Shown piece after piece: positions 1 to 64,000 of a stretch of 64,000 nucleotides of DNA (positions are counted from its first letter, which is position 1; each line of letters opens with the position of its first letter). This DNA is from Chlorokybus atmophyticus (taxonomy: Eukaryota; Plantae; Mesostigma and Chlorokybus algae). Location: the NCBI GenBank assembly GCA_009103225.1, contig RHPI01001559.1, forward strand, positions 66,274 to 130,273, given 5' to 3'. Under the pieces are notes generated by a model. The model worked only from the letters and a program-made list of their open reading frames with translations. It searched no databases and had not been told where the DNA came from. Made by a program: the position numbers and the translations under genes.

Positions 1-1099
1 GATGTCATCGTAGTGGACGACGACACAGAAGCGGTCTTGACACATTTGCATGCGATAATATTGTAAGCGGGTCACACCATAAAAAAGGCTCAAGTTAAAA
101 TCCAAGCAGATGCACATTTTATACAAGACTACATGATTAACTACGGAATGATTGATAACAACAATGAGGAGCAAGCTATGTTGTGCGTATAAGATAAAAC
201 AATATAGCAACATCTCGGGACCAAACTTATCAACCAATACCTTTTTAGCATCATGGTGATTAACAAAGGTAAAAGCTAAGTAGTACTAACTAATGTCACT
301 GTATTTTGGTCATGCTCAGCATGTTCATGTCTTATGATTGGCGTAAAAATAAACGTATATAATTTCAATACAAAACTTGTGCCCTTTATGAAGACCCTCC
401 CCCCTTCATTTTTACGACCCCACCCCCCCTTCAAGCATATGCCCGCATGTGCGTAGGCACACATAGCATGCATGCATGCATGCACTCGCGCATACGCACA
501 ATGACACGCGCACTTGCGCACACACGTGCATGTTGCATCACATCACGCAGCCACTTTGATGGATTTAAAAGTGCAAGCTATAAGCTAACATCATCTGTTG
601 TGGTACATGTATAATTGCACACTTATATTGGTAAAGTTATAACAAACACACTTGCGGAGGTTCATGGACTTCAGCTTTGATTGAAAAGAGCTCATTGAGA
701 GCTTTCAACGATGTCAACATTAACCTATCAACCAAATGACCGACCACTGAAGGTGGTTAACGCCCAACACTGGTGTTACACCGGCGGTCAATCAGTGAAC
801 AACAAAGCCAAAATAGTTCACTCATCTGAGTATCAGTGTCACTACTTCACTCTAATGTAGGGTCACGTGATAGCCTACGAGCTTTGTCGTTAGCGATGGC
901 GGCGGCGGCGGATAGTGTTAAGGATGAGGATGGGTCTCAAACTTGCTCTTGCCATGATGATGATGGTTGGTCCGATGTATTTCTGGCCTGGAGTCGAGCT
1001 ATATAAACCAGGCCGGGGCTGCTACAGATTGTATAACACAGTACGTGCTTGCATTCAGCTGCATTAGGCGGCAAGCAGAGTGTGGTGTAGTGCAGCATC

Positions 1100-2892
1100 A
1101 TGGCTGCGGCGGCGACATGGCTGCTGATGCTGGTGGTCTGCTCAAGCATGTGCGTCTGGTCCGCCAGCGCACACGGCTACATGGCTGACCCTCCCGCCCG
1201 CAACGCCCTGTTCGGCCTCGGCTACAAGGACGCCCCCGCCAACTACTGCGAGCACTGCCTCAATGCTGGTGGCGTTGGGGTGAGTTTTTGCCAAGTGTTT
1301 CATGCTGCCTCCTTGTTGCATGCATGGATGCTGTAGTGTACTTGTGTTTGTGCTGTTCACGCTGCCAATGCGCTAACTGGTCTTGTGCATGTGTTTGTGT
1401 TTGTGCGGGCAGACGGTCTCACTCGGACAGACTGTCAAGTGGCCAGCTGGCAAGCACGGAATCTGCGGCGATGCGTGGAACGTCAACCAGGACCACATGG
1501 TGCGTGTGTGCGCACGTATGTTCGAGTATCAGAATAAGAACCCAACATACCCTTTACTAAGCGAGTTTGCTGCATTACAGGCGGGTGGGAAGTACGCCAA
1601 CGGCCTCGTCGCCAAGTACTACCAAGTGGGCCAGTCCATCACCGTCACTGTGGTCATCGCATCCCACCACATGGGCGCAGTCGAGTTCCGCCTCTGCCCT
1701 CTATCCAACCCCAGCGTCACCAACGAGGCCACACAGGCAAGTGTACACACCCACTCTCGCACATGTCCACCCGCCGTTCTCAGCTCGCTAACCAGTGTTG
1801 TGTTTCACAGGCTTGCTTCAACCAGCACATCCTCCGGAGGTCAGATGGGAAAGGCCAGTGGTGGTTCCTCCCCACGGCGGCACCCGGCGGCGGACCCTAC
1901 ACCTACACGATGCAGTACACTCTCCCCGCCAGCGTCAAGTGCGAGCGATGCGTACTCCAATGGCACTACCTCACTGGCAACAAGTAAGGATGATTGGTGT
2001 CGTTATTCTACTGTGTGCGTGTACTCATGTGTGTGTGCGTCATCCTGACTGACTGATTCACTCTGCTCTGCAGTTGCAACAAGCCCGGTTGGCCCGTGGG
2101 CAAGGTGCCCACATTGAACCCTGCCTTGGGCTACTGCGGTCAGGGAGTTGCCCCTTACCCTGAGGAGTTCTGGAACTGCGCCGACATCTCCATCGGTTAC
2201 CCCGCAAAGACACCCGCCAACGCTCCCGGATACGGATGCTACACCGCTAGCAACACCCAGGCGGGCACGTGCGAACACAACCCCGACGCTTGCGGCTGGT
2301 CCACGGTGAGAACTACATGTTGTGTTACTACTACAACACACAGTCAAGCTCTGTGCACCCCAACAGCGACGAGTCCACACTGACCTAACAATATGTTGTT
2401 GTTGTTGTTGTTGTGTCGCAGGTCTACAACACGATGGCGTTCTGCTGCAAGCCCGGCAACGCCTTTGCAGGCGGGTGCACCTCCAACCCCACCACCCCTT
2501 CCCCCACCCCCTCCCCTACACCTTCCCCCACCCCCTNNNNNNNNNNNNNNNNNNNNNNNNNNNNNNNNNNNNNNNNNNNNNNNNNNNNNNNNNNNNNNNN
2601 NNNNNNNNNNNNNNNNNNNNNNNNNNNNNNNNNNNNNNNNNNNNNNNNNNNNNNNNNNNNNNNNNNNNNNNNNNNNNCCCCCTCCCCTACCCCCTCACCC
2701 ACACCTTCACCCACTCCCTCACCCACTCCTGGAGGCAGCGGTTGTTACGTCGCCAGCGCGTGGTGGCCGAAGCGCGACTGCGGGCCCAACCCTTCCGCGT
2801 GCAACTGGGGTCCCGGCTCGGTGTGGACCACGTACGCCGAGTGCTGCAAGGCGGGACAGGCGCACGTGTTGGGATGCGGGATGGCCAACTAA
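1100..2892 (+). CDS. Secreted lytic polysaccharide monooxygenase, AA15/AA10-like, with PT linker and two C-terminal Cys-rich modules; 6 exons (1100-1279, 1413-1499, 1581-1736, 1811-1983, 2074-2305, 2422-2892)
   Basis: Signal peptide MAAAATWLLMLVVCSSMCVWSASA is followed directly by His1 (HGYMADPPARN). Also CGD, ASHHMG (second His), CERCVLQWHY and EEFWNCADI. Exons join in frame at GT/GC-AG sites; one N-gap lies in the linker. Confidence 0.88.
2480..2730 (+). repeat. Coding 12-bp tandem repeat encoding (PSPT)n linker, partly in an assembly gap
   Basis: ccccacccccTc-type units flank gap 2537-2677 and translate as PSPTPSPT on both sides. Confidence 0.85.
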
Positions 2893-3645
2893 AAGAGGAG
2901 GGCACCTTCCAATGTGGGGTATATATACATTCAACGAGTCGACATTCGACTGTAGGATAGTTATTGCGACAGGCTAGGAAGCTTTGCTTCCGGCGGTGGA
3001 TTCGTCTGCAGCGCGCGGCATATGCACGCGTGTGGTAGGTTGGAGCGCACATGTACGCAGCAGAGAAGTACATTCTTGGAGCATGACACATTGTTGTGCT
3101 GTTTGTGTAGTGTAGACATGACTGATGAGCTGCTTGCAGTATCATCAACAGAGCAGAGCGCTACAGGCGCAGTAGAGGTTGTATACAAATAGGAGCGCTT
3201 TGCAAAGTTTGTTTTGGAGATCTATTGAAGGACGCATTCTTCTCGATTTCAAATGTGCAAGCATGGCTCAATGTGAATGCTTTCTCTTTCCCTGCTTAAT
3301 GATACTGCAAGCAGCTCATCAGCATGTCTACACCACACGAGCACGCACGCACGCTCGCACGCACACTTGTTTACTCTACTGTAGGCGTGAAACAACCAGA
3401 AACTCTCCTCTATGCTTGCTTGCTTGGTGCACACACAATATCACAATGCTGAATCACCTACCTACTACCAGCCCGCACCAAGTCCAAAGCAATCTCAGTT
3501 GCAAAAGAGAATATATCAACAATGTACGCGTGAGAGTAGTGCAGCTACCCAACACCAGCAACATATATATATACAGTCTGAAGCCATAGCACGCTTGCGT
3601 GTCCATGTGTCTGTTTGACAAACCAACCATTCCTGCAGGAGAATT

Positions 3646-5176
3646 TCAGTAGCCGGTTGAGTTGATGAAGTCCTGAAGGTACTGAATCTTGGCCTCGCGA
3701 GCGGCGGCCACATTGGCGACGAGGTCTCTGATGGACAGCACGCCGGTGAGCTTGCCGTTGTCCACGACGGGCAGATGACGGAACTGCTTCTCTGTCATAA
3801 TCGCCATACAGTCTTCCACCCTGTAAAATGTTGGCAATTAGAAGTGAGTGCTACGAAGCGATTTGCAACAGAGAAGGTGTTCGGTTACACATTCTCTGTG
3901 GACGCTGTCGAAATGCGTGCACTGTCATGCCAACCTGGACCAGCGTGATGTCATTTATGGTTGAAGTGCAATAACACTCCAGGGATTAACACCACTACAC
4001 AACAACAACATAAACTCAACTTACCCATATGTGGAGTCCACGACGACCATCTTCTCGTACGGCGTCATGATGTCGGTGACGGGCGTGTTCAGGCCTGACA
4101 AGCCTTTGGTCACAATCTTGCGCAAGTAATCGCGCTCTGTGACTATTCCCATCACCTTCTCTCCTTGCATTACAATGGCGCTGCCCACCTGTTCAACAAG
4201 TTTGATTTCTTAGGAAGACACAGCATGTCATTTGCACAAAGCAAGCATGCATATGTACAAATTGATACTGTCATATGCTGGCATCATGTTGTGTGCATGA
4301 TATGCTCAAGTGCACGGCGTTGAATGCACAAAGGCACCTCGTTGTCAACCATGGACTTGACAGCGTCCAGGCAGTTGAGCTTGGAATCGACAGAGAACAC
4401 AAACGCCTGCCTGCGCGTGTTGCTCAGCTTGTTGAGTATGTCCTTGACGGGCTCCTGCTCCGCGCGCAAGTCCTCCTGAACTGCAACCCAACACACAATA
4501 GCATGTGAATTGCGTGTTGTGTGCACCTTAACTGTGTTTGATGGGGGTTGCACCGCATCACTGACTGTCCTGTAATATGCTGTGCCTTGCTGTAATTGTT
4601 GTCAATGTCAACAGTTAACGGCACTGAAACTCGCTTTTTACTGTGCAGTGGCATGCGATTCGTGCAATGCTTTATCTGTACAAGGCAACTTGTTGGTTTG
4701 TGCGTTTAGGCTGCAGAACATAAGTGGGCATGACACAAAAGGGCAGTCGAGGCAATACACAGCAGTCCGAGTTAGGGTTTGCTGCGTGAGAGACATGTGT
4801 GTGACCAACACCTAGTGGGACATGCCGAGTGCGCTTTGCCGGTACATCTGTGTCAAAATGCACGTGTAAGTCTCTCTCTTCCACACGCTGCACGAGGTCA
4901 TGCAGGTATTGCGAATGACTGAGTAGCAAGCATGCAATATGACAGCTGCCGCAAAGTAACCTACCAAACTGACTGACTACTTGCATTACCCTGGCTGAGT
5001 TGACATACTGGAGAGGCGAACAGGGAGAAGCCGTGACGCTGCTGGTGCTGGGGGGGGGACGGCGACCACACCCTGGTCGACAGGGAGGCGGCGTAGCAGC
5101 TCCGCCGCGCCCCCGTCGCCGCCCCCGCCGCCGCCCTCGCCGCCAAAGCCAGGCGGCAAGCTCCACTCCGCAGCAT
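3646..5176 (-). CDS. Mitochondrial CBS-domain pair protein (CBSX3-like), multi-exon
   Basis: Arg/Ala/Ser-rich transit-like N-terminus MLRSGACRLALAARAAAG; exons LNCLDAVKSMVDNE, VGSAIVMQGEKVMGIVTERDYLRKIV and VEDCMAIMTEKQFRHLPVVDNGKLTGVLSIRDLV...QDFINSTGY*. Confidence 0.85.
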
Positions 5177-6429
5177 AGTCAAGCCCCTGCTGCTGCTGCT
5201 GCTGCTGCGCGACTTAGCACTGAGTCAATAGCTTGCTGACCACTCTGGACGCCTGCGCACGCAGAGCACAGCGATCCTCCCAGCCCCGTCACCAACGACG
5301 CCGCCGCCGCCCACAACGACGACAACGTCAATGCACAGCAATCAATGCTGCTGCTTACTGCATTGATTGTGTTTGTTGAGAGTGGAATGCATTGATGTAG
5401 CCTCGGGCCGACGATCAACCGGTCGGTACCGGCTCGACGGTGTTATCTGACTAAACGCCAACCGGAGAGATCTTTGTGCGGGGCCGGTCATTTGTCAGCG
5501 GCCGTGCTGACGTCAGGCGGGGCTGATGTCAGTTGATTTGTGACTAGGCGGCCTAGTCTAGGCCCTAGAGGCTGGGTACTTCCACAGCGGAAGTTTCATT
5601 AGGGAAGGGGGGGGNNNNNNNNNNNNNNNNNNNNNNNNNNNNNNNNNNNNNNNNNNNNNNNNNNNNNNNNNNNNNNNNNNNNNNNNNNNNNNNNNNNNNN
5701 NNGGGGGGGACGAAGTGTTTCGTAAAACCATAAAAAGCAGTCTTTCCGACCCTTCAGCTAACGGCAATTGACGGGACGACTCGTTAATTGACGGAAGCCA
5801 AGCGTAAAGCTACCTCGGCATTTGACGGTGCTCTCGGAAGATTGAGAGCGTTGAAGGTTTTAATAGACTGATCCGTTGCTTCTATGGTACAACAATAACA
5901 ACAAGAAACATGTCATTTCCATGTGCACATGCAGGGGGGGCGGGGGGTAGAGTAGAAGGGCCCGGATTACTAGTTCACACAGCACATGACACATCGCAGC
6001 AAGTACACATCAATCACGAAGCAGCCACGAAGTACTCTATCACCGCTCTACCGACAAAAACAAAACTTTATTCATGGGATGGTTGCTATGTGCAAGGATG
6101 CATGCAACCAAGGCACATAAAGACATGCAGCAAGTATGTAGATGGCATTGACAAACATATATTGTTATCGCTTGTTATGATGTTCAAGGTAAAAGAATCA
6201 CACTGTAATCCACATATATCACGTCACTGTCTTCACCAAAGCGTATAGCTTATGAATAGGTGTGGATATGTACACTAGTCGCAACACTTGCAATGTTCTT
6301 AGCACATTCGCCTTTCTACCAGGAAGTGCGTTGAAATGTAACACTTCTATTAAGCAAACAACATATGAGCAACTCACAAAAATACATGGCGACATCACAC
6401 TTTCAGCCTGCATCATAGTGGCTACTGCA

Positions 6430-8394
6430 TTATGTCACAGCAATGCGAGGCAGCGTTCTGCTTGAACTGCTCAGCTTGTCTATAACCCGTTGACTGATGT
6501 TAATGTACGCCTGCGCACTGGCACTCTCGGGAGCAACAGCTACTATCGGCTTGCCAGCATCTGAAGTCTCGCGAATTTTGGTGACAAGGGGCACCTACGC
6601 GTATAGCCATTTGTCAATGCACGCAAGCACGCCATCAAGCGAATCAGAACAACAACAAGAAAAGACAACTTGTTCATTCTTGTTGTCTGAACAAGACGTC
6701 TGAACAAACGGACACCAATCGCTGGCAATTGTTGCAATCATGCTGCCACTGCGCTGGCATGTAGAAGACTCATGGCATTACCTCCCCAAGGAACTCCATG
6801 TCCATCTCTTGCGCTGTCTGCTTGCCTCCGCCTTCGCCAAATATGTATGACTTCGAGCCACAGTGCTCGCAAGCATGATAGCTCATATTCTCAACAAGGC
6901 CCAGGATCTGAGCCAACAACAGATTCTCAGTCACAGGTGTTACTGCATGAAGTATAATAGTAGCTCAACACAGTTTGCTTCTGTGCAAGCACAACGCGCT
7001 TACGGGAACATCAACTTTTCGGAACATGGCAGCCCCACGGCGTGCATCGATCAGAGCGATCTCCTGCGGCGTGGTCACAATAACTGCTCCTGAGTACACA
7101 CGGCCACATGTTAAAACGTCATGCACATTTATTTGTATCACGCAAATGGCAGGAGTGCGTGAACTTACCGGCGAGAGGGACACGCTGCGTGAGACTGAGC
7201 TGCGCATCGCCCGTGCCAGGGGGCATGTCCACAATCAGTACATCCAACTCACCCCACGCAGTTCCTCGCACGAGCTTCTCCAGCGCACTCATCACCTAAT
7301 TTGAGTCACCCAGCATCAAGAAGCCAACACTCAGTCGTCCGTGCATCTGCCAACCCACAATCCTACGAGCACATGAGAAAGAAGCTAACAATACATGAAG
7401 CAGCCAAACAGTCACTGACAGCATTTGTGCACTGCATGAAGCTGGCGTGCAACAGTATTGAGTATGCTCACAGTTCTATTGTTACTAAGCAATACTAGCA
7501 GTAAGAGGGAGGCACAACGATAAGCATGTGCTTACCATAGGCCCTCGCCACACAGCAGGTGCACCATCATCCATAAGAAACCCCATGGACATGCAGGATA
7601 TCCCATAGTTCTGCAGGGGTATCATCCGACTGTCTGCGGCACATACCTGAGTCACCAAACCCTATCAATCGCACATGCAGACATTCTGTGCCCGCGTGAC
7701 ACCACACATCAACGCATACATGCACCAATTGTAAACATGCGCAACCCGCAATGCACCATTTCGCATTGGTGCATACGTGATTGGTCCTGAATAGTTTATG
7801 ATGCCAGGATTGCTTACCGCATGCGTGTTGTTTCATAAGCTATACTGTGCTCACCTCTGTCCAGCTGAGGGCGGCCTCTGAGGTTCATAAGGCGAGGAAC
7901 AGACGGCCCGTAGATGTCTGCATCCAGAAGGCCGACACGAATCTTCCTCTGTGCGCCGCTATCGCCAAACCTCTCTTGCATTGCCATGGCGGCTGCCAGG
8001 TTTGCTGCAATCAAGGAAGAAGCAAAGGCCACTCTTTACCATAACACAACTGACCGACGCACCATCTACACGCAATCAGTGCAACAACTCCTGCGGCAAC
8101 ATCAAGGTTGCGAATTTCAACAGTCAAGTGAGCAAGCCAATGACAGGTGAGCATCAATGGCGCATGCTTACCGGCAGTGGTAGATTTGCCAACGCCTCCC
8201 TTTCCAGAGGCCACGGCGATGACATGCTGGACGCCAGGGATAGCATCCAAACCCGTCGGCAACCCCTTCCTAGCCTGACCGGCGGGCGCCCCCCTTCCCA
8301 CCGCAGCCGCAGCGGCGGCAGAGAAGCTCCGCCTTGCATGCGCAGACAACATGCTGTGCATGCTGCTGTGCCTGTGTATTTGCTCTAGCCCCAT
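6430..8394 (-). CDS. IND1: Mrp/NBP35-family P-loop ATPase, mitochondrial complex I Fe-S assembly factor IND1/NUBPL; start could be a downstream ATG (MHSML/MLSAH)
   Basis: [87 protein letters not shown] (CxxC), [16 protein letters not shown]. No N-terminal ferredoxin or DUF59 domain; presequence-like N-terminus. Confidence 0.9.
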
Positions 8395-8732
8395 TCACCT
8401 GCCGTTTTTCGTGTTATGTTCAACAACAAAACAACTTCCGTTTGTTTTGACGGCCGGCGAAACGGCAAATTGCACTACGGTGAGTCACTACCTGCTAGTG
8501 CGAGGGAGTCTTCTGGAAAACCCCCATTAAACCTAGGTGTGACTTCCATTCACCCGTCCCGTTGCCTGCCAACCATATCCACCAGCCGCGGCCCCCAAGA
8601 ACTAACCATTTATATGTTTTTAATTCAGACGCTTCCCGCCACGCAGGCGCTGCTGCACACGCTGACACAATATCTCTTTTTCCCCACACAGCCAACCTCG
8701 CCCTTCCTCTCAGCCCTAAGCTCAGCGCAGCG

Positions 8733-11654
8733 ATGGCGGTGGCGGCGGTGGACGAGGAGGAGGCGGCCGCGAAGGGGGTAGCGGCGGGGGCGGGGGGTGT
8801 TTTGGCAGTAGTAATGCTGTCGAAGCGCCCCTCGCCCCCGCCGCCCGATGAACAAGAAGAGTCCGACTGGCAGACGCTGCCGGCGGACCTGCTGAGACGA
8901 GTCTGCGAGCTTGCTGGTGGAAAGGCCACGGCCGCTGTTGCAAAAGTGTGCAGGTAGGTAGCCATAATGCAGGCTCCTCCATGTTCTTGGCCTCGTTTGA
9001 AGCTTGGTTTGACGTGGTTGCCGAGCTGACTTTGTCGACTCGGTCCGGCCCAGACAGTTATTTTCGGGCTTGCCTGTGCTTCAGTGCGTGCAGCGAAGCT
9101 GCAGCAATTGCATGCATGCCGTATTGTTGTTGTCGAGCATGGCTGGCAGCACAGGCAGTCTGTCACGTCGTTTATGAGCAATTGCCGCCGCCTGCTCAGT
9201 TGGCGCACTGTTTGTTCACAATTGTCCAGTCAGCTTACTTGCTTGGCAGCTTGCTGCGTCTCGCATTATTCGGGTTAGCTTGTGTGGTCGAAATCCTGTC
9301 GTCATGCCATCTCGCAGTAGCCTGAACTAAATTCTTCACCTGGCAGCCAGAAGTAAATTTGTTGCTCGGCCATTCGCAAGCTGCACCTGTGCTGCAACTG
9401 AATGTTGCGCGTTTGGCAGGTCGTGGCGAGATGTCGCTGCAAGTGATGAGCTGTGGCAGGATTTCTGTGCTGCTGACTTTCAGATCAGCGCCAAAGCAGC
9501 CAGCAGCCCAAAGAAGCAGCCCAGCTGGAAGGCAACATATGCGAAGTGGGCTTTCCTGCCCAACAACTGGAAGAATGCACAGGTTTGCATGTGCCTGCCC
9601 TGTGCTTCTTTTATTGCACCTTGCTGCCTACTGGATGCCCCAGGAGGCAACATACCAACACAACACACGGCTGTTTGCGTGAACAGCTTCCGTGTCCAGA
9701 CATTGCGATACACGCTGTGTGCAGCACTTGCTTGTTGTGTGATTGACCTTGCTCAAGCACCAACATTTCTGCCTGCCAGTTCCGCATTCAGGAGCATCGC
9801 GTCCAAGCCAAGTGCTTTGAGGCCGGCGGCTCCATGCGAGTCACCTCCTGTATGTTGGCGGCTGGTGATAAGGTTTGTCTTCTGACTGTCCACAGTTACA
9901 TGCACGCTATACATGCTGCATTGTCTCTCTTGTGCTATAGTGCGCATGCTGGTGCTGTGACAGTACTATTGTGCACAGGTTGCTCACTGTGGGGTCACGT
10001 TGCAGGTGTTCTCTATGCACACACCAAAGATGCAGTCAACACCAAGCTTGCACCTGTGGAACCTGACGGACAACAAGTGCACTGACCTCAGCCACTTCTT
10101 GCATGGCCGCCACAGTCCGCGAGTGTATGCAGGTGAGTCCTGTTGAGGCAAAGCTGAGTGCTCGTTTGTCATGTACTTTCAAGTTTCATATTGCACAATT
10201 ACCCACACCTGCACAGCAAGGAGAGCTCAGACTGTCAGTCGTGTGCTCATGTTGGCCAGTTTTCCTCCAAGTAGTCCAATTCTGTCATGCATTCTTTGTT
10301 TTGACAGTGGAATAGAGCCATTCCTGTTCGCTGACTGGTGGTGTGTGCAGACGAGCATGGTGCAGTAGTACTTGAGCACTCTGGTGCTGAGTTACAAGTT
10401 CTGGCGTTCGAGACACTGGATAATGGAACCATAAGGCAACGCCTTGAGGGCGTGTATGACTGCCCTGGGGTGGTCACTTATGCCGACAGTCGCCAAGTTG
10501 TGTATCAGAGCGGACGCAGCTTTCATCTGCGCCAGTTACCCAACATGCAGCCAGTCAACATCCTTCAGGTGCCTGCCGTGCCCAACAGCTTCTGTCTACA
10601 GCGCACTTGTGAACTGCACTTGGGCTGTGCTGCAACTTGCGAATTTTGCTTGCAACTTAGGCGCCGTGGAATCTGCAAGTACGCTGCTATGCTGTTGTGG
10701 ATGGAGACCTGCACGTGGCAGGTTGGTATTGACACCGCTCGCTCCGCAATTACTCCTTTGTTCCAATGTTATATGCTCTGCCATATTGTGATGTGACATC
10801 AAGTCTCCTTCGCAGGCTACTCTGAATCCTGCATAGTGGCTTTCAATGTAGCCAAGGGCAATCAAGTGTGCTGCATCGCACATGACGAACCCAGCAATTA
10901 TGGCATGTGCCTGCAGGTATGCACGTGACATCCAAACACGTGAGGGTCTACCAAAAGATTTGTATGTTATTAGACTATCACTGGCCAGCTACGCCTGGAT
11001 CTTTGCTTTGCTGGATGCTAGCAGCCATTTTTTTAGGCCAACGGCTAGAATGTGCTTCGTTTGCACAGGGCAACAAGGTTGGCCTGCTGTCGGAAGACGA
11101 GCTTTGTGTCTGGGATGTCTGCACAGGGCGGCTGCTTTCAAAGGTGCTGCTGCTGCCACAAAAGGCCCGCCCAGATGTCTTTGCGATGTGCGGCGACTGG
11201 GCAGTCACTCAAGTCTTATCCGAGTTCTCTGATGAGGCACTGATGCTGAGGTTAGTGCAAGCTTGTGCCCTGCGATTGCGGCTACCTGTTGGCTCCTTAT
11301 AGGCTTTGTCCATGAGTCCCGAGTCTACAGACTTGTCAAACCTGCATGTTGGCTTGCTTTTCAAGCCCTTCAACACTTTTTAGCACGTTTGACAATTCTT
11401 CTCATGCTACTGTCAACAGGAGGGAGCGGGTAGGATGCTATCTTCTTTTTATGAACTGGGCGACAGGGGTCAAGCAGTGGTTGGCCGTGTCGCGCAATGG
11501 CCAGTACGAGGTGGCGAAACAGCCGAGGTTTGCATTTGAAGAGCAAATGTTCAAGTGCAAGGACATCTACCTGACTCCTCGGCGATTGGTCGCACGCCTC
11601 GACTGGTCCCCTTTTTGCCCCTCCACACTCCTGGCGCTGGACTACCTCGTATGA
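8733..11654 (+). CDS. F-box protein with probable beta-propeller-like C-terminus; internal exon structure only partly resolved
   Basis: Exon 1 ends DWQTLPADLLRRVCELAGGKATAAVAKVCR (F-box-like). Later exons contain beta-strand repeats, e.g. ELCVWDVCTGRLLSKV; terminal exon ...STLLALDYLV*. Confidence 0.6.
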
Positions 11655-12927
11655 AGTATGTAGTTGTTATGTACATAACTCGGATTAGTTTGCAGGTATA
11701 CAGTCGAAGCAGTTAGGAGTTTTTGGTAGCTATCTCAGGGCATCCAGCTAGGGATGCCGTACATGGGGTAAGTTTTTGTATGTGCGTTTGCATGTGCCTG
11801 CCTTGAATATCTTATGTGATATCTTATGTGATGTACATCACCACTCATGACTGGCAAATATCGTGAACATTTGTTTATGTCGTCTGTACAGTGAACGGTT
11901 TTGGGCTTCCTTCATTGTTGGCGCGCATGCAGAGCTATGCGTGTTGGAGGCATTGCTCTTGCTGCATTGTGCGCTCAGATGTGCACCAACAGCCATGCGA
12001 ATGCTGTGTGTGCGAGGTGTTGGAGGTCAAGCGGGAGGCTGTCTTCACATTCAGCCATTGCATTGCATGCTGCCTTGGCCCAACTTGAAGAGACGACTTC
12101 AGCCATGGTGCCTAACCAAAATATGCTGCTAGATGTCACAGGGACCTGCAGCAATATCTGGAAGTCCCCTGTGACTGTGCAGGGCGCGCAGGCATGGCAA
12201 TGCTGGCCATGGAATTGGCCAAGCATTGCAAGCATAGCAACCACATGGCGGGCAATGCTCGCTACCCCCTGATGTTCGAGAGTCATGGCGCCATGGGTAA
12301 CAAGTGACAGATTCTATCGTGTCTTGCAGATGTGTGCCCGCCTTATCCGAGAGCACAAGGCAGGTGCCGCGACGCCAAGGGGAATTTGTAAATTGTCAGC
12401 AGCCAAAGTTGCGCTTGTTACAACGCAGGCCCTGCGATGACGGAGCAGCAGTGGTAATGGGCTGGATGCTGGTCCCACCGGATTTTTACCACGGAGGTCG
12501 AGTTGCAGCGCGGGTGGTGGCTGAGAGAGGCGGCAGCAGGTGGTATGGACAGGCAACGGCAGGCGACAGCGCCTACAGTGCAATGCTTGTGAGGGCAGCA
12601 GCTGATGTAATGAGTGTGCAGTAGGGGGCTAGTTGGGCACAGTGTGTGGAGCGTGTGGTGTGCAGGAGAGTGTGACAGCGTGCTGCGGTATTGGGTGAAT
12701 GCATGCTGCACTAGAGGACTGTCGCCTCCGTGCGTCTGCCGCGGGTGTGAGTGCTTGACTGGCGGCGCTGCCCACTCTTCTCGGCCTTGCGCTTGTCCCA
12801 ATGACTAGTTTCAAACAGCGCACGCTTGGGCTTTCCACACCCATTACTGACGCGAGTGCACCACCGCGCCAGGCGGGACTGTGGTAAATCAGTAACAGTC
12901 TGGCTTGACGCCAGCCTTGCTGGGGGG

Positions 12928-13678
12928 NNNNNNNNNNNNNNNNNNNNNNNNNNNNNNNNNNNNNNNNNNNNNNNNNNNNNNNNNNNNNNNNNNNNNNNNN
13001 NNNNNNNNNNNNNNNNNNNNNNNNNNNNNNNNNNNNNNNNNNNNNNNNNNNNNNNNNNNNNNNNNNNNNNNNNNNNNNNNNNNNNNNNNNNNNNNNNNNN
13101 NNNNNNNNNNNNNNNNNNNNNNNNNNNNNNNNNNNNNNNNNNNNNNNNNNNNNNNNNNNNNNNNNNNNNNNNNNNNNNNNNNNNNNNNNNNNNNNNNNNN
13201 NNNNNNNNNNNNNNNNNNNNNNNNNNNNNNNNNNNNNNNNNNNNNNNNNNNNNNNNNNNNNNNNNNNNNNNNNNNNNNNNNNNNNNNNNNNNNNNNNNNN
13301 NNNNNNNNNNNNNNNNNNNNNNNNNNNNNNNNNNNNNNNNNNNNNNNNNNNNNNNNNNNNNNNNNNNNNNNNNNNNNNNNNNNNNNNNNNNNNNNNNNNN
13401 NNNNNNNNNNNNNNNNNNNNNNNNNNNNNNNNNNNNNNNNNNNNNNNNNNNNNNNNNNNNNNNNNNNNNNNNNNNNNNNNNNNNNNNNNNNNNNNNNNNN
13501 NNNNNNNNNNNNNNNNNNNNNNNNNNNNNNNNNNNNNNNNNNNNNNNNNNNNNNNNNNNNNNNNNNNNNNNNNNNNNNNNNNNNNNNNNNNNNNNNNNNN
13601 NNNNNNNNNNNNNNNNNNNNNNNNNNNNNNNNNNNNNNNNNNNNNNNNNNNNNNNNNNNNNNNNNNNNNNNNNNNNNN
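12928..13678. other. Assembly gap (others at 2537-2677, 5615-5702, 16066-16603, 18974-19470, 47008-47301)
   Basis: N runs flanked by poly-G or microsatellites; ORFs crossing them are artefacts. Confidence 0.99.
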
Positions 13679-14366
13679 GGGGGGGCACACACATATGGCT
13701 GACGCTTGGACCAGGGGCAAAATGGGTGGCAAAGCGGGTGACAGACATGACCAGTTGCAGCTGACAGCAACTACCAACAGCCACTCACCATTAACACACA
13801 TGACGCACGCATGCACGCACGCAACCAGTACGGCATTCAGATGTGCCGAGCATCACACTTGAAGGAAGTTGCAAGTGCAGAGCGGCTGCACAGCTTGTAT
13901 ATCAATCACCTACGCTACTACCTTCACACGTCACACCAACACCATCTATTCTAAGTATGAATGTGGTTCTCAATGTCTGACGGGTTGAGTAGTCGTCTTC
14001 AAAATCATACCGTTTCTTCTCTAAACGTCATAGGTACCAACTCGATTTATTTGGGTTGTATGTAGTACAGGCGTGCATGCACACGACAGCAAGGTGCTGT
14101 TTGTGTGGCGATGAGACTGCTACCACCACCATGTGGGGTGGTATTCCGCACCTTCGTGAGCCATGTTTTCGCCTGTTACTTGATGATTCGCTGCGCTTGC
14201 TTATGGGGGGCTGTGAAGGATGTAGTTAAAAACTCTCACGCTTCTGCTTTATGTAGAGGTTGAAATTACAGGGGTGAGGAGATGGAACTCGCGCTCAACA
14301 TATGTTGTTCCCTGCGCAAACCCAACAGCAAACGTGAGCTAAGACACACACTGGAGCACACACAAC

Positions 14367-15649
14367 TCAATGCACAGCCACGTACGTTGCGCGCTTGCGC
14401 AGCTGAAACATCTTTTTGTACAAGGTCTGACGGTGGCGCCTGAAAGCTTGGGACACTGCAAACCAACATATAAATTGGAGGCAGATGGGATGTGCCCCGC
14501 ATGCCAACATGTGGCACATGTGCGAGTTGATGACAAGGCAACGCAAGCTTGCACGTACAAGGGGCGCCGGGGTTGGATGTGATGATGGAGCGCTGGTGCG
14601 ACAGGAGCTTGTTCGCAGACCCGCCACACAACAACTCCTGCAAATGACCAGGACAACAGACACACATCTTCAGTTTGTTGGCAGCATGTGCACATGTTTG
14701 CTCAGCACATAGGGCCTGCAGCACTTGACCGCATAACAGCACAATGTGCGTTTGAACAACGTACGGGCAGCTGGTGTTCGGAGTCAAGCTGTTTGACATA
14801 TTCTTGAATGCGGTCGAGGCTTTTGAGCTGCCGGTAAGGCCACCGCGGGATGCCCAACCGCCTCGCAAACTGCTTTATGCACTGCGATCACAACAGCACC
14901 ACAAACTTCAGGCACCACAACTCACAGTAACAAAGTGCAAGAGCGCACCCAACATACATACACTACATGACTTACAGTTCGGCCGACGCCCATGAAGTCA
15001 GCGGCGTCTTTGATCTGCATCTGGAAGGCAGCTTGAAGCATCTCTCTGGTGATGTGCGAGGTGGGGTCCAGCCGCCCCTTTCGCTGCTTCTTGCTGCCGC
15101 TGCTGTTGCCCGCGTGGCTGTGAGAACTGCCGTCCTCGCTGCTGCTGCTCGGGCTCTGGATATTGATGATGTCGCTGTTGGTGTAGTTGTTGTTGTGGTT
15201 GTGGGCGCCAGTGTTTCTGTTGTTGCCCGTCGCCTTGTTCCTCATGTCGTTGATGTCCGCAAGGCAGCTGTCGCTGATGTCCCACAGCTTGTGAAGTATC
15301 TGCGTGGCGGACTGGCGCACGCCTCCTTCTTGAGGATCGATGCTCGGCTCCATATGTACACATTGCTGCTGCTGCTGCTGCTGCTGTTCTCTCCTTTCAT
15401 GCTCTTCATCAACGCCCATCGACGGCCTCCACGCAGCTGCGAGGGCAGCATAGACAATCACTTTCAGATACTTCTTCTCATATAAAGTTGTACGTGTGTG
15501 GGGGTGTGTGGGGTTGGGTTGTTACCTATGTCAGGCACGATTAATGGGTCCGGATCAAAGTAGCCGCTTGCTGGGACGCTGAACACATCGTCAAATGTTG
15601 CACGGACGATTGGATAGTCCGAGCATTCAGGGTTGGAGACGGTCTCCAT
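14367..15649 (-). CDS. RWP-RK transcription factor, RKD-like; additional 5' exon(s) probably at about 16815-16955 beyond the GA repeat
   Basis: HITREMLQAAFQMQIKDAADFMGVGRT|CIKQFARRLGIPRWPYRQLKSL (intron 14882-14975). C-terminal SIITSNPG...FRRHRQTLYK resembles the RKD I..NP...KRLRQACFK motif. Confidence 0.85.
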
Positions 15650-15689
15650 GTTATCAAAAGCGTGCGAGAACTGCGGTACAAGACAAGCT

Positions 15690-16603
15690 TAGGGAGGGAG
15701 GGAGGGAGGGAGGGAGAGAGGAAGAGGGGGAGGGAGGGAGAGCGGGAGCAACAGCGTGCGCGGGCGCGAGCGTGCGAGAGCGAGAGCGAGCGAGAGAGCG
15801 AGAGCGAGCGAGAGAGCGAGCGAGAGCGAGCGAGAGCCAGAGCGAGAGAGAGAGAGAGCGAGAGTGAGCGAGAGTGAGCGAGCGAGAGCGAGCGAGAGCG
15901 AGAGAGCGCGAGCGCGAGAGCGAGAGCGACAGCGAGAGCGAGCGTGAGCGAGCGAGAGCGAGCGAGAGCGAGAGCGAGCGAGAGCGAGAGAGAGCGAGAG
16001 AGAGCGAGAGAGAGCGAGAGAGCGAGAGCGAGAGAGAGCGAGAGAGAGCGAGAGAGAGCGAGAGANNNNNNNNNNNNNNNNNNNNNNNNNNNNNNNNNNN
16101 NNNNNNNNNNNNNNNNNNNNNNNNNNNNNNNNNNNNNNNNNNNNNNNNNNNNNNNNNNNNNNNNNNNNNNNNNNNNNNNNNNNNNNNNNNNNNNNNNNNN
16201 NNNNNNNNNNNNNNNNNNNNNNNNNNNNNNNNNNNNNNNNNNNNNNNNNNNNNNNNNNNNNNNNNNNNNNNNNNNNNNNNNNNNNNNNNNNNNNNNNNNN
16301 NNNNNNNNNNNNNNNNNNNNNNNNNNNNNNNNNNNNNNNNNNNNNNNNNNNNNNNNNNNNNNNNNNNNNNNNNNNNNNNNNNNNNNNNNNNNNNNNNNNN
16401 NNNNNNNNNNNNNNNNNNNNNNNNNNNNNNNNNNNNNNNNNNNNNNNNNNNNNNNNNNNNNNNNNNNNNNNNNNNNNNNNNNNNNNNNNNNNNNNNNNNN
16501 NNNNNNNNNNNNNNNNNNNNNNNNNNNNNNNNNNNNNNNNNNNNNNNNNNNNNNNNNNNNNNNNNNNNNNNNNNNNNNNNNNNNNNNNNNNNNNNNNNNN
16601 NNN

Positions 16604-16642
<39 letters not shown>
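15690..16642. repeat. (GA)n/(GAGC)n compound microsatellite spanning gap 16066-16603
   Basis: Directly visible simple repeat, probably intronic to the RWP-RK gene. Confidence 0.95.
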
Positions 16643-16645
<3 letters not shown>

Positions 16646-18879
16646 CAGCGAGCGAGCGTCATGTTCAACAGGTGTCATGCTTTCAATTGAAAACTGACCA
16701 CCCACCAGCGACCTGTAGCATAATAGAGCTTGCTTACGACAATTACAGTGGTGCTTCTTGAAATGCTTTGAGAGTTTGCGCAAACAGACAGACATTTGTG
16801 ACGACAGTCTCACCTGGGGCTGCTGAGGTTGTCGTTGGTGGGAATGGGGTCGCTTACGTTGTTGGGGGTGGAGACGTTGTTCATGTGGATGTGGCACTGC
16901 TGGCAGCTGCCAGAGGCATTGACATACGTCAACTCTGCTGGACTCAGCATCCTGTCCACACACGCAGAGTCTGAGACAACTAATTGTCAATTGACCAAGT
17001 GCAGCATACGCGACCTGAGCAGAAACAAGTTCACAGGAGAACCTTGCAAGAGCAAATTCTGTAATCACTCTTGCAAGAAGCAAGGAGGAAGAGCAATACT
17101 CATGAAATTGTTTGACAGCTGGCAGTGCAAGCACATAGAGCTCGACCCCTAATTGACAAGAGCTCAGCAGCAGCCATACCCCTGTATGTGCTGTACTACT
17201 GGCGGAAGGTCAAACTCGCTTCATGCCCCAAGCAACCGAAGCTTAGGGCAGGGAGTCACTTGCCACGTATTGGTCTGTCTCCTCAGCGACCTCCTCCTTC
17301 CCCTCCACCTCCTTCGCCACCCCTTCCCGCCCAGCAAGCAGCAGCAACAGCAGCAGGCAGATTGCCCGCAGCACGCACTGCTATTTGCCTGGTTTGCTTT
17401 TTCGTCAATTCCTTCAATTCTTAATGATACATACAATCCAATTGACATGCACAAATATCCGCGCGGACAAAGTCCCCAGGGCAGGGTGCGGCCGGCTGCA
17501 TCAGCAACTGTCCGACGCAGCGAGCAGGCAGACCGAAGGTTTACTCTACACAAGGGCTGGGATTATCTAATGAACCGGCTGAGCCGGTCAGACTCCCACC
17601 CGGCGACTTGTTCTCAAGTGTGTATGTTGGCTCTTTGAAACATTGTGTCGAGGGGGGGGCGCCGCGCCAAAGATTCCTTTCTGCCTGGCAGGGATGTCTC
17701 CTACCTACCGCGGCACCTATTGATGTCGATTTGGTGTGTCAGAGGTGCGATTCAATACTGCTAATGTTGTCATGGCTCCGTTAGTTATAACCGAAGACTT
17801 ATTCAGCGCCGGGACGCGGGGGGCTGATTCGTTACAACCCAACGTACGCTGCACGTGTTGGTGAACGCTTATTGTACTACGGTGCTAGTACGACAGGCTT
17901 TATCGTCGTGGTGCGCTATGTACTATTGAGGGACGCGGCTTCGTGTCCTTGCTGCGACATGCGAGGGCTGATCCGGAATTGGGGTGTGTCCAAGCAGCTT
18001 GTCAGGTTGCCTGACGCACAGTGAACAGTCTAGACCCAACGCAGTGCCGTGTTCCGACCCAAGATGCACTCATTCGTCAAAAAAAGGATATCATATCAGG
18101 TGAGTACCAGCGCTCAGCAACGGTTTTGAAAAGTGTAATCCCCGACGTCGGATAAACCATCAGGCTACATTCCTTCTGCAATTAGCTGACTCCAAGGCGG
18201 ACTGCAGAGGCTTTCTCAGAGGTTGAAGTTGGAGTTGTTTAATGACGTGTTTATCACACAACTTCGTGACTCAAGCGCAACAAAGACGGTGATTTCAGGA
18301 CGGAACCTACCAGTAGTAGCCTGCCACGTCGGGCAAAGCTGAAAGAGTCAATCAGTCAGGCAGTTGACTAGGACCTGACCAGAACAAGAATCCACATGAC
18401 ACTATGAGTCGTCGTCCTCAAGCCGTGATTCGGCGGTTACTGGTCGTAATGAAAGCTGCTGTAATGTGTTCGTTGCCGTGACACTTTGTCGCCCTTTCAA
18501 CACGTTTGTTGGCTTGTAGTGCCCCACCTGGGGTTGGGCTTGGGTTATAACGCTCGCCACTCATTAACGTGCCGGTTCTGGCGGCATGGTTCCATGCTAG
18601 CGGAGGGAGGACCTTTTCGGTGGCTCAGAAGGTCAACCCTCCGAAGGCTCCTTGAGGATAAGCGTGTTGGATGGTCTCATCATGAGACTCTTATGCATGT
18701 GCATTACAATCTGACCCTTGTATGAGGGAGGTTCCCATCGGAAACCCACCAGCCAAATCACTGCGCAAATCCCTTCGCTGTAAGCACTGTCTCTATCCGA
18801 ACCCAGCTAGCTCATTGCTGGAGATTAGCAATCAAACATGCATACAACCGTTTGTTGATAGACTTTTAAACGTTTTACA

Positions 18880-18891
18880 CGCACACGCACG

Positions 18892-18925
<34 letters not shown>

Positions 18926-19530
18926 CACACACACGCACATATCCGTATATACACATATATATATATATATATANNNNNNNNNNNNNNNNNNNNNNNNNNN
19001 NNNNNNNNNNNNNNNNNNNNNNNNNNNNNNNNNNNNNNNNNNNNNNNNNNNNNNNNNNNNNNNNNNNNNNNNNNNNNNNNNNNNNNNNNNNNNNNNNNNN
19101 NNNNNNNNNNNNNNNNNNNNNNNNNNNNNNNNNNNNNNNNNNNNNNNNNNNNNNNNNNNNNNNNNNNNNNNNNNNNNNNNNNNNNNNNNNNNNNNNNNNN
19201 NNNNNNNNNNNNNNNNNNNNNNNNNNNNNNNNNNNNNNNNNNNNNNNNNNNNNNNNNNNNNNNNNNNNNNNNNNNNNNNNNNNNNNNNNNNNNNNNNNNN
19301 NNNNNNNNNNNNNNNNNNNNNNNNNNNNNNNNNNNNNNNNNNNNNNNNNNNNNNNNNNNNNNNNNNNNNNNNNNNNNNNNNNNNNNNNNNNNNNNNNNNN
19401 NNNNNNNNNNNNNNNNNNNNNNNNNNNNNNNNNNNNNNNNNNNNNNNNNNNNNNNNNNNNNNNNNNNNNNTATATATATATATATATATATGTGTATATG
19501 TGTATACATATGTATATATGTATATATGTG

Positions 19531-19561
<31 letters not shown>

Positions 19562-19611
19562 GTATATGTATACACATATATACATATATATATATGTATG
19601 TATGTATATAC
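18880..19611. repeat. (CA)n/(TA)n/(TATATG)n microsatellite spanning gap 18974-19470
   Basis: Directly visible simple repeat. Confidence 0.95.
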
Positions 19612-21132
19612 AATGACTGCATGTTCAAACTCAACATACATAGTGTGTATGTTATAACGACCCAATCTAATCAACTGTACGTATGCACTTAAATCCTATG
19701 TAATCTCATTATGCAGACGCTTTTTGTTATTGTCAACAAAGCATGTAAACTGTGTTGAACATGCACATTGTTAAATGAGAGAGTGCACGCATTGGTTCAT
19801 TGTAATATGATGCAAATGCGAGCACCATGATGGCGCATTTGCACTCAAGTACTTAACCGTTCGCGAGACAAGGATGTAAGCGGGTTTCTTGTGATATTAT
19901 AAAATTAATATTTTCATTACCTCATAAATACCTTAATCGTGACATCTCTTTTGCTTGCGCATGGACACATTCTTGTGCTCACATTTGCCTATCTTTCACA
20001 CCCTGCACGGATTCTAATGTGAGCAATGCGCATTACGTTGATGTGCGGAGCGGCGTATGTCCATGCTTAATCGTTTAATTTGTTTCCATTATTGTAGTAA
20101 ACGTATTTTTGTAAGTATGATAATATATATCCTTGTCTATACAAAACTCTATGTAATGGTGCAATCGTCTTTTTATATTGGGCGACTATATCAATGTGTG
20201 ACACGAGCGTAATTAAGATATTGGCTGACTCGAGAAATGTTGTAATCTACATTGCATCATACATAACCTCCTTTAAGCAAGTTGTTATATGTCAACAATG
20301 TATCAGCTGGCTAAATGTATCTTTCACGCAGATATCATGCATCATGAACTTTCTCGTGTGTTCGTATGGACCATGAATGTGAAGACCAAGGCCAACACGG
20401 TGACAGCATCAAGTTTATAATCTTTTTGCACAGATAAACTTACATGTGCCATCCGTGTTAGAATGTTGATTACATGAGCAAGTAGAATATTGTAGAATGA
20501 TACCTTAGTGAATGGTTGCCTTGCAGTTGCTTGCGTGCTTGATCCTAATGGCTCCGATATTAACCTGCAGCCTTTCTAAAAGGCTGCAGGTTGATACACA
20601 ACTATAAGTCATAATTGTGTTGCGACAGGTGCACGAGAAATGTGTGAACCCTTAGCGGCCGGGGCTTGGCACATGCATTGTGCAAGTCATCATGGTTGTG
20701 CCACGTAAATTGGGTCTTGCGCAACTGGCCCAACCTCTCTCCCTCTACTTCTACCTCTCCTTCTGCAGATAGTGCAAGCAGCCCATGCTCATGTGCTACT
20801 ACCTGTCTGTTGCAATTTGCACGTAGGCCCTTGTATGTTAGTGTTGGTTGCGTGTAGTGTTTATTGGTTGTGGTCAATATGGTCAATATGGTCAGTATGG
20901 TGTGCGTTCCTTGCTTTGTGGCCCCTTTCTTTATAACAATATAACATGCCAATCGCAATCGTTATGCAGGATTGAAAGGTCCATATTAGTTTCCGAAGCT
21001 AACATGGACCGTCTAAGACAAGAGAGTTATCACAAAGCACTGCTCGTGGTGCACATGACATGTACTACTTACAAATGAGCTTACGAGGTCATATCGAGAC
21101 GCCGGCGGGTGCATGAAAAAGCTCTCGCCGAG

Positions 21133-21328
21133 TACCGTATTGCCGCAAAATCATCAATAAAGCAATAATTTTAGCTGGGCATTATATGAAGAATATCAAA
21201 TGATTGGCGGCCATTTCTATTCAGTCTAGTGGTAATGCACTAGAGTGCATTGGTGCGCGGGGTTTTGATAAAAATAAAACTAACTTTTTGGCCGCCGCAA
21301 AATATGAAAAATTCGCGGCACTACGGTA
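21133..21328. mobile_element. About 192-bp MITE of Tc1/mariner (Tc2/pogo-like) type with TA target duplication
   Basis: TA|CCGTATTGCCGCAAAAT at 21133 and ATTCGCGGCACTACGG|TA ending 21328: a 17-bp TIR with 3 mismatches around an AT-rich noncoding interior. Confidence 0.7.
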
Positions 21329-22158
21329 GCTGTTAATAATCAAACACAAAATCGGTTTCATTTATGTGCAGATCTTCAACGTTATAATCTGTAATGTTAT
21401 TATTTGTAAGTTACAAGTAGCCAAGTTTGGCTATTTTGAACAAGTAGTAATACTTTCAGCAAGTGATTACTCTCAATGTACTTATTCAAGTAACTACGTT
21501 GACTCAATGTTGTTTAGTCTACACATGATTAAGCCTACTAAAAGGTCATGTCAGCGTTAGTGCTAATGACCCTTCAATACTCTCACTTCAATAGGCTGTG
21601 TAAGTTGATGCGTAACGTTATGGTAAAATTTTGGGCTTGAGCTCTATTTCCATAAGCTGCATGACACCACACCATACCTTGTTGAAAGTGGTGCAAAAGC
21701 ATTTGATGATCATGGAGTGCACAGCATAAACCATCAAAAAACACACAAACATTGTCACAAGCCTCAACCTAGGTGCAATTCGGACACTAGGCTATCCATA
21801 GATTGTAGGTTAACTGAAGCAGATTGGTGATGCTGGCATCGGCAGACATAGAAAGGTGCTCAGGCTTTCTTCCGTATGTGACGAAACCCTATACAACATA
21901 CAATGACAGACATTGTGTACACGCACGCAAACTGCCTTTGTTCCAATGGTCTACAAGCATAACATAAATGCCCCGCTTGCCAGATGTTGCGCAACACCAG
22001 CATGCAGCCGATTCGCGTGTATGATATGGCTAACATGATGACCTCCTGGGCTAGTGGCCTGGCATCCAGGCCAGGCACAAAGGTATGCAACCAATAGCCT
22101 AGGGTTCACGGACTCTCAATCTAGTATACAACTCTGCCAAAAAAAGTGACAAAGGCAG

Positions 22159-25100
22159 CTACAACAGGCGGAACATCTGATTGCAGATCCAAAACGTTGG
22201 CGACTGCGAAGGCATGAGAACAAACACCTCGGAAAACTTCTGGTTGTTCGCCATTGCGTTGTTGCCCCGCAACCGTCCGCTCACCAACACCAACATGCCG
22301 CCGCTGCTGTACGGCGTGCAGTCCACATGCTCCATCACATGCGTGAGGTTGCCAAACGCACAATGAATCTGCGAGCACACAGCGAGGCCGTGTTATGGGC
22401 TACATGGCACCTCAATGCACCACTTGCGCACACACACTGTAATTATACTTGACGCGTAATAATGCAGTGCGCAATATTACGTTGACAGCCAGTCAGTCAT
22501 CCGCACCAAGAAGCTATCACTCTTGCAATGGTTGTTGCATGATGTCTCTGCTGTGGCTGTGCACGATAGCCGATAGCTTCCTTCACACTGATTTCACAGC
22601 AACAACAACAACAGCAGCAACAGCACCAACACCGACACCAACATCAGCAGCAGCAGCAGTGACATTGTGCTGCTGTATAAGTTGACTGACTCTGCTAGCT
22701 TCATGTATGCTGTTGTAAATGTTACCCAGCAGCGGTCAGCTGCTGATGTTCTGCTAGTCGATGATGCTAAACATACTGTCAAGCTGTCATTCAAACGATT
22801 CTGATAGCGTGACAGCGCTGGTGTCACGCAGCCAGTTGACTTACCTGATAGTTTGCGGCGAGCTTGTGCATGATGGCTGTGACACCCTGCACGGCGTCAC
22901 CAGCGTAGGTGAGGCGCGACTCCTCCTTGTACAGCCCTGCGAGCTGCGCCAGCGTGGTGGGGGACGAGTCGAACATGGCATAGAAGTGGCCCGCAAACAT
23001 CTGAGCCATTGCTGTGAGCGCCTCCGTGGAGTCAAACACCGTGCTCACGTAAGCAGCCAAGTCGATGCGCTGTTGCGCGTACTTCAAAACGAATGGATGC
23101 CGCAGCAGCTGTTGCGAGACACGTTCTTAGCAAGTGGTTGAGCAGTTTACCAAACTGTTCTTAAGGGTTGCTGTTATGGCAACATGCTTGACAACACAGA
23201 CATCCCCACGCCGACAGCTAGGACTTGCCTGCTCGGCGGTCGGGCGCTTGCTGGGGTCCTTTAGCAAGCATGCAGCGATGAGCAATCTGAGCTCAGGAGA
23301 GAAGCCCTGTGCCGGCGGCTCTGGCGAGGGGTCATTCATGACCTATCCAGTTGAACAGGCACACAGTTACGCATACGAACGAAACAAACAAGCACGCACA
23401 TGCATGGATGACTGGGGCAGCGTGCAAACAAGGATCGTGTAAGTTGTCAATGCATACCTGCAACATGAGATGCAATGGTCCGCCCGTTGCATTGTAAGGG
23501 TACACTCCTGTAGCGCACTCCAGCAACGTGAGACCGAGACTCCAGATGTCCGCCGGATATGAGTATGGCGCATTGTTGATGCGCTCCGGGCTCATGTAAG
23601 TAACCGTTCCGACAAACGTGGCGCACATGGCCATGGTCGTGTCCAAGCCGGCACTAATGCCAAAGTCCGAGATCTTGGCCTGCAGCAAAGGATCCCACAA
23701 GTTGACACCGTGTAAGCAACTTAACAACAACGACAGCATACTGTTAACTTGAATACATCAGCAGGATACAAGGATGGAGTGTTGCCAATGTGTGAGCATT
23801 ACCTGAAACCAGCCACTGATAGAGATATGCTCACATTGTGACCACGCAGCGTGCGGCAGCTCAACCAGATGATACACCCAAAGACTTGTGCACGACGCAC
23901 GACACGCATACACACTACTGTCGTCAAGTTACCTCGCCGGCGAGGTTCATGAGGATATTGGCGGGTTTGATGTCTCTGTGCACGAGGTGCCTGGTAGAGT
24001 GCAAGAAGCTGAGGCCCTGCAGCACGCGCTCAGCAATCCTTGCCAGTAAATTCTCTGGGATCTTACCCGCCCTCACCAGCACGTCCGCTGGGAGGAGGCA
24101 AACCAAGGTCAAACACAAGAGCTGACTTTATATTCAGTGCTTTGCACTAGGATGCATTGTCATACCAAGTGAGCCACCATCGACAAGCTCCAATGCGATT
24201 GATATCTGCCCACTGTCGGGAAGAAAGAAGGCACCATAAAACGACACCAAACCCGGAGCGTCCTTGGCTTCACACAGCATCCGTATCTCATTCAACATCT
24301 GCTGTCGCTTTTCCTGAAAGCGACATTTGGCAACTGCCATCAGTAAGGATGCCATACTGCAATCCACCAACGCGATATGAGATGGCGCGCACGCGTGCGC
24401 ACAGATACATGGTGCTGAATGCAGATGCGCACATGCGCACATGCTTCGGCATGCAAAAGCACAAGCTGACACACACACACACACACACACACACATGCGC
24501 GCTCTTGCACACGCACCTTGTCAAACACGTTGATGTTTTTGAGCGCAACAAAGCGATGCGTAGGGATGTGGATTGCCCTTCGCACCACGGACGAGGCCCC
24601 CTTCCCAATGGGCTCGAAGACACGCATCTCGCTGGCGCTACACTTATAGTGAACGTCTTTTGAGTCGCCCATCACCATGCCCGACCCCGGTGTGTTCCCC
24701 GTCCGCCTTGACAACCCATCCTGCGTTGCAACGCAAGTTGAAAAGATGTACTTTGAAGCAACAAACCTGCTTGAACACGTCAATTACAACTACTTGACTG
24801 TGAGCGACTGCAAAACACCATCGACTCTAACTACTATGATCCCATTATCAGGTCAGTCATTGACGCATTGACACTACCCAGCTATGACCAAGAAAGCATC
24901 ATCGACAAGAACAATCGATGGAGTGATTGATCTAACTATAAGTCATGCAAGCATTAAGTGTTTACCTGATTGATGTTGTACTCGCCGCATGATTGGCTCA
25001 GCAAATTCAGAGTGCCCGCAGCGGTGACCTGTTGTGCGCAAAGTTTTGCATATTGTTAACACTATCACAATGACCTTGACAAACGAAGCGTTTAAGATTG

Positions 25101-26062
25101 CGCGTCAGATTTCGTCATCACTGTATGCAACTGCCCAGTGCCTTTTCATTCAAACACATGTGCACGTGAGGATGAATCACGCGCTCGATCAGTGTTATTC
25201 TGCACGGATGTTCATGCAGCGACGATGGAACATGACTGGTACAACAGAACCGGCATTTCTGGCACTCACTTGTGCAACTGCTACTGATAATGGTGATGAT
25301 GATGATTAGCGGTGCCAATGCAAACTCCGTCTTTATCTAGTAAAAGATAGACAGCGGATAGAAAACTCATCCAACTGACGAAGTACTCATTCAAGTAACA
25401 CCTATATGTATATATCAACATACATCTACATAAGGACAAACAGCTGATTGATTCCCCGACAATCTACCCGAGGGATGTCAAGCAAGTTCAATATCAATAA
25501 GCGAGTAAGTGAGCAACTGAGTCAACAGATCAGAACTGACACTCACTGACTAAAGCACTGAGCGCACAAATGCAACAATATACATGAACTGAGTGATTGA
25601 GCAAGCGATTGAGACAATTGACAATTGAGTAAATCATACCTGTCTCATACGTAACTCAATCACTCAGCTGCATAGATTCAAAGAGAAGTTCGTGAATCAA
25701 TCACTCATCCACATCTGCACTGACATCGTCATCAAGATATACACCAAGATTGAGTCAATGAATGATGGAATTAGTGACTCAACACTGACACTGTATGACT
25801 GATTGCACATGCGCAGAGTTGAATATACATGGGGTGAGTGAACGAGCAAGCGATTGAACCAATGCAAGACTAAATACCGTGAAAGTGTGAGGGAGTGAAT
25901 AAATGAGTGAAGTGCATGAGCGAAGTAATCGCTTCATACTTTGTAAGAGTTGTTGAGGTCGGCTGAGGGTCCGCCTGTGAGGCTGGGGGTGTCAATTTGG
26001 GTGAGGAGGGGGGGCTTTTTCTTGAGGGCAGCCGGTGGAGGCCTCCTGCTGCTGGCCGCCAT
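22159..26062 (-). CDS. MKK3: Group B MAP kinase kinase with C-terminal NTF2-like domain
   Basis: [86 protein letters not shown], then NTF2 region ([10 protein letters not shown]...LAGLYKEES; FSEVFVL...[11 protein letters not shown]). Collinear with plant MKK3 as remembered. Confidence 0.95.
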
Positions 26063-26113
26063 GCTTGTGGTATGCAACAATTTCAAGTACTGTCCTTTGA
26101 TGCAGTGCTTGCT

Positions 26114-26185
26114 TCACTCCAACCCTAATGCAAAGCCCTCCTCAAGAGGCCCGCCTGAGGCTGCTGCGGCCGCCGCCTGCTCCAT
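26114..26185 (-). other. 23-codon upstream ORF in the MKK3 leader (MEQAAAAAASGGPLEEGFALGLE*)
   Basis: ATG at 26185 in GCCATGG context; TGA ends 52 nt upstream of the main ATG at 26062. Confidence 0.45.
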
Positions 26186-26415
26186 GGCTGAGCTGAGCTA
26201 AGGGAGGGAGCAAAACTCCTCCAGCTGGTGCACACACCCACACAAGCACAAGCATTACATCGCCCACACGGCCGACAACATCACGGCCACCACCGCCACT
26301 ACCGTCACCACAGCAAAATGCAACCACTTTGTTTAGCTTTTTCTGATGATTTGCTTTTCTTTCTTTGGTGCTTGTGCGTCAACCGCACAAATTCGTGCAT
26401 TTGACGCACAAGCAT

Positions 26416-26431
26416 TAAACCCTAACCCTAA
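26416..26431 (+). promoter_or_regulatory. Telo-box (AAACCCTAA plus ACCCTAA) in the MKK3/NDUFB11 divergent promoter
   Basis: taaaccctaaccctaa about 50 nt upstream of the NDUFB11 ATG; other copies at 26121-26128 and 4772-4780. Confidence 0.55.
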
Positions 26432-26482
26432 GGAGGTGGTAGAGGTGGCGGAGGAAAAGGAGGAGGGTGGCCGCCGCGGCGG

Positions 26483-27458
26483 ATGGCGTCGCTGTTCGGT
26501 AGGGCCGCGAGGGCCGGGGCGAGGGCGTCGCAGCGTTTGAGAGGCGGCGCTGGCCCGCCTGGAGGCTGGTGGGGTCCTGGCACGCAGGTACACCCCCAGC
26601 AGCACAGAGCACATTTGGGTTGCCTGCATGTCACAATCCAGAATCGTTCCATTTGTTGATGTACTGGAGTGGTCACTGAACGTAGTAATGCCCGCCGCAA
26701 GCAAGTCGGTTGCAATGCATGTTTAGTCAGTCGGCATTGCTGCATTGCGTACAGCGTCTTGCAAGGAGACTTCAGGGGCGTCTGGGTCAAGTACGAGATG
26801 ACACACACGGTTGTTTTAGCATGAACACTAATGCCTGTTCTTATTATTTCATACTTGCATGGGCATGGCGGATTTTCGGGCATGTTCTACAAGCCGGTAT
26901 GTATGTGCCATATGGTTGCTATCTGTCTAAGAAGTGGTTAGCACGCTCAAAGCAGCTCCTGCATTGACTGTCGCACAATACTTACAACAGCAGTGATGTC
27001 GATGGTCAATTCAATAACAACATCGTATGTCTGCATCACCGGCAGCCACACTTGAACTTCTGCACTGTAGGCGTCCATGTCCATGAGCATCAATACACAA
27101 ACGCATCAATGCACGCATTGCCCATTGGGTCCAATGTTGTTGCACAGTAACGATGTCAGTGACACTCACTCATTCCGACCTGTGTGTGATGCAGAGCGGG
27201 CGCAACGGCAACCTGTTTGGAGAGACGCCTCTGCCGCCGGGTGTCGCAAGGAAGTGGGAGGACTGGGAGCTGCCGTGGTACCTCACGATGGGGACAGCAA
27301 CAGTGATGCTTGCGGTGGGACTTAACTCGCAGCCGGACACCACCATCACCACGTGGGCCCGCAAGGAGGCCCTCGCACGCCTCGCTGCCGAGGGGGACTC
27401 TGCCGCCGCCGCTACAATGGAGGACGAAGCTGCTGCTGAGGAAGAGGCCGAAGAGTGA
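26483..27458 (+). CDS. NDUFB11: Complex I subunit NDUFB11 (ESSS), 2 exons (26483-26587, 27195-27458)
   Basis: Presequence MASLFGRAARAGARASQRLRGG; NGNLFGETPLPPGVARKWEDWELPWY, a TM segment, and GLNSQPDTTITTWARKEALARL, matching plant NDUFB11 as remembered. Confidence 0.9.
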
Positions 27459-28923
27459 GGACCCTTACTTGATCAACACTCCAGTGAGACAACCTTGTTT
27501 TGTATCTCTTGCTCTCGCTCACTGGTATTCTCGCCCTACTGCTGATTGGCAGTTACTAATTGAACTGGTGATTTCGCCATGTACATTTTTCGTGTTGCGT
27601 GAAACTTCAGACGAGGTGTAGTTTTCAGCACATTATCAGCTGAGACGGTCGCATACTAGCTGCATCTATGTGGCTAGCTTGGATGTGAGAAAGCGGGTCC
27701 GCATAGCTGGGGCTTAGCATACAGGATACACATGGGCAGCTTGGCTGTGTCACAACGTGTACATGAGAGCTGCGCTTGTCGCCTTGCAAACATTGGCAGC
27801 ACACTTTACATCTTGCACGCGCACAACAAATTAGCCTTGATTTGTTCAGGTTTGTACAATATATCCCATGTACAAACAATGCGTGGCGTGCTTGCTCATG
27901 CATCGCGTCATGCATATGTCATCACGCAGACAGCAACCAGCAGGCGCACACTCTCACATATATTCAACCACCGGGCTACACTACTACATCTAGGCCAACA
28001 ACTACACCACCACCCCGTTAGTCATGCAAGCATGCATGCAGCAAAATGCAATATCCTGTACAAGCACGAGTAGCAGCGTCAATGACGGCAGTCAACGGCT
28101 GTAGTGTGGCAGCAGCAGCAACGCAACATGCAGCACAGCAACGGCCCTCCCTCCCTCCCTCTCTCCGTCACCCCAATCCTCCTTCCACGCTCTCTCTCTC
28201 TTCCCTCCCCTCCCCCTCCTCCACCTCTCCCTCCTCCTCCTCCTCCCACTCCGCCGCCGTTGCCGTCGCAACCCTTGCCGTTGCTGGTCGGGCAGGGCCC
28301 CACTGCCCCGCCCCTCTGCCCCACCCCTCAGGCCTCCCCCTTCCCGTGCAGTGACAGTAGCTCATATTCCGGTTAGGTTTGCAGTGTGCAATGGGCAGAA
28401 GTGTGTGGCTTCTTGCAGTCTATGGTACCATCGCAGTTCCTGCAGTCTTCTATTGTAAGCAGTGTGCCTTTGGTTTCCTCACCTAAATTGCTGATCACAG
28501 TGAATCAACTGTACGGTAATGACGCTTTATTGCGCCAAGGACTGTCAACACCACCTGCCAACAAGGAGCAAAAGCCATCCACCAACGCCAAGCAGTCCGC
28601 TCACACTCCTTGATTACTCGCTTTCTATGGTGGTGTACATCAAATGCAGGACATGCATGCGCATGCACAACGTGTAGTCCAGTTAGCTGTCCTACCAGTC
28701 TGCAGGTCCATAACTACCACCATATCGTCCTGCTGCCCCGCCTAACCTAACAGTAGCAAAGCACTCTACAACTTGCCAATTGCAGTGTAACAACATGTCA
28801 CATCAGCCTAACCTAACTCCTCAACATGTGCCTCTCCCCCACCAACAACCCCAACAATTGCAGCGACTCCAACTCAACAATCCTGCGTGAGCCCTGCTCC
28901 AAGACCAACCCTTGCAGACCGAG

Positions 28924-30129
28924 CTAACACTTCTTCGCAGGAGCCTTGCTGCGTGCAGGCTCGGGGTTCGCGGCCTCAGCATTCGCAACCTGCTTCTGCA
29001 TTATGTATATGTAGTGGTGTGTGTCAGCGTTAATGACGTCGTCGTTAACTGGCTCAATCTCGCTGGTATTTCTGGATGATGACGTTGATGAGGCGTCCGC
29101 GTAGTTGGGCTTCGGTATCACCATTGTTGTAACAGACCACTGATACTCTTCCAGTTCCAAATAAGACAGTCGGTCCTGAGGCGCGCCATATGACATGATA
29201 ATGTACACGCCCGAGTCCTTCAACACGCGGGCTATCTGCAGAATCCAAGGCATGGAAATATATTGGCTCGACATCATACCACAACAGTGATGTAACCTAA
29301 CACAACCACCGCGCACAGCACCTCTTTGCACATGGCGCCCACGTTGTCTAGCGCATCAGATCCGCAGACAATGGCATCCAGCGTGCCCTTATCAAAAACC
29401 AGATCAAACGTCTTGTCCGCAAATGTCATACGCCGGCAATCCATTGTCATGTATCTGCAGCACACTGCGCATGACTGAGAAACGGTTGATGGATGCATTT
29501 GCTCATGCAGTTAAGCCGTTGCCGCTTGCCGTACTTGATGTCTGGACGGGTTGTTTGACTTCGCCTGCTCATCAACTGCACAACTGGCTCGCTGTAGTCG
29601 ATATTGGTGATGTTTTGGTACCCATCATCGTACATCTGCATAGAACCAGGCATCAACACATCATACACAAAGGCATAGATTGCTGCTGATGAAAAGGTAA
29701 CACATCAGCCTTCCATCCTTCCTACATAATCAAGTTTACCTGCTCGCCAAGTTGGCTGTTGCCGCAGCCAACCTGCAAAATAGCACCGTCCTTCTTTGCA
29801 TACTGATCAAACAGCGGTCTAAGCGCATCGTAGCTGTTGTACCTGCACAACAACCGTAGTTTGCTGATGCGAGCTGCAGTTGCAAAAACCTGCAACAGGT
29901 CGCCAACCATGCATGTAAGCTTGCACATGAGTGCACGGATGTGCTGCCCCACACAAGCACACATGTGTATGCACATGCGCGCGTGGATGCATGCGCACAC
30001 TAGCGCACCTGCGCACACCTATATACGCATACATGCGCGCTTGTGCTTAAACACTTACCAGTCAAACAGCTGGTCCCCGCTCCCATAATACCTCTGATTC
30101 CAGAAGCCCTTATCACCATACTCCGGCAT
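28924..30129 (-). CDS. Class I SAM-dependent methyltransferase, EEF1AKMT4/METTL13-N-like; 5 exons
   Basis: MPEYGDKGFWNQRY, FDW|Y, ILQVGCGNS (motif I), ITNIDYSEPVV, MDCRRMTFADKTFDLVFDKGTLDAI, ARVLKDSGVYIIMSYGAP, HYIYIMQK. Confidence 0.88.
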
Positions 30130-32054
30130 TGTTATCAAGCTTTGCTGATGAGCCCACCCGCGCGGGGGCAAACGCAATCCGAGAGGCTCAAGAAGCTGTT
30201 CGGCGTCAGCCTTAGCCTCGCTGCCAAGCGACAGCATACATGCATGTAAGCTGAGCAGAACAGAATAAGACTGAGCATGACAACTCGTGCTCTGATGTCA
30301 TCAGTACGTAATGCAGACCAACCATAGACGCATCAGCAGCACATCCATTTGGAGCCAGAAAGCTCAGTTTCTCAGCACAGTGGAATGACGCATGCATGCA
30401 TTGCATGCATGAGTCATGCATGCGATGCTCTCAAAACCCTCACGTGCGTCACCAATGGTTATAAAGCAAGCAGCACAACTAACAGTGACATGCTTGCAGT
30501 ATTCCAATCTCTCAGCAAAGCTGCCAACTAGGTTGCTTTAGAACCCTCAAAAAGGAACAGGAGAGACCATCTACCGGTACAAGCAGGGTAATGACCGCAC
30601 TGAATGCATGCGCTGCAGCGCACTCTGCATGGCTCACATAAGCTTACACGCAGTGCTCTAACCTAAGTTGAGCTCTAAACACTGCCCTTGAGAGCGGCAA
30701 AGGCGGAGCGACTGGATCAGCAGCACCTCCGCAGCAGCGAACGTCGCCGGCACGGCGCTTCCTTTCATCAGCAGAGGAGAGCCAGCGTTCCAACAGACAA
30801 TGGAGGAGCAGGCAACGACGACCACAGCCACAGCCCTGACGCCTCCTCCTCCTCCTTCACCGCCGCCGCCGCCGCCACTGCCGCAGCAGTAGCAAGTACA
30901 CAGGCAGAACGGCAAACTACTGCATTCACCCGCATTGTCATCCACTGATTGCACGTATAACGGCGAGCGCCAGCCATCCCCGCAAGGCTCTTTCCTGCAC
31001 GGGGTTGGTGAATATAGAGTTGCCCAACATAAAAAAAGAAGGCAGTACGCCAAACCCCATTCCATTGAGACATGCCGTATTCTCAGGCGTATAGGGATAC
31101 GTCATCTAGACGGCTGAAACATCCTTTTGGGTTACGCTTGACTTGACATATGGTTGGCGGCATTGCTAGCCGCCTCGTTGTCGGCGTGGTGGGCGGTGTC
31201 GGCGGCAGGAGGTCATTTGGGGTGGAGTCGTGGGGACGCGTCGTGGCATATGTCGCTGCGCTTGTTGCTGAGTTGAAAAGTGGAGCGTCTGCATGCCGCA
31301 TGGGCGGCCTGGGCGGGGGCGCCTGCTGATCAACATGACAGTTGAGGCACTGCGCAGTGGCGGGCTGAATGCTAAAGTAAGACTTGTTTCAGTGTGAGAT
31401 CAGCTACCATCGTCGTGTACACCTGTGTGTATGTGAGTCCGTATTTCCAAACCGCAATTGCTCGCACATTGTCATACTGTGGGGCTAAAGGACTGCTCCA
31501 GTGTTGTGTCAACTGGACTGGAATGGACTGGGCTATAAAGCGCAGCTGTGTTCTTGTGTAATTGTTGTGGCATGCATCTAAGGATGTGTACAGCTGGCAT
31601 GAAGCTTAACGTTCAATTAAGGCTTCAAAACAGGCCTTACAAGCACTCTAATCAGACACAGGCACCCCACAATTTCTTTTGCAATTGAGATGAAACCCTA
31701 CAACGACTTATGTGATGTTCCCACTGCGTGATGCAGCTTTACAGCTGCTGTAAAACAGAGTACAGCTCTGAATGTGCCTGCGTTATTCTGGTGCTTCTGG
31801 TGCCAACTTGCGGCAAACTTGTGGCAGAATGCATAGCTGACCCAGCATGTCTCTTCTCTCTCTTTGTGCTTCAGTGCAACGCTCAAGCCCTTGTGGCAAT
31901 TTAAGCGAAGATTAGTAACGCCAACAAGCCTATTACACAGAGAGAGTGAGAGACAGTGACACAGCCAGAGTGAGAGTAAGACAGAGTGTCACAACCATAG
32001 TCATGCTCTTGCTGAGCCAGCTGGAAGGGGAGCAGCGGCAGGCAGGGGGCCAGC

Positions 32055-35000
32055 ATGAGAGTGTCAGTGATGATGGTAAAGCTGAGGCCGCCTCGCGCGG
32101 TGGTGCTGCGCGCGTTTCTGCTAGCCGCTGCGCTCGTTGTGCTTGTCCGCATGGGCGAGATGCTCCGCATGCACCACGTCTATGTCACCGACAACACCGG
32201 TAGCGAGAAGCAGGACGACCATCGCCAACACCACGTCTTCCCAATGACATTCCCATCTGTCCCAACGAGAACAACAACAACAACAACAACTGCCATTACT
32301 ACTACTGCAGCTAAAGTTGCCAACACTGCCGGCTTGCAAGTGAGACCGCTTACGCGCGCCGAGTTTGAGCAGGGCGACCTAGATCAGAAGCCTCACAAGC
32401 CATCATCGTCAGACTTGGAAGTATGTGACACTTGGAGTTGAAATGCGGGAACTTGTATGCATTGTGGTTGTTGTGCACGCACTCAGCGCATCTGTTGTGT
32501 GTAGCAGGGTGACAGGCAGGTGGCTGTAGAAGATGATGCCGGCAGCACGATCTGCCAAAAGCACTGGGCTCAAGGCTTGGAGAAGCTGTTTGAGAGCCAG
32601 CTGAAAGCTTTGCGAGTGTATATAGCGATCAACCTTCACCAGAATGAGAAGGTGTGTATCATGTAATTTGTTGTTGTGGGCACATGGCATCACTGATTCA
32701 ACTATGATTGTGGCAGGTAGCAGCGCAGATGATCAACCAGTTGCACAGGCTTCTGCTCATGATGGACCCAAGCAAAGTTTTCATATCCATCTATGAGAGT
32801 GGAAGCACCGACAGCACACCGATGGTTCTGGGCATCTTTCACAACCTGCTCAGGTGTGCAAGTAATATTCTGGAACCATGTGCACGCAGACGACATGTAT
32901 ACTGTTATGATGTGTATTAAAGTTGCCTTCCAGCATGATGCAGGTCAAGCATAGGATAGTGGGCAGCAAAGAGGACGTGCGCACCGGCGGCACGCAGAGG
33001 ATAGAGTTCCTTGCCGGCATGCGAAACAATGCTCTTCAACCGTTGCTCGCTGAGGGCGCTCAGAAGTACGACAAGGTGCGTGCATGTGCATGTACCTGAT
33101 CACATGGGTGAGCGTGCCCGTGCGCGCGCATGCGCTTGAGCCTGTGTTGAAAATTACTACCGCTAACAACCAGAATGCACGTGTGCATGTCGTGCACATC
33201 ACAATGCAAACGCTCATGCAGTTTGATCCTGGCATATTGCATTGCTGCAGGTTCTGTTCGTCAATGATGTCTTTTTCTGCGCTGAGGACTCGGCACTCTT
33301 GCTACTGCACAATGCGCACATCGCCTCGGGGTTCGATATCTTTGAGGTGGACTGGAAGAGTGGCCAAGTAAAGTACTATGGTACGCATCTTCTAATGTCA
33401 CCAGATGGCGAAGCGAGCGTTCAATGTTGTTATGATTGTTATGCATATGCAACTTGTACAGACTTTTGGGTCGGTCGCGACATCAATGGGGATCGCATAC
33501 CCCCGTACCCGCCCTGGATCACGAGCTCTCCCAACAAGGAGCGCCTTGAACAGGGGCTGCCCTTCCGTGTCTACTGCACGTGGAATGGCATGGTTTCCCT
33601 TGATGCAAAGCTGTTTCAGGTGGGTGTATGCTTTTGTCCCATAAACTGCCCTGCCCGTGTGTTTACGTGTGCGTAGTGTCCGGACGGCCTTAGGCATCAG
33701 CGTGACGCAAGTGCGCTGCTTGTGCTTTCTTGCTTGGTGCTGCTACAAGTTTAAGTTGGTTGTCTCTAATTGAAGTGGACATTTGCAGAAGGATGGGCTG
33801 CTTTTCCGCTTTCGCAACTGGAGAGGGGAGTGTTCCAGCTCAGAGATGACCCATTTCTGTGACGACATTTGGGCGAAGTACGGTCCGGAAACGCGCATTG
33901 TCATCGAGCCTCGTGTGATTGTCACGTACGATATTGACCGGTAGGTGTTGATGTTGTGCTTTGGTTTGCTTGTTGGTTGTTGGTTTGCATGCCTTGAGCA
34001 CACGGCGCTCATCATTCAGGCTGCAAGACATTGCGCTGGCTCGCGAGAAGAAAACTCCCAAAGGCGGCCACATCGACCTGGGCATTGTACGCTGGCTTGC
34101 TTATGCGAGCGTGCATGCATGCGCTTGTGCATATCAGCATGTGCATTTGTGCACAGAAGTCCATATGCATGTGGGCTATGCATACTTACATATGTTTGCC
34201 CAGCACATGCGGAGACTGGCTTTTTATGGCAAACGGACTGTCAATACTGGTTTTCTCGATGTGCAGCACCCCAACCCTTTTCAAAAAGACTACATGCCGG
34301 GTCTGGCGCAGCTGGACAACTTTGCCGAGTCCCTCTCCACAATCCCCAGCGATTACGACGTCCCGGAGTACACGGAGTGCTGCCCGATGCCGGACGGGAC
34401 GGAGTCCGCGAACGAGTGGGACCTCTGCTACAAAGAGCCCACTGTCACCGGACTGTTGCACACGGTAGGGGTGTGTTAATGCTTCCATGTGCCCTGTGGA
34501 CATCTGTAGCCACAGTTACCCATAGCGACGACACTACTTACACTTGTAATGCATGGTGTGTCATGCCACATTCAACATGCGTTTTGTGATAGATCGCATG
34601 TGACTGTCTATGTGTAGGGTGCATAACAGGGCTGCCGCAGGAGAGCCCTGTTATGCACCTCCTGCGGCAGCCCTGTTATGCACCCTACACATAGTCATTG
34701 TCACACGTGAAACTGTCATTTGTCTTTACAATGTAACAAATTCGCTGCTAAACTTCCGTGTTGCACAGGATCCGTGTCCACAGGGCTCTTGTGAGACAAA
34801 CACGTCTTGCCCAGACACTTGGCCTGCGGTTGGGGATGAGCCAGTGTTCATCGCGTTGACATTCCATGAAGATGAGCCGGTGCCAAACAGCTTCAGCTAC
34901 CAGGTGACAGTTGCGTATGTCCATTGAGCACACCACGCTCAGCCATGTCGGCTCCACTGTTTGTGGTCACGTGACACTTGCGTGCATGTGTGTGTGCATG

Positions 35001-35387
35001 CAGATTGAGCTGCTAGCACAGACGTTGAAGTCCCGACTACGCGTGTCGGTGGTTGCGCACGGGAAGAGGGAGCATCCGCCATGGCGTGCACACGTGTTGG
35101 GTATCCTGTGGTCTCTAGGGGTGCCACCACTGAAGCACCAGTGGGCTGCGCCGGGCGAGGATTTCGGGCTGATGCAGTGGCGAGCGATGGAGCGGCATTG
35201 CGGGAAGCAGTTTGTGTTTGTTGTGAACCCGCACAGGGAGTTCTGCGCCTCGAGCATACTCGCCGCATTGAGCGACTCCCAGCGCCAGCCCTGCAAACCC
35301 GCGTACTTCCTCATGCCTGCCCTCCAGTCCCTCCCCCTCATACGTTGCTACTGGGAGTTCTGCCGGTACGGCTCCGACCACACGTAA
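32055..35387 (+). CDS. CAP59/CMT1-like (GT69) type II membrane glycosyltransferase with extended C-terminus
   Basis: N-terminal TM segment, Thr-rich stem, YIAINLHQNE, VFISIYESGSTDST, RIEFLAGMRNNALQPL, VLFVNDVFFC, DFWVGRDING, PFRVYCTWNGMV, ECSSSEMTHFCDDIW. Confidence 0.85.
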
Positions 35388-36239
35388 TTGTACCATATGC
35401 GCAGTGCTTGTGGGCCAATTGTAGCATTCTTTCTTTACGTGTTGACGCCGTCCTTGCGCGTGTGCATTTGACAGCATCACCTGCCATGCATTTGTACAGG
35501 GCGGCTTGAGTTGGTTGTTGTCGTAGCTTTAGGGATATGAGACTGTGTTGGGATGCAACTCGTGCCATTGTGTAATGAAGCTATTGATTGGAAACACTAG
35601 AACAGAAGGATGACATGGTTGAATGTCGCGCTTGCATCATCATTCTAGACGTCAGTTGGGATGCGGGGGATAGTAAATTTACAGTTCACTGGTCTCCACC
35701 TCACGACTTTTGACTCTTGCAAGGCATGAATGCAAACTGATTAAAAGCTTCTTGTCCTATCTTGTCTTGTTGTCTCCTACAATTCGCAGCATATTGTAGG
35801 AGACAGCGTACATTGCTTGCGTGTAGTGCATGGTGCACATTCCTTCCTGCCATCTGTAGCCATACCTTTACGAACAAATCAGGCCAACTTGCACAAAGCA
35901 TTGAAGCATTGTGCGCATAGATGAGACAATGCCTGTTCTGTGACTGTCGGACAACTGGCATGCTGTAGAAGGCGTGATGGCTTGTTATATACCACAGACA
36001 GATGCACCACAGAAACCACTACTCATTCGTGGGAGTTTCAACAGATCCCCAACGTAGGCTACTATGTACCGTTTGTGTACAGTTGAGCGCTGCCTTCACC
36101 AGTGCTCAGTGTGACAAAGAGATTTAGCTATTTCAACCCGACCAACTGCAAGCTTCATCTCAGCTGTTGAGCTGCGCGAGTATTGACACGTGGCCTCTCG
36201 CTGTAGTAGACTACTACATTTGCAGCGTCAGGTATTAGA

Positions 36240-39200
36240 CTAGTGAAAGAATGAGCCAAACGACTTTTTCTTCTTCCTCTTTTCACTGGAACTTGAGCTT
36301 ACTGCTGCAGTCTCCTCCGTGACAGGAATGGACTGGGACGATGCGCCGGGAGTTGATGTTACCGCAGCTGGGTTTGTTCCCGATATCGCAGTGTCAGCTG
36401 CAAGTTGCACATGTGTGAGACTGTGATGAGCATCTTGTGCACATATCGCACATCTTATGCATGTGTCACACATGATGTATGCACACATGCACCTGCACCT
36501 GCACGTGTGCACGTGCATGTTCGTGTGTAAGTGTGTGTATGAGTGCATGCGTGCATTACACAGCACCATATGCGCGGAGTAGCTCAACGCAATCAGCATC
36601 CATCCTTACCAGGGTCGTCCGCAACCACAGGGGCTGATGGTGAGGTAGGCACTCCCTCCATACTCTTGCGCCCATTGCCCATGATCATGCTGCTGCCCTT
36701 CTTCAACCCTGAGAGACGAGGAGTGCTGTAAGTGGACAATACACGCGACCAACATCTGTGCCTGCCACTGTCATGCTGTGCCCAGCGTCAAGCACCCATG
36801 TCACAGTTGATGCAAGGCCACATGTGTTGCTGTTGCAAACCTGATAGGCCGGCACCGCCAATAGCCCCAACACCTGCAAATACAATGCCACATTGGAATA
36901 CAGCATCCTCTCTGTGGACTGGTGCTTGATGCATTGAAACCGAACCCACCCTTGATGCCGGCGCCGCCCACGGCGCTCACCCCCTTGAAGCCAGCACCCA
37001 CGCCCTTCATGGCACCTCCAATTACGGCACCGCCAAGATCGGTAACCGCTCCAACCCCACCTGATCATGTTAGCACACATCAGCACCACAGTTGCAATTG
37101 CAGTTGGCAAGACATCAGCAATACAGCTAGGCTTGCAAGAAGACTTGAGCCACAGCTCAACCAGTGATACTACCTGAGATGGCACTGCCAGTGTCTTTCA
37201 GTAGAGATTGCTTCTTCTGTGCCACTTGCAACCTCTCCTTGACCTGTGTGGGTCAGAATGTGTCTACAAACTCACTAGCAACTGTACACTGTTATAGTGT
37301 GTGCTTGCCACAGGTAATGTGGAGCAGCGTGCCCAGATTAGCGGACCTTGGATGGATCTTCACCAAGGATGTCGAGAACGTCGACCTCAAATTTGCGTGG
37401 CGGGCAGAAGATTTTGCTTACATTTGTTACAATCAATGACCTGTGCGGTTGCACGCAATCAGTTTGTAGTCTGGATGATGTCATGCGCGCAAAGCTGCAA
37501 GTGCTAATTGCTACCATCACATGATCTCATCAACACACCGGATGAGCTGTGCAAAGCCGGGGATGTCGGTGACGGACACGGACACGACAGCCACATCCAC
37601 GTCAATCTTCGGCGGAACCAACATCTGCACTGCCACCAGCTTGACGAACGGGTATGCATTGGGCAGCAGCGTCGCTTCCACCCTCATGCGCGTGTCAAGG
37701 AACAAATTGGACACCTGTTTGGTGAATACATTGTGTACACATGCTTGCACGCATGCACACATGCTTGCATGCGTGCTTGCAAAATTGCGTGGGTACCTTC
37801 ACAGTCATCGGCATGGGTGATATTGTTGGTGTGGCAAACACACGGATGTCAAAGTCGGCATCCCAATACAGCTCAATGTCCATGATGAATTTTGAGGGAT
37901 CGTTGCGATAAACCTGCACAGCGGCTGTTAAGGCAATGATGTTACATGCGCAATGCTGAGCTGTGACTGCAAGCATGCATGCAAGCACACGCATGACACT
38001 TGTGCGTGCACACCATGAAGTTCTTGAGTTTTGGCGGGCGCTTCCCGAGATCAAACTTGCTCAGGCCCATGTCACGCACGCCTGTGGGCTTCTGCTTCTG
38101 CAACTGTGGATTGACCTGCAGGCAAACATTTACCCCTGTGAGCTTCACCAGGCTGCTAACATTGCGATACAAGTCACATGCAAGTAGAAGTGTTGACACA
38201 TCCGTTGGCGCAGTCATGCTATTCAGCTGATCCAAAGCTAGCAAGCAAGGTGTGCTGGCTTTGGAACGAGCCAGTGTGCGTTGCCGCTGTACAGGTATCC
38301 AATACCATACATGAGGGATTGTGGCGTTGGAATACCTGCGCGATGACTGTCTCTGCTATGAACAGGTTGTAGTTGAGCCACACCAAGGAGAAGACTTGAT
38401 TAATCCACTCAACGGACTCATGATCCGGAAACATTTTATTCTGCGGACACACGCATAGTTGCTATCAACTTATTGGCCACTGCATGCCAATATGCTGCGC
38501 ACAAGCAGCCAAGTACGAAGTGATAGGCCTTTGCCACTGGTTTTCCACAACGACCACATGTGTTGAACTTGATGCGTATGAAACAAAGGGTGCAACACTG
38601 CTTGTGGCAAACTTTGGCTGAAGGTCGACACACACATTGTGCATACGCATGCAGTCTGCGGTTGCATGCATGTACCGGCATGTCAACGCAGACTGCATGC
38701 GCATGAGAGCATGCTCTTCTGTGTCTACAGGCACACGCAGGCAATGGCGCGTACCGCATGCTTAAGCAGTTCATCCGCCACCCCGCGACGGATTTTTCGT
38801 TGTATGAGTACGCGCTCGGCACCAATCACAACAGGGAGCACGAGTATACAGAAGAAGAAGCTGAAGTTGTAGCGCGCGAGCACGTATACGAACAGCGCAG
38901 CGAGCGTCCACACTATGCTTGGCTTCAGCAAGTACCCATCCAAATTGGCCGCTATAACCTGAACCAGCATCAGCAACCTTTACCCACCTCACATTGCAAA
39001 GTAGCTTTTAAGGGCTACATGCTTGAGCTGCATTGCATGCTTACGCAGGCCACCATGCAGGCAGTGCTGTTCACAGCACTGCTTGCATGGTGGCAGCATG
39101 TCAACAGTAGCGTAAGGACACAATGCTCACAGCTTGCTTGAGTGCTTGAATTGTCGCTTGAAGCTTTGGGCTCTTGACAGCTGCTTTGGCATCCTTTGTG

Positions 39201-39530
39201 GACGCCGCCGCCTGCCCCACCGTCTCCACCTCCTGGGTGGCCACATCGCCGGCGGGGGCAGCGGTGGACGAGGAGGCAGACGTGGAAGCAGCGTCAGCAG
39301 CAGCTGCTTCTTTGCTCAGCGCCTCGGCAGCTGAGGAGACAGCAACGAGCCGACATTGACCACAAGAATATCCACAGCGACCACAGCTAGCGCACCAACA
39401 GAGCAGAGGACGGCAATGCAGCAGCGCTTTCATGCTCACCTGCATCCACCAGAGCCGGCGCCGAAGCGTCGGCTGTTGCTTGCGGTGCTGCCCTTGGAGG
39501 CGTAGATGGAGCTCTGTCCCAGTCAGCCAT
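36240..39530 (-). CDS. Membrane-anchored SMP-domain lipid-transfer protein (synaptotagmin-like), no C2 domain recognised
   Basis: Hydrophobic hairpin, then ESVEWINQVFSLVWLNY, FDLGKRPPKL, FIMDIELYWDADFDI, MRVEATL..PFVKLVAVQM, IDVDV..VTDIPG, SKIFCPPRKF. Then Gly-rich and low-complexity exons ending KRKKKKSFGSFFH*. Confidence 0.75.
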
Positions 39531-39946
39531 GCCGGTGACAATGCCACCCCAGGATCACCGGCGCCGCCGCCGTCGCCGCCGCCCACCTCACGAGCCACGC
39601 TGCTGCTTGCCTCAGGTCAGTGGCTGACAGTCAGTTTGTTGGCGGCCAAGCGTGCAGTGACTGAACTTCAGTCTGGCATTCACTTAACTGCTGACTGGGA
39701 CGGCATCTGGATACAGTTTATGATTTCACTTTCTTTCTCATCTCAATAGCCCATCAAACAAAGATTGCAAAGTTTATCACATACATGTAGGCCTAAACAA
39801 ATGCGCCCTCAGAATGATGTTCAAGCGTTCAAGAGTCTCCTAGTTGTCAGTGACAACTTGTTGTTGACAACTTGTCAGTGCCGCTGACGGACTTTGACGG
39901 AATGGTTGTGATGGAACTTCAGCCGAGCAGCTTCCATGGGGCAACG

Positions 39947-40427
39947 ATTAACTCAGCAAAGTCTATGTTGTGGCGCGCGTGTCTACGTCGTCAGAGAGTG
40001 ACAAGTCTTGATGTGTCGATGTCGGCAAGCGCCGACTCGTCGTCTCGCGTCGACGTAGGCACACGAGGACGAATTTGTTAATGTCTGCGTGTGTCGCTGT
40101 CGACAAGCGGGGGCAGTTCTTCGCCCAAGTTAGGGCTTGCTGTTGTGAGCTTTCCCGCCGGTATTTTCCCGCCATTCGCTACACTGCACGCTACATTACT
40201 TTGATAATTACACAACTTACCCGCCCAAATGGTTGCCACCAGACCTCATGCGCCGACGGGGACGAGCACGGACCAAATTCGCATAGCCCATTCGCCGTCG
40301 CCGTCGACACAGCGACAGCCCACGCGGGACGACATCGACACTGAGGGTCAAGTCGCTCGCAGTCGACGTCGACATCGCTGCGGTCCCTCAGACGAAACGC
40401 GGTCAAACAGCGACAAATTGAGTTAAT
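39947..40427. repeat. Degenerate inverted repeat (foldback/MITE-like), CpG-rich
   Basis: Nested IR blocks: ATTAACTCA 39947 / TGAGTTAAT 40419; GTGTCGATGTCG 40013 / CGACATCGACAC 40330; TGTCGCTGTCGAC near 40093 / near-complement near 40300. Confidence 0.5.
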
Positions 40428-41544
40428 GAGAAACCCTCGGGCACAGCGGCTGACTTATGCCTGCGCAGCGCTGATTGCCATTTCAAGTACAGGTGGTAAG
40501 TACGGTTTGATGTAATATCAGAAGCTGTGCTGCGCAGTGTAGTGGTAGGTCCACAAGTTGTGTAGACTACAACACCACAGTTGCAAAGATTTCCGTGCCG
40601 TTGCCTTCTTAACGGAACCGCACGATCAAGTTTTCTAGATGCCGTTGCCAACACGGCAAGTCAAAGCGACTGTCGGTTAGACTGTCGCCTTCTCGACAGC
40701 CTTGCTAGCGTGGTTTAACTGCTCTGCACGAAGTGACACTGCTGGTTTTGTTCATAGGCAACCGGTCCTTTTGCTCTACATGTAGCAACTTTTCTGCTGT
40801 CATGCGCGCTAAGGCAATGTGGCAAGCGGTGAACTGTAATGTGACCTTGCTTGGAGACTTTCATGCGAAACCTGAAGCACCTGAAGGGCGCCAGCTGCGC
40901 ATCCGACTTTCAGAGGGTAGTGGGCTTATACCCGTATGACATGCGGTGAATCCCGCCATTGTTCAAACAATAAGTACAAAACACCGACAATTTCTTATGG
41001 GCAAGCAATCCAATCAACGATGATTCTACATTAAAGCGAAGATCGAATATTATGAGTATTGTTAATACTCGTATGGTAAGTATTGACAATACTTGCCATG
41101 TTAGTAAAACAAATCACTTGACATATGTATACTAGGCGTATGCAAAATGTGATATTGTTAAAGTTATTACCGTAGTGACACCGACATAACAACCCACACT
41201 CACTTGTGCAAATTATGTTCCTGGTCAACCTTTTGCTTTTATGAAATTGAAAATCAATTGCATAAAATATAATGTTATTTATCATCAAATTGGTTATTTT
41301 AATTACGATCGAAGCCATTCTATAATCATTTATAAACCGTAAATGTGTGTCACTACGATCCATTATGCGACAATAAGACTTTATGGTGTGCACAACATAC
41401 TTAATATAGAGCATGCAACCATGTGCACATGAAGATGTGCAACGTGTTATTAACCATTCGACTGTGTAGTACCAATCCTAGCTTGTCCGTCGATTATTTC
41501 AGGTTTATATGTGCATTTAAATGATTTAGCACATGTAGAATACT

Positions 41545-44500
41545 TGTCACGGTGATGACCTTCGGCATGCACCTCTCCCCCGCACCTTTTTTGCGCCCCC
41601 ATCAGCATCGGGATCAGTCAAACCAGTTCAGCAAGTGACAGACAGCGTGACAAGACCCATCGACATCCCCTTCGGAGGCAGCTACTGAGGAGCAAGAGTA
41701 GTGGCGGCGGCTGACATTGACAGCTTCCTTAAGCAAACTCTAGGGCAAAATTGGTCGAAAGTAAGTTGCAAGTGAGCGGATTGGCGCGAAAGCGACTGCA
41801 CTCCTTTCAAGATTTTTAAAAGTCATCATTAAACTAGGCAAACTGCGTGCACGCTGCCTTGTGCAAGAGTTGAACTTGTAAGAGTTGTTGCCCAAATTCC
41901 TTTGCTGTATACCTTTTTCCCTTGCGTTTGCCTTGCCCCCAGTGCTCTGTCTTTCTCTCGCATTATTGCATTAATCTCCTGGCATGGCCACCGGCGGTGG
42001 CCCACCGCCCCGCTACATGCGGATTGCATCCTCCCCTGCCTAACACGGTGCTTTACATGCCTTGCACAACCACAATCACGGTTGTAGGCATCCACTAGCT
42101 TGCTTTTTGGTGAGTACTTGCAATACGCAAACTCGCTTTACTTAGCAAACTTGAATCACACACAAACACACTTGCATGATTGATGTGTGCGTGCTCACAT
42201 GCATCCTTAGTTAAGGAGCTGGTTGACTTGCCACGTACTTCACAGCATTTAGTCATCACTTGAGGTGTTGTCCTTGTTATGCCTTGTTCGTGTTCGTTGC
42301 GTGCGTGTGCATGCGTCTCTGGAGTCACGGACTTAGCTGGGGAACCCGTGAAGCAAAACATTTAGACAATGGCGGTGAGCTGATTCCACTACACCAATAG
42401 CAGACTTCACTCAAAAATTTCCCCTTTATCTAGACGAAGAAGTGGGTGATTACAACCCACCAATCATTGCAATCTTCTTGCCTTTTCCTCACAGCAACCC
42501 CAGCTCTGAAAGTGAGGAAGACATGGCTGCCCCCATCGGCAACCGAGGCAGCAACGGAAGCAGTGGCAGCGGAAGGAAGCCGCTGGCTCAATCTCGTTGA
42601 AGCACTGGTTTTAGCCACTTCAACTCAATTGTCTTGACGGTGAAAACACGAGCCCGGGATAGCTGGGACAAGTAGAAAGTTCATCCTCGTTGCAGAGTAC
42701 CTAGACGACGTCGCGGTAGCTGTGTGGCATAAGGTTGCCTCCGCACATAAGCTGCTCGAAGATGAGATACTGATTCGCTCTGACTCTTCCTTGAGCACGA
42801 CCATCTCTGCTGCAGAACGACTAGGTGCTCCCCGCGCGCTGCCCCAAGCTACTGCACACGTTCCTCGAGCGCCACTATCCACCCACACGAAGGTGACAGC
42901 CACCAGCAGCAATGCCTCGGGCACCACCACCTCCATTACCACCACACCTTTTGTGCCTCCGGCAATGCAAGACGACGATACCACAGAGGCCTACGGCTGG
43001 CGATGCAGTGCAGCCGTCGCCGCTTACGCCCTCACTTTGGCAGCAGCCTCTCTTGCCACAGCACTTCTCGCAACCCGTCAACCACCAGCTGAGGAGGAAG
43101 CCTCCACCTGGCGGCACTCTCACCATGGGCAGACTTGGTCTTGCAACTGAGCCAGCGCTTTCCCGCCTACACTGTCGAGAAGGCGCAAAATCTCATGAAG
43201 TTGAGAAACTAAAGGAAACTAAAGGAGACGCCAGTTTAGTTTTATGAGCGCATCGTCAACTTGATGGGGGACACCATCCTGAACGAGATGCGATTACTCA
43301 ACTCTTATCATCTGCCACGGGTGTACATAGAAAACCTTGACCCACCTTTGCGCGAGTATGTGAAGGCCGACTCGTGCGGCGCAGCCAATTCCACCGTGTA
43401 TCGGGCATACATGCTCGCGGTGTGCTGGCAAGAAGTCCTGGTTCAAGAGTAGGCTGCCCTTGAGATTAGTGGCCTCGCGCACCGCAGCAGCGGCACCGAC
43501 TCAGCCTCCATCCTTGCGCTGCTCAAGCACACGCGCTCTGCTCATGCTGTCGTGCGAGTAGAGTACAGCCCCTCCCAAACCTGTCACAAGTGCGGTAAGG
43601 AGGGGCACTTCATCCGAGTATGCCCGATGCCACGCACTAATGCCCTATGCAACCAGAGCGGCATGGTGGGGCATCTTGAAGTCGTTTGCTACACCTTGTT
43701 ACCAGAGTTGAGGGAGGGAGGCTTTGTAGGCAAAACCCTCTCCAGCCAGCACCAACGCCCTCTACAAACAACAACAATAACGGCAGGTGGAAGGGTAACG
43801 GCAAAGCTGGTCCTCTCAACGCCAACAAGGCTGCGGGCAAACCCGTAGCCAAGGTTGCCGCCTTTGCCAGGGGCAATGCCGACCAACACGGTGAATGAAA
43901 CAGCCTCTTGGCAAAAATCGAGGACCTCCGTAGTCAAAGGGATGAGCTTGAGGATCTCCTCAACTGCGACCAGCTGGCAACTTGCTCGGCCACTCCACCG
44001 TTCCTGGCTCCCAGCTCATTGCCTTCATGCGTGTGATTGGGGCAGCTCGTCGCCCACTCCCTCGTTCGCCACATAACCGTTCCCCTTCCCCGCCGTCACA
44101 ACCTATGCAAGTGCGGTCACCATAAGCTGAGGCCGGCATCGCCACTGCTGTCGCCGGTGCCACTGAGCCAGCAGCAGCTCCAACCGCAGCAGCTACTGAC
44201 GCACCAAGCTGCTGCACATGGCGGTCCATTGCCACCAGTCAACCACCTATCAATGCCCCAGCACTGGTCACTTACCCTTTACCTACATCAGCAGCTCCGG
44301 CGGAAGAATGGGCCGCACTGCTCATGAACTCGAAGCAAACACGACCACCCCCAATATACTCCGATTTGGTAACTAGCGTGAAGGGCATGCTCAACGGTGG
44401 GGCGAACTGAAAACATCGTGGCGGAGTTGAATCTACACCAATCCAAGGCCCTCGTTCCGCGACGTGCCTCGCGATGAGGAATCCCTCATCAACGGGGTGA

Positions 44501-45800
44501 TTGAGTATGCAGCTCAACCGGCCCAGGCTTACCTACCCCACCGTGCTTGGGCCCTTTTACAACCATCCCCTAAAGGAGCTCATTATCAAACGAGTACGTG
44601 AGCTCCTGCTTAACTTAAAGGTTTTCCACGAATCCTTGAAGGTCGTCAACGAATCCTACAAGACCAAAGAGACCCAACTGCACGATAACTAAAAAGATGG
44701 TCTGAAGCATGCTACGAACAATCTGCCCCCTCTTACGGTGGCCAATGCTTGCTGCTGGGTGATCACCCTTGTCACCCGCGCTACGCATTGACCGTACTAA
44801 CCAGCCGCTAGTTTTGGACAGTTGGTAAGATGCGCTGCATCATCTTCAGCTGGAGTTGGCCAATCAAATACTTCTAGCAAGAAACAACTCCTTGCACCTT
44901 CAACCACTACAGCGGATGGCTCTCATCGTGCCCCCCCCTCACGACGGCTGAGCAAGCCATGCATCAATGCTGGTTGACCGCTGCTGGTAGAGTGGAGACC
45001 TTACGAAATGCACGTGAAGCCGATGAGCATACGGCGCGGGCAGAACAGCGAGCACCAGAATTAGCCACACGGCGTCAAGACTTCAGGCGGCAGCTGCAAC
45101 AACGTGTCGACACCACTCCTTGATCTCTGCTGTGGCCGAACCCAGGAAGATGTGGAGCGCATGGCTCAACAACAAATATACTTGACGCTATTCAAGATGC
45201 CCCCATGCTGTCATTTAACCTGAATTTCCGGTTACCCAACGTGGAGCGCCGCAGTTTCAAGCACAACATTACCGAAAGAGTGCGTGCCTTGGCCCATCAG
45301 GTGCACCGCGTTTTTGATCAAGGCCTTGCCCCGACTGCTTGGCAACAATGGCTAGACTCATCAGCAACATTGGAGAGACATGACCGCGTCACTTATCATG
45401 TCCTCGACAGCTTGTGCATGCGGTCAGACAGCGCGTACGAACAACCCAACCGCCTAGCCATTCTGGCCACTAGGTGGTTGGTCGCCATGACCATGCAGTA
45501 TGTTAGACATCATCCGGAACCACTGCCCCCCGCGCGATTAGTATATGATTTCACTTTGTCTGACCTCGATTCTTACATCAAGAATGAGTTTCAAGACCAT
45601 GCCAGTGTGATGTCCTTGGAGTTGAGATACATGGAATTCAGGATGCTCCCCTTTGCCCCCGCAGCCATCCGCACACTTGAAGTGCCCACACCGGCAGGTG
45701 CCCTTGCCTTTCAAGCTCTATGGTGACGCACCTATTACTCTGCAAAAGCTGCAGCTGTACACCCAGCACACTGCACCACTGCAACGGGCGCGTGATGCTA
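41545..45800 (+). mobile_element. Decayed LTR-retroelement-like region: candidate LTR 41545-42368, gag remnant with CCHC knuckles, unknown ORF2; no pol seen
   Basis: TGTC...GACA termini followed by TGGCGG (PBS-like). CHKCGKEGHFIRVC plus a degenerate CNQSGMVGHLEVVC at 43570-43690. Intronless broken ORFs. Confidence 0.5.
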
Positions 45801-48399
45801 TTCATAGTAACAAAGTACGCAACTTGGGTAAAATAATACGTAGCAATACGCGTACAACAAGCACTTGTTAATAAAACGTCGAAAGTACGTGATTTTGTAC
45901 GGTATTGGGCTCCAATATGTCAGTTTCCGTAATTAACCATGGATAGAGCAGCAAACGGCCTTCAGTAACGTGCCGCGCGCGCGACCCGTTGCGCGGCGGG
46001 TAGTTTGTGGAAGCGCCGTGCGACCACCTCACATATCGGCATTGCAAGTATGAAGCATTTAAAAACCTGTTATGAGATTACGTAATAGTATGTTATGTAA
46101 AAGCATTACCGTTAGAAATGACTTTGATCACATCATATGATTAGTGAATCGAACACTGTATGTTTATGCATTGTGATGTACAATGAGTTGCCCATCACTT
46201 GTTAGCACACATATCGCATCATAAACATTGCTAATATTTATCAGCATTACACATGAACAAGATATGAAGTGTTGGTCGGCATATTCTGAAAAAAGTACAA
46301 AAAGATACGCGTATTTTGCATATCACGTATCAATACGTGTATTACGTATTTTGAAACTATGCTATTACTAATTAGAAATGCCACACCTCGTGGACCCTCA
46401 TTTACATGAGCGAATGCACTTGGTGCGCACTGTACTGCAACTCACCCGCATCAGCCAGCTGCAGGGGGGCATGCTCAGAGTGCATCACACTATGGACATG
46501 CCTCCAGAGCGCTTCACCGGGGAAACCCAATAAATACAGTGTATGGACGAAAACACGACCTCCACGTCAAGTTCACCCCGCCTACCATACAATGAACGCC
46601 AACCTCACCGCATGCCCACGAACCTGGTTGAAACGGCGCGCACTGCCAGGGTGGCATGCGCTTTTGGAACATGCAAAAAGGTAGATTTCAGAAACCCGCC
46701 ACGTTTTAAAAGGAAGACTTGCATGAGGCACTTGTGATAGCCAACAATGCAGCCTTGCTCCAGTGCATGCAAGAAATTACAATCCTCATAAAGCACATAT
46801 GCCAGAGTGTGCACTGCAGTGCACCCCAATCCGTTAACAACATCCGTTCATGGATGTTTTGGCAAGACGAGCACATCCGACGTAAATTGTACCTGTTGCG
46901 CACTCGTCAGCTACTGCTTGGCACATACGTCGAGCGCACCTTGCCTAAAATTACTCGGATGAGGCTGCTGCATAACACCCTCCGCGTCCGCGCTGGGGGG
47001 GGGGGGGNNNNNNNNNNNNNNNNNNNNNNNNNNNNNNNNNNNNNNNNNNNNNNNNNNNNNNNNNNNNNNNNNNNNNNNNNNNNNNNNNNNNNNNNNNNNN
47101 NNNNNNNNNNNNNNNNNNNNNNNNNNNNNNNNNNNNNNNNNNNNNNNNNNNNNNNNNNNNNNNNNNNNNNNNNNNNNNNNNNNNNNNNNNNNNNNNNNNN
47201 NNNNNNNNNNNNNNNNNNNNNNNNNNNNNNNNNNNNNNNNNNNNNNNNNNNNNNNNNNNNNNNNNNNNNNNNNNNNNNNNNNNNNNNNNNNNNNNNNNNN
47301 NGGGGGGGGGGGGGGGGGGGATGGAGATGCGGTTGCTCCGCATAGAACGCGTCATGTCATTAGATTTATTATATGATCCTCAGCCTCGCCCATACCGCAG
47401 CACCCTCTTGCGTACAGTGTTGAATAACCTTACCCCTCTCTCGCAAGAAGTTGGCTTTTGGGGGGATGCCTGCCCCAAGGCATGGCCCAGCTGCGTCAGC
47501 AAATCATCCGTCATGAAAACCCATGGATTGACCTCGTGGCTCTTTGGCGCGACAATCCTTAGGGGGAACTTCTGCGCCTCATCATCTGGCTCACCAAGGA
47601 GGATTACTTTATGGACAACACTCTCAACCCCGACCTCTTTGTCAGCCCGGTCGTTTGGTTAAAGGACTTCGTCAGCATGCGCTCTCGCTTTCTCAGTTGG
47701 GTAGTTGATTATTCGATGCAGCTTCCTCCTTGCATGCACGAGAGCCGCCGCACAGGGGCCACTACCGACATGCTAGCAAATCACTTCGATCTTCCGCATT
47801 GGGAAGATAATAGCAATGCTGAGTTGCTCGAACGCACTGCCATCAAAAAGACGACTCCAAAGCGCGCGAGCTACGCCAGCAAGTAGTGCGTCAGCTAAGA
47901 GAGGGCACCGGTGCCTCTAAATCAGTGCTTCAAACCCACCCGGTCTCCATTCAAAGCCGAGCGTAAGTTGGTGGCAACTTACGTAAGCTTGTTACCCACT
48001 CTTCATGTGGCTTCCTACGGGAATTGACAAGGCCACCATTGAGAGCAAGCCATCACCGCCAAAGCCTTGCGCTTGGCCATGCAGGCATCCGCCACTTATG
48101 TGCCCCACCAGCTGATCCAGGTGAGCCAGGCATGTCACCTGCACCCGCAGGTGACTTGCTTGGCTCACCTGCGGATTCGCCGGCTGATCCACCCTCTTTC
48201 ACTCCCTCTACCAGCGGCTTTAACATCCCTTCACCCTCATTCTCAATAGTAGTGGAGGGTGAAGAGCCGGAAGAGGAAGACGCAACCGAGGAAGAGAGCA
48301 AGAAGGACGCCTCCTCACCCGAAGAAGGAGGTGAACCATGGGCTGCACTCGTCGTGCTCATTAAGCATCAGCCGCCAGCACGGCTTTGCACATCATTTT

Positions 48400-48860
48400 C
48401 ATCCCGTCAGTATTGAACCTTTGCGAGCCACCTCACACCTTGGTTTTGGCTCCGCTTCCGCCCAAATATCAGCACGGTCAACAACCTTCTGGGCCATGTC
48501 ACTTTTGCACACCACCGCTGGTCCCCTCGCCACGTGTTGTGTGACACCGGCGCCCATCCAATCATCGTAAGTAGACGAGCTGCAGAACGCCTCGGCATTG
48601 GTCTCAATGAACTGGATGAATCTTTTGACGAGATTCGCACCGCCCAAGGCGGTCTTAAGACCACTAGGGGAGAGACACGCCAGCGCATACCGTTGCGCTT
48701 CACTGGTTACAAGCTAGAAGAGACCACCGTTCTGAGTGTCTTTTGCCTCATCTCTGACTCACAGATATTCGACATACTCATTGGCATGGAGGCCTTGTTT
48801 CCTATCAGCGCGGCAATCGACACATGGACAGAGCACGCACTCTCGCGACTACGCTGGCAT
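48400..48860 (+). pseudogene. Retroviral-type aspartic protease remnant of the same Ty3 family as the DNMT elements
   Basis: VNNLLGHVTF..PRHVLCDTGAHPII...DILIGMEALFP..IDTWTE aligns with VDNRSGHVSL..VVLVDTGAQPVI...DVLLGQEFLFP..VDNWIE of the minus-strand element. Confidence 0.8.
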
Positions 48861-49075
48861 CAGAGCAATTGTCGTGCCTTCACTCCTCGTTGTTTAAACT
48901 CGTCGTACAACCTCCTTGCCATGCATGTCAGCATGCTATTGTACACCATGAGACACTGTTGTGCTGTCTCAAATCACCACTCATCTCACGAGGTAGACAC
49001 ATACACATGAAAGATGCGTGTCACCACCCCCTGCAGCTGAGCGCCAACGTCCTCGTGCGCCTGCAGGCTACTCGT

Positions 49076-49210
49076 ATATGCCGGACAATACCATGCCCCA
49101 TCAGGAATCTCATCCAGTGGCGGGTGGAGGCACTCCATATGCCAACCGGCAACACACCTGTCGCACAGCAGCATGGTGTCCCAGCTGTCTGCTCGACTAC
49201 ACCGCTCACA
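49076..49210 (-). other. PHD finger at the integrase C-terminus (copy 1; last Cys changed to Tyr)
   Basis: CERCSRADSWDTMLLCDRCVAGWHMECLHPPLDEIPDGAWYCPAY. Confidence 0.92.
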
Positions 49211-52200
49211 ACGGTGATCCACACCTGGAATTGCCGTCGACGGATCCACGTGGTCATCCACGTTGGGCAAATGACAAGGAGCGCAGCTCTTCATGTGCTC
49301 CTTGGTAGTGCGGGCATCAGCTCCCTCCAGCAACAACACTCCGTTGCTGAGGACCTTCTTTACACGCTGAATAGTACGACTCGCACTCGTGACCAATGTG
49401 TCCTTGGTCTTCCTCTGCAGATAGATGAAGTCTCCAGGCTGAAACTCCTGTAGTCTTGGCTTGTGTAAGCCACTCCTCACCCTGGCATAGCGCAGCGTGT
49501 CGCGGTGTTGTGCCACTTGCAGGTTGCCAAGTGCCATTAGCATTACACGCCGAAATAGCTCTGCACGCTTTGCTATCTCTCTCTCCCACACATTGGGATC
49601 CTCCAAGTCAAGCTCCTGCTCAACCTGCCGCCTGATTGATGTTGGCAGTATGGGCTCTCTCCCATACAACAAGAAGTAGGGGCTGTATGAGCTCAGCGCA
49701 GCTTGTCGCGTCATGCGGTAGCCCATCACCAGCCACGGCAACGCCAAGTCCCAGTCTCTCTTGTTGTGAGTGAGACAGTACTTGTGAAGCCCCTTCTTCA
49801 CCACCTGTACCATTTTCTCCGCAAGCCCATCAGCTTGGGGATGATCCCGGGAAGTCCTGCGATGATCAATGAAGACTTGCGCCAACAAGTCATTGAACTG
49901 GCCACGAAACTCAATGCCTTGGTCAGTGAGAACCTCGGCACAGGCTCCGAATCTGCTCAGCGCTTGGTCAAGGAAAGTCTCAGCAACTAGCTTGCTCTCC
50001 TTCGACGGCAACGCCACCTACTCGACCCATTTTGAGAAGTGCTCAATCATCACGAGCACGTAGCGGTTGCCTCTTTTGCTGACTGGTAGGTCTCCGGCCA
50101 GAGCTCCATCGATAGAATAGTCCCTGTATTGGCGGAGGGTGCAGCTGTGGGTGCTTGGCATTGAAGCTCGCCTTCACCCTGTCGCACTCCACACAACTCG
50201 CGACCACTCCCGCCACGGTAGTCTGCATGCCAGCCCACCAATATGCTGATTGCACAAGCCCAAGTGTCCTCTTGACACCAAAGTGGCCCATCTTCTCATG
50301 AAGCAGCTCCACAAGCGGCTTCCTCTCATGTGGTTGAGGCACAATCCTTACACCTCCATCAGGCATCAAGCGCACAAGGTGGTCTCTTTCCCACCGAAAA
50401 TTTGCGCACGTTGCCACACACGATCACGTGTCGCCGTGCTGCACCCAGCTTGAAACAGCCCGGTCTTTAGGTAAGCAAGCACTTGCTCATCACCCCATAC
50501 ATCCTTTGAAGCCTCGGCTTCCTCCCCATCAACGTTGTCGACCGTCGGGGCTGGTGCAGATGCCAAAGCCATCATAACACCATCACCATGGCGCTCATCT
50601 GCTGCGTTTTGGCGCGTGGTTGCGCACACGCCCGCGGAACCCGCCAACACAAGCAATGACGCCATACGGAAGGCCAAAAACCCAGCCACGGGCATGGCAT
50701 ATTCATGCCGTGCCTCACTCTCGTCCACAGACGATGGGTTTGGGTTCCTACTCAGCCCATCCGCGTCCATGTTGTCAACACCAGCTCGTTGTTCAATGCT
50801 GAACTCATACTCTTGCAGTATGAGCGCCCATCTGGCATGCTTCCCTGTGAGCTTATCGTTGCACATCAACCACTTCAAAGGCTGATGGTTGGTGATCAGC
50901 GTGAAGGGACGGCCATACAAGAACAGTCTGAAGTGAACAATGGCCCACACCGCCGCCAAACACTCCCCCTCATAGGAACTGTAGTTGGCCTCAGCGTTGT
51001 TGCTTCGGCTGCCATACGCCACCAAATACTCCTTGCCATTGTCATCCTTCTGACACAACACGGCCCATATGCCCAGGCGGCTCCAGTCTGTGTGTAGGAT
51101 GAAAGGACGGTTGTAGTCTGCCCGTCTCAGCACTGGCGCAGTACACAGCTTCTCCTTAAGAAGCTCAAAGGCGCGTTGACACTCTTCCGACCAGCACCAC
51201 GCCTTCTCCTTCCTCAACAACTCATTCAAGGGCTTTGCAATCTTGCTGTACCCCTCCACGAATCGCCGATAGTAGTTCGCCGAGCTGAGAAATGTGCGTA
51301 GTCGATTGATGTCCGTCGGCGCAGGCACTTGCAGTAAGGAATCCACCTTTGCTTGCTGCACGCAGACGTCGTATTGCACTATCTCATGCCCCAGGTACGG
51401 GATGCAATCAGCCCCGAACAAGCACTTTTTCGGGTGGCACCTCATGCCGGCCTCGCGCACGCGCTCGAACACGCGCTCCAAGTGCACAAGATGCTCCCCC
51501 ATTGTGTGGCTAAACACCAAGATGTCATCGATGTAACATCTTGCAAAGGGTAGCCCACGAAGCACGCGATCCATCACGCGCTGAAACTTCACTGGTGCGT
51601 TCTTCAAGCCGAACGGCATGACCTTCCATTGGTAGAGCTGATCTACTCCCCAAAATGCTGTCTTGCCACGGTCCTCAGGCTTGATGGTGATCTGGTTGAA
51701 GCCTTGCCTCAAGTCCACAATTGAGAACACCTTTGAATTGCCGATGTCATCGAGGATTGCCTCCGGGATAGGCATGGGGTAGCGATCAGCCTTGGTCTTC
51801 TCATTCAATGGCCGATAGTCACCACACATCCTCCTTGAGGTCCAGTTTCCCTGCGCATCCTTCTTCAATGGCAGCACTGTCGCAACCGCTAAGTATGAAG
51901 TCGACTGTGCAATCAGTCCGGCCTTTCACAAGTCAGCACACTTGTCCAACACGAACTCCTTCTCCACCTTACTCAGCCGATATTGCCGACGAAAGATGGG
52001 CTCAGGAGAGGTCAACTCAATGTCCATCGTGTAGAAGTTGCAGACTCCCAACTGCTTGATAGAGTAGGCGAAGCAGTTGCGCTTGCGCGCCAATAATGCT
52101 TCAAGCCGCTCACGGTGCTCTGGTGTCACACACTCGCCCATACACCACTCCATGATCTGGTTGGTAGCCTTCTCAAGCTTCAAGGCACCATCTATAGCCG

Positions 52201-52342
52201 CTTTCTTGCCACTTGCAGCTGTCACAGGCGAAAAAGACACCCCTTTACTCTCACCATCATGTACACCATGCTCCCACCCCCTCGATCGAGGCGCAGGCGC
52301 CTGACGTGCTTGCTGTCGCACGGGCATGAAGCCTAATGCCAA

Positions 52343-53310
52343 CTATTGTGCTGCCAAGCAGACAACCATCAGCCACACCATGCTGTTCTGGTCCATGGCT
52401 TGCCCTAGCAGCACTCGGCGTCGTTGTTCACTTAGTCCTGGCGCCGCCGTCGCACCGGACAAGAACCCCATCGCTCGCTCGCGCTCATCAGTTGTTGGCT
52501 CTTCCAACCTGCTGTGTCGTGAGTCCCACACCAGCCCTGGCCCTCCGTTGCGGAATGCATAAGAGCCTGGGTAGGTCACTAGCGTCGGCAACGCTGCCAT
52601 GTCGTGCCCGACCTGGTTCACCACCTCTTGAGGCGGCCGATCAGCCTTGCTGACCTGTTGTGCTGTGTGCCCATGCTCCAGCACCTGGTTGACTGTCAAA
52701 CCTTGCGGTCTTTTATACTCTTGCTGCACCGTGCGAAGTAACTTGATAGGCGCGAGGTTTGTCCACTTCACACGCAGCCGATGCGCAAACCATGCCGTGC
52801 CGCATCCATGACCAGCTCATGGCCTAGAACATGTCTCACCAGCTAATAGTCCTCTTTCACGCGCTTGCGCTTATCGTCTTCAGCCGGCACATTCTCCATG
52901 ATGTACGCCATGGGCTGCTCTTGTCTTTGCTGAATCATGTTGATAACACGCACCAACTCCCAAAACAATGATGAGCGCGCATCCATCAATCCCTTCCCAT
53001 GACCAGCCCGTAAATGCCCTTGGCATTCCCACCCCGCTACTAGCAAATCAACCGTGCCGATTGCCGCGAGATAATGTGGCCCCCTCCAAGCAAATGTTTT
53101 GAGGCCATGCATTTTGGAAGCCCTTCACCGCACTCTCACATAGCAGGTCCGGGTACTTCGTCAACAAAACCCTCACATGATGTTGAGCACCTTGTTGTGC
53201 CGTTGGCGAAGGGTCCACATAGACGTAACGCCGCACCTTGATGCCGGCGTTGAACGCAGCCGCAAGCCCACTTGCAATGCCACCGAACAGCTCTACCATC
53301 ACAACACCGT
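52343..53310 (-). pseudogene. Retrotransposon-encoded C5-cytosine DNA methyltransferase domain (copy 1)
   Basis: Motif I VELFGG (53279-53293), II YVYVD, IV DLLVAGWECQGH (53020-53037), VI YIMENV (52888-52896), VIII AHRLRVKWTN, IX EPTTDERERAMGF, X LLGQAM. Two frameshifts and one internal stop. Confidence 0.9.
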
Positions 53311-56300
53311 CCTCGGGGACCTTCCACTCAAAGGTGTTGTAGTTGATGGGCGGATGTACAGCTCGCACACCCTTGGGCAGCAACGGAGGCGCCAATGGCA
53401 TCACATCTCGTGTCCACGCATGGCCAACCTTCTCATAAGCTTGTTGATGCCGCTGAGCACGGTGTTGTGCAGCTATCTCCAGCTCTTGTTGCTGAGCTTG
53501 AGCCGCTTGTAGCAGCTCCAGAGGTCTCTCCTCTTCCATGTGGTTGAAGACAACGTCTCCCTTCTCCACATGGTCATGGTACAAGTCGACGCTGTCACCA
53601 AGCCACCCCATAGCTGGTCGCCAACTCGAGCACGCCCACAATGCAGATGCTGAGGTTGGAGCCCTCTCGACAGCCCCTTGCGTGATGCTTAACGGAAAGT
53701 AGGCCTTCTCTCCCCCTCCCGTGCGCCAACGCGGCCGAAAGAACCCTTGCTCGATCCAATTATCAACGCCGTCACCGCTGGGGAACAAGAACTCTTGTCC
53801 GAGCAGCACATCATACCCTCTTGCATCCGTGATGAGGCATCGAACCTTGAATGATGTGGTAGCACCTCCCATTGCAGTCACACGGATCTCCACCGGCTGC
53901 ACGGTGATGCCACGCACCGTCTCAACGGTCCCCGCCGAGGTCTTAATCATGAACGGGCATGTCTCCCACTCCTTGGAGGTAAGTCCTAGGCCTGCCACAG
54001 CTCTGGAACCTAAGATGACAGGTTGTGCGCCTGTATCTACCAAGACAACATCTGGTACAAAGCCGTCCAGGCTGACGTGACCACTCCGGTTGTCTACCAT
54101 AGCCACATTGGGCGAAATCCTCTCTCTCAAGGCCGGCCGAGTGGCGGGAAGCTGTGCCAACATCCCTCCTGCACGCCCCATACCTTCCTCCAGCTTGTCT
54201 CCAAGCTGAGTGAGAGAACTTGACTCTGACGCGTGCCCTCCCGACGCCGCCAGCATTGCCCGCGCAGCCATACGGCCTACTTGCGCCATCATATCTCCTT
54301 GAGACTTGCTTATCTGGTCATGAGACTTTGTGGAGGCACTCTTCATGGTGTCTAGAGCGCTTTGCAACAGCCCTACCACCTGCTCCTTGGTGACTCCAAG
54401 GTCCTCCAAGCGAAGAAGAGGCTGCCCGACCAGCACCGCCGCGACACCCTCCAACGGCGCCGTCAACTCCGAGTTTCCCTCATGGACTTGGGTTGGGGGC
54501 TGTTGGTAAAGCATCTTAGACTCCTGTAGAAGTTTTACACAAACTTGGAGCAGCTCCTCCACTCTCTTGTGCTCACCACCGCTACCGACGCCGACCTCAC
54601 GGCGCGCCGTTGCCGTAGCAGTCGGCTGCACCTTCGCACCTTCCGGACGCGAACTCTCTTGCTCCAACGGGGTTGTTGGCAGCAACTCAAATGACTTTGG
54701 CATGCGGGCAGGTGGTTCACGCATCCTATCATGATCCACACCCTCCTCGTGGACGAGTGCGGCCTCCTCCTCGACCATCCTAGTCAGGGGAGCTGGTGCA
54801 GCCCCGCCGCGCGCCGACGCTCTCGTTGTAGCCGCCGCTGACACCTCCGTGCCTCCGTGGAGCGCACCAAACGCAAGGTAGCTTCCGGAGCTGCTAGGCA
54901 CATCCCTCCCTCCGCTCTCGGGCCACTTCCCTCGCTCGAGCATGCTCTTCAACGATGCATACTCAGATTGCATAGCCGCTAGGGCTCTTGTCACCTCTAA
55001 CATTGAAGGCTCTTCCTTCACACCCGAGTGAGCACCGGTTGCACCTCCTCGTGCTTGTGGACGCAGCTCTGGGTGCTTACTCCAACACTTGGCCTCGACG
55101 TGCCCTCCCTTCTTGCAATGAGAACACACGTCCTTCTTGCCACCCTTCCCACAATTCTTTGCGATGTGACCTTGCTCGCTGCACGACCAGCATTTAGTAC
55201 CCGACACACCTTCCACACTCGCGTTGTTGGCGTGCTTGAGCTGCCCGGACGTGCCACCAGCTGCCTTGCTCGCTGCCACGGGCTTGGAAGAGCTCATCTC
55301 CTCCGACGCTTCAAGCAACTTCAACCCACGACGCTGCCGGTCGATGTTCTTGAGGTACTCATGCTGAATCTCGGCCGTCTCGGCCACCTTGAACACATCC
55401 GCAAGCGTGTACGTACCAAACTCTGACTGAGTGGTCAACATGGTCTCCACCTTCAGCCTCAAGTCCCCCTCAAGTTGTTGAAGGTACACCACCGCCGCGG
55501 TCTGATCCGTCATCACCTTGTAGTCCGTGTCCGTCAAGAGCATACGCTTGTACATCATCCTCGTCATCTCACCGATGTGGTGCTTGATGTAGCTCAGCTC
55601 GCGAACCTTGGCAGGGGTTGATTGTGGGTAAGTCTTCCTCAGAAGCGCCTTGAACTCAGTCACGGGCTGCTCCTTCTTCCACTCCGCCTCAAACTCAGCC
55701 GGTGCACCCACGCGCAACGCCCTCTCTCGCATCTCCAGCTGCTCCTGGAATTCTCTCCACGTGCTCAAGGCTTCATCCTTAAGGTATAGAGGCAGCATCT
55801 TGAAGGCCTTGTGCTCGTCCCACCCCGACTTGTCGCGGTACTCCCATTTGACCATCTCGAAGACGAAGCGGTCGATGAAGTCGCGTAGGTCTGCCGTGCC
55901 GGGCCTCCCACGATGTGCTATCCATGGCTGAAGCTGAGTCAAACATCACCCCACCCTCGTCTTCGAAGTCGGACTCCTCGTCACTCGAAAACTTCACCTC
56001 TTTAGCGACGCCCTCCACCACCGGAGTGATCGCTCTTCTCGGCGCTTTTCTCTTCGAAGCCGCCTTCGTGGGTCTCTCGTGCCAGTCCTCACCAGACCGT
56101 AGGGGCATGAACACGCCTGCTCCTCACTTCAACTGGAGCAAATTCAGATGATGGGTTGAATGCAAGTGAAAGATGCGTGTCTCCTTGCAAAAGAAAGGCA
56201 AGATGACCCCAACTTGACTTGCAATCAGCCGTTTGCTCATGAAACTCAGTCCTCACCCATGCTAAGGCAGCTCATACAGTGCATCAAGGTCGCAACAATG

Positions 56301-56442
56301 ATGCACACTCATTCATGCAAGGCAACCAAGCAAGGCACACGCGCGCACACACGCAAGCATGCACACACGCATGCACTCAGCCAAGAACCTCTTCCCGAAG
56401 GCTTTGCTTGCACTCCAGTGAGCCAACTTGCATTCAACCAAC

Positions 56443-57034
56443 TGTAACACAAGCTAGCTAAGGCTTACATACCACCGTTGAGTCCATGCCCAACCAACGC
56501 CTAACCAACTCTTCAACTTCTAATGACTTACAGGCTGCATCAGCTACATAACAGTCATTATGAGGCCAATAAGTGGTAGTAAATGGATAGCAATGGCTCC
56601 CCAAAGCTTATCCTCTTCAAGACGCATCTTTTGCGTCCATCCCCACGCCAAACCACCACTCCAACTGTCAGTTACATCTGTGACAAGTCATGACTCCAAA
56701 ACAGCTGCGCGGGATACCATACTAACTCGATTACGCCGAGAACTCTGTATCTGGCTATGGATACGCCTCGAATATGCCTCCCACTCGTAAAGGACGACCC
56801 AAACTCGAGTCCCAAGTGAAAACCCAACATAAAGAGCCTCTATGATGGCTCAGGGCTCCAAAGTCATAGGGCCCATGTATGCTGCCAGCCCCGAGGGCAC
56901 CATGCACATGACACTATATGCTCGCGCATGACACAATGGAACCCTCGCAGCTATTGCCCTACGCCTATGCACCTCTTCGCATTACCCTCTTACAGCCATT
57001 CCTACCAAACGCGCCAATGCCGCATTGCGTTACA
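56443..57034 (-). repeat. Candidate 5' LTR (592 bp) of the minus-strand element; no partner LTR found
   Basis: Termini TGTAAC...GTTACA form a perfect 6-bp IR. On the minus strand it is followed by GT and TGGTTGAATGCAAG (PBS position), 335 bp upstream of gag. Confidence 0.55.
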
Positions 57035-57599
57035 CCTTGCACCTGCCTGAGGGGGATCAAGTCGAACCTTAGGCGCTACGCACAGCTACTCGCAAGTGCT
57101 AAGTTAGAGCTGAGCTGTGGGGGGAGGGAGGGGAATGGCTTCATTTGTGCAGCCTTGACAGCAAGCCTGTGCTAAGCATTTATTCAAATATCTGCGTAGA
57201 CTGCATTAACTTCAACCATACTTCAAGTTTAGCTTGAGCGTATACATTGCAGTCGAAATTGATTCATTACTAGCTTGGGGGGTTAAGGTTATTTATTCAT
57301 AGAGAGCTAGCATGGCATCCTTGCACTCGTCCACAAAGGGACTTGCGCAAACCAAACTGGCAGAGGTTGCTACTGCCATTGCTACACAAAGCAACTCACG
57401 CTCTAGGTGCGTGGTAAAACATCAATTCCACCAACTGAGGCTCCTCGTGGAGTAGCCAATCAAGACTCGTCACATCGCCGTCGGCTTGCTCAGGCCATGG
57501 CGGCCCACGTGGCACCCGCACCGGTTTCCTCGCCTGATGTGCCTGGTGATCCTCTTCGTCAGCTGGACCTTTCTACTGCGCATCAAACACCACAACGCC

Positions 57600-58560
57600 G
57601 CCGCAACGGCCTCACTATTTGGAGCTGGTTAGAGGAGTTGAAAACGGCTTGGCGTCATTGCTCGGCGTAGGCCCCAGTCAGCAAATACTTCTATTGTGAC
57701 CCACATCCGCAAGCACAAACAGCAGGGGCACAACACTTGCTTCAGATGCGCAAACGGTTCCCCTGACTAGAGCCATATGCAACTGCAGCCTGCGTGCCCT
57801 GCCTTAGGACATCCGCCTCATCACGGGTGAACACTTACTAGCACTAAAAGGTGTGGACATTGTTATCGCAGGATGGGAATGTCAAGGGCATTCACGAGCT
57901 GGCAAAGGACTCGGCCTACAGGACGCACGCTCCAAGCTGTTTCGGGGGTTAGTACGCATCATATGTACACTTCAGCAACAGCAACCTGACAGGCACCCGG
58001 CATACATTCTTGAGAAAATGTGTGCTCAAGATAACCGGCGTATCAAAGTACGCAAAGATCACGAACAAAATTGCACCGTGCTCGGCACATCTATTGTGAT
58101 CGATGCTGCGGCTCACGGCTCTCGTGCACATCGGTTGCACAGCAAGTAGACAAACCTTGCTAATGTGGAAGATTTAGCAGCAGCACAACATCTGTTAGGT
58201 CTCCTGGCCTACTCGTGCAAGACATACTAGCTGCTGGAGCTACACCTCAACCAGTGCCCCGTCCGGACTACAAACACTTTCATTTATGCAACAAGGTGGG
58301 ACACTCGATGGCTGCCTTGCCAACATTTGTGGCCTACTCAAGCTCACATTCCTTTTTCAACAGCAACATTCATACGGTTTGAGATAGCAATCTCAATTGT
58401 CTTTGTGAACCTTTGGCTACTGAGCGCGAGCTGGCAATGGGTGGTTGGCCTGGTGCCATCACACATGCTGTCAAGCTGGCAGAGCGCAATTGCCGAGAGC
58501 TACTTGGTCGCGCCATGGACAACGTCAGCATGATTTGGTTGCTGAAGACATGCTTGGCCC
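57600..58560 (+). pseudogene. Retrotransposon-encoded C5-cytosine DNA methyltransferase domain (copy 2)
   Basis: Frameshifted ILELVRGVENGLASLL..YFYCDP, AGWECQGHSRAG..DARSKLF, YILEK, DAAAHGSRAHRL, EPLATERELAMG, LLGRAMD; collinear with copy 1. Confidence 0.85.
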
Positions 58561-58964
58561 ACCTACACAGCTATTGGCCACGCCAACCACCCCGGTCAAA
58601 TGCTGGGAGGGGGGGAGAACCTGCAGAATTCAGGGACCTATCATACCTCTCAACGGTCCTTCACGGCGAGCTTGAAGCACTTGAGAAAGCACTTAACATC
58701 CCTCATAGCTACGAACCTGAGCAAGACGGTTGGTGCGTTGGCTGTATGGTCTCCGGCAACGTCGAGGACAAGTTATTGTCCCTACTTGAAAAGCACAAGA
58801 CACAGTTTGCTCATTCACTCAGAGATCAAAGCAAGCGCACCTTTCATAAATTTATTATTGACTTGGACACACTTGGGCCCATCTTCCACAAGCAACACCT
58901 GTTGGCAAAGGTCAAGACGGAGCTTATCGAGACCAGTTGCAAGAAGCTGCTGGACGCATGACTT

Positions 58965-59442
58965 ATTGAGGAAGCAGCACTCAGCACACAGTATGCAGCC
59001 GCCACCGTCATGCCCTTGACGAAGGATGAGCAAGGATATTGGACGCAGCGGCGCATGTGCGGTGACTATTGCAACCTCAACAACACATAGTGCTGAATCG
59101 CTACCACATGCACACCCCTGACGAGATCTTCGACAGCATCGGCACTTGCAAGTACTTTTTGGTGTTGGACATATGCATGCGCTCCGGATTTTATCAGATG
59201 GAGGACAAGGCACTGATTGAGGAAGCAGCACCTAGCACATAGCATGCAGACGCCACCGTCATGCCCTTAAAAAAGGATGAGCAAGGACAGTGGACGCATG
59301 TGTGGCGACCATCGCAACCTCAACAACCACATAGTGCTGGAACGCTACCGCATGTATACCCCTGACGAGATCTTCGACAGCATAGTACATGCAAGTACTT
59401 TTTGATGTTGGACATATGCATGCGCTCCGGATTTCATTAGAT
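58965..59442 (+). repeat. About 250-bp tandem duplication inside the RT of element 2
   Basis: Two copies (58965-59199, 59216-59442), each beginning attgaggaagcagcac and containing cctgacgagatcttcgacagcat and ttggacatatgcatgcgctccggatt. Confidence 0.9.
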
Positions 59443-61790
59443 CGGCAGTAAGGCGGAGGACAAGTGCAAGACCGCTTCACAAGGCAACCGAACATAGTAT
59501 CAGTGGTAGGTTATGCCTTTTGGATTAAAGAATGCACCTGCATTCTTCCAACGCGTGATGAACAGAACTCTTCATGGGCTAGACAACTTTAGATGCTACA
59601 TTGATAACATTCTCACCTTCAGCCACACCGTTGAAGCGCGCCTGCAGCACATGAAAGAGGTGTTGCTTCGACTGAAAAAGCACGAGCTCACGGCACACGT
59701 TAAGAAGTGTACCTTATTGGCTGACAAGATTCCATACCTCGGCCACCTCATCGTCCCGTACGGAGTGATGGTGCAGCGTGCAAAAATGGATGCATTACAA
59801 AAGGTGCCACCACCCACGGACATCTCGCGTCTGCGTGCCTTCCTTGATCTTGCCAATCAATACCATCGGTTCGTGCTTAACTTCTCCAGGTTGGCCAGAA
59901 CCCCTCAATGACCCGCTGAGGAAAGCCCTCACTTGGCATTGGGGAAAAGCCGAGCCACAAGCCTTCAAGGCACTGAAGAGCCACCTACAGTCGGCTCCAA
60001 TCCTGGCGCGCCTTGACTACAGCAAGCCCTTCATAGTCCACATCGATTGGAGTTGGCTTGGGCTAGATGCTGTCCTCTGCCGAAAGAAAAAGTCATTGCG
60101 TCCGCCACTGTGAGCGATAACGCTGCTGGAAGTCAACTACAGCAGCTATGAAGGGGAGCAGCTTGCAGTTGTTTGGGCCATATAAATTTTTTGGCCATTG
60201 CTCTTCAGCTATCAGTTTAAGTTGGTCGCTGACCATCAGCCCCTGTTGTGGCTTCTCACTAGCTACAAACTTGCTGGCAAGCACGCGCATTGGGCATTGC
60301 TGCTGCAAGAATATGACTTCACTATTACTCACATGCTAGGCATTGTCGCCACTGATGGCTTGAGTCGCAACCCCAACCCGACATAGTGGGGATGCCACCG
60401 GCGCCCAATATGACGGCGACACGCCCCGCAAGCACGCCATGTTGGACATAGCAGCCGGCACACGCGCGGAGGTCCGCAACCCAGTGCTCAGGGCCACCAT
60501 ACCCCCTGCAAGAGAAGGAGACATTTGAACAGATGAGCTTACTTTGCAGCTGATTAAGACAGGAGCCATGCTTGCTGGGCTGGATTACAAGGCAACCGAT
60601 TGCGCGCGGCACCGCGCCAAGAACTACACATGAGACGACGATGTCCTTTGGCGCATTATGAACGATGGCCAGCGCAAGGAGGTTCCCCCACCCAACCGTC
60701 AGGTGTCCATTATCGCCAAGTTGGCATGAAGCGCATTGCCAACATGGTGCGTGGAGACTTTTGGTGGGACGGACAGTTTCGCAACGTTGCGGAGGTATTG
60801 AAACATTGTAAGTCCTGAAATCGCATTCGGGCAAGCTTTTTACATCGTCACCCTCAACTGCATCCCTTGCCCATCATGGGGCTTGGTAGCGCTGGAGCAT
60901 GGACCTTGCAGGCAGGAGCTGCCCATCACACGTCGCGGCAACGTATACATACTTGTTGCCATTGAACACTTCAGCAAGTGGGTTGAGCTGATACCTCTAC
61001 CAGACAAGACACCATCCACAATGACGCGGGCGTACTTGGAGCACATTCTCTGCAGATTCGGCGCCTGCGCAGAGCTGCTTACTGACAACGGCACCGAGCT
61101 TTAAGGGGAATTGAACACTTTGCTCTACTGCTCACTCATTGATCATCGCCGCACCATCGGTGATCATCCGCAGGCTGATGGCCCGGCAGAGAGGATGGTG
61201 CAGACAATGAAGAAAGCTTTCTGTTGCTACTGTGTAACCCACCGGCAGGAAGAGTGGGACAACTTTTGGCCTTGGCTCGCGCTACGAAACCGCTGCACGA
61301 GGCAAACTGCCTTGCGTTCCTTTTGCCCATACTTCCTCATGTTTGGGAGGGAACCTCTGCTACCATTTCACATTCGTCACGCAACGCAAGCAGTGGAGGA
61401 TCCCATTAACAAACCCACTCACATGAGCGAGGTGTGAACAGCTCGCGCCACCGCACTCAAAGCCTCTGTGCCCATGGCGTTTGCCAACTCCAAGATTGCG
61501 CACCAACTGGACAAGCGGCGCTACGAACACGTGCGTAGCATGGGGGGCTACATTACACGGATACGCAAGTTCTACATTGGCGACTACGTCCACCGCAAGA
61601 AGTAGACCACCAACACCTAAAACCCTGCCAATTACGGCATTGTGTACAAGGTGGTACAAGTACGCGCACAGGGCACCCTGTCGCTGCGAGATCCCTCCGA
61701 TAAAACGGAAGTTGACCATGTACACAACAGCTTCCCTTGGCATCTGCCATATGTTGACGACCTCGACAAGCCTCGCCACGAGCTCGAAAC

Positions 61791-61955
61791 ATGACATGCA
61801 CCGGCTGCGCCTCAGACCGTCACCCTTTGCTGGAATGTGACATTTGCTGGAAATGCTGGCATGAGACTTGCAATCTTGGCGTCACCCTTGTTGCCACCGA
61901 TCCCAATGGGGCGTCTTCCTCTGCCAGCCAACTGTGGCGCTGTCACAGGTGCTAA
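61791..61955 (+). other. PHD finger (copy 2), intact C4HC3
   Basis: MTCTGCASDRHPLLECDICWKCWHETCNLGVTLVATDPNGASSSASQLWRCHRC*; translated by hand, below the ORF-track length cut-off. Confidence 0.8.
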
Positions 61956-62657
61956 GCTCATCGCGAGGACGCCGATGACCAAGCAAGGGGGGGGGTTTAT
62001 TGAGTAACGACGGCCTCATACCAAGCTTAGGGGGCTACACAGTTTGATTTCCCTTACCACTCTCTCCCTGCACTTACTACTACATCACCACAAGTACCGC
62101 AGCCCTTAGGCTCCTTCACTTCACCCCTCAAGCTGTACCGCAGCACCACTTGCTCTGCGCATTTATACCCCACACAGTATGTTCTCCCTTTGAGACATAC
62201 CCTGCAGTTGACTTACCTACACGACATACTACATATGTAACACCAATTGCATGTCACAGGCCTGGATCACGTAACATTAGTGAGCTTATCATTGAAACAA
62301 CAAGATAACACACGGACCGCGTGTACATCTTGGTAAACTTGGTTGCAATGGTAGGTCACACGGTGTGACGTACCATTACGACAAAGTCTTAAATAATAAT
62401 GATGGTGTCAATTGCGCGCGGGGTAACCCCGTCAGGGTTGCAAATATCGCAATACTTGAAGTAGTACTTATTCAAAAAGACCAATCAATGTATCATGCAT
62501 GACGCTGCATTATGCAGCCTGCACATTCAATGCCAACAAGGTTGGAACAGCAATCCCATTGATAGGTGGGTCATTGCACTACAGGCAATGACCGCCAACC
62601 TTGGCATCATCCACACTGCACGCGCAATGCAAGCACCACATGGCAATTATGCTATTG

Positions 62658-64000
<1,343 letters not shown>

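What the first reader, a model, noticed from the sequence alone, without database searches (positions are those of the whole stretch)
48986..57034. Retrotransposon polyprotein carrying both a chromatin writer (C5-DNMT) and a reader (PHD)
Seen: one Ty3/gypsy element has a full DNMT fold (motifs I, II, IV, VI, VIII, IX, X) between protease and RT, plus a PHD finger after the integrase where chromoviruses carry a chromodomain. Known: DNMT capture by retrotransposons has been reported in Symbiodinium and in charophyte Ty3/gypsy (de Mendoza et al. 2018, from memory), so the DNMT alone is not unprecedented. Inference: protease processing would release a DNMT that could methylate the element's own cDNA, and a PHD-integrase that chooses target chromatin. 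That would be a self-contained epigenetic module, and I do not recall this exact architecture being characterised.
Basis: partly seen in the sequence, partly recalled or inferred. Interest (0 to 1): 0.9.

Follow-up and report, generated by a model that had tools for sequence, protein, structure and literature searches.

The report
Dead copy of known Gypsy-DNMT3 retrotransposon
The window holds a broken, nested copy of an already described kind of green-lineage retrotransposon that carries a Dnmt3-type DNA methyltransferase, and its PHD finger after the integrase is a normal, conserved feature of that large family rather than a one-off.

Summary
On the minus strand (about 48986-56106, plus a 5' leader) lies Gag(2xCCHC)-protease-C5-DNMT-RT-RNaseH-integrase-PHD. 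This copy is dead: at least 5 frameshifts, 3 in-frame stops (two frameshifts and one stop inside the DNMT), and the last zinc ligand of the PHD changed to Tyr. It has no detectable terminal repeats and sits inside a second, diverged element of the same layout on the plus strand.

The layout is not a chance fusion. An intact 2358-aa relative (P0293) and about 24 complete metagenome loci have the same order. The DNMT is Dnmt3-type by profile and by fold. Relatives carry DIRS-like split direct repeats, the oddity reported for KnitGypsy-Dnmt3 of Klebsormidium nitens (de Mendoza 2018).

Integrase-PHD fusions occur in Klebsormidium, liverworts, mosses and chlorophytes. PHD fingers in Gypsy elements are already published. 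I found no text that states the DNMT+PHD pairing explicitly.

The PHD resembles readers of unmodified H3K4, so targeted integration is a reasonable inference. DNMT activity is unproven: the K. nitens domain was inactive in yeast, an inconclusive result.

Verdict: a new, degenerate member of a known kind, of low to moderate interest. The host organism was not identified; nothing suggests human.

The parts
56107..57330 (-). Element 1: 5' non-coding leader. The upstream limit is uncertain, somewhere between about 57030 and 57400.
   Evidence: No ORF and no similarity to the leaders of relatives. Coding remnants of element 2 resume by 57407-57630. No LTR or split repeat was found.
54200..56106 (-). 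Element 1: Gag, with two CCHC zinc knuckles (55151-55192 and 55085-55126). A probable frameshift lies near 55940 (ATG at about 56106 in another frame).
   Evidence: CCHC patterns read directly. Weak collinear match to the Gag of P0293 (23%). ORF frames.
53786..54049 (-). Element 1: aspartic protease (D-T-G at 54029-54037).
   Evidence: Pfam PF13975 2.6e-7 and PF13650 4.6e-6. Coordinates.
52346..53338 (-). Element 1: Dnmt3-type C5 DNA methyltransferase domain, broken. Frameshifts at about 53072 and about 52789; in-frame TAG at 52843-52845; TAG at 52343-52345 at its end. Motif IV reads GWECQG.
   Evidence: Pfam PF00145 1.8e-9 on the middle piece. Three-frame reading. 47-58% identity to the DNMT of L002/L004. 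Family profile against PDB: DNMT3A 7e-23. Model of the relative against PDB: all top 50 hits are DNMT3.
51929..52342 (-). Element 1: spacer between DNMT and RT, ended by an in-frame TGA at 51926-51928 that falls in the conserved start of RT.
   Evidence: 31-34% identity to the same stretch of L002/L004.
50807..51844 (-). Element 1: reverse transcriptase (51380-51844, YIDD at 51524-51535) and RNase H (50807-51193).
   Evidence: Pfam RVT_1 5.4e-30, RT_RNaseH 6.9e-32. Coordinates.
49250..50333 (-). Element 1: integrase. H2C2 zinc finger (50169-50333, in a shifted frame), then DDE core and C-terminal part (49250-50017). Frameshifts lie near 50366-50417 and near 50017-50060.
   Evidence: Pfam Integrase_H2C2 4e-16, rve partial. 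52-59% identity to integrase-PHD proteins of K. nitens, Calypogeia and others.
49076..49210 (-). Element 1: PHD finger at the integrase C-terminus. The last zinc ligand is Cys->Tyr (TAT at 49076-49078). The ORF stops at 48986-48988.
   Evidence: Pfam PF00628 6.8e-9. Family alignment. PDB: CHD4, PHF12, ATXR5, WSTF, KDM5, BAZ2, PHF21A, AIRE.
48438..48887 (+). Element 2 (the host of the nested insertion): protease remnant, left half of the split element.
   Evidence: tblastn 36% to element 1's protease. Pfam PF13975 1.8e-7.
57630..58559 (+). Element 2: Dnmt3-type DNMT remnant with frameshifts. Motif IV is also GWECQG; motif VI is degenerate.
   Evidence: tblastn 47-54% to element 1's DNMT pieces. 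Pfam PF00145 2e-5..
59007..61761 (+). Element 2: RT (with a 250-nt internal tandem duplication at 58961-59442), RNase H and integrase remnants.
   Evidence: tblastn. Pfam RVT_1 2.3e-15, rve 8e-8. Repeat.
61758..61952 (+). Element 2: PHD-like C4HC3 remnant in the position homologous to element 1's PHD, with a long insert.
   Evidence: Cys/His pattern read directly and aligned with the family. No Pfam hit at E<0.01, so this part is tentative.

Best explanation
Window 48986 to about 57300 (minus strand) is a pseudogenised copy of a Ty3/gypsy-type retrotransposon of the streptophyte 'Gypsy-DNMT3' kind. Its layout is Gag-PR-Dnmt3-like DNMT-RT-RNaseH-IN-PHD. It inserted into the protease-DNMT spacer of an older, diverged element of the same layout lying on the plus strand.

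Shown:
- the domain content and order;
- the lesions;
- the nesting pattern;
- that the layout, including the PHD, is the norm in a large family found in charophytes, liverworts and mosses, with a sister clade in chlorophytes that has the DNMT between RNase H and integrase;
- that the DNMT is Dnmt3-type by sequence profile and by fold;
- that intact relatives carry split direct repeats (A1...B1-A2-B2).

Inferred for functional family members only, not for this copy:
- The C-terminal PHD tethers the integrase to nucleosomes whose H3 tail is unmethylated at K4, steering insertions away from active promoters. This would be the same job a chromodomain does in chromoviruses.
- The Dnmt3-like domain, made as part of Pol, methylates the new cDNA or the insertion neighbourhood.

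In this locus neither activity can exist.
For: - Domains and order.
- Lesions.
- Nesting: element 2's protease at 48438-48887 (+) and its DNMT-RT-IN-PHD-like run from about 57630 to 61952 (+) flank element 1. They are collinear and on the same strand, and the gap fits the missing spacer.
- Family-wide layout: P0293, a single 2358-aa ORF with the same order; L002; about 24 complete metagenome loci reading PR-DNMT-RT-RH-IN-PHD.
- Named hosts: K. nitens, Calypogeia, Marchantia, Sphagnum, Closterium and Coleochaete (a transcript), plus Chromochloris and Monoraphidium for the sister clade.
- Dnmt3 type: PDB profile search gives DNMT3A/B/C at 7e-23 to 1e-20, DRM at 1e-12, M.HhaI at 1e-9 and no DNMT1. 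The AlphaFold model has pLDDT 83.8, and the 50 best Foldseek hits are all DNMT3, TM 0.83.
- Split direct repeats: 34 of 68 loci have B1/B2, and 8 of them also show A1/A2. This matches the legend of Fig. 4c for KnitGypsy-Dnmt3.
- Trees: the DNMT and integrase trees both place window element 1 in the streptophyte clade A.
- PHD: dN/dS 0.20. Its nearest solved relatives are mostly readers of unmodified H3K4. It has a hydrophobic residue before Cys3, Gly rather than Trp two residues before the His, and usually an acidic residue before Cys1, which are the criteria given in PMC3241642.
Against: - No terminal repeats, PBS or target-site duplication could be found for either window element, so the ends and the nesting are inferred from coding collinearity only.
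- No relative closer than 59% identity was found, and the host organism is unknown. Membership of the published K. nitens family rests on shared architecture, Dnmt3 type, repeat structure in relatives, and one K. nitens integrase-PHD protein at 52-61% identity. It does not rest on comparison with a published KnitGypsy-Dnmt3 sequence.
- DNMT activity is unproven. The K. nitens domain gave no methylation in yeast. More than half of the clade, both window copies included, has Glu in place of the near-universal Pro of the catalytic Pro-Cys.
- PHD specificity is inferred from sequence only.
- dN/dS for the DNMT in the fetched loci was underpowered: 3-6 pairs, values 0.38-0.57.
Confidence: 0.85

Rival explanations
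1. One reading: a working, self-contained epigenetic module at this locus. Protease would release a DNMT that methylates the element's cDNA, and a PHD-integrase would choose target chromatin.
For: All the needed domains are present in the right order. Catalytic motifs I, IV (Cys), VI and VIII are recognisable.
Against: - At least 5 frameshifts and 3 in-frame stops in conserved positions.
- The DNMT is split into three frame segments.
- A PHD zinc ligand is lost.
- There are no terminal repeats, and the 3' end is cut within 100 nt of the stop.
Confidence: 0.03
2. Chance chimera: fragments of a host DNMT3 gene and a host PHD gene happen to lie inside or beside an ordinary Gypsy element, or the arrangement is an assembly artefact.
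For: The window is a gapped draft scaffold with six N runs. Liverwort annotations list fragments of such sequences as separate 'genes'.
Against: - The same order, in one continuous ORF, is found in P0293, and the same order holds in about 24 independent loci.
- The second window element repeats it.
- The DNMT and integrase trees agree on the same two clades.
Confidence: 0.02
3. In this family the Dnmt3-like domain is not a DNA 5mC writer. It could be catalytically weak or inactive, used for binding DNA or cDNA or for multimerisation, or it could act on RNA. 'Chromatin writer' would then be the wrong label even for intact members.
For: - The K. nitens retrotransposon DNMT gave no methylation in yeast.
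- The Pro of the catalytic Pro-Cys is Glu in 60 of about 110 clade members, including the intact P0293.
- Motif X is degenerate.
- The domain carries no PWWP or ADD.
Against: - The catalytic Cys, the motif VI Glu (EN[VTA]), the motif I glycines and the motif VIII Arg residues are kept across sequences only 37-63% identical.
- The fold model superposes on the DNMT3A catalytic domain.
- The published Ka/Ks is below 0.2 in K. nitens.
- Human DNMT3B was also silent in the same yeast assay.
Confidence: 0.3
4. The PHD does not steer integration to H3K4-unmethylated chromatin. It may read another mark, bind a host protein, or serve after integration, for example by recruiting the element's own DNMT or host silencing or anti-silencing factors.
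For: - No binding or insertion-site data exist.
- ORC1b (an H3K4me3 reader, from memory) and UHRF1 (an H3R2 reader) are also among the PDB hits.
- One DNMT-bearing subclade (P0152, P0161, Closterium) does without a PHD.
Against: - The position at the integrase C-terminus is the same as the chromoviral chromodomain.
- The best single-domain PDB matches (ATXR5, CHD4, PHF12, KDM5 PHD1, BAZ2, PHF21A, AIRE) and the sequence criteria of PMC3241642 point to unmodified H3K4.
- Intergenic insertion bias is reported for a PHD-bearing Chlamydomonas Gypsy element.
Confidence: 0.3

Closest known systems
KnitGypsy-Dnmt3 / 'Gypsy-DNMT3' of streptophytes (de Mendoza et al. 2018, Nat Commun 9:1341, PMC5890265)
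   Same: - A Dnmt3-type, non-rearranged DNMT lies inside the Pol of a Gypsy-type element.
- Motif X is poorly conserved.
- Relatives of the window element carry DIRS-like split direct repeats, as the paper states for this family.
- A K. nitens integrase-PHD protein is the top-scoring hit to the window's integrase-PHD.
   Different: - The paper's text, legends and supplement never mention a PHD; the figure itself could not be seen.
- The window copy is only 50-60% identical to anything found.
- It is degenerate and shows no terminal repeats.
- Its host is unidentified.
Chromoviruses (Ty3/gypsy with a chromodomain at the integrase C-terminus)
   Same: A histone-tail reader is fused to the C-terminus of a Gypsy integrase. 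The presumed role is in choosing insertion sites.
   Different: No chromodomain was found in any piece. The family has split direct repeats instead of LTRs.
PHD-bearing Gypsy elements of Chlamydomonas (Gypsy-7a_cRei; REM1, Perez-Alegre 2005), as cited in Craig et al. 2022/2023
   Same: A Gypsy polyprotein with a PHD finger, proposed to limit harmful insertions.
   Different: There the PHD lies between RNase H and integrase, and no DNMT is reported. Here it follows the integrase and travels with a DNMT.
EpiLTRs (bioRxiv 10.64898/2026.05.21.726589)
   Same: LTR-type retrotransposons that combine a DNA methyltransferase with a chromatin reader domain. The same idea of an 'epigenetic toolkit' in one element.
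   Different: EpiLTRs carry a prokaryote-like adenine methyltransferase, a DNMT4-related DNMT and a chromodomain. The window family has a Dnmt3-type DNMT and a PHD, with no adenine methyltransferase.
SymbioDIRS-Dnmt3 (Symbiodinium)
   Same: A Dnmt3-type DNMT in Pol, in an element with DIRS-type repeats. De novo CG methylation was shown for it in yeast.
   Different: It is a DIRS element with a tyrosine recombinase. The window family has a DDE integrase and Gypsy domain order. The capture was independent according to the paper.

Membership tests
Ty3/gypsy (Metaviridae-type) retrotransposon | Pol order PR-RT-RNaseH-IN, with Gypsy-type RT/RNaseH and an H2C2+DDE integrase | tested here: met
   Pfam RVT_1, RT_RNaseH, Integrase_H2C2, rve and gag-asp_proteas, in that order on the minus strand.
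Ty3/gypsy (Metaviridae-type) retrotransposon | Long terminal direct repeats flanking the internal region | tested here: not met
   No LTRs in the window. Intact relatives have split direct repeats A1...B1-A2-B2 instead.
Gypsy-DNMT3 (KnitGypsy-Dnmt3) | C5-DNMT of Dnmt3 type, motifs in normal order, embedded in the Pol ORF | tested here: met
   Motif order I-IV-VI-VIII-IX-X. Family profile: DNMT3A 7e-23 against DRM 1e-12 and bacterial 1e-9. Fold search: all top 50 hits are DNMT3.
Gypsy-DNMT3 (KnitGypsy-Dnmt3) | Repeat structure like a DIRS element, with Gypsy domain content | tested here: inconclusive
   Met in relatives (34 of 68 loci with B1/B2, 8 with A1/A2). Not detectable in either window element.
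Gypsy-DNMT3 (KnitGypsy-Dnmt3) | Clusters with published K. nitens copies in RT and DNMT trees | not testable with these tools
   No published KnitGypsy-Dnmt3 sequence could be fetched. The only K. nitens sequence obtained is the integrase-PHD protein KFL_015960010 (52-61% identity; it falls in the same integrase clade A).
Chromovirus | Chromodomain at the integrase C-terminus | tested here: not met
   Pfam finds a PHD, not Chromo, after the integrase.
DIRS retrotransposons | Tyrosine recombinase instead of a DDE integrase | tested here: not met
   Integrase_H2C2 and rve are present. No phage-integrase hit.
EpiLTR | Adenine methyltransferase (DAM) plus DNMT plus chromodomain | tested here: not met
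   No adenine methyltransferase or chromodomain in any piece. The DNMT is Dnmt3-type, not DNMT4-like.
PHD finger, unmodified-H3K4 reader class | C4HC3 zinc ligands | tested here: inconclusive
   All 8 ligands in relatives; 7 of 8 in window element 1 (Cys->Tyr). Pfam PF00628 6.8e-9.
PHD finger, unmodified-H3K4 reader class | No aromatic-cage Trp; a hydrophobic residue before Cys3; acidic residues before Cys1 (criteria of PMC3241642) | tested here: met
   The family pattern reads xMLLCDxCxxG[WY]H, with Leu before Cys3, Gly two residues before the His, and Asp or Glu 2-4 residues before Cys1 in most members. Nearest PDB domains are CHD4, PHF12, ATXR5, KDM5 PHD1, BAZ2, PHF21A and AIRE.
PHD finger, unmodified-H3K4 reader class | Binds the H3 tail only when K4 is unmethylated | not testable with these tools
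   Needs peptide-binding assays.

The most novel reading that the evidence does not exclude
Across green plants and algae there may be one old clade of Gypsy-type elements with split direct repeats, in which a Dnmt3-derived methyltransferase and an unmodified-H3K4-type PHD on the integrase are inherited together. It occurs in two alternative domain orders: PR-DNMT-RT in streptophytes and RH-DNMT-IN in chlorophytes. The Pro of the catalytic Pro-Cys switches repeatedly with Glu.

If the PHD guides both the integrase and the element's own DNMT, this would be a transposon-borne copy of the ADD-plus-methyltransferase logic of cellular DNMT3. The pairing has not been described as such in the literature I could search.
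Probability: 0.25. Interest if true: 0.6.

Novelty: new member of a known kind. Interest (0 to 1): 0.3.

Why it matters
For this locus, little: it is a decayed, nested transposon copy of a published kind.

For the family, the survey adds four modest points that a transposon or DNA-methylation specialist could use:
- The DNMT-bearing Gypsy lineage first described in Klebsormidium is widespread. It occurs in liverworts, mosses, Coleochaete and Closterium, with a sister lineage in chlorophytes.
- It normally carries a conserved PHD finger on the integrase.
- It keeps DIRS-like split repeats despite having a DDE integrase.
- Its catalytic loop tolerates Glu in place of the canonical Pro.

These points make the questions 'does a transposon write its own methylation?' and 'does it read H3K4 state to choose its landing site?' testable with natural intact copies.

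Tried and rejected
- **Terminal repeats, LTRs, PBS.** Tried exact-seed repeats, self-blastn down to word 7, comparison of the leader with the 3' end, and comparison with the leaders of L002 and L004. Nothing convincing came up. A TGGTATC... PBS-like string at 56719 and a 25-nt repeat (49001-49025 / 56160-56184) are not interpretable.
- **tRNA genes in the window.** None.
- **Close relatives.** The single-sequence scan of JGI metagenomes found none. Only the alignment-based scan worked. The best identity anywhere is 59%.
- **Host organism.** Not identified. No protein hit exceeds 59%. DNA similarity to the one K. nitens contig fetched is about 65% and confined to coding sequence.
- **dN/dS of DNMT, RT and integrase in the metagenome loci.** Too few stop-free copies for a firm number. 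Only the PHD gave a robust estimate.
- **CpG depletion as a trace of past methylation.** The elements (0.73-0.78) do not differ from the rest of the window (0.76).
- **Coupling between Glu at motif IV and loss of the motif VI Glu.** Rejected: the motif VI Glu is kept in all members.
- **Pfam on element 2's PHD-like stretch.** No hit, so that part is called tentative.
- **Consensus.** Natural intact relatives served instead. The broken DNMT was read through only with X at the breaks, inside scripts, for alignment and trees.


Full report
**What is there.** The feature lies on the minus strand. Pfam scans of the separate ORF pieces give, from 5' to 3':
- a Gag region with two CCHC knuckles (55151-55192 and 55085-55126);
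- an aspartic protease (53786-54049; D-T-G at 54029-54037);
- a C5 DNA methyltransferase (PF00145, 1.8e-9, on the 89-aa piece 52843-53112);
- reverse transcriptase (51380-51844, YIDD) and RNase H (50807-51193);
- an integrase H2C2 finger (50169-50333) and integrase core;
- a PHD finger (PF00628, 6.8e-9; 49082-49210).

Reading all three frames shows the DNMT motifs in the normal order: I (ELFGGIASG), IV (GWECQG), VI (ENV), VIII (AHRLRVKWTNL), IX (ERERAMGF) and a degenerate X (LLGQAMD).

**State of this copy.** It is a pseudogene.
- The main frame is left and regained twice: across DNMT motifs IV-VI (about 53072 to about 52789), and across the integrase zinc finger (about 50417 to about 50043). 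There is probably one more shift at the start of Gag, near 55940.
- There are three in-frame stops in conserved stretches: TAG 52843-52845 inside the DNMT, TAG 52343-52345 at its end, and TGA 51926-51928 at the start of RT.
- The eighth zinc ligand of the PHD is Tyr (TAT 49076-49078), where every relative has Cys.
- The indels could in principle be assembly errors, since the window is a gapped draft with six N runs. The stops and the Cys-to-Tyr change are substitutions.

**Surroundings.** tblastn of the element's own pieces, and of intact relatives, against the window finds a second, diverged element on the plus strand, 36-54% identical at the protein level:
- a protease at 48438-48887;
- after an interruption of about 8.4-8.8 kb that is occupied by the first element, a DNMT (about 57630-58559);
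- RT and RNase H (59007-60383, with a 250-nt internal tandem duplication);
- integrase (60723-61761);
- a C4HC3 PHD-like remnant (61758-61952; no Pfam hit).

The missing protease-DNMT spacer of element 2 is about what lies between 48887 and element 1's stop, plus about 57330-57630. The simplest reading is that element 1 inserted into element 2.

Element 1 has about 1.2 kb of leader 5' of Gag but fewer than 100 nt after its stop codon. No LTR, split repeat, PBS or target-site duplication could be found for either element.

**Is the layout a family trait?** Yes.
- The exhaustive HMMER search with the 964-aa Gag-PR-DNMT piece and two word-index searches found no close relative; the maximum is 59% identity. 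They did find many distant ones.
- P0293 is a single 2358-aa ORF, collinear with the window element from Gag to PHD. L002 has the same order in three adjacent ORFs.
- A profile-guided scan of JGI metagenome contigs returned 80 loci. In every locus with enough upstream sequence the order is PR-DNMT-RT-RH-IN-PHD: about 24 are complete and a few have internal deletions.
- Among 115 DNMT-bearing database proteins, 47 have a second order, RT-RH-DNMT-IN-PHD. About 10 have the window's order; of those, a subclade lacks the PHD. One protein has Copia order.
- The DNMT tree and the integrase tree both split into the same two starred clades. Clade A (window element 1, K. nitens, Calypogeia, Marchantia, Closterium, L002, L004) has the DNMT before RT. 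Clade B (Monoraphidium, Chromochloris and many metagenome proteins) has it before the integrase.
- Named hosts are Klebsormidium nitens, Calypogeia fissa, Marchantia polymorpha, two Sphagnum species, Closterium, a Coleochaete scutata transcript, Chromochloris and Monoraphidium.
- The PHD is under purifying selection among the fetched copies: median dN/dS 0.20 over 628 pairs, similar to the integrase core at 0.22.

**What kind of DNMT.**
- A profile of 16 family DNMT domains hits DNMT3A/3B/3C in the PDB at 7e-23 to 1e-20. DRM scores 1e-12, bacterial M.HhaI/HaeIII 1e-9 and DNMT2 1e-6, with no DNMT1 or CMT hit.
- An AlphaFold model of the domain from the intact relative L002 (pLDDT 83.8, pTM 0.82) finds only DNMT3 catalytic domains among its 50 best Foldseek matches, with target-normalised TM 0.83-0.84.
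- The catalytic Cys, the motif VI Glu, the motif I glycines and the motif VIII arginines are invariant or nearly so.
- There is one oddity. The Pro of the catalytic Pro-Cys is Glu in 60, Pro in 48 and Asp in 1 of about 110 members, with at least 7 switches on the tree. Both window elements and the intact P0293 have Glu.

**Comparison with what is known.**
- de Mendoza et al. 2018 (PMC5890265) describe KnitGypsy-Dnmt3 in K. nitens. [quoted passage not shown]
- I tested that last, unusual trait in the relatives. In 34 of 68 loci a direct repeat of about 178 nt (B1/B2) starts about 95-100 nt after the PHD, with a spacing of about 470-515 nt. In 8 loci the roughly 300-nt stretch between the two copies (A2) recurs upstream of Gag (A1). 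That is the split-direct-repeat arrangement A1...B1-A2-B2.
- Together with the Dnmt3 type and the K. nitens integrase-PHD hit, this places the window elements in the same kind of element. Later papers treat transposon-embedded DNMT3 in streptophytes as known.
- PHD fingers in retrotransposons, including Chlamydomonas Gypsy elements, are also published and have been proposed to guide insertion.
- The word PHD does not occur in the 2018 paper's text, legends or supplement. I found no paper stating the DNMT+PHD pairing. The figure showing the domain architecture could not be read.
- The concept of a transposon carrying both methyltransferases and a chromatin reader is in a 2026 preprint on EpiLTRs, with different domains.

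**How it most likely works (intact members only).**
- Shown: the domain content, the conservation and the fold.
- Inferred for the PHD: it sits where chromoviruses carry a chromodomain. Its nearest solved relatives are CHD4 PHD1/2, PHF12, ATXR5, WSTF, KDM5 PHD1, BAZ2A/B, PHF21A and AIRE. It has the features a review gives for readers of unmodified H3K4: no cage Trp, a hydrophobic residue before Cys3, and acidic residues before Cys1. The likely role is tethering the intasome to H3K4-unmethylated nucleosomes, away from active promoters.
- Inferred for the DNMT: it may methylate cDNA or the insertion neighbourhood, as proposed in 2018. The only experiment on a K. nitens domain was negative and inconclusive, and the Pro-to-Glu change leaves room for a different role.
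- Whether the protease releases the DNMT is unknown.

**Other notes.**
- Nothing suggests a human origin. The transposon family is confined to green plants and algae in every named hit, and the neighbouring exons look like ordinary eukaryotic genes, read by eye only.
Broken genes were searched as separate pieces, and were read through with X at the breaks only inside scripts.

**Verdict.** This is a degenerate, nested new member of a known kind, Gypsy-DNMT3. The PHD and the broad distribution are useful but modest additions. Interest is 0.3.

Noticed in passing
window 53020-53034 (-) and about 57870 (+); family proteins P0001-P0377: In this retrotransposon Dnmt3 clade the catalytic Pro-Cys dipeptide reads Glu-Cys in 60, Pro-Cys in 48 and Asp-Cys in 1 of about 110 domains. 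There are at least 7 Pro/Glu switches on the tree, while the motif VI Glu is always kept. The intact 2358-aa P0293 has Glu.
   Followed up: partly
L006, L033, L049, L059, L073, L079, L080, L084 (for example L033: 1479-1781, 11015-11193, 11194-11496, 11498-11675): Relatives with a DDE integrase and Gypsy domain order carry split direct repeats A1...B1-A2-B2 instead of LTRs. B1/B2 is seen in 34 of 68 loci.
   Followed up: yes
P0129, P0140, P0143, P0318 and about 45 others; P0106: The same DNMT clade sits in a second polyprotein order (RT-RH-DNMT-IN-PHD, including Monoraphidium MNEG_11595) and once in a Copia-order protein (rve-RVT_2-DNMT). This suggests the module has moved within or between elements.
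   Followed up: partly
L004 1-18357: An ENA contig flagged circular holds 2.2 head-to-tail units (period 8261 nt) of an intact element, with only 1185 nt between successive polyprotein ORFs. Window element 1 including its leader is of similar length.
   Followed up: no
window 58961-59442 (+): A 250-nt tandem duplication (85% identity) inside the RT of element 2.
   Followed up: no
window 49001-49025 and 56160-56184: A 25-nt direct repeat (21/25 identical, 15 of them an exact run) brackets the coding region of element 1. About 0.04 such repeats are expected by chance in this self-comparison. Its meaning is unknown.
   Followed up: partly
window 43552-43848 (+) and 44000-48400: A CCHC zinc-knuckle ORF (Pfam zf-CCHC 4e-5) may be the Gag of element 2. 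It lies 4.7 kb upstream of that element's protease, against 1.05 kb in element 1. An N gap (47008-47301) and possibly another insertion lie between.
   Followed up: no
window 23335-24783 (-), 62850-63146 (-), 1377-2045 (+), 28927-29355 (-): Host-gene exons, read by eye: a MAP kinase kinase-like kinase, a U2AF65-like UHM motif, an LPMO-like domain and a methyltransferase-like exon. None was tested and none identified the organism.
   Followed up: no
P0226, P0243, P0257, P0261, P0278, P0361-P0365, P0369, P0370 (Marchantia); P0165, P0166, P0360 (Calypogeia); L001: Liverwort genome annotations list fragments of these elements as ordinary genes ('PHD-type domain', DNA cytosine-5 methyltransferase). 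In L001 only the integrase-PHD part is present, with no RT or DNMT in the 10 kb upstream.
   Followed up: partly
P0004: A Coleochaete scutata transcriptome contig encodes PR plus DNMT of this family, so the family is transcribed in that alga.
   Followed up: no
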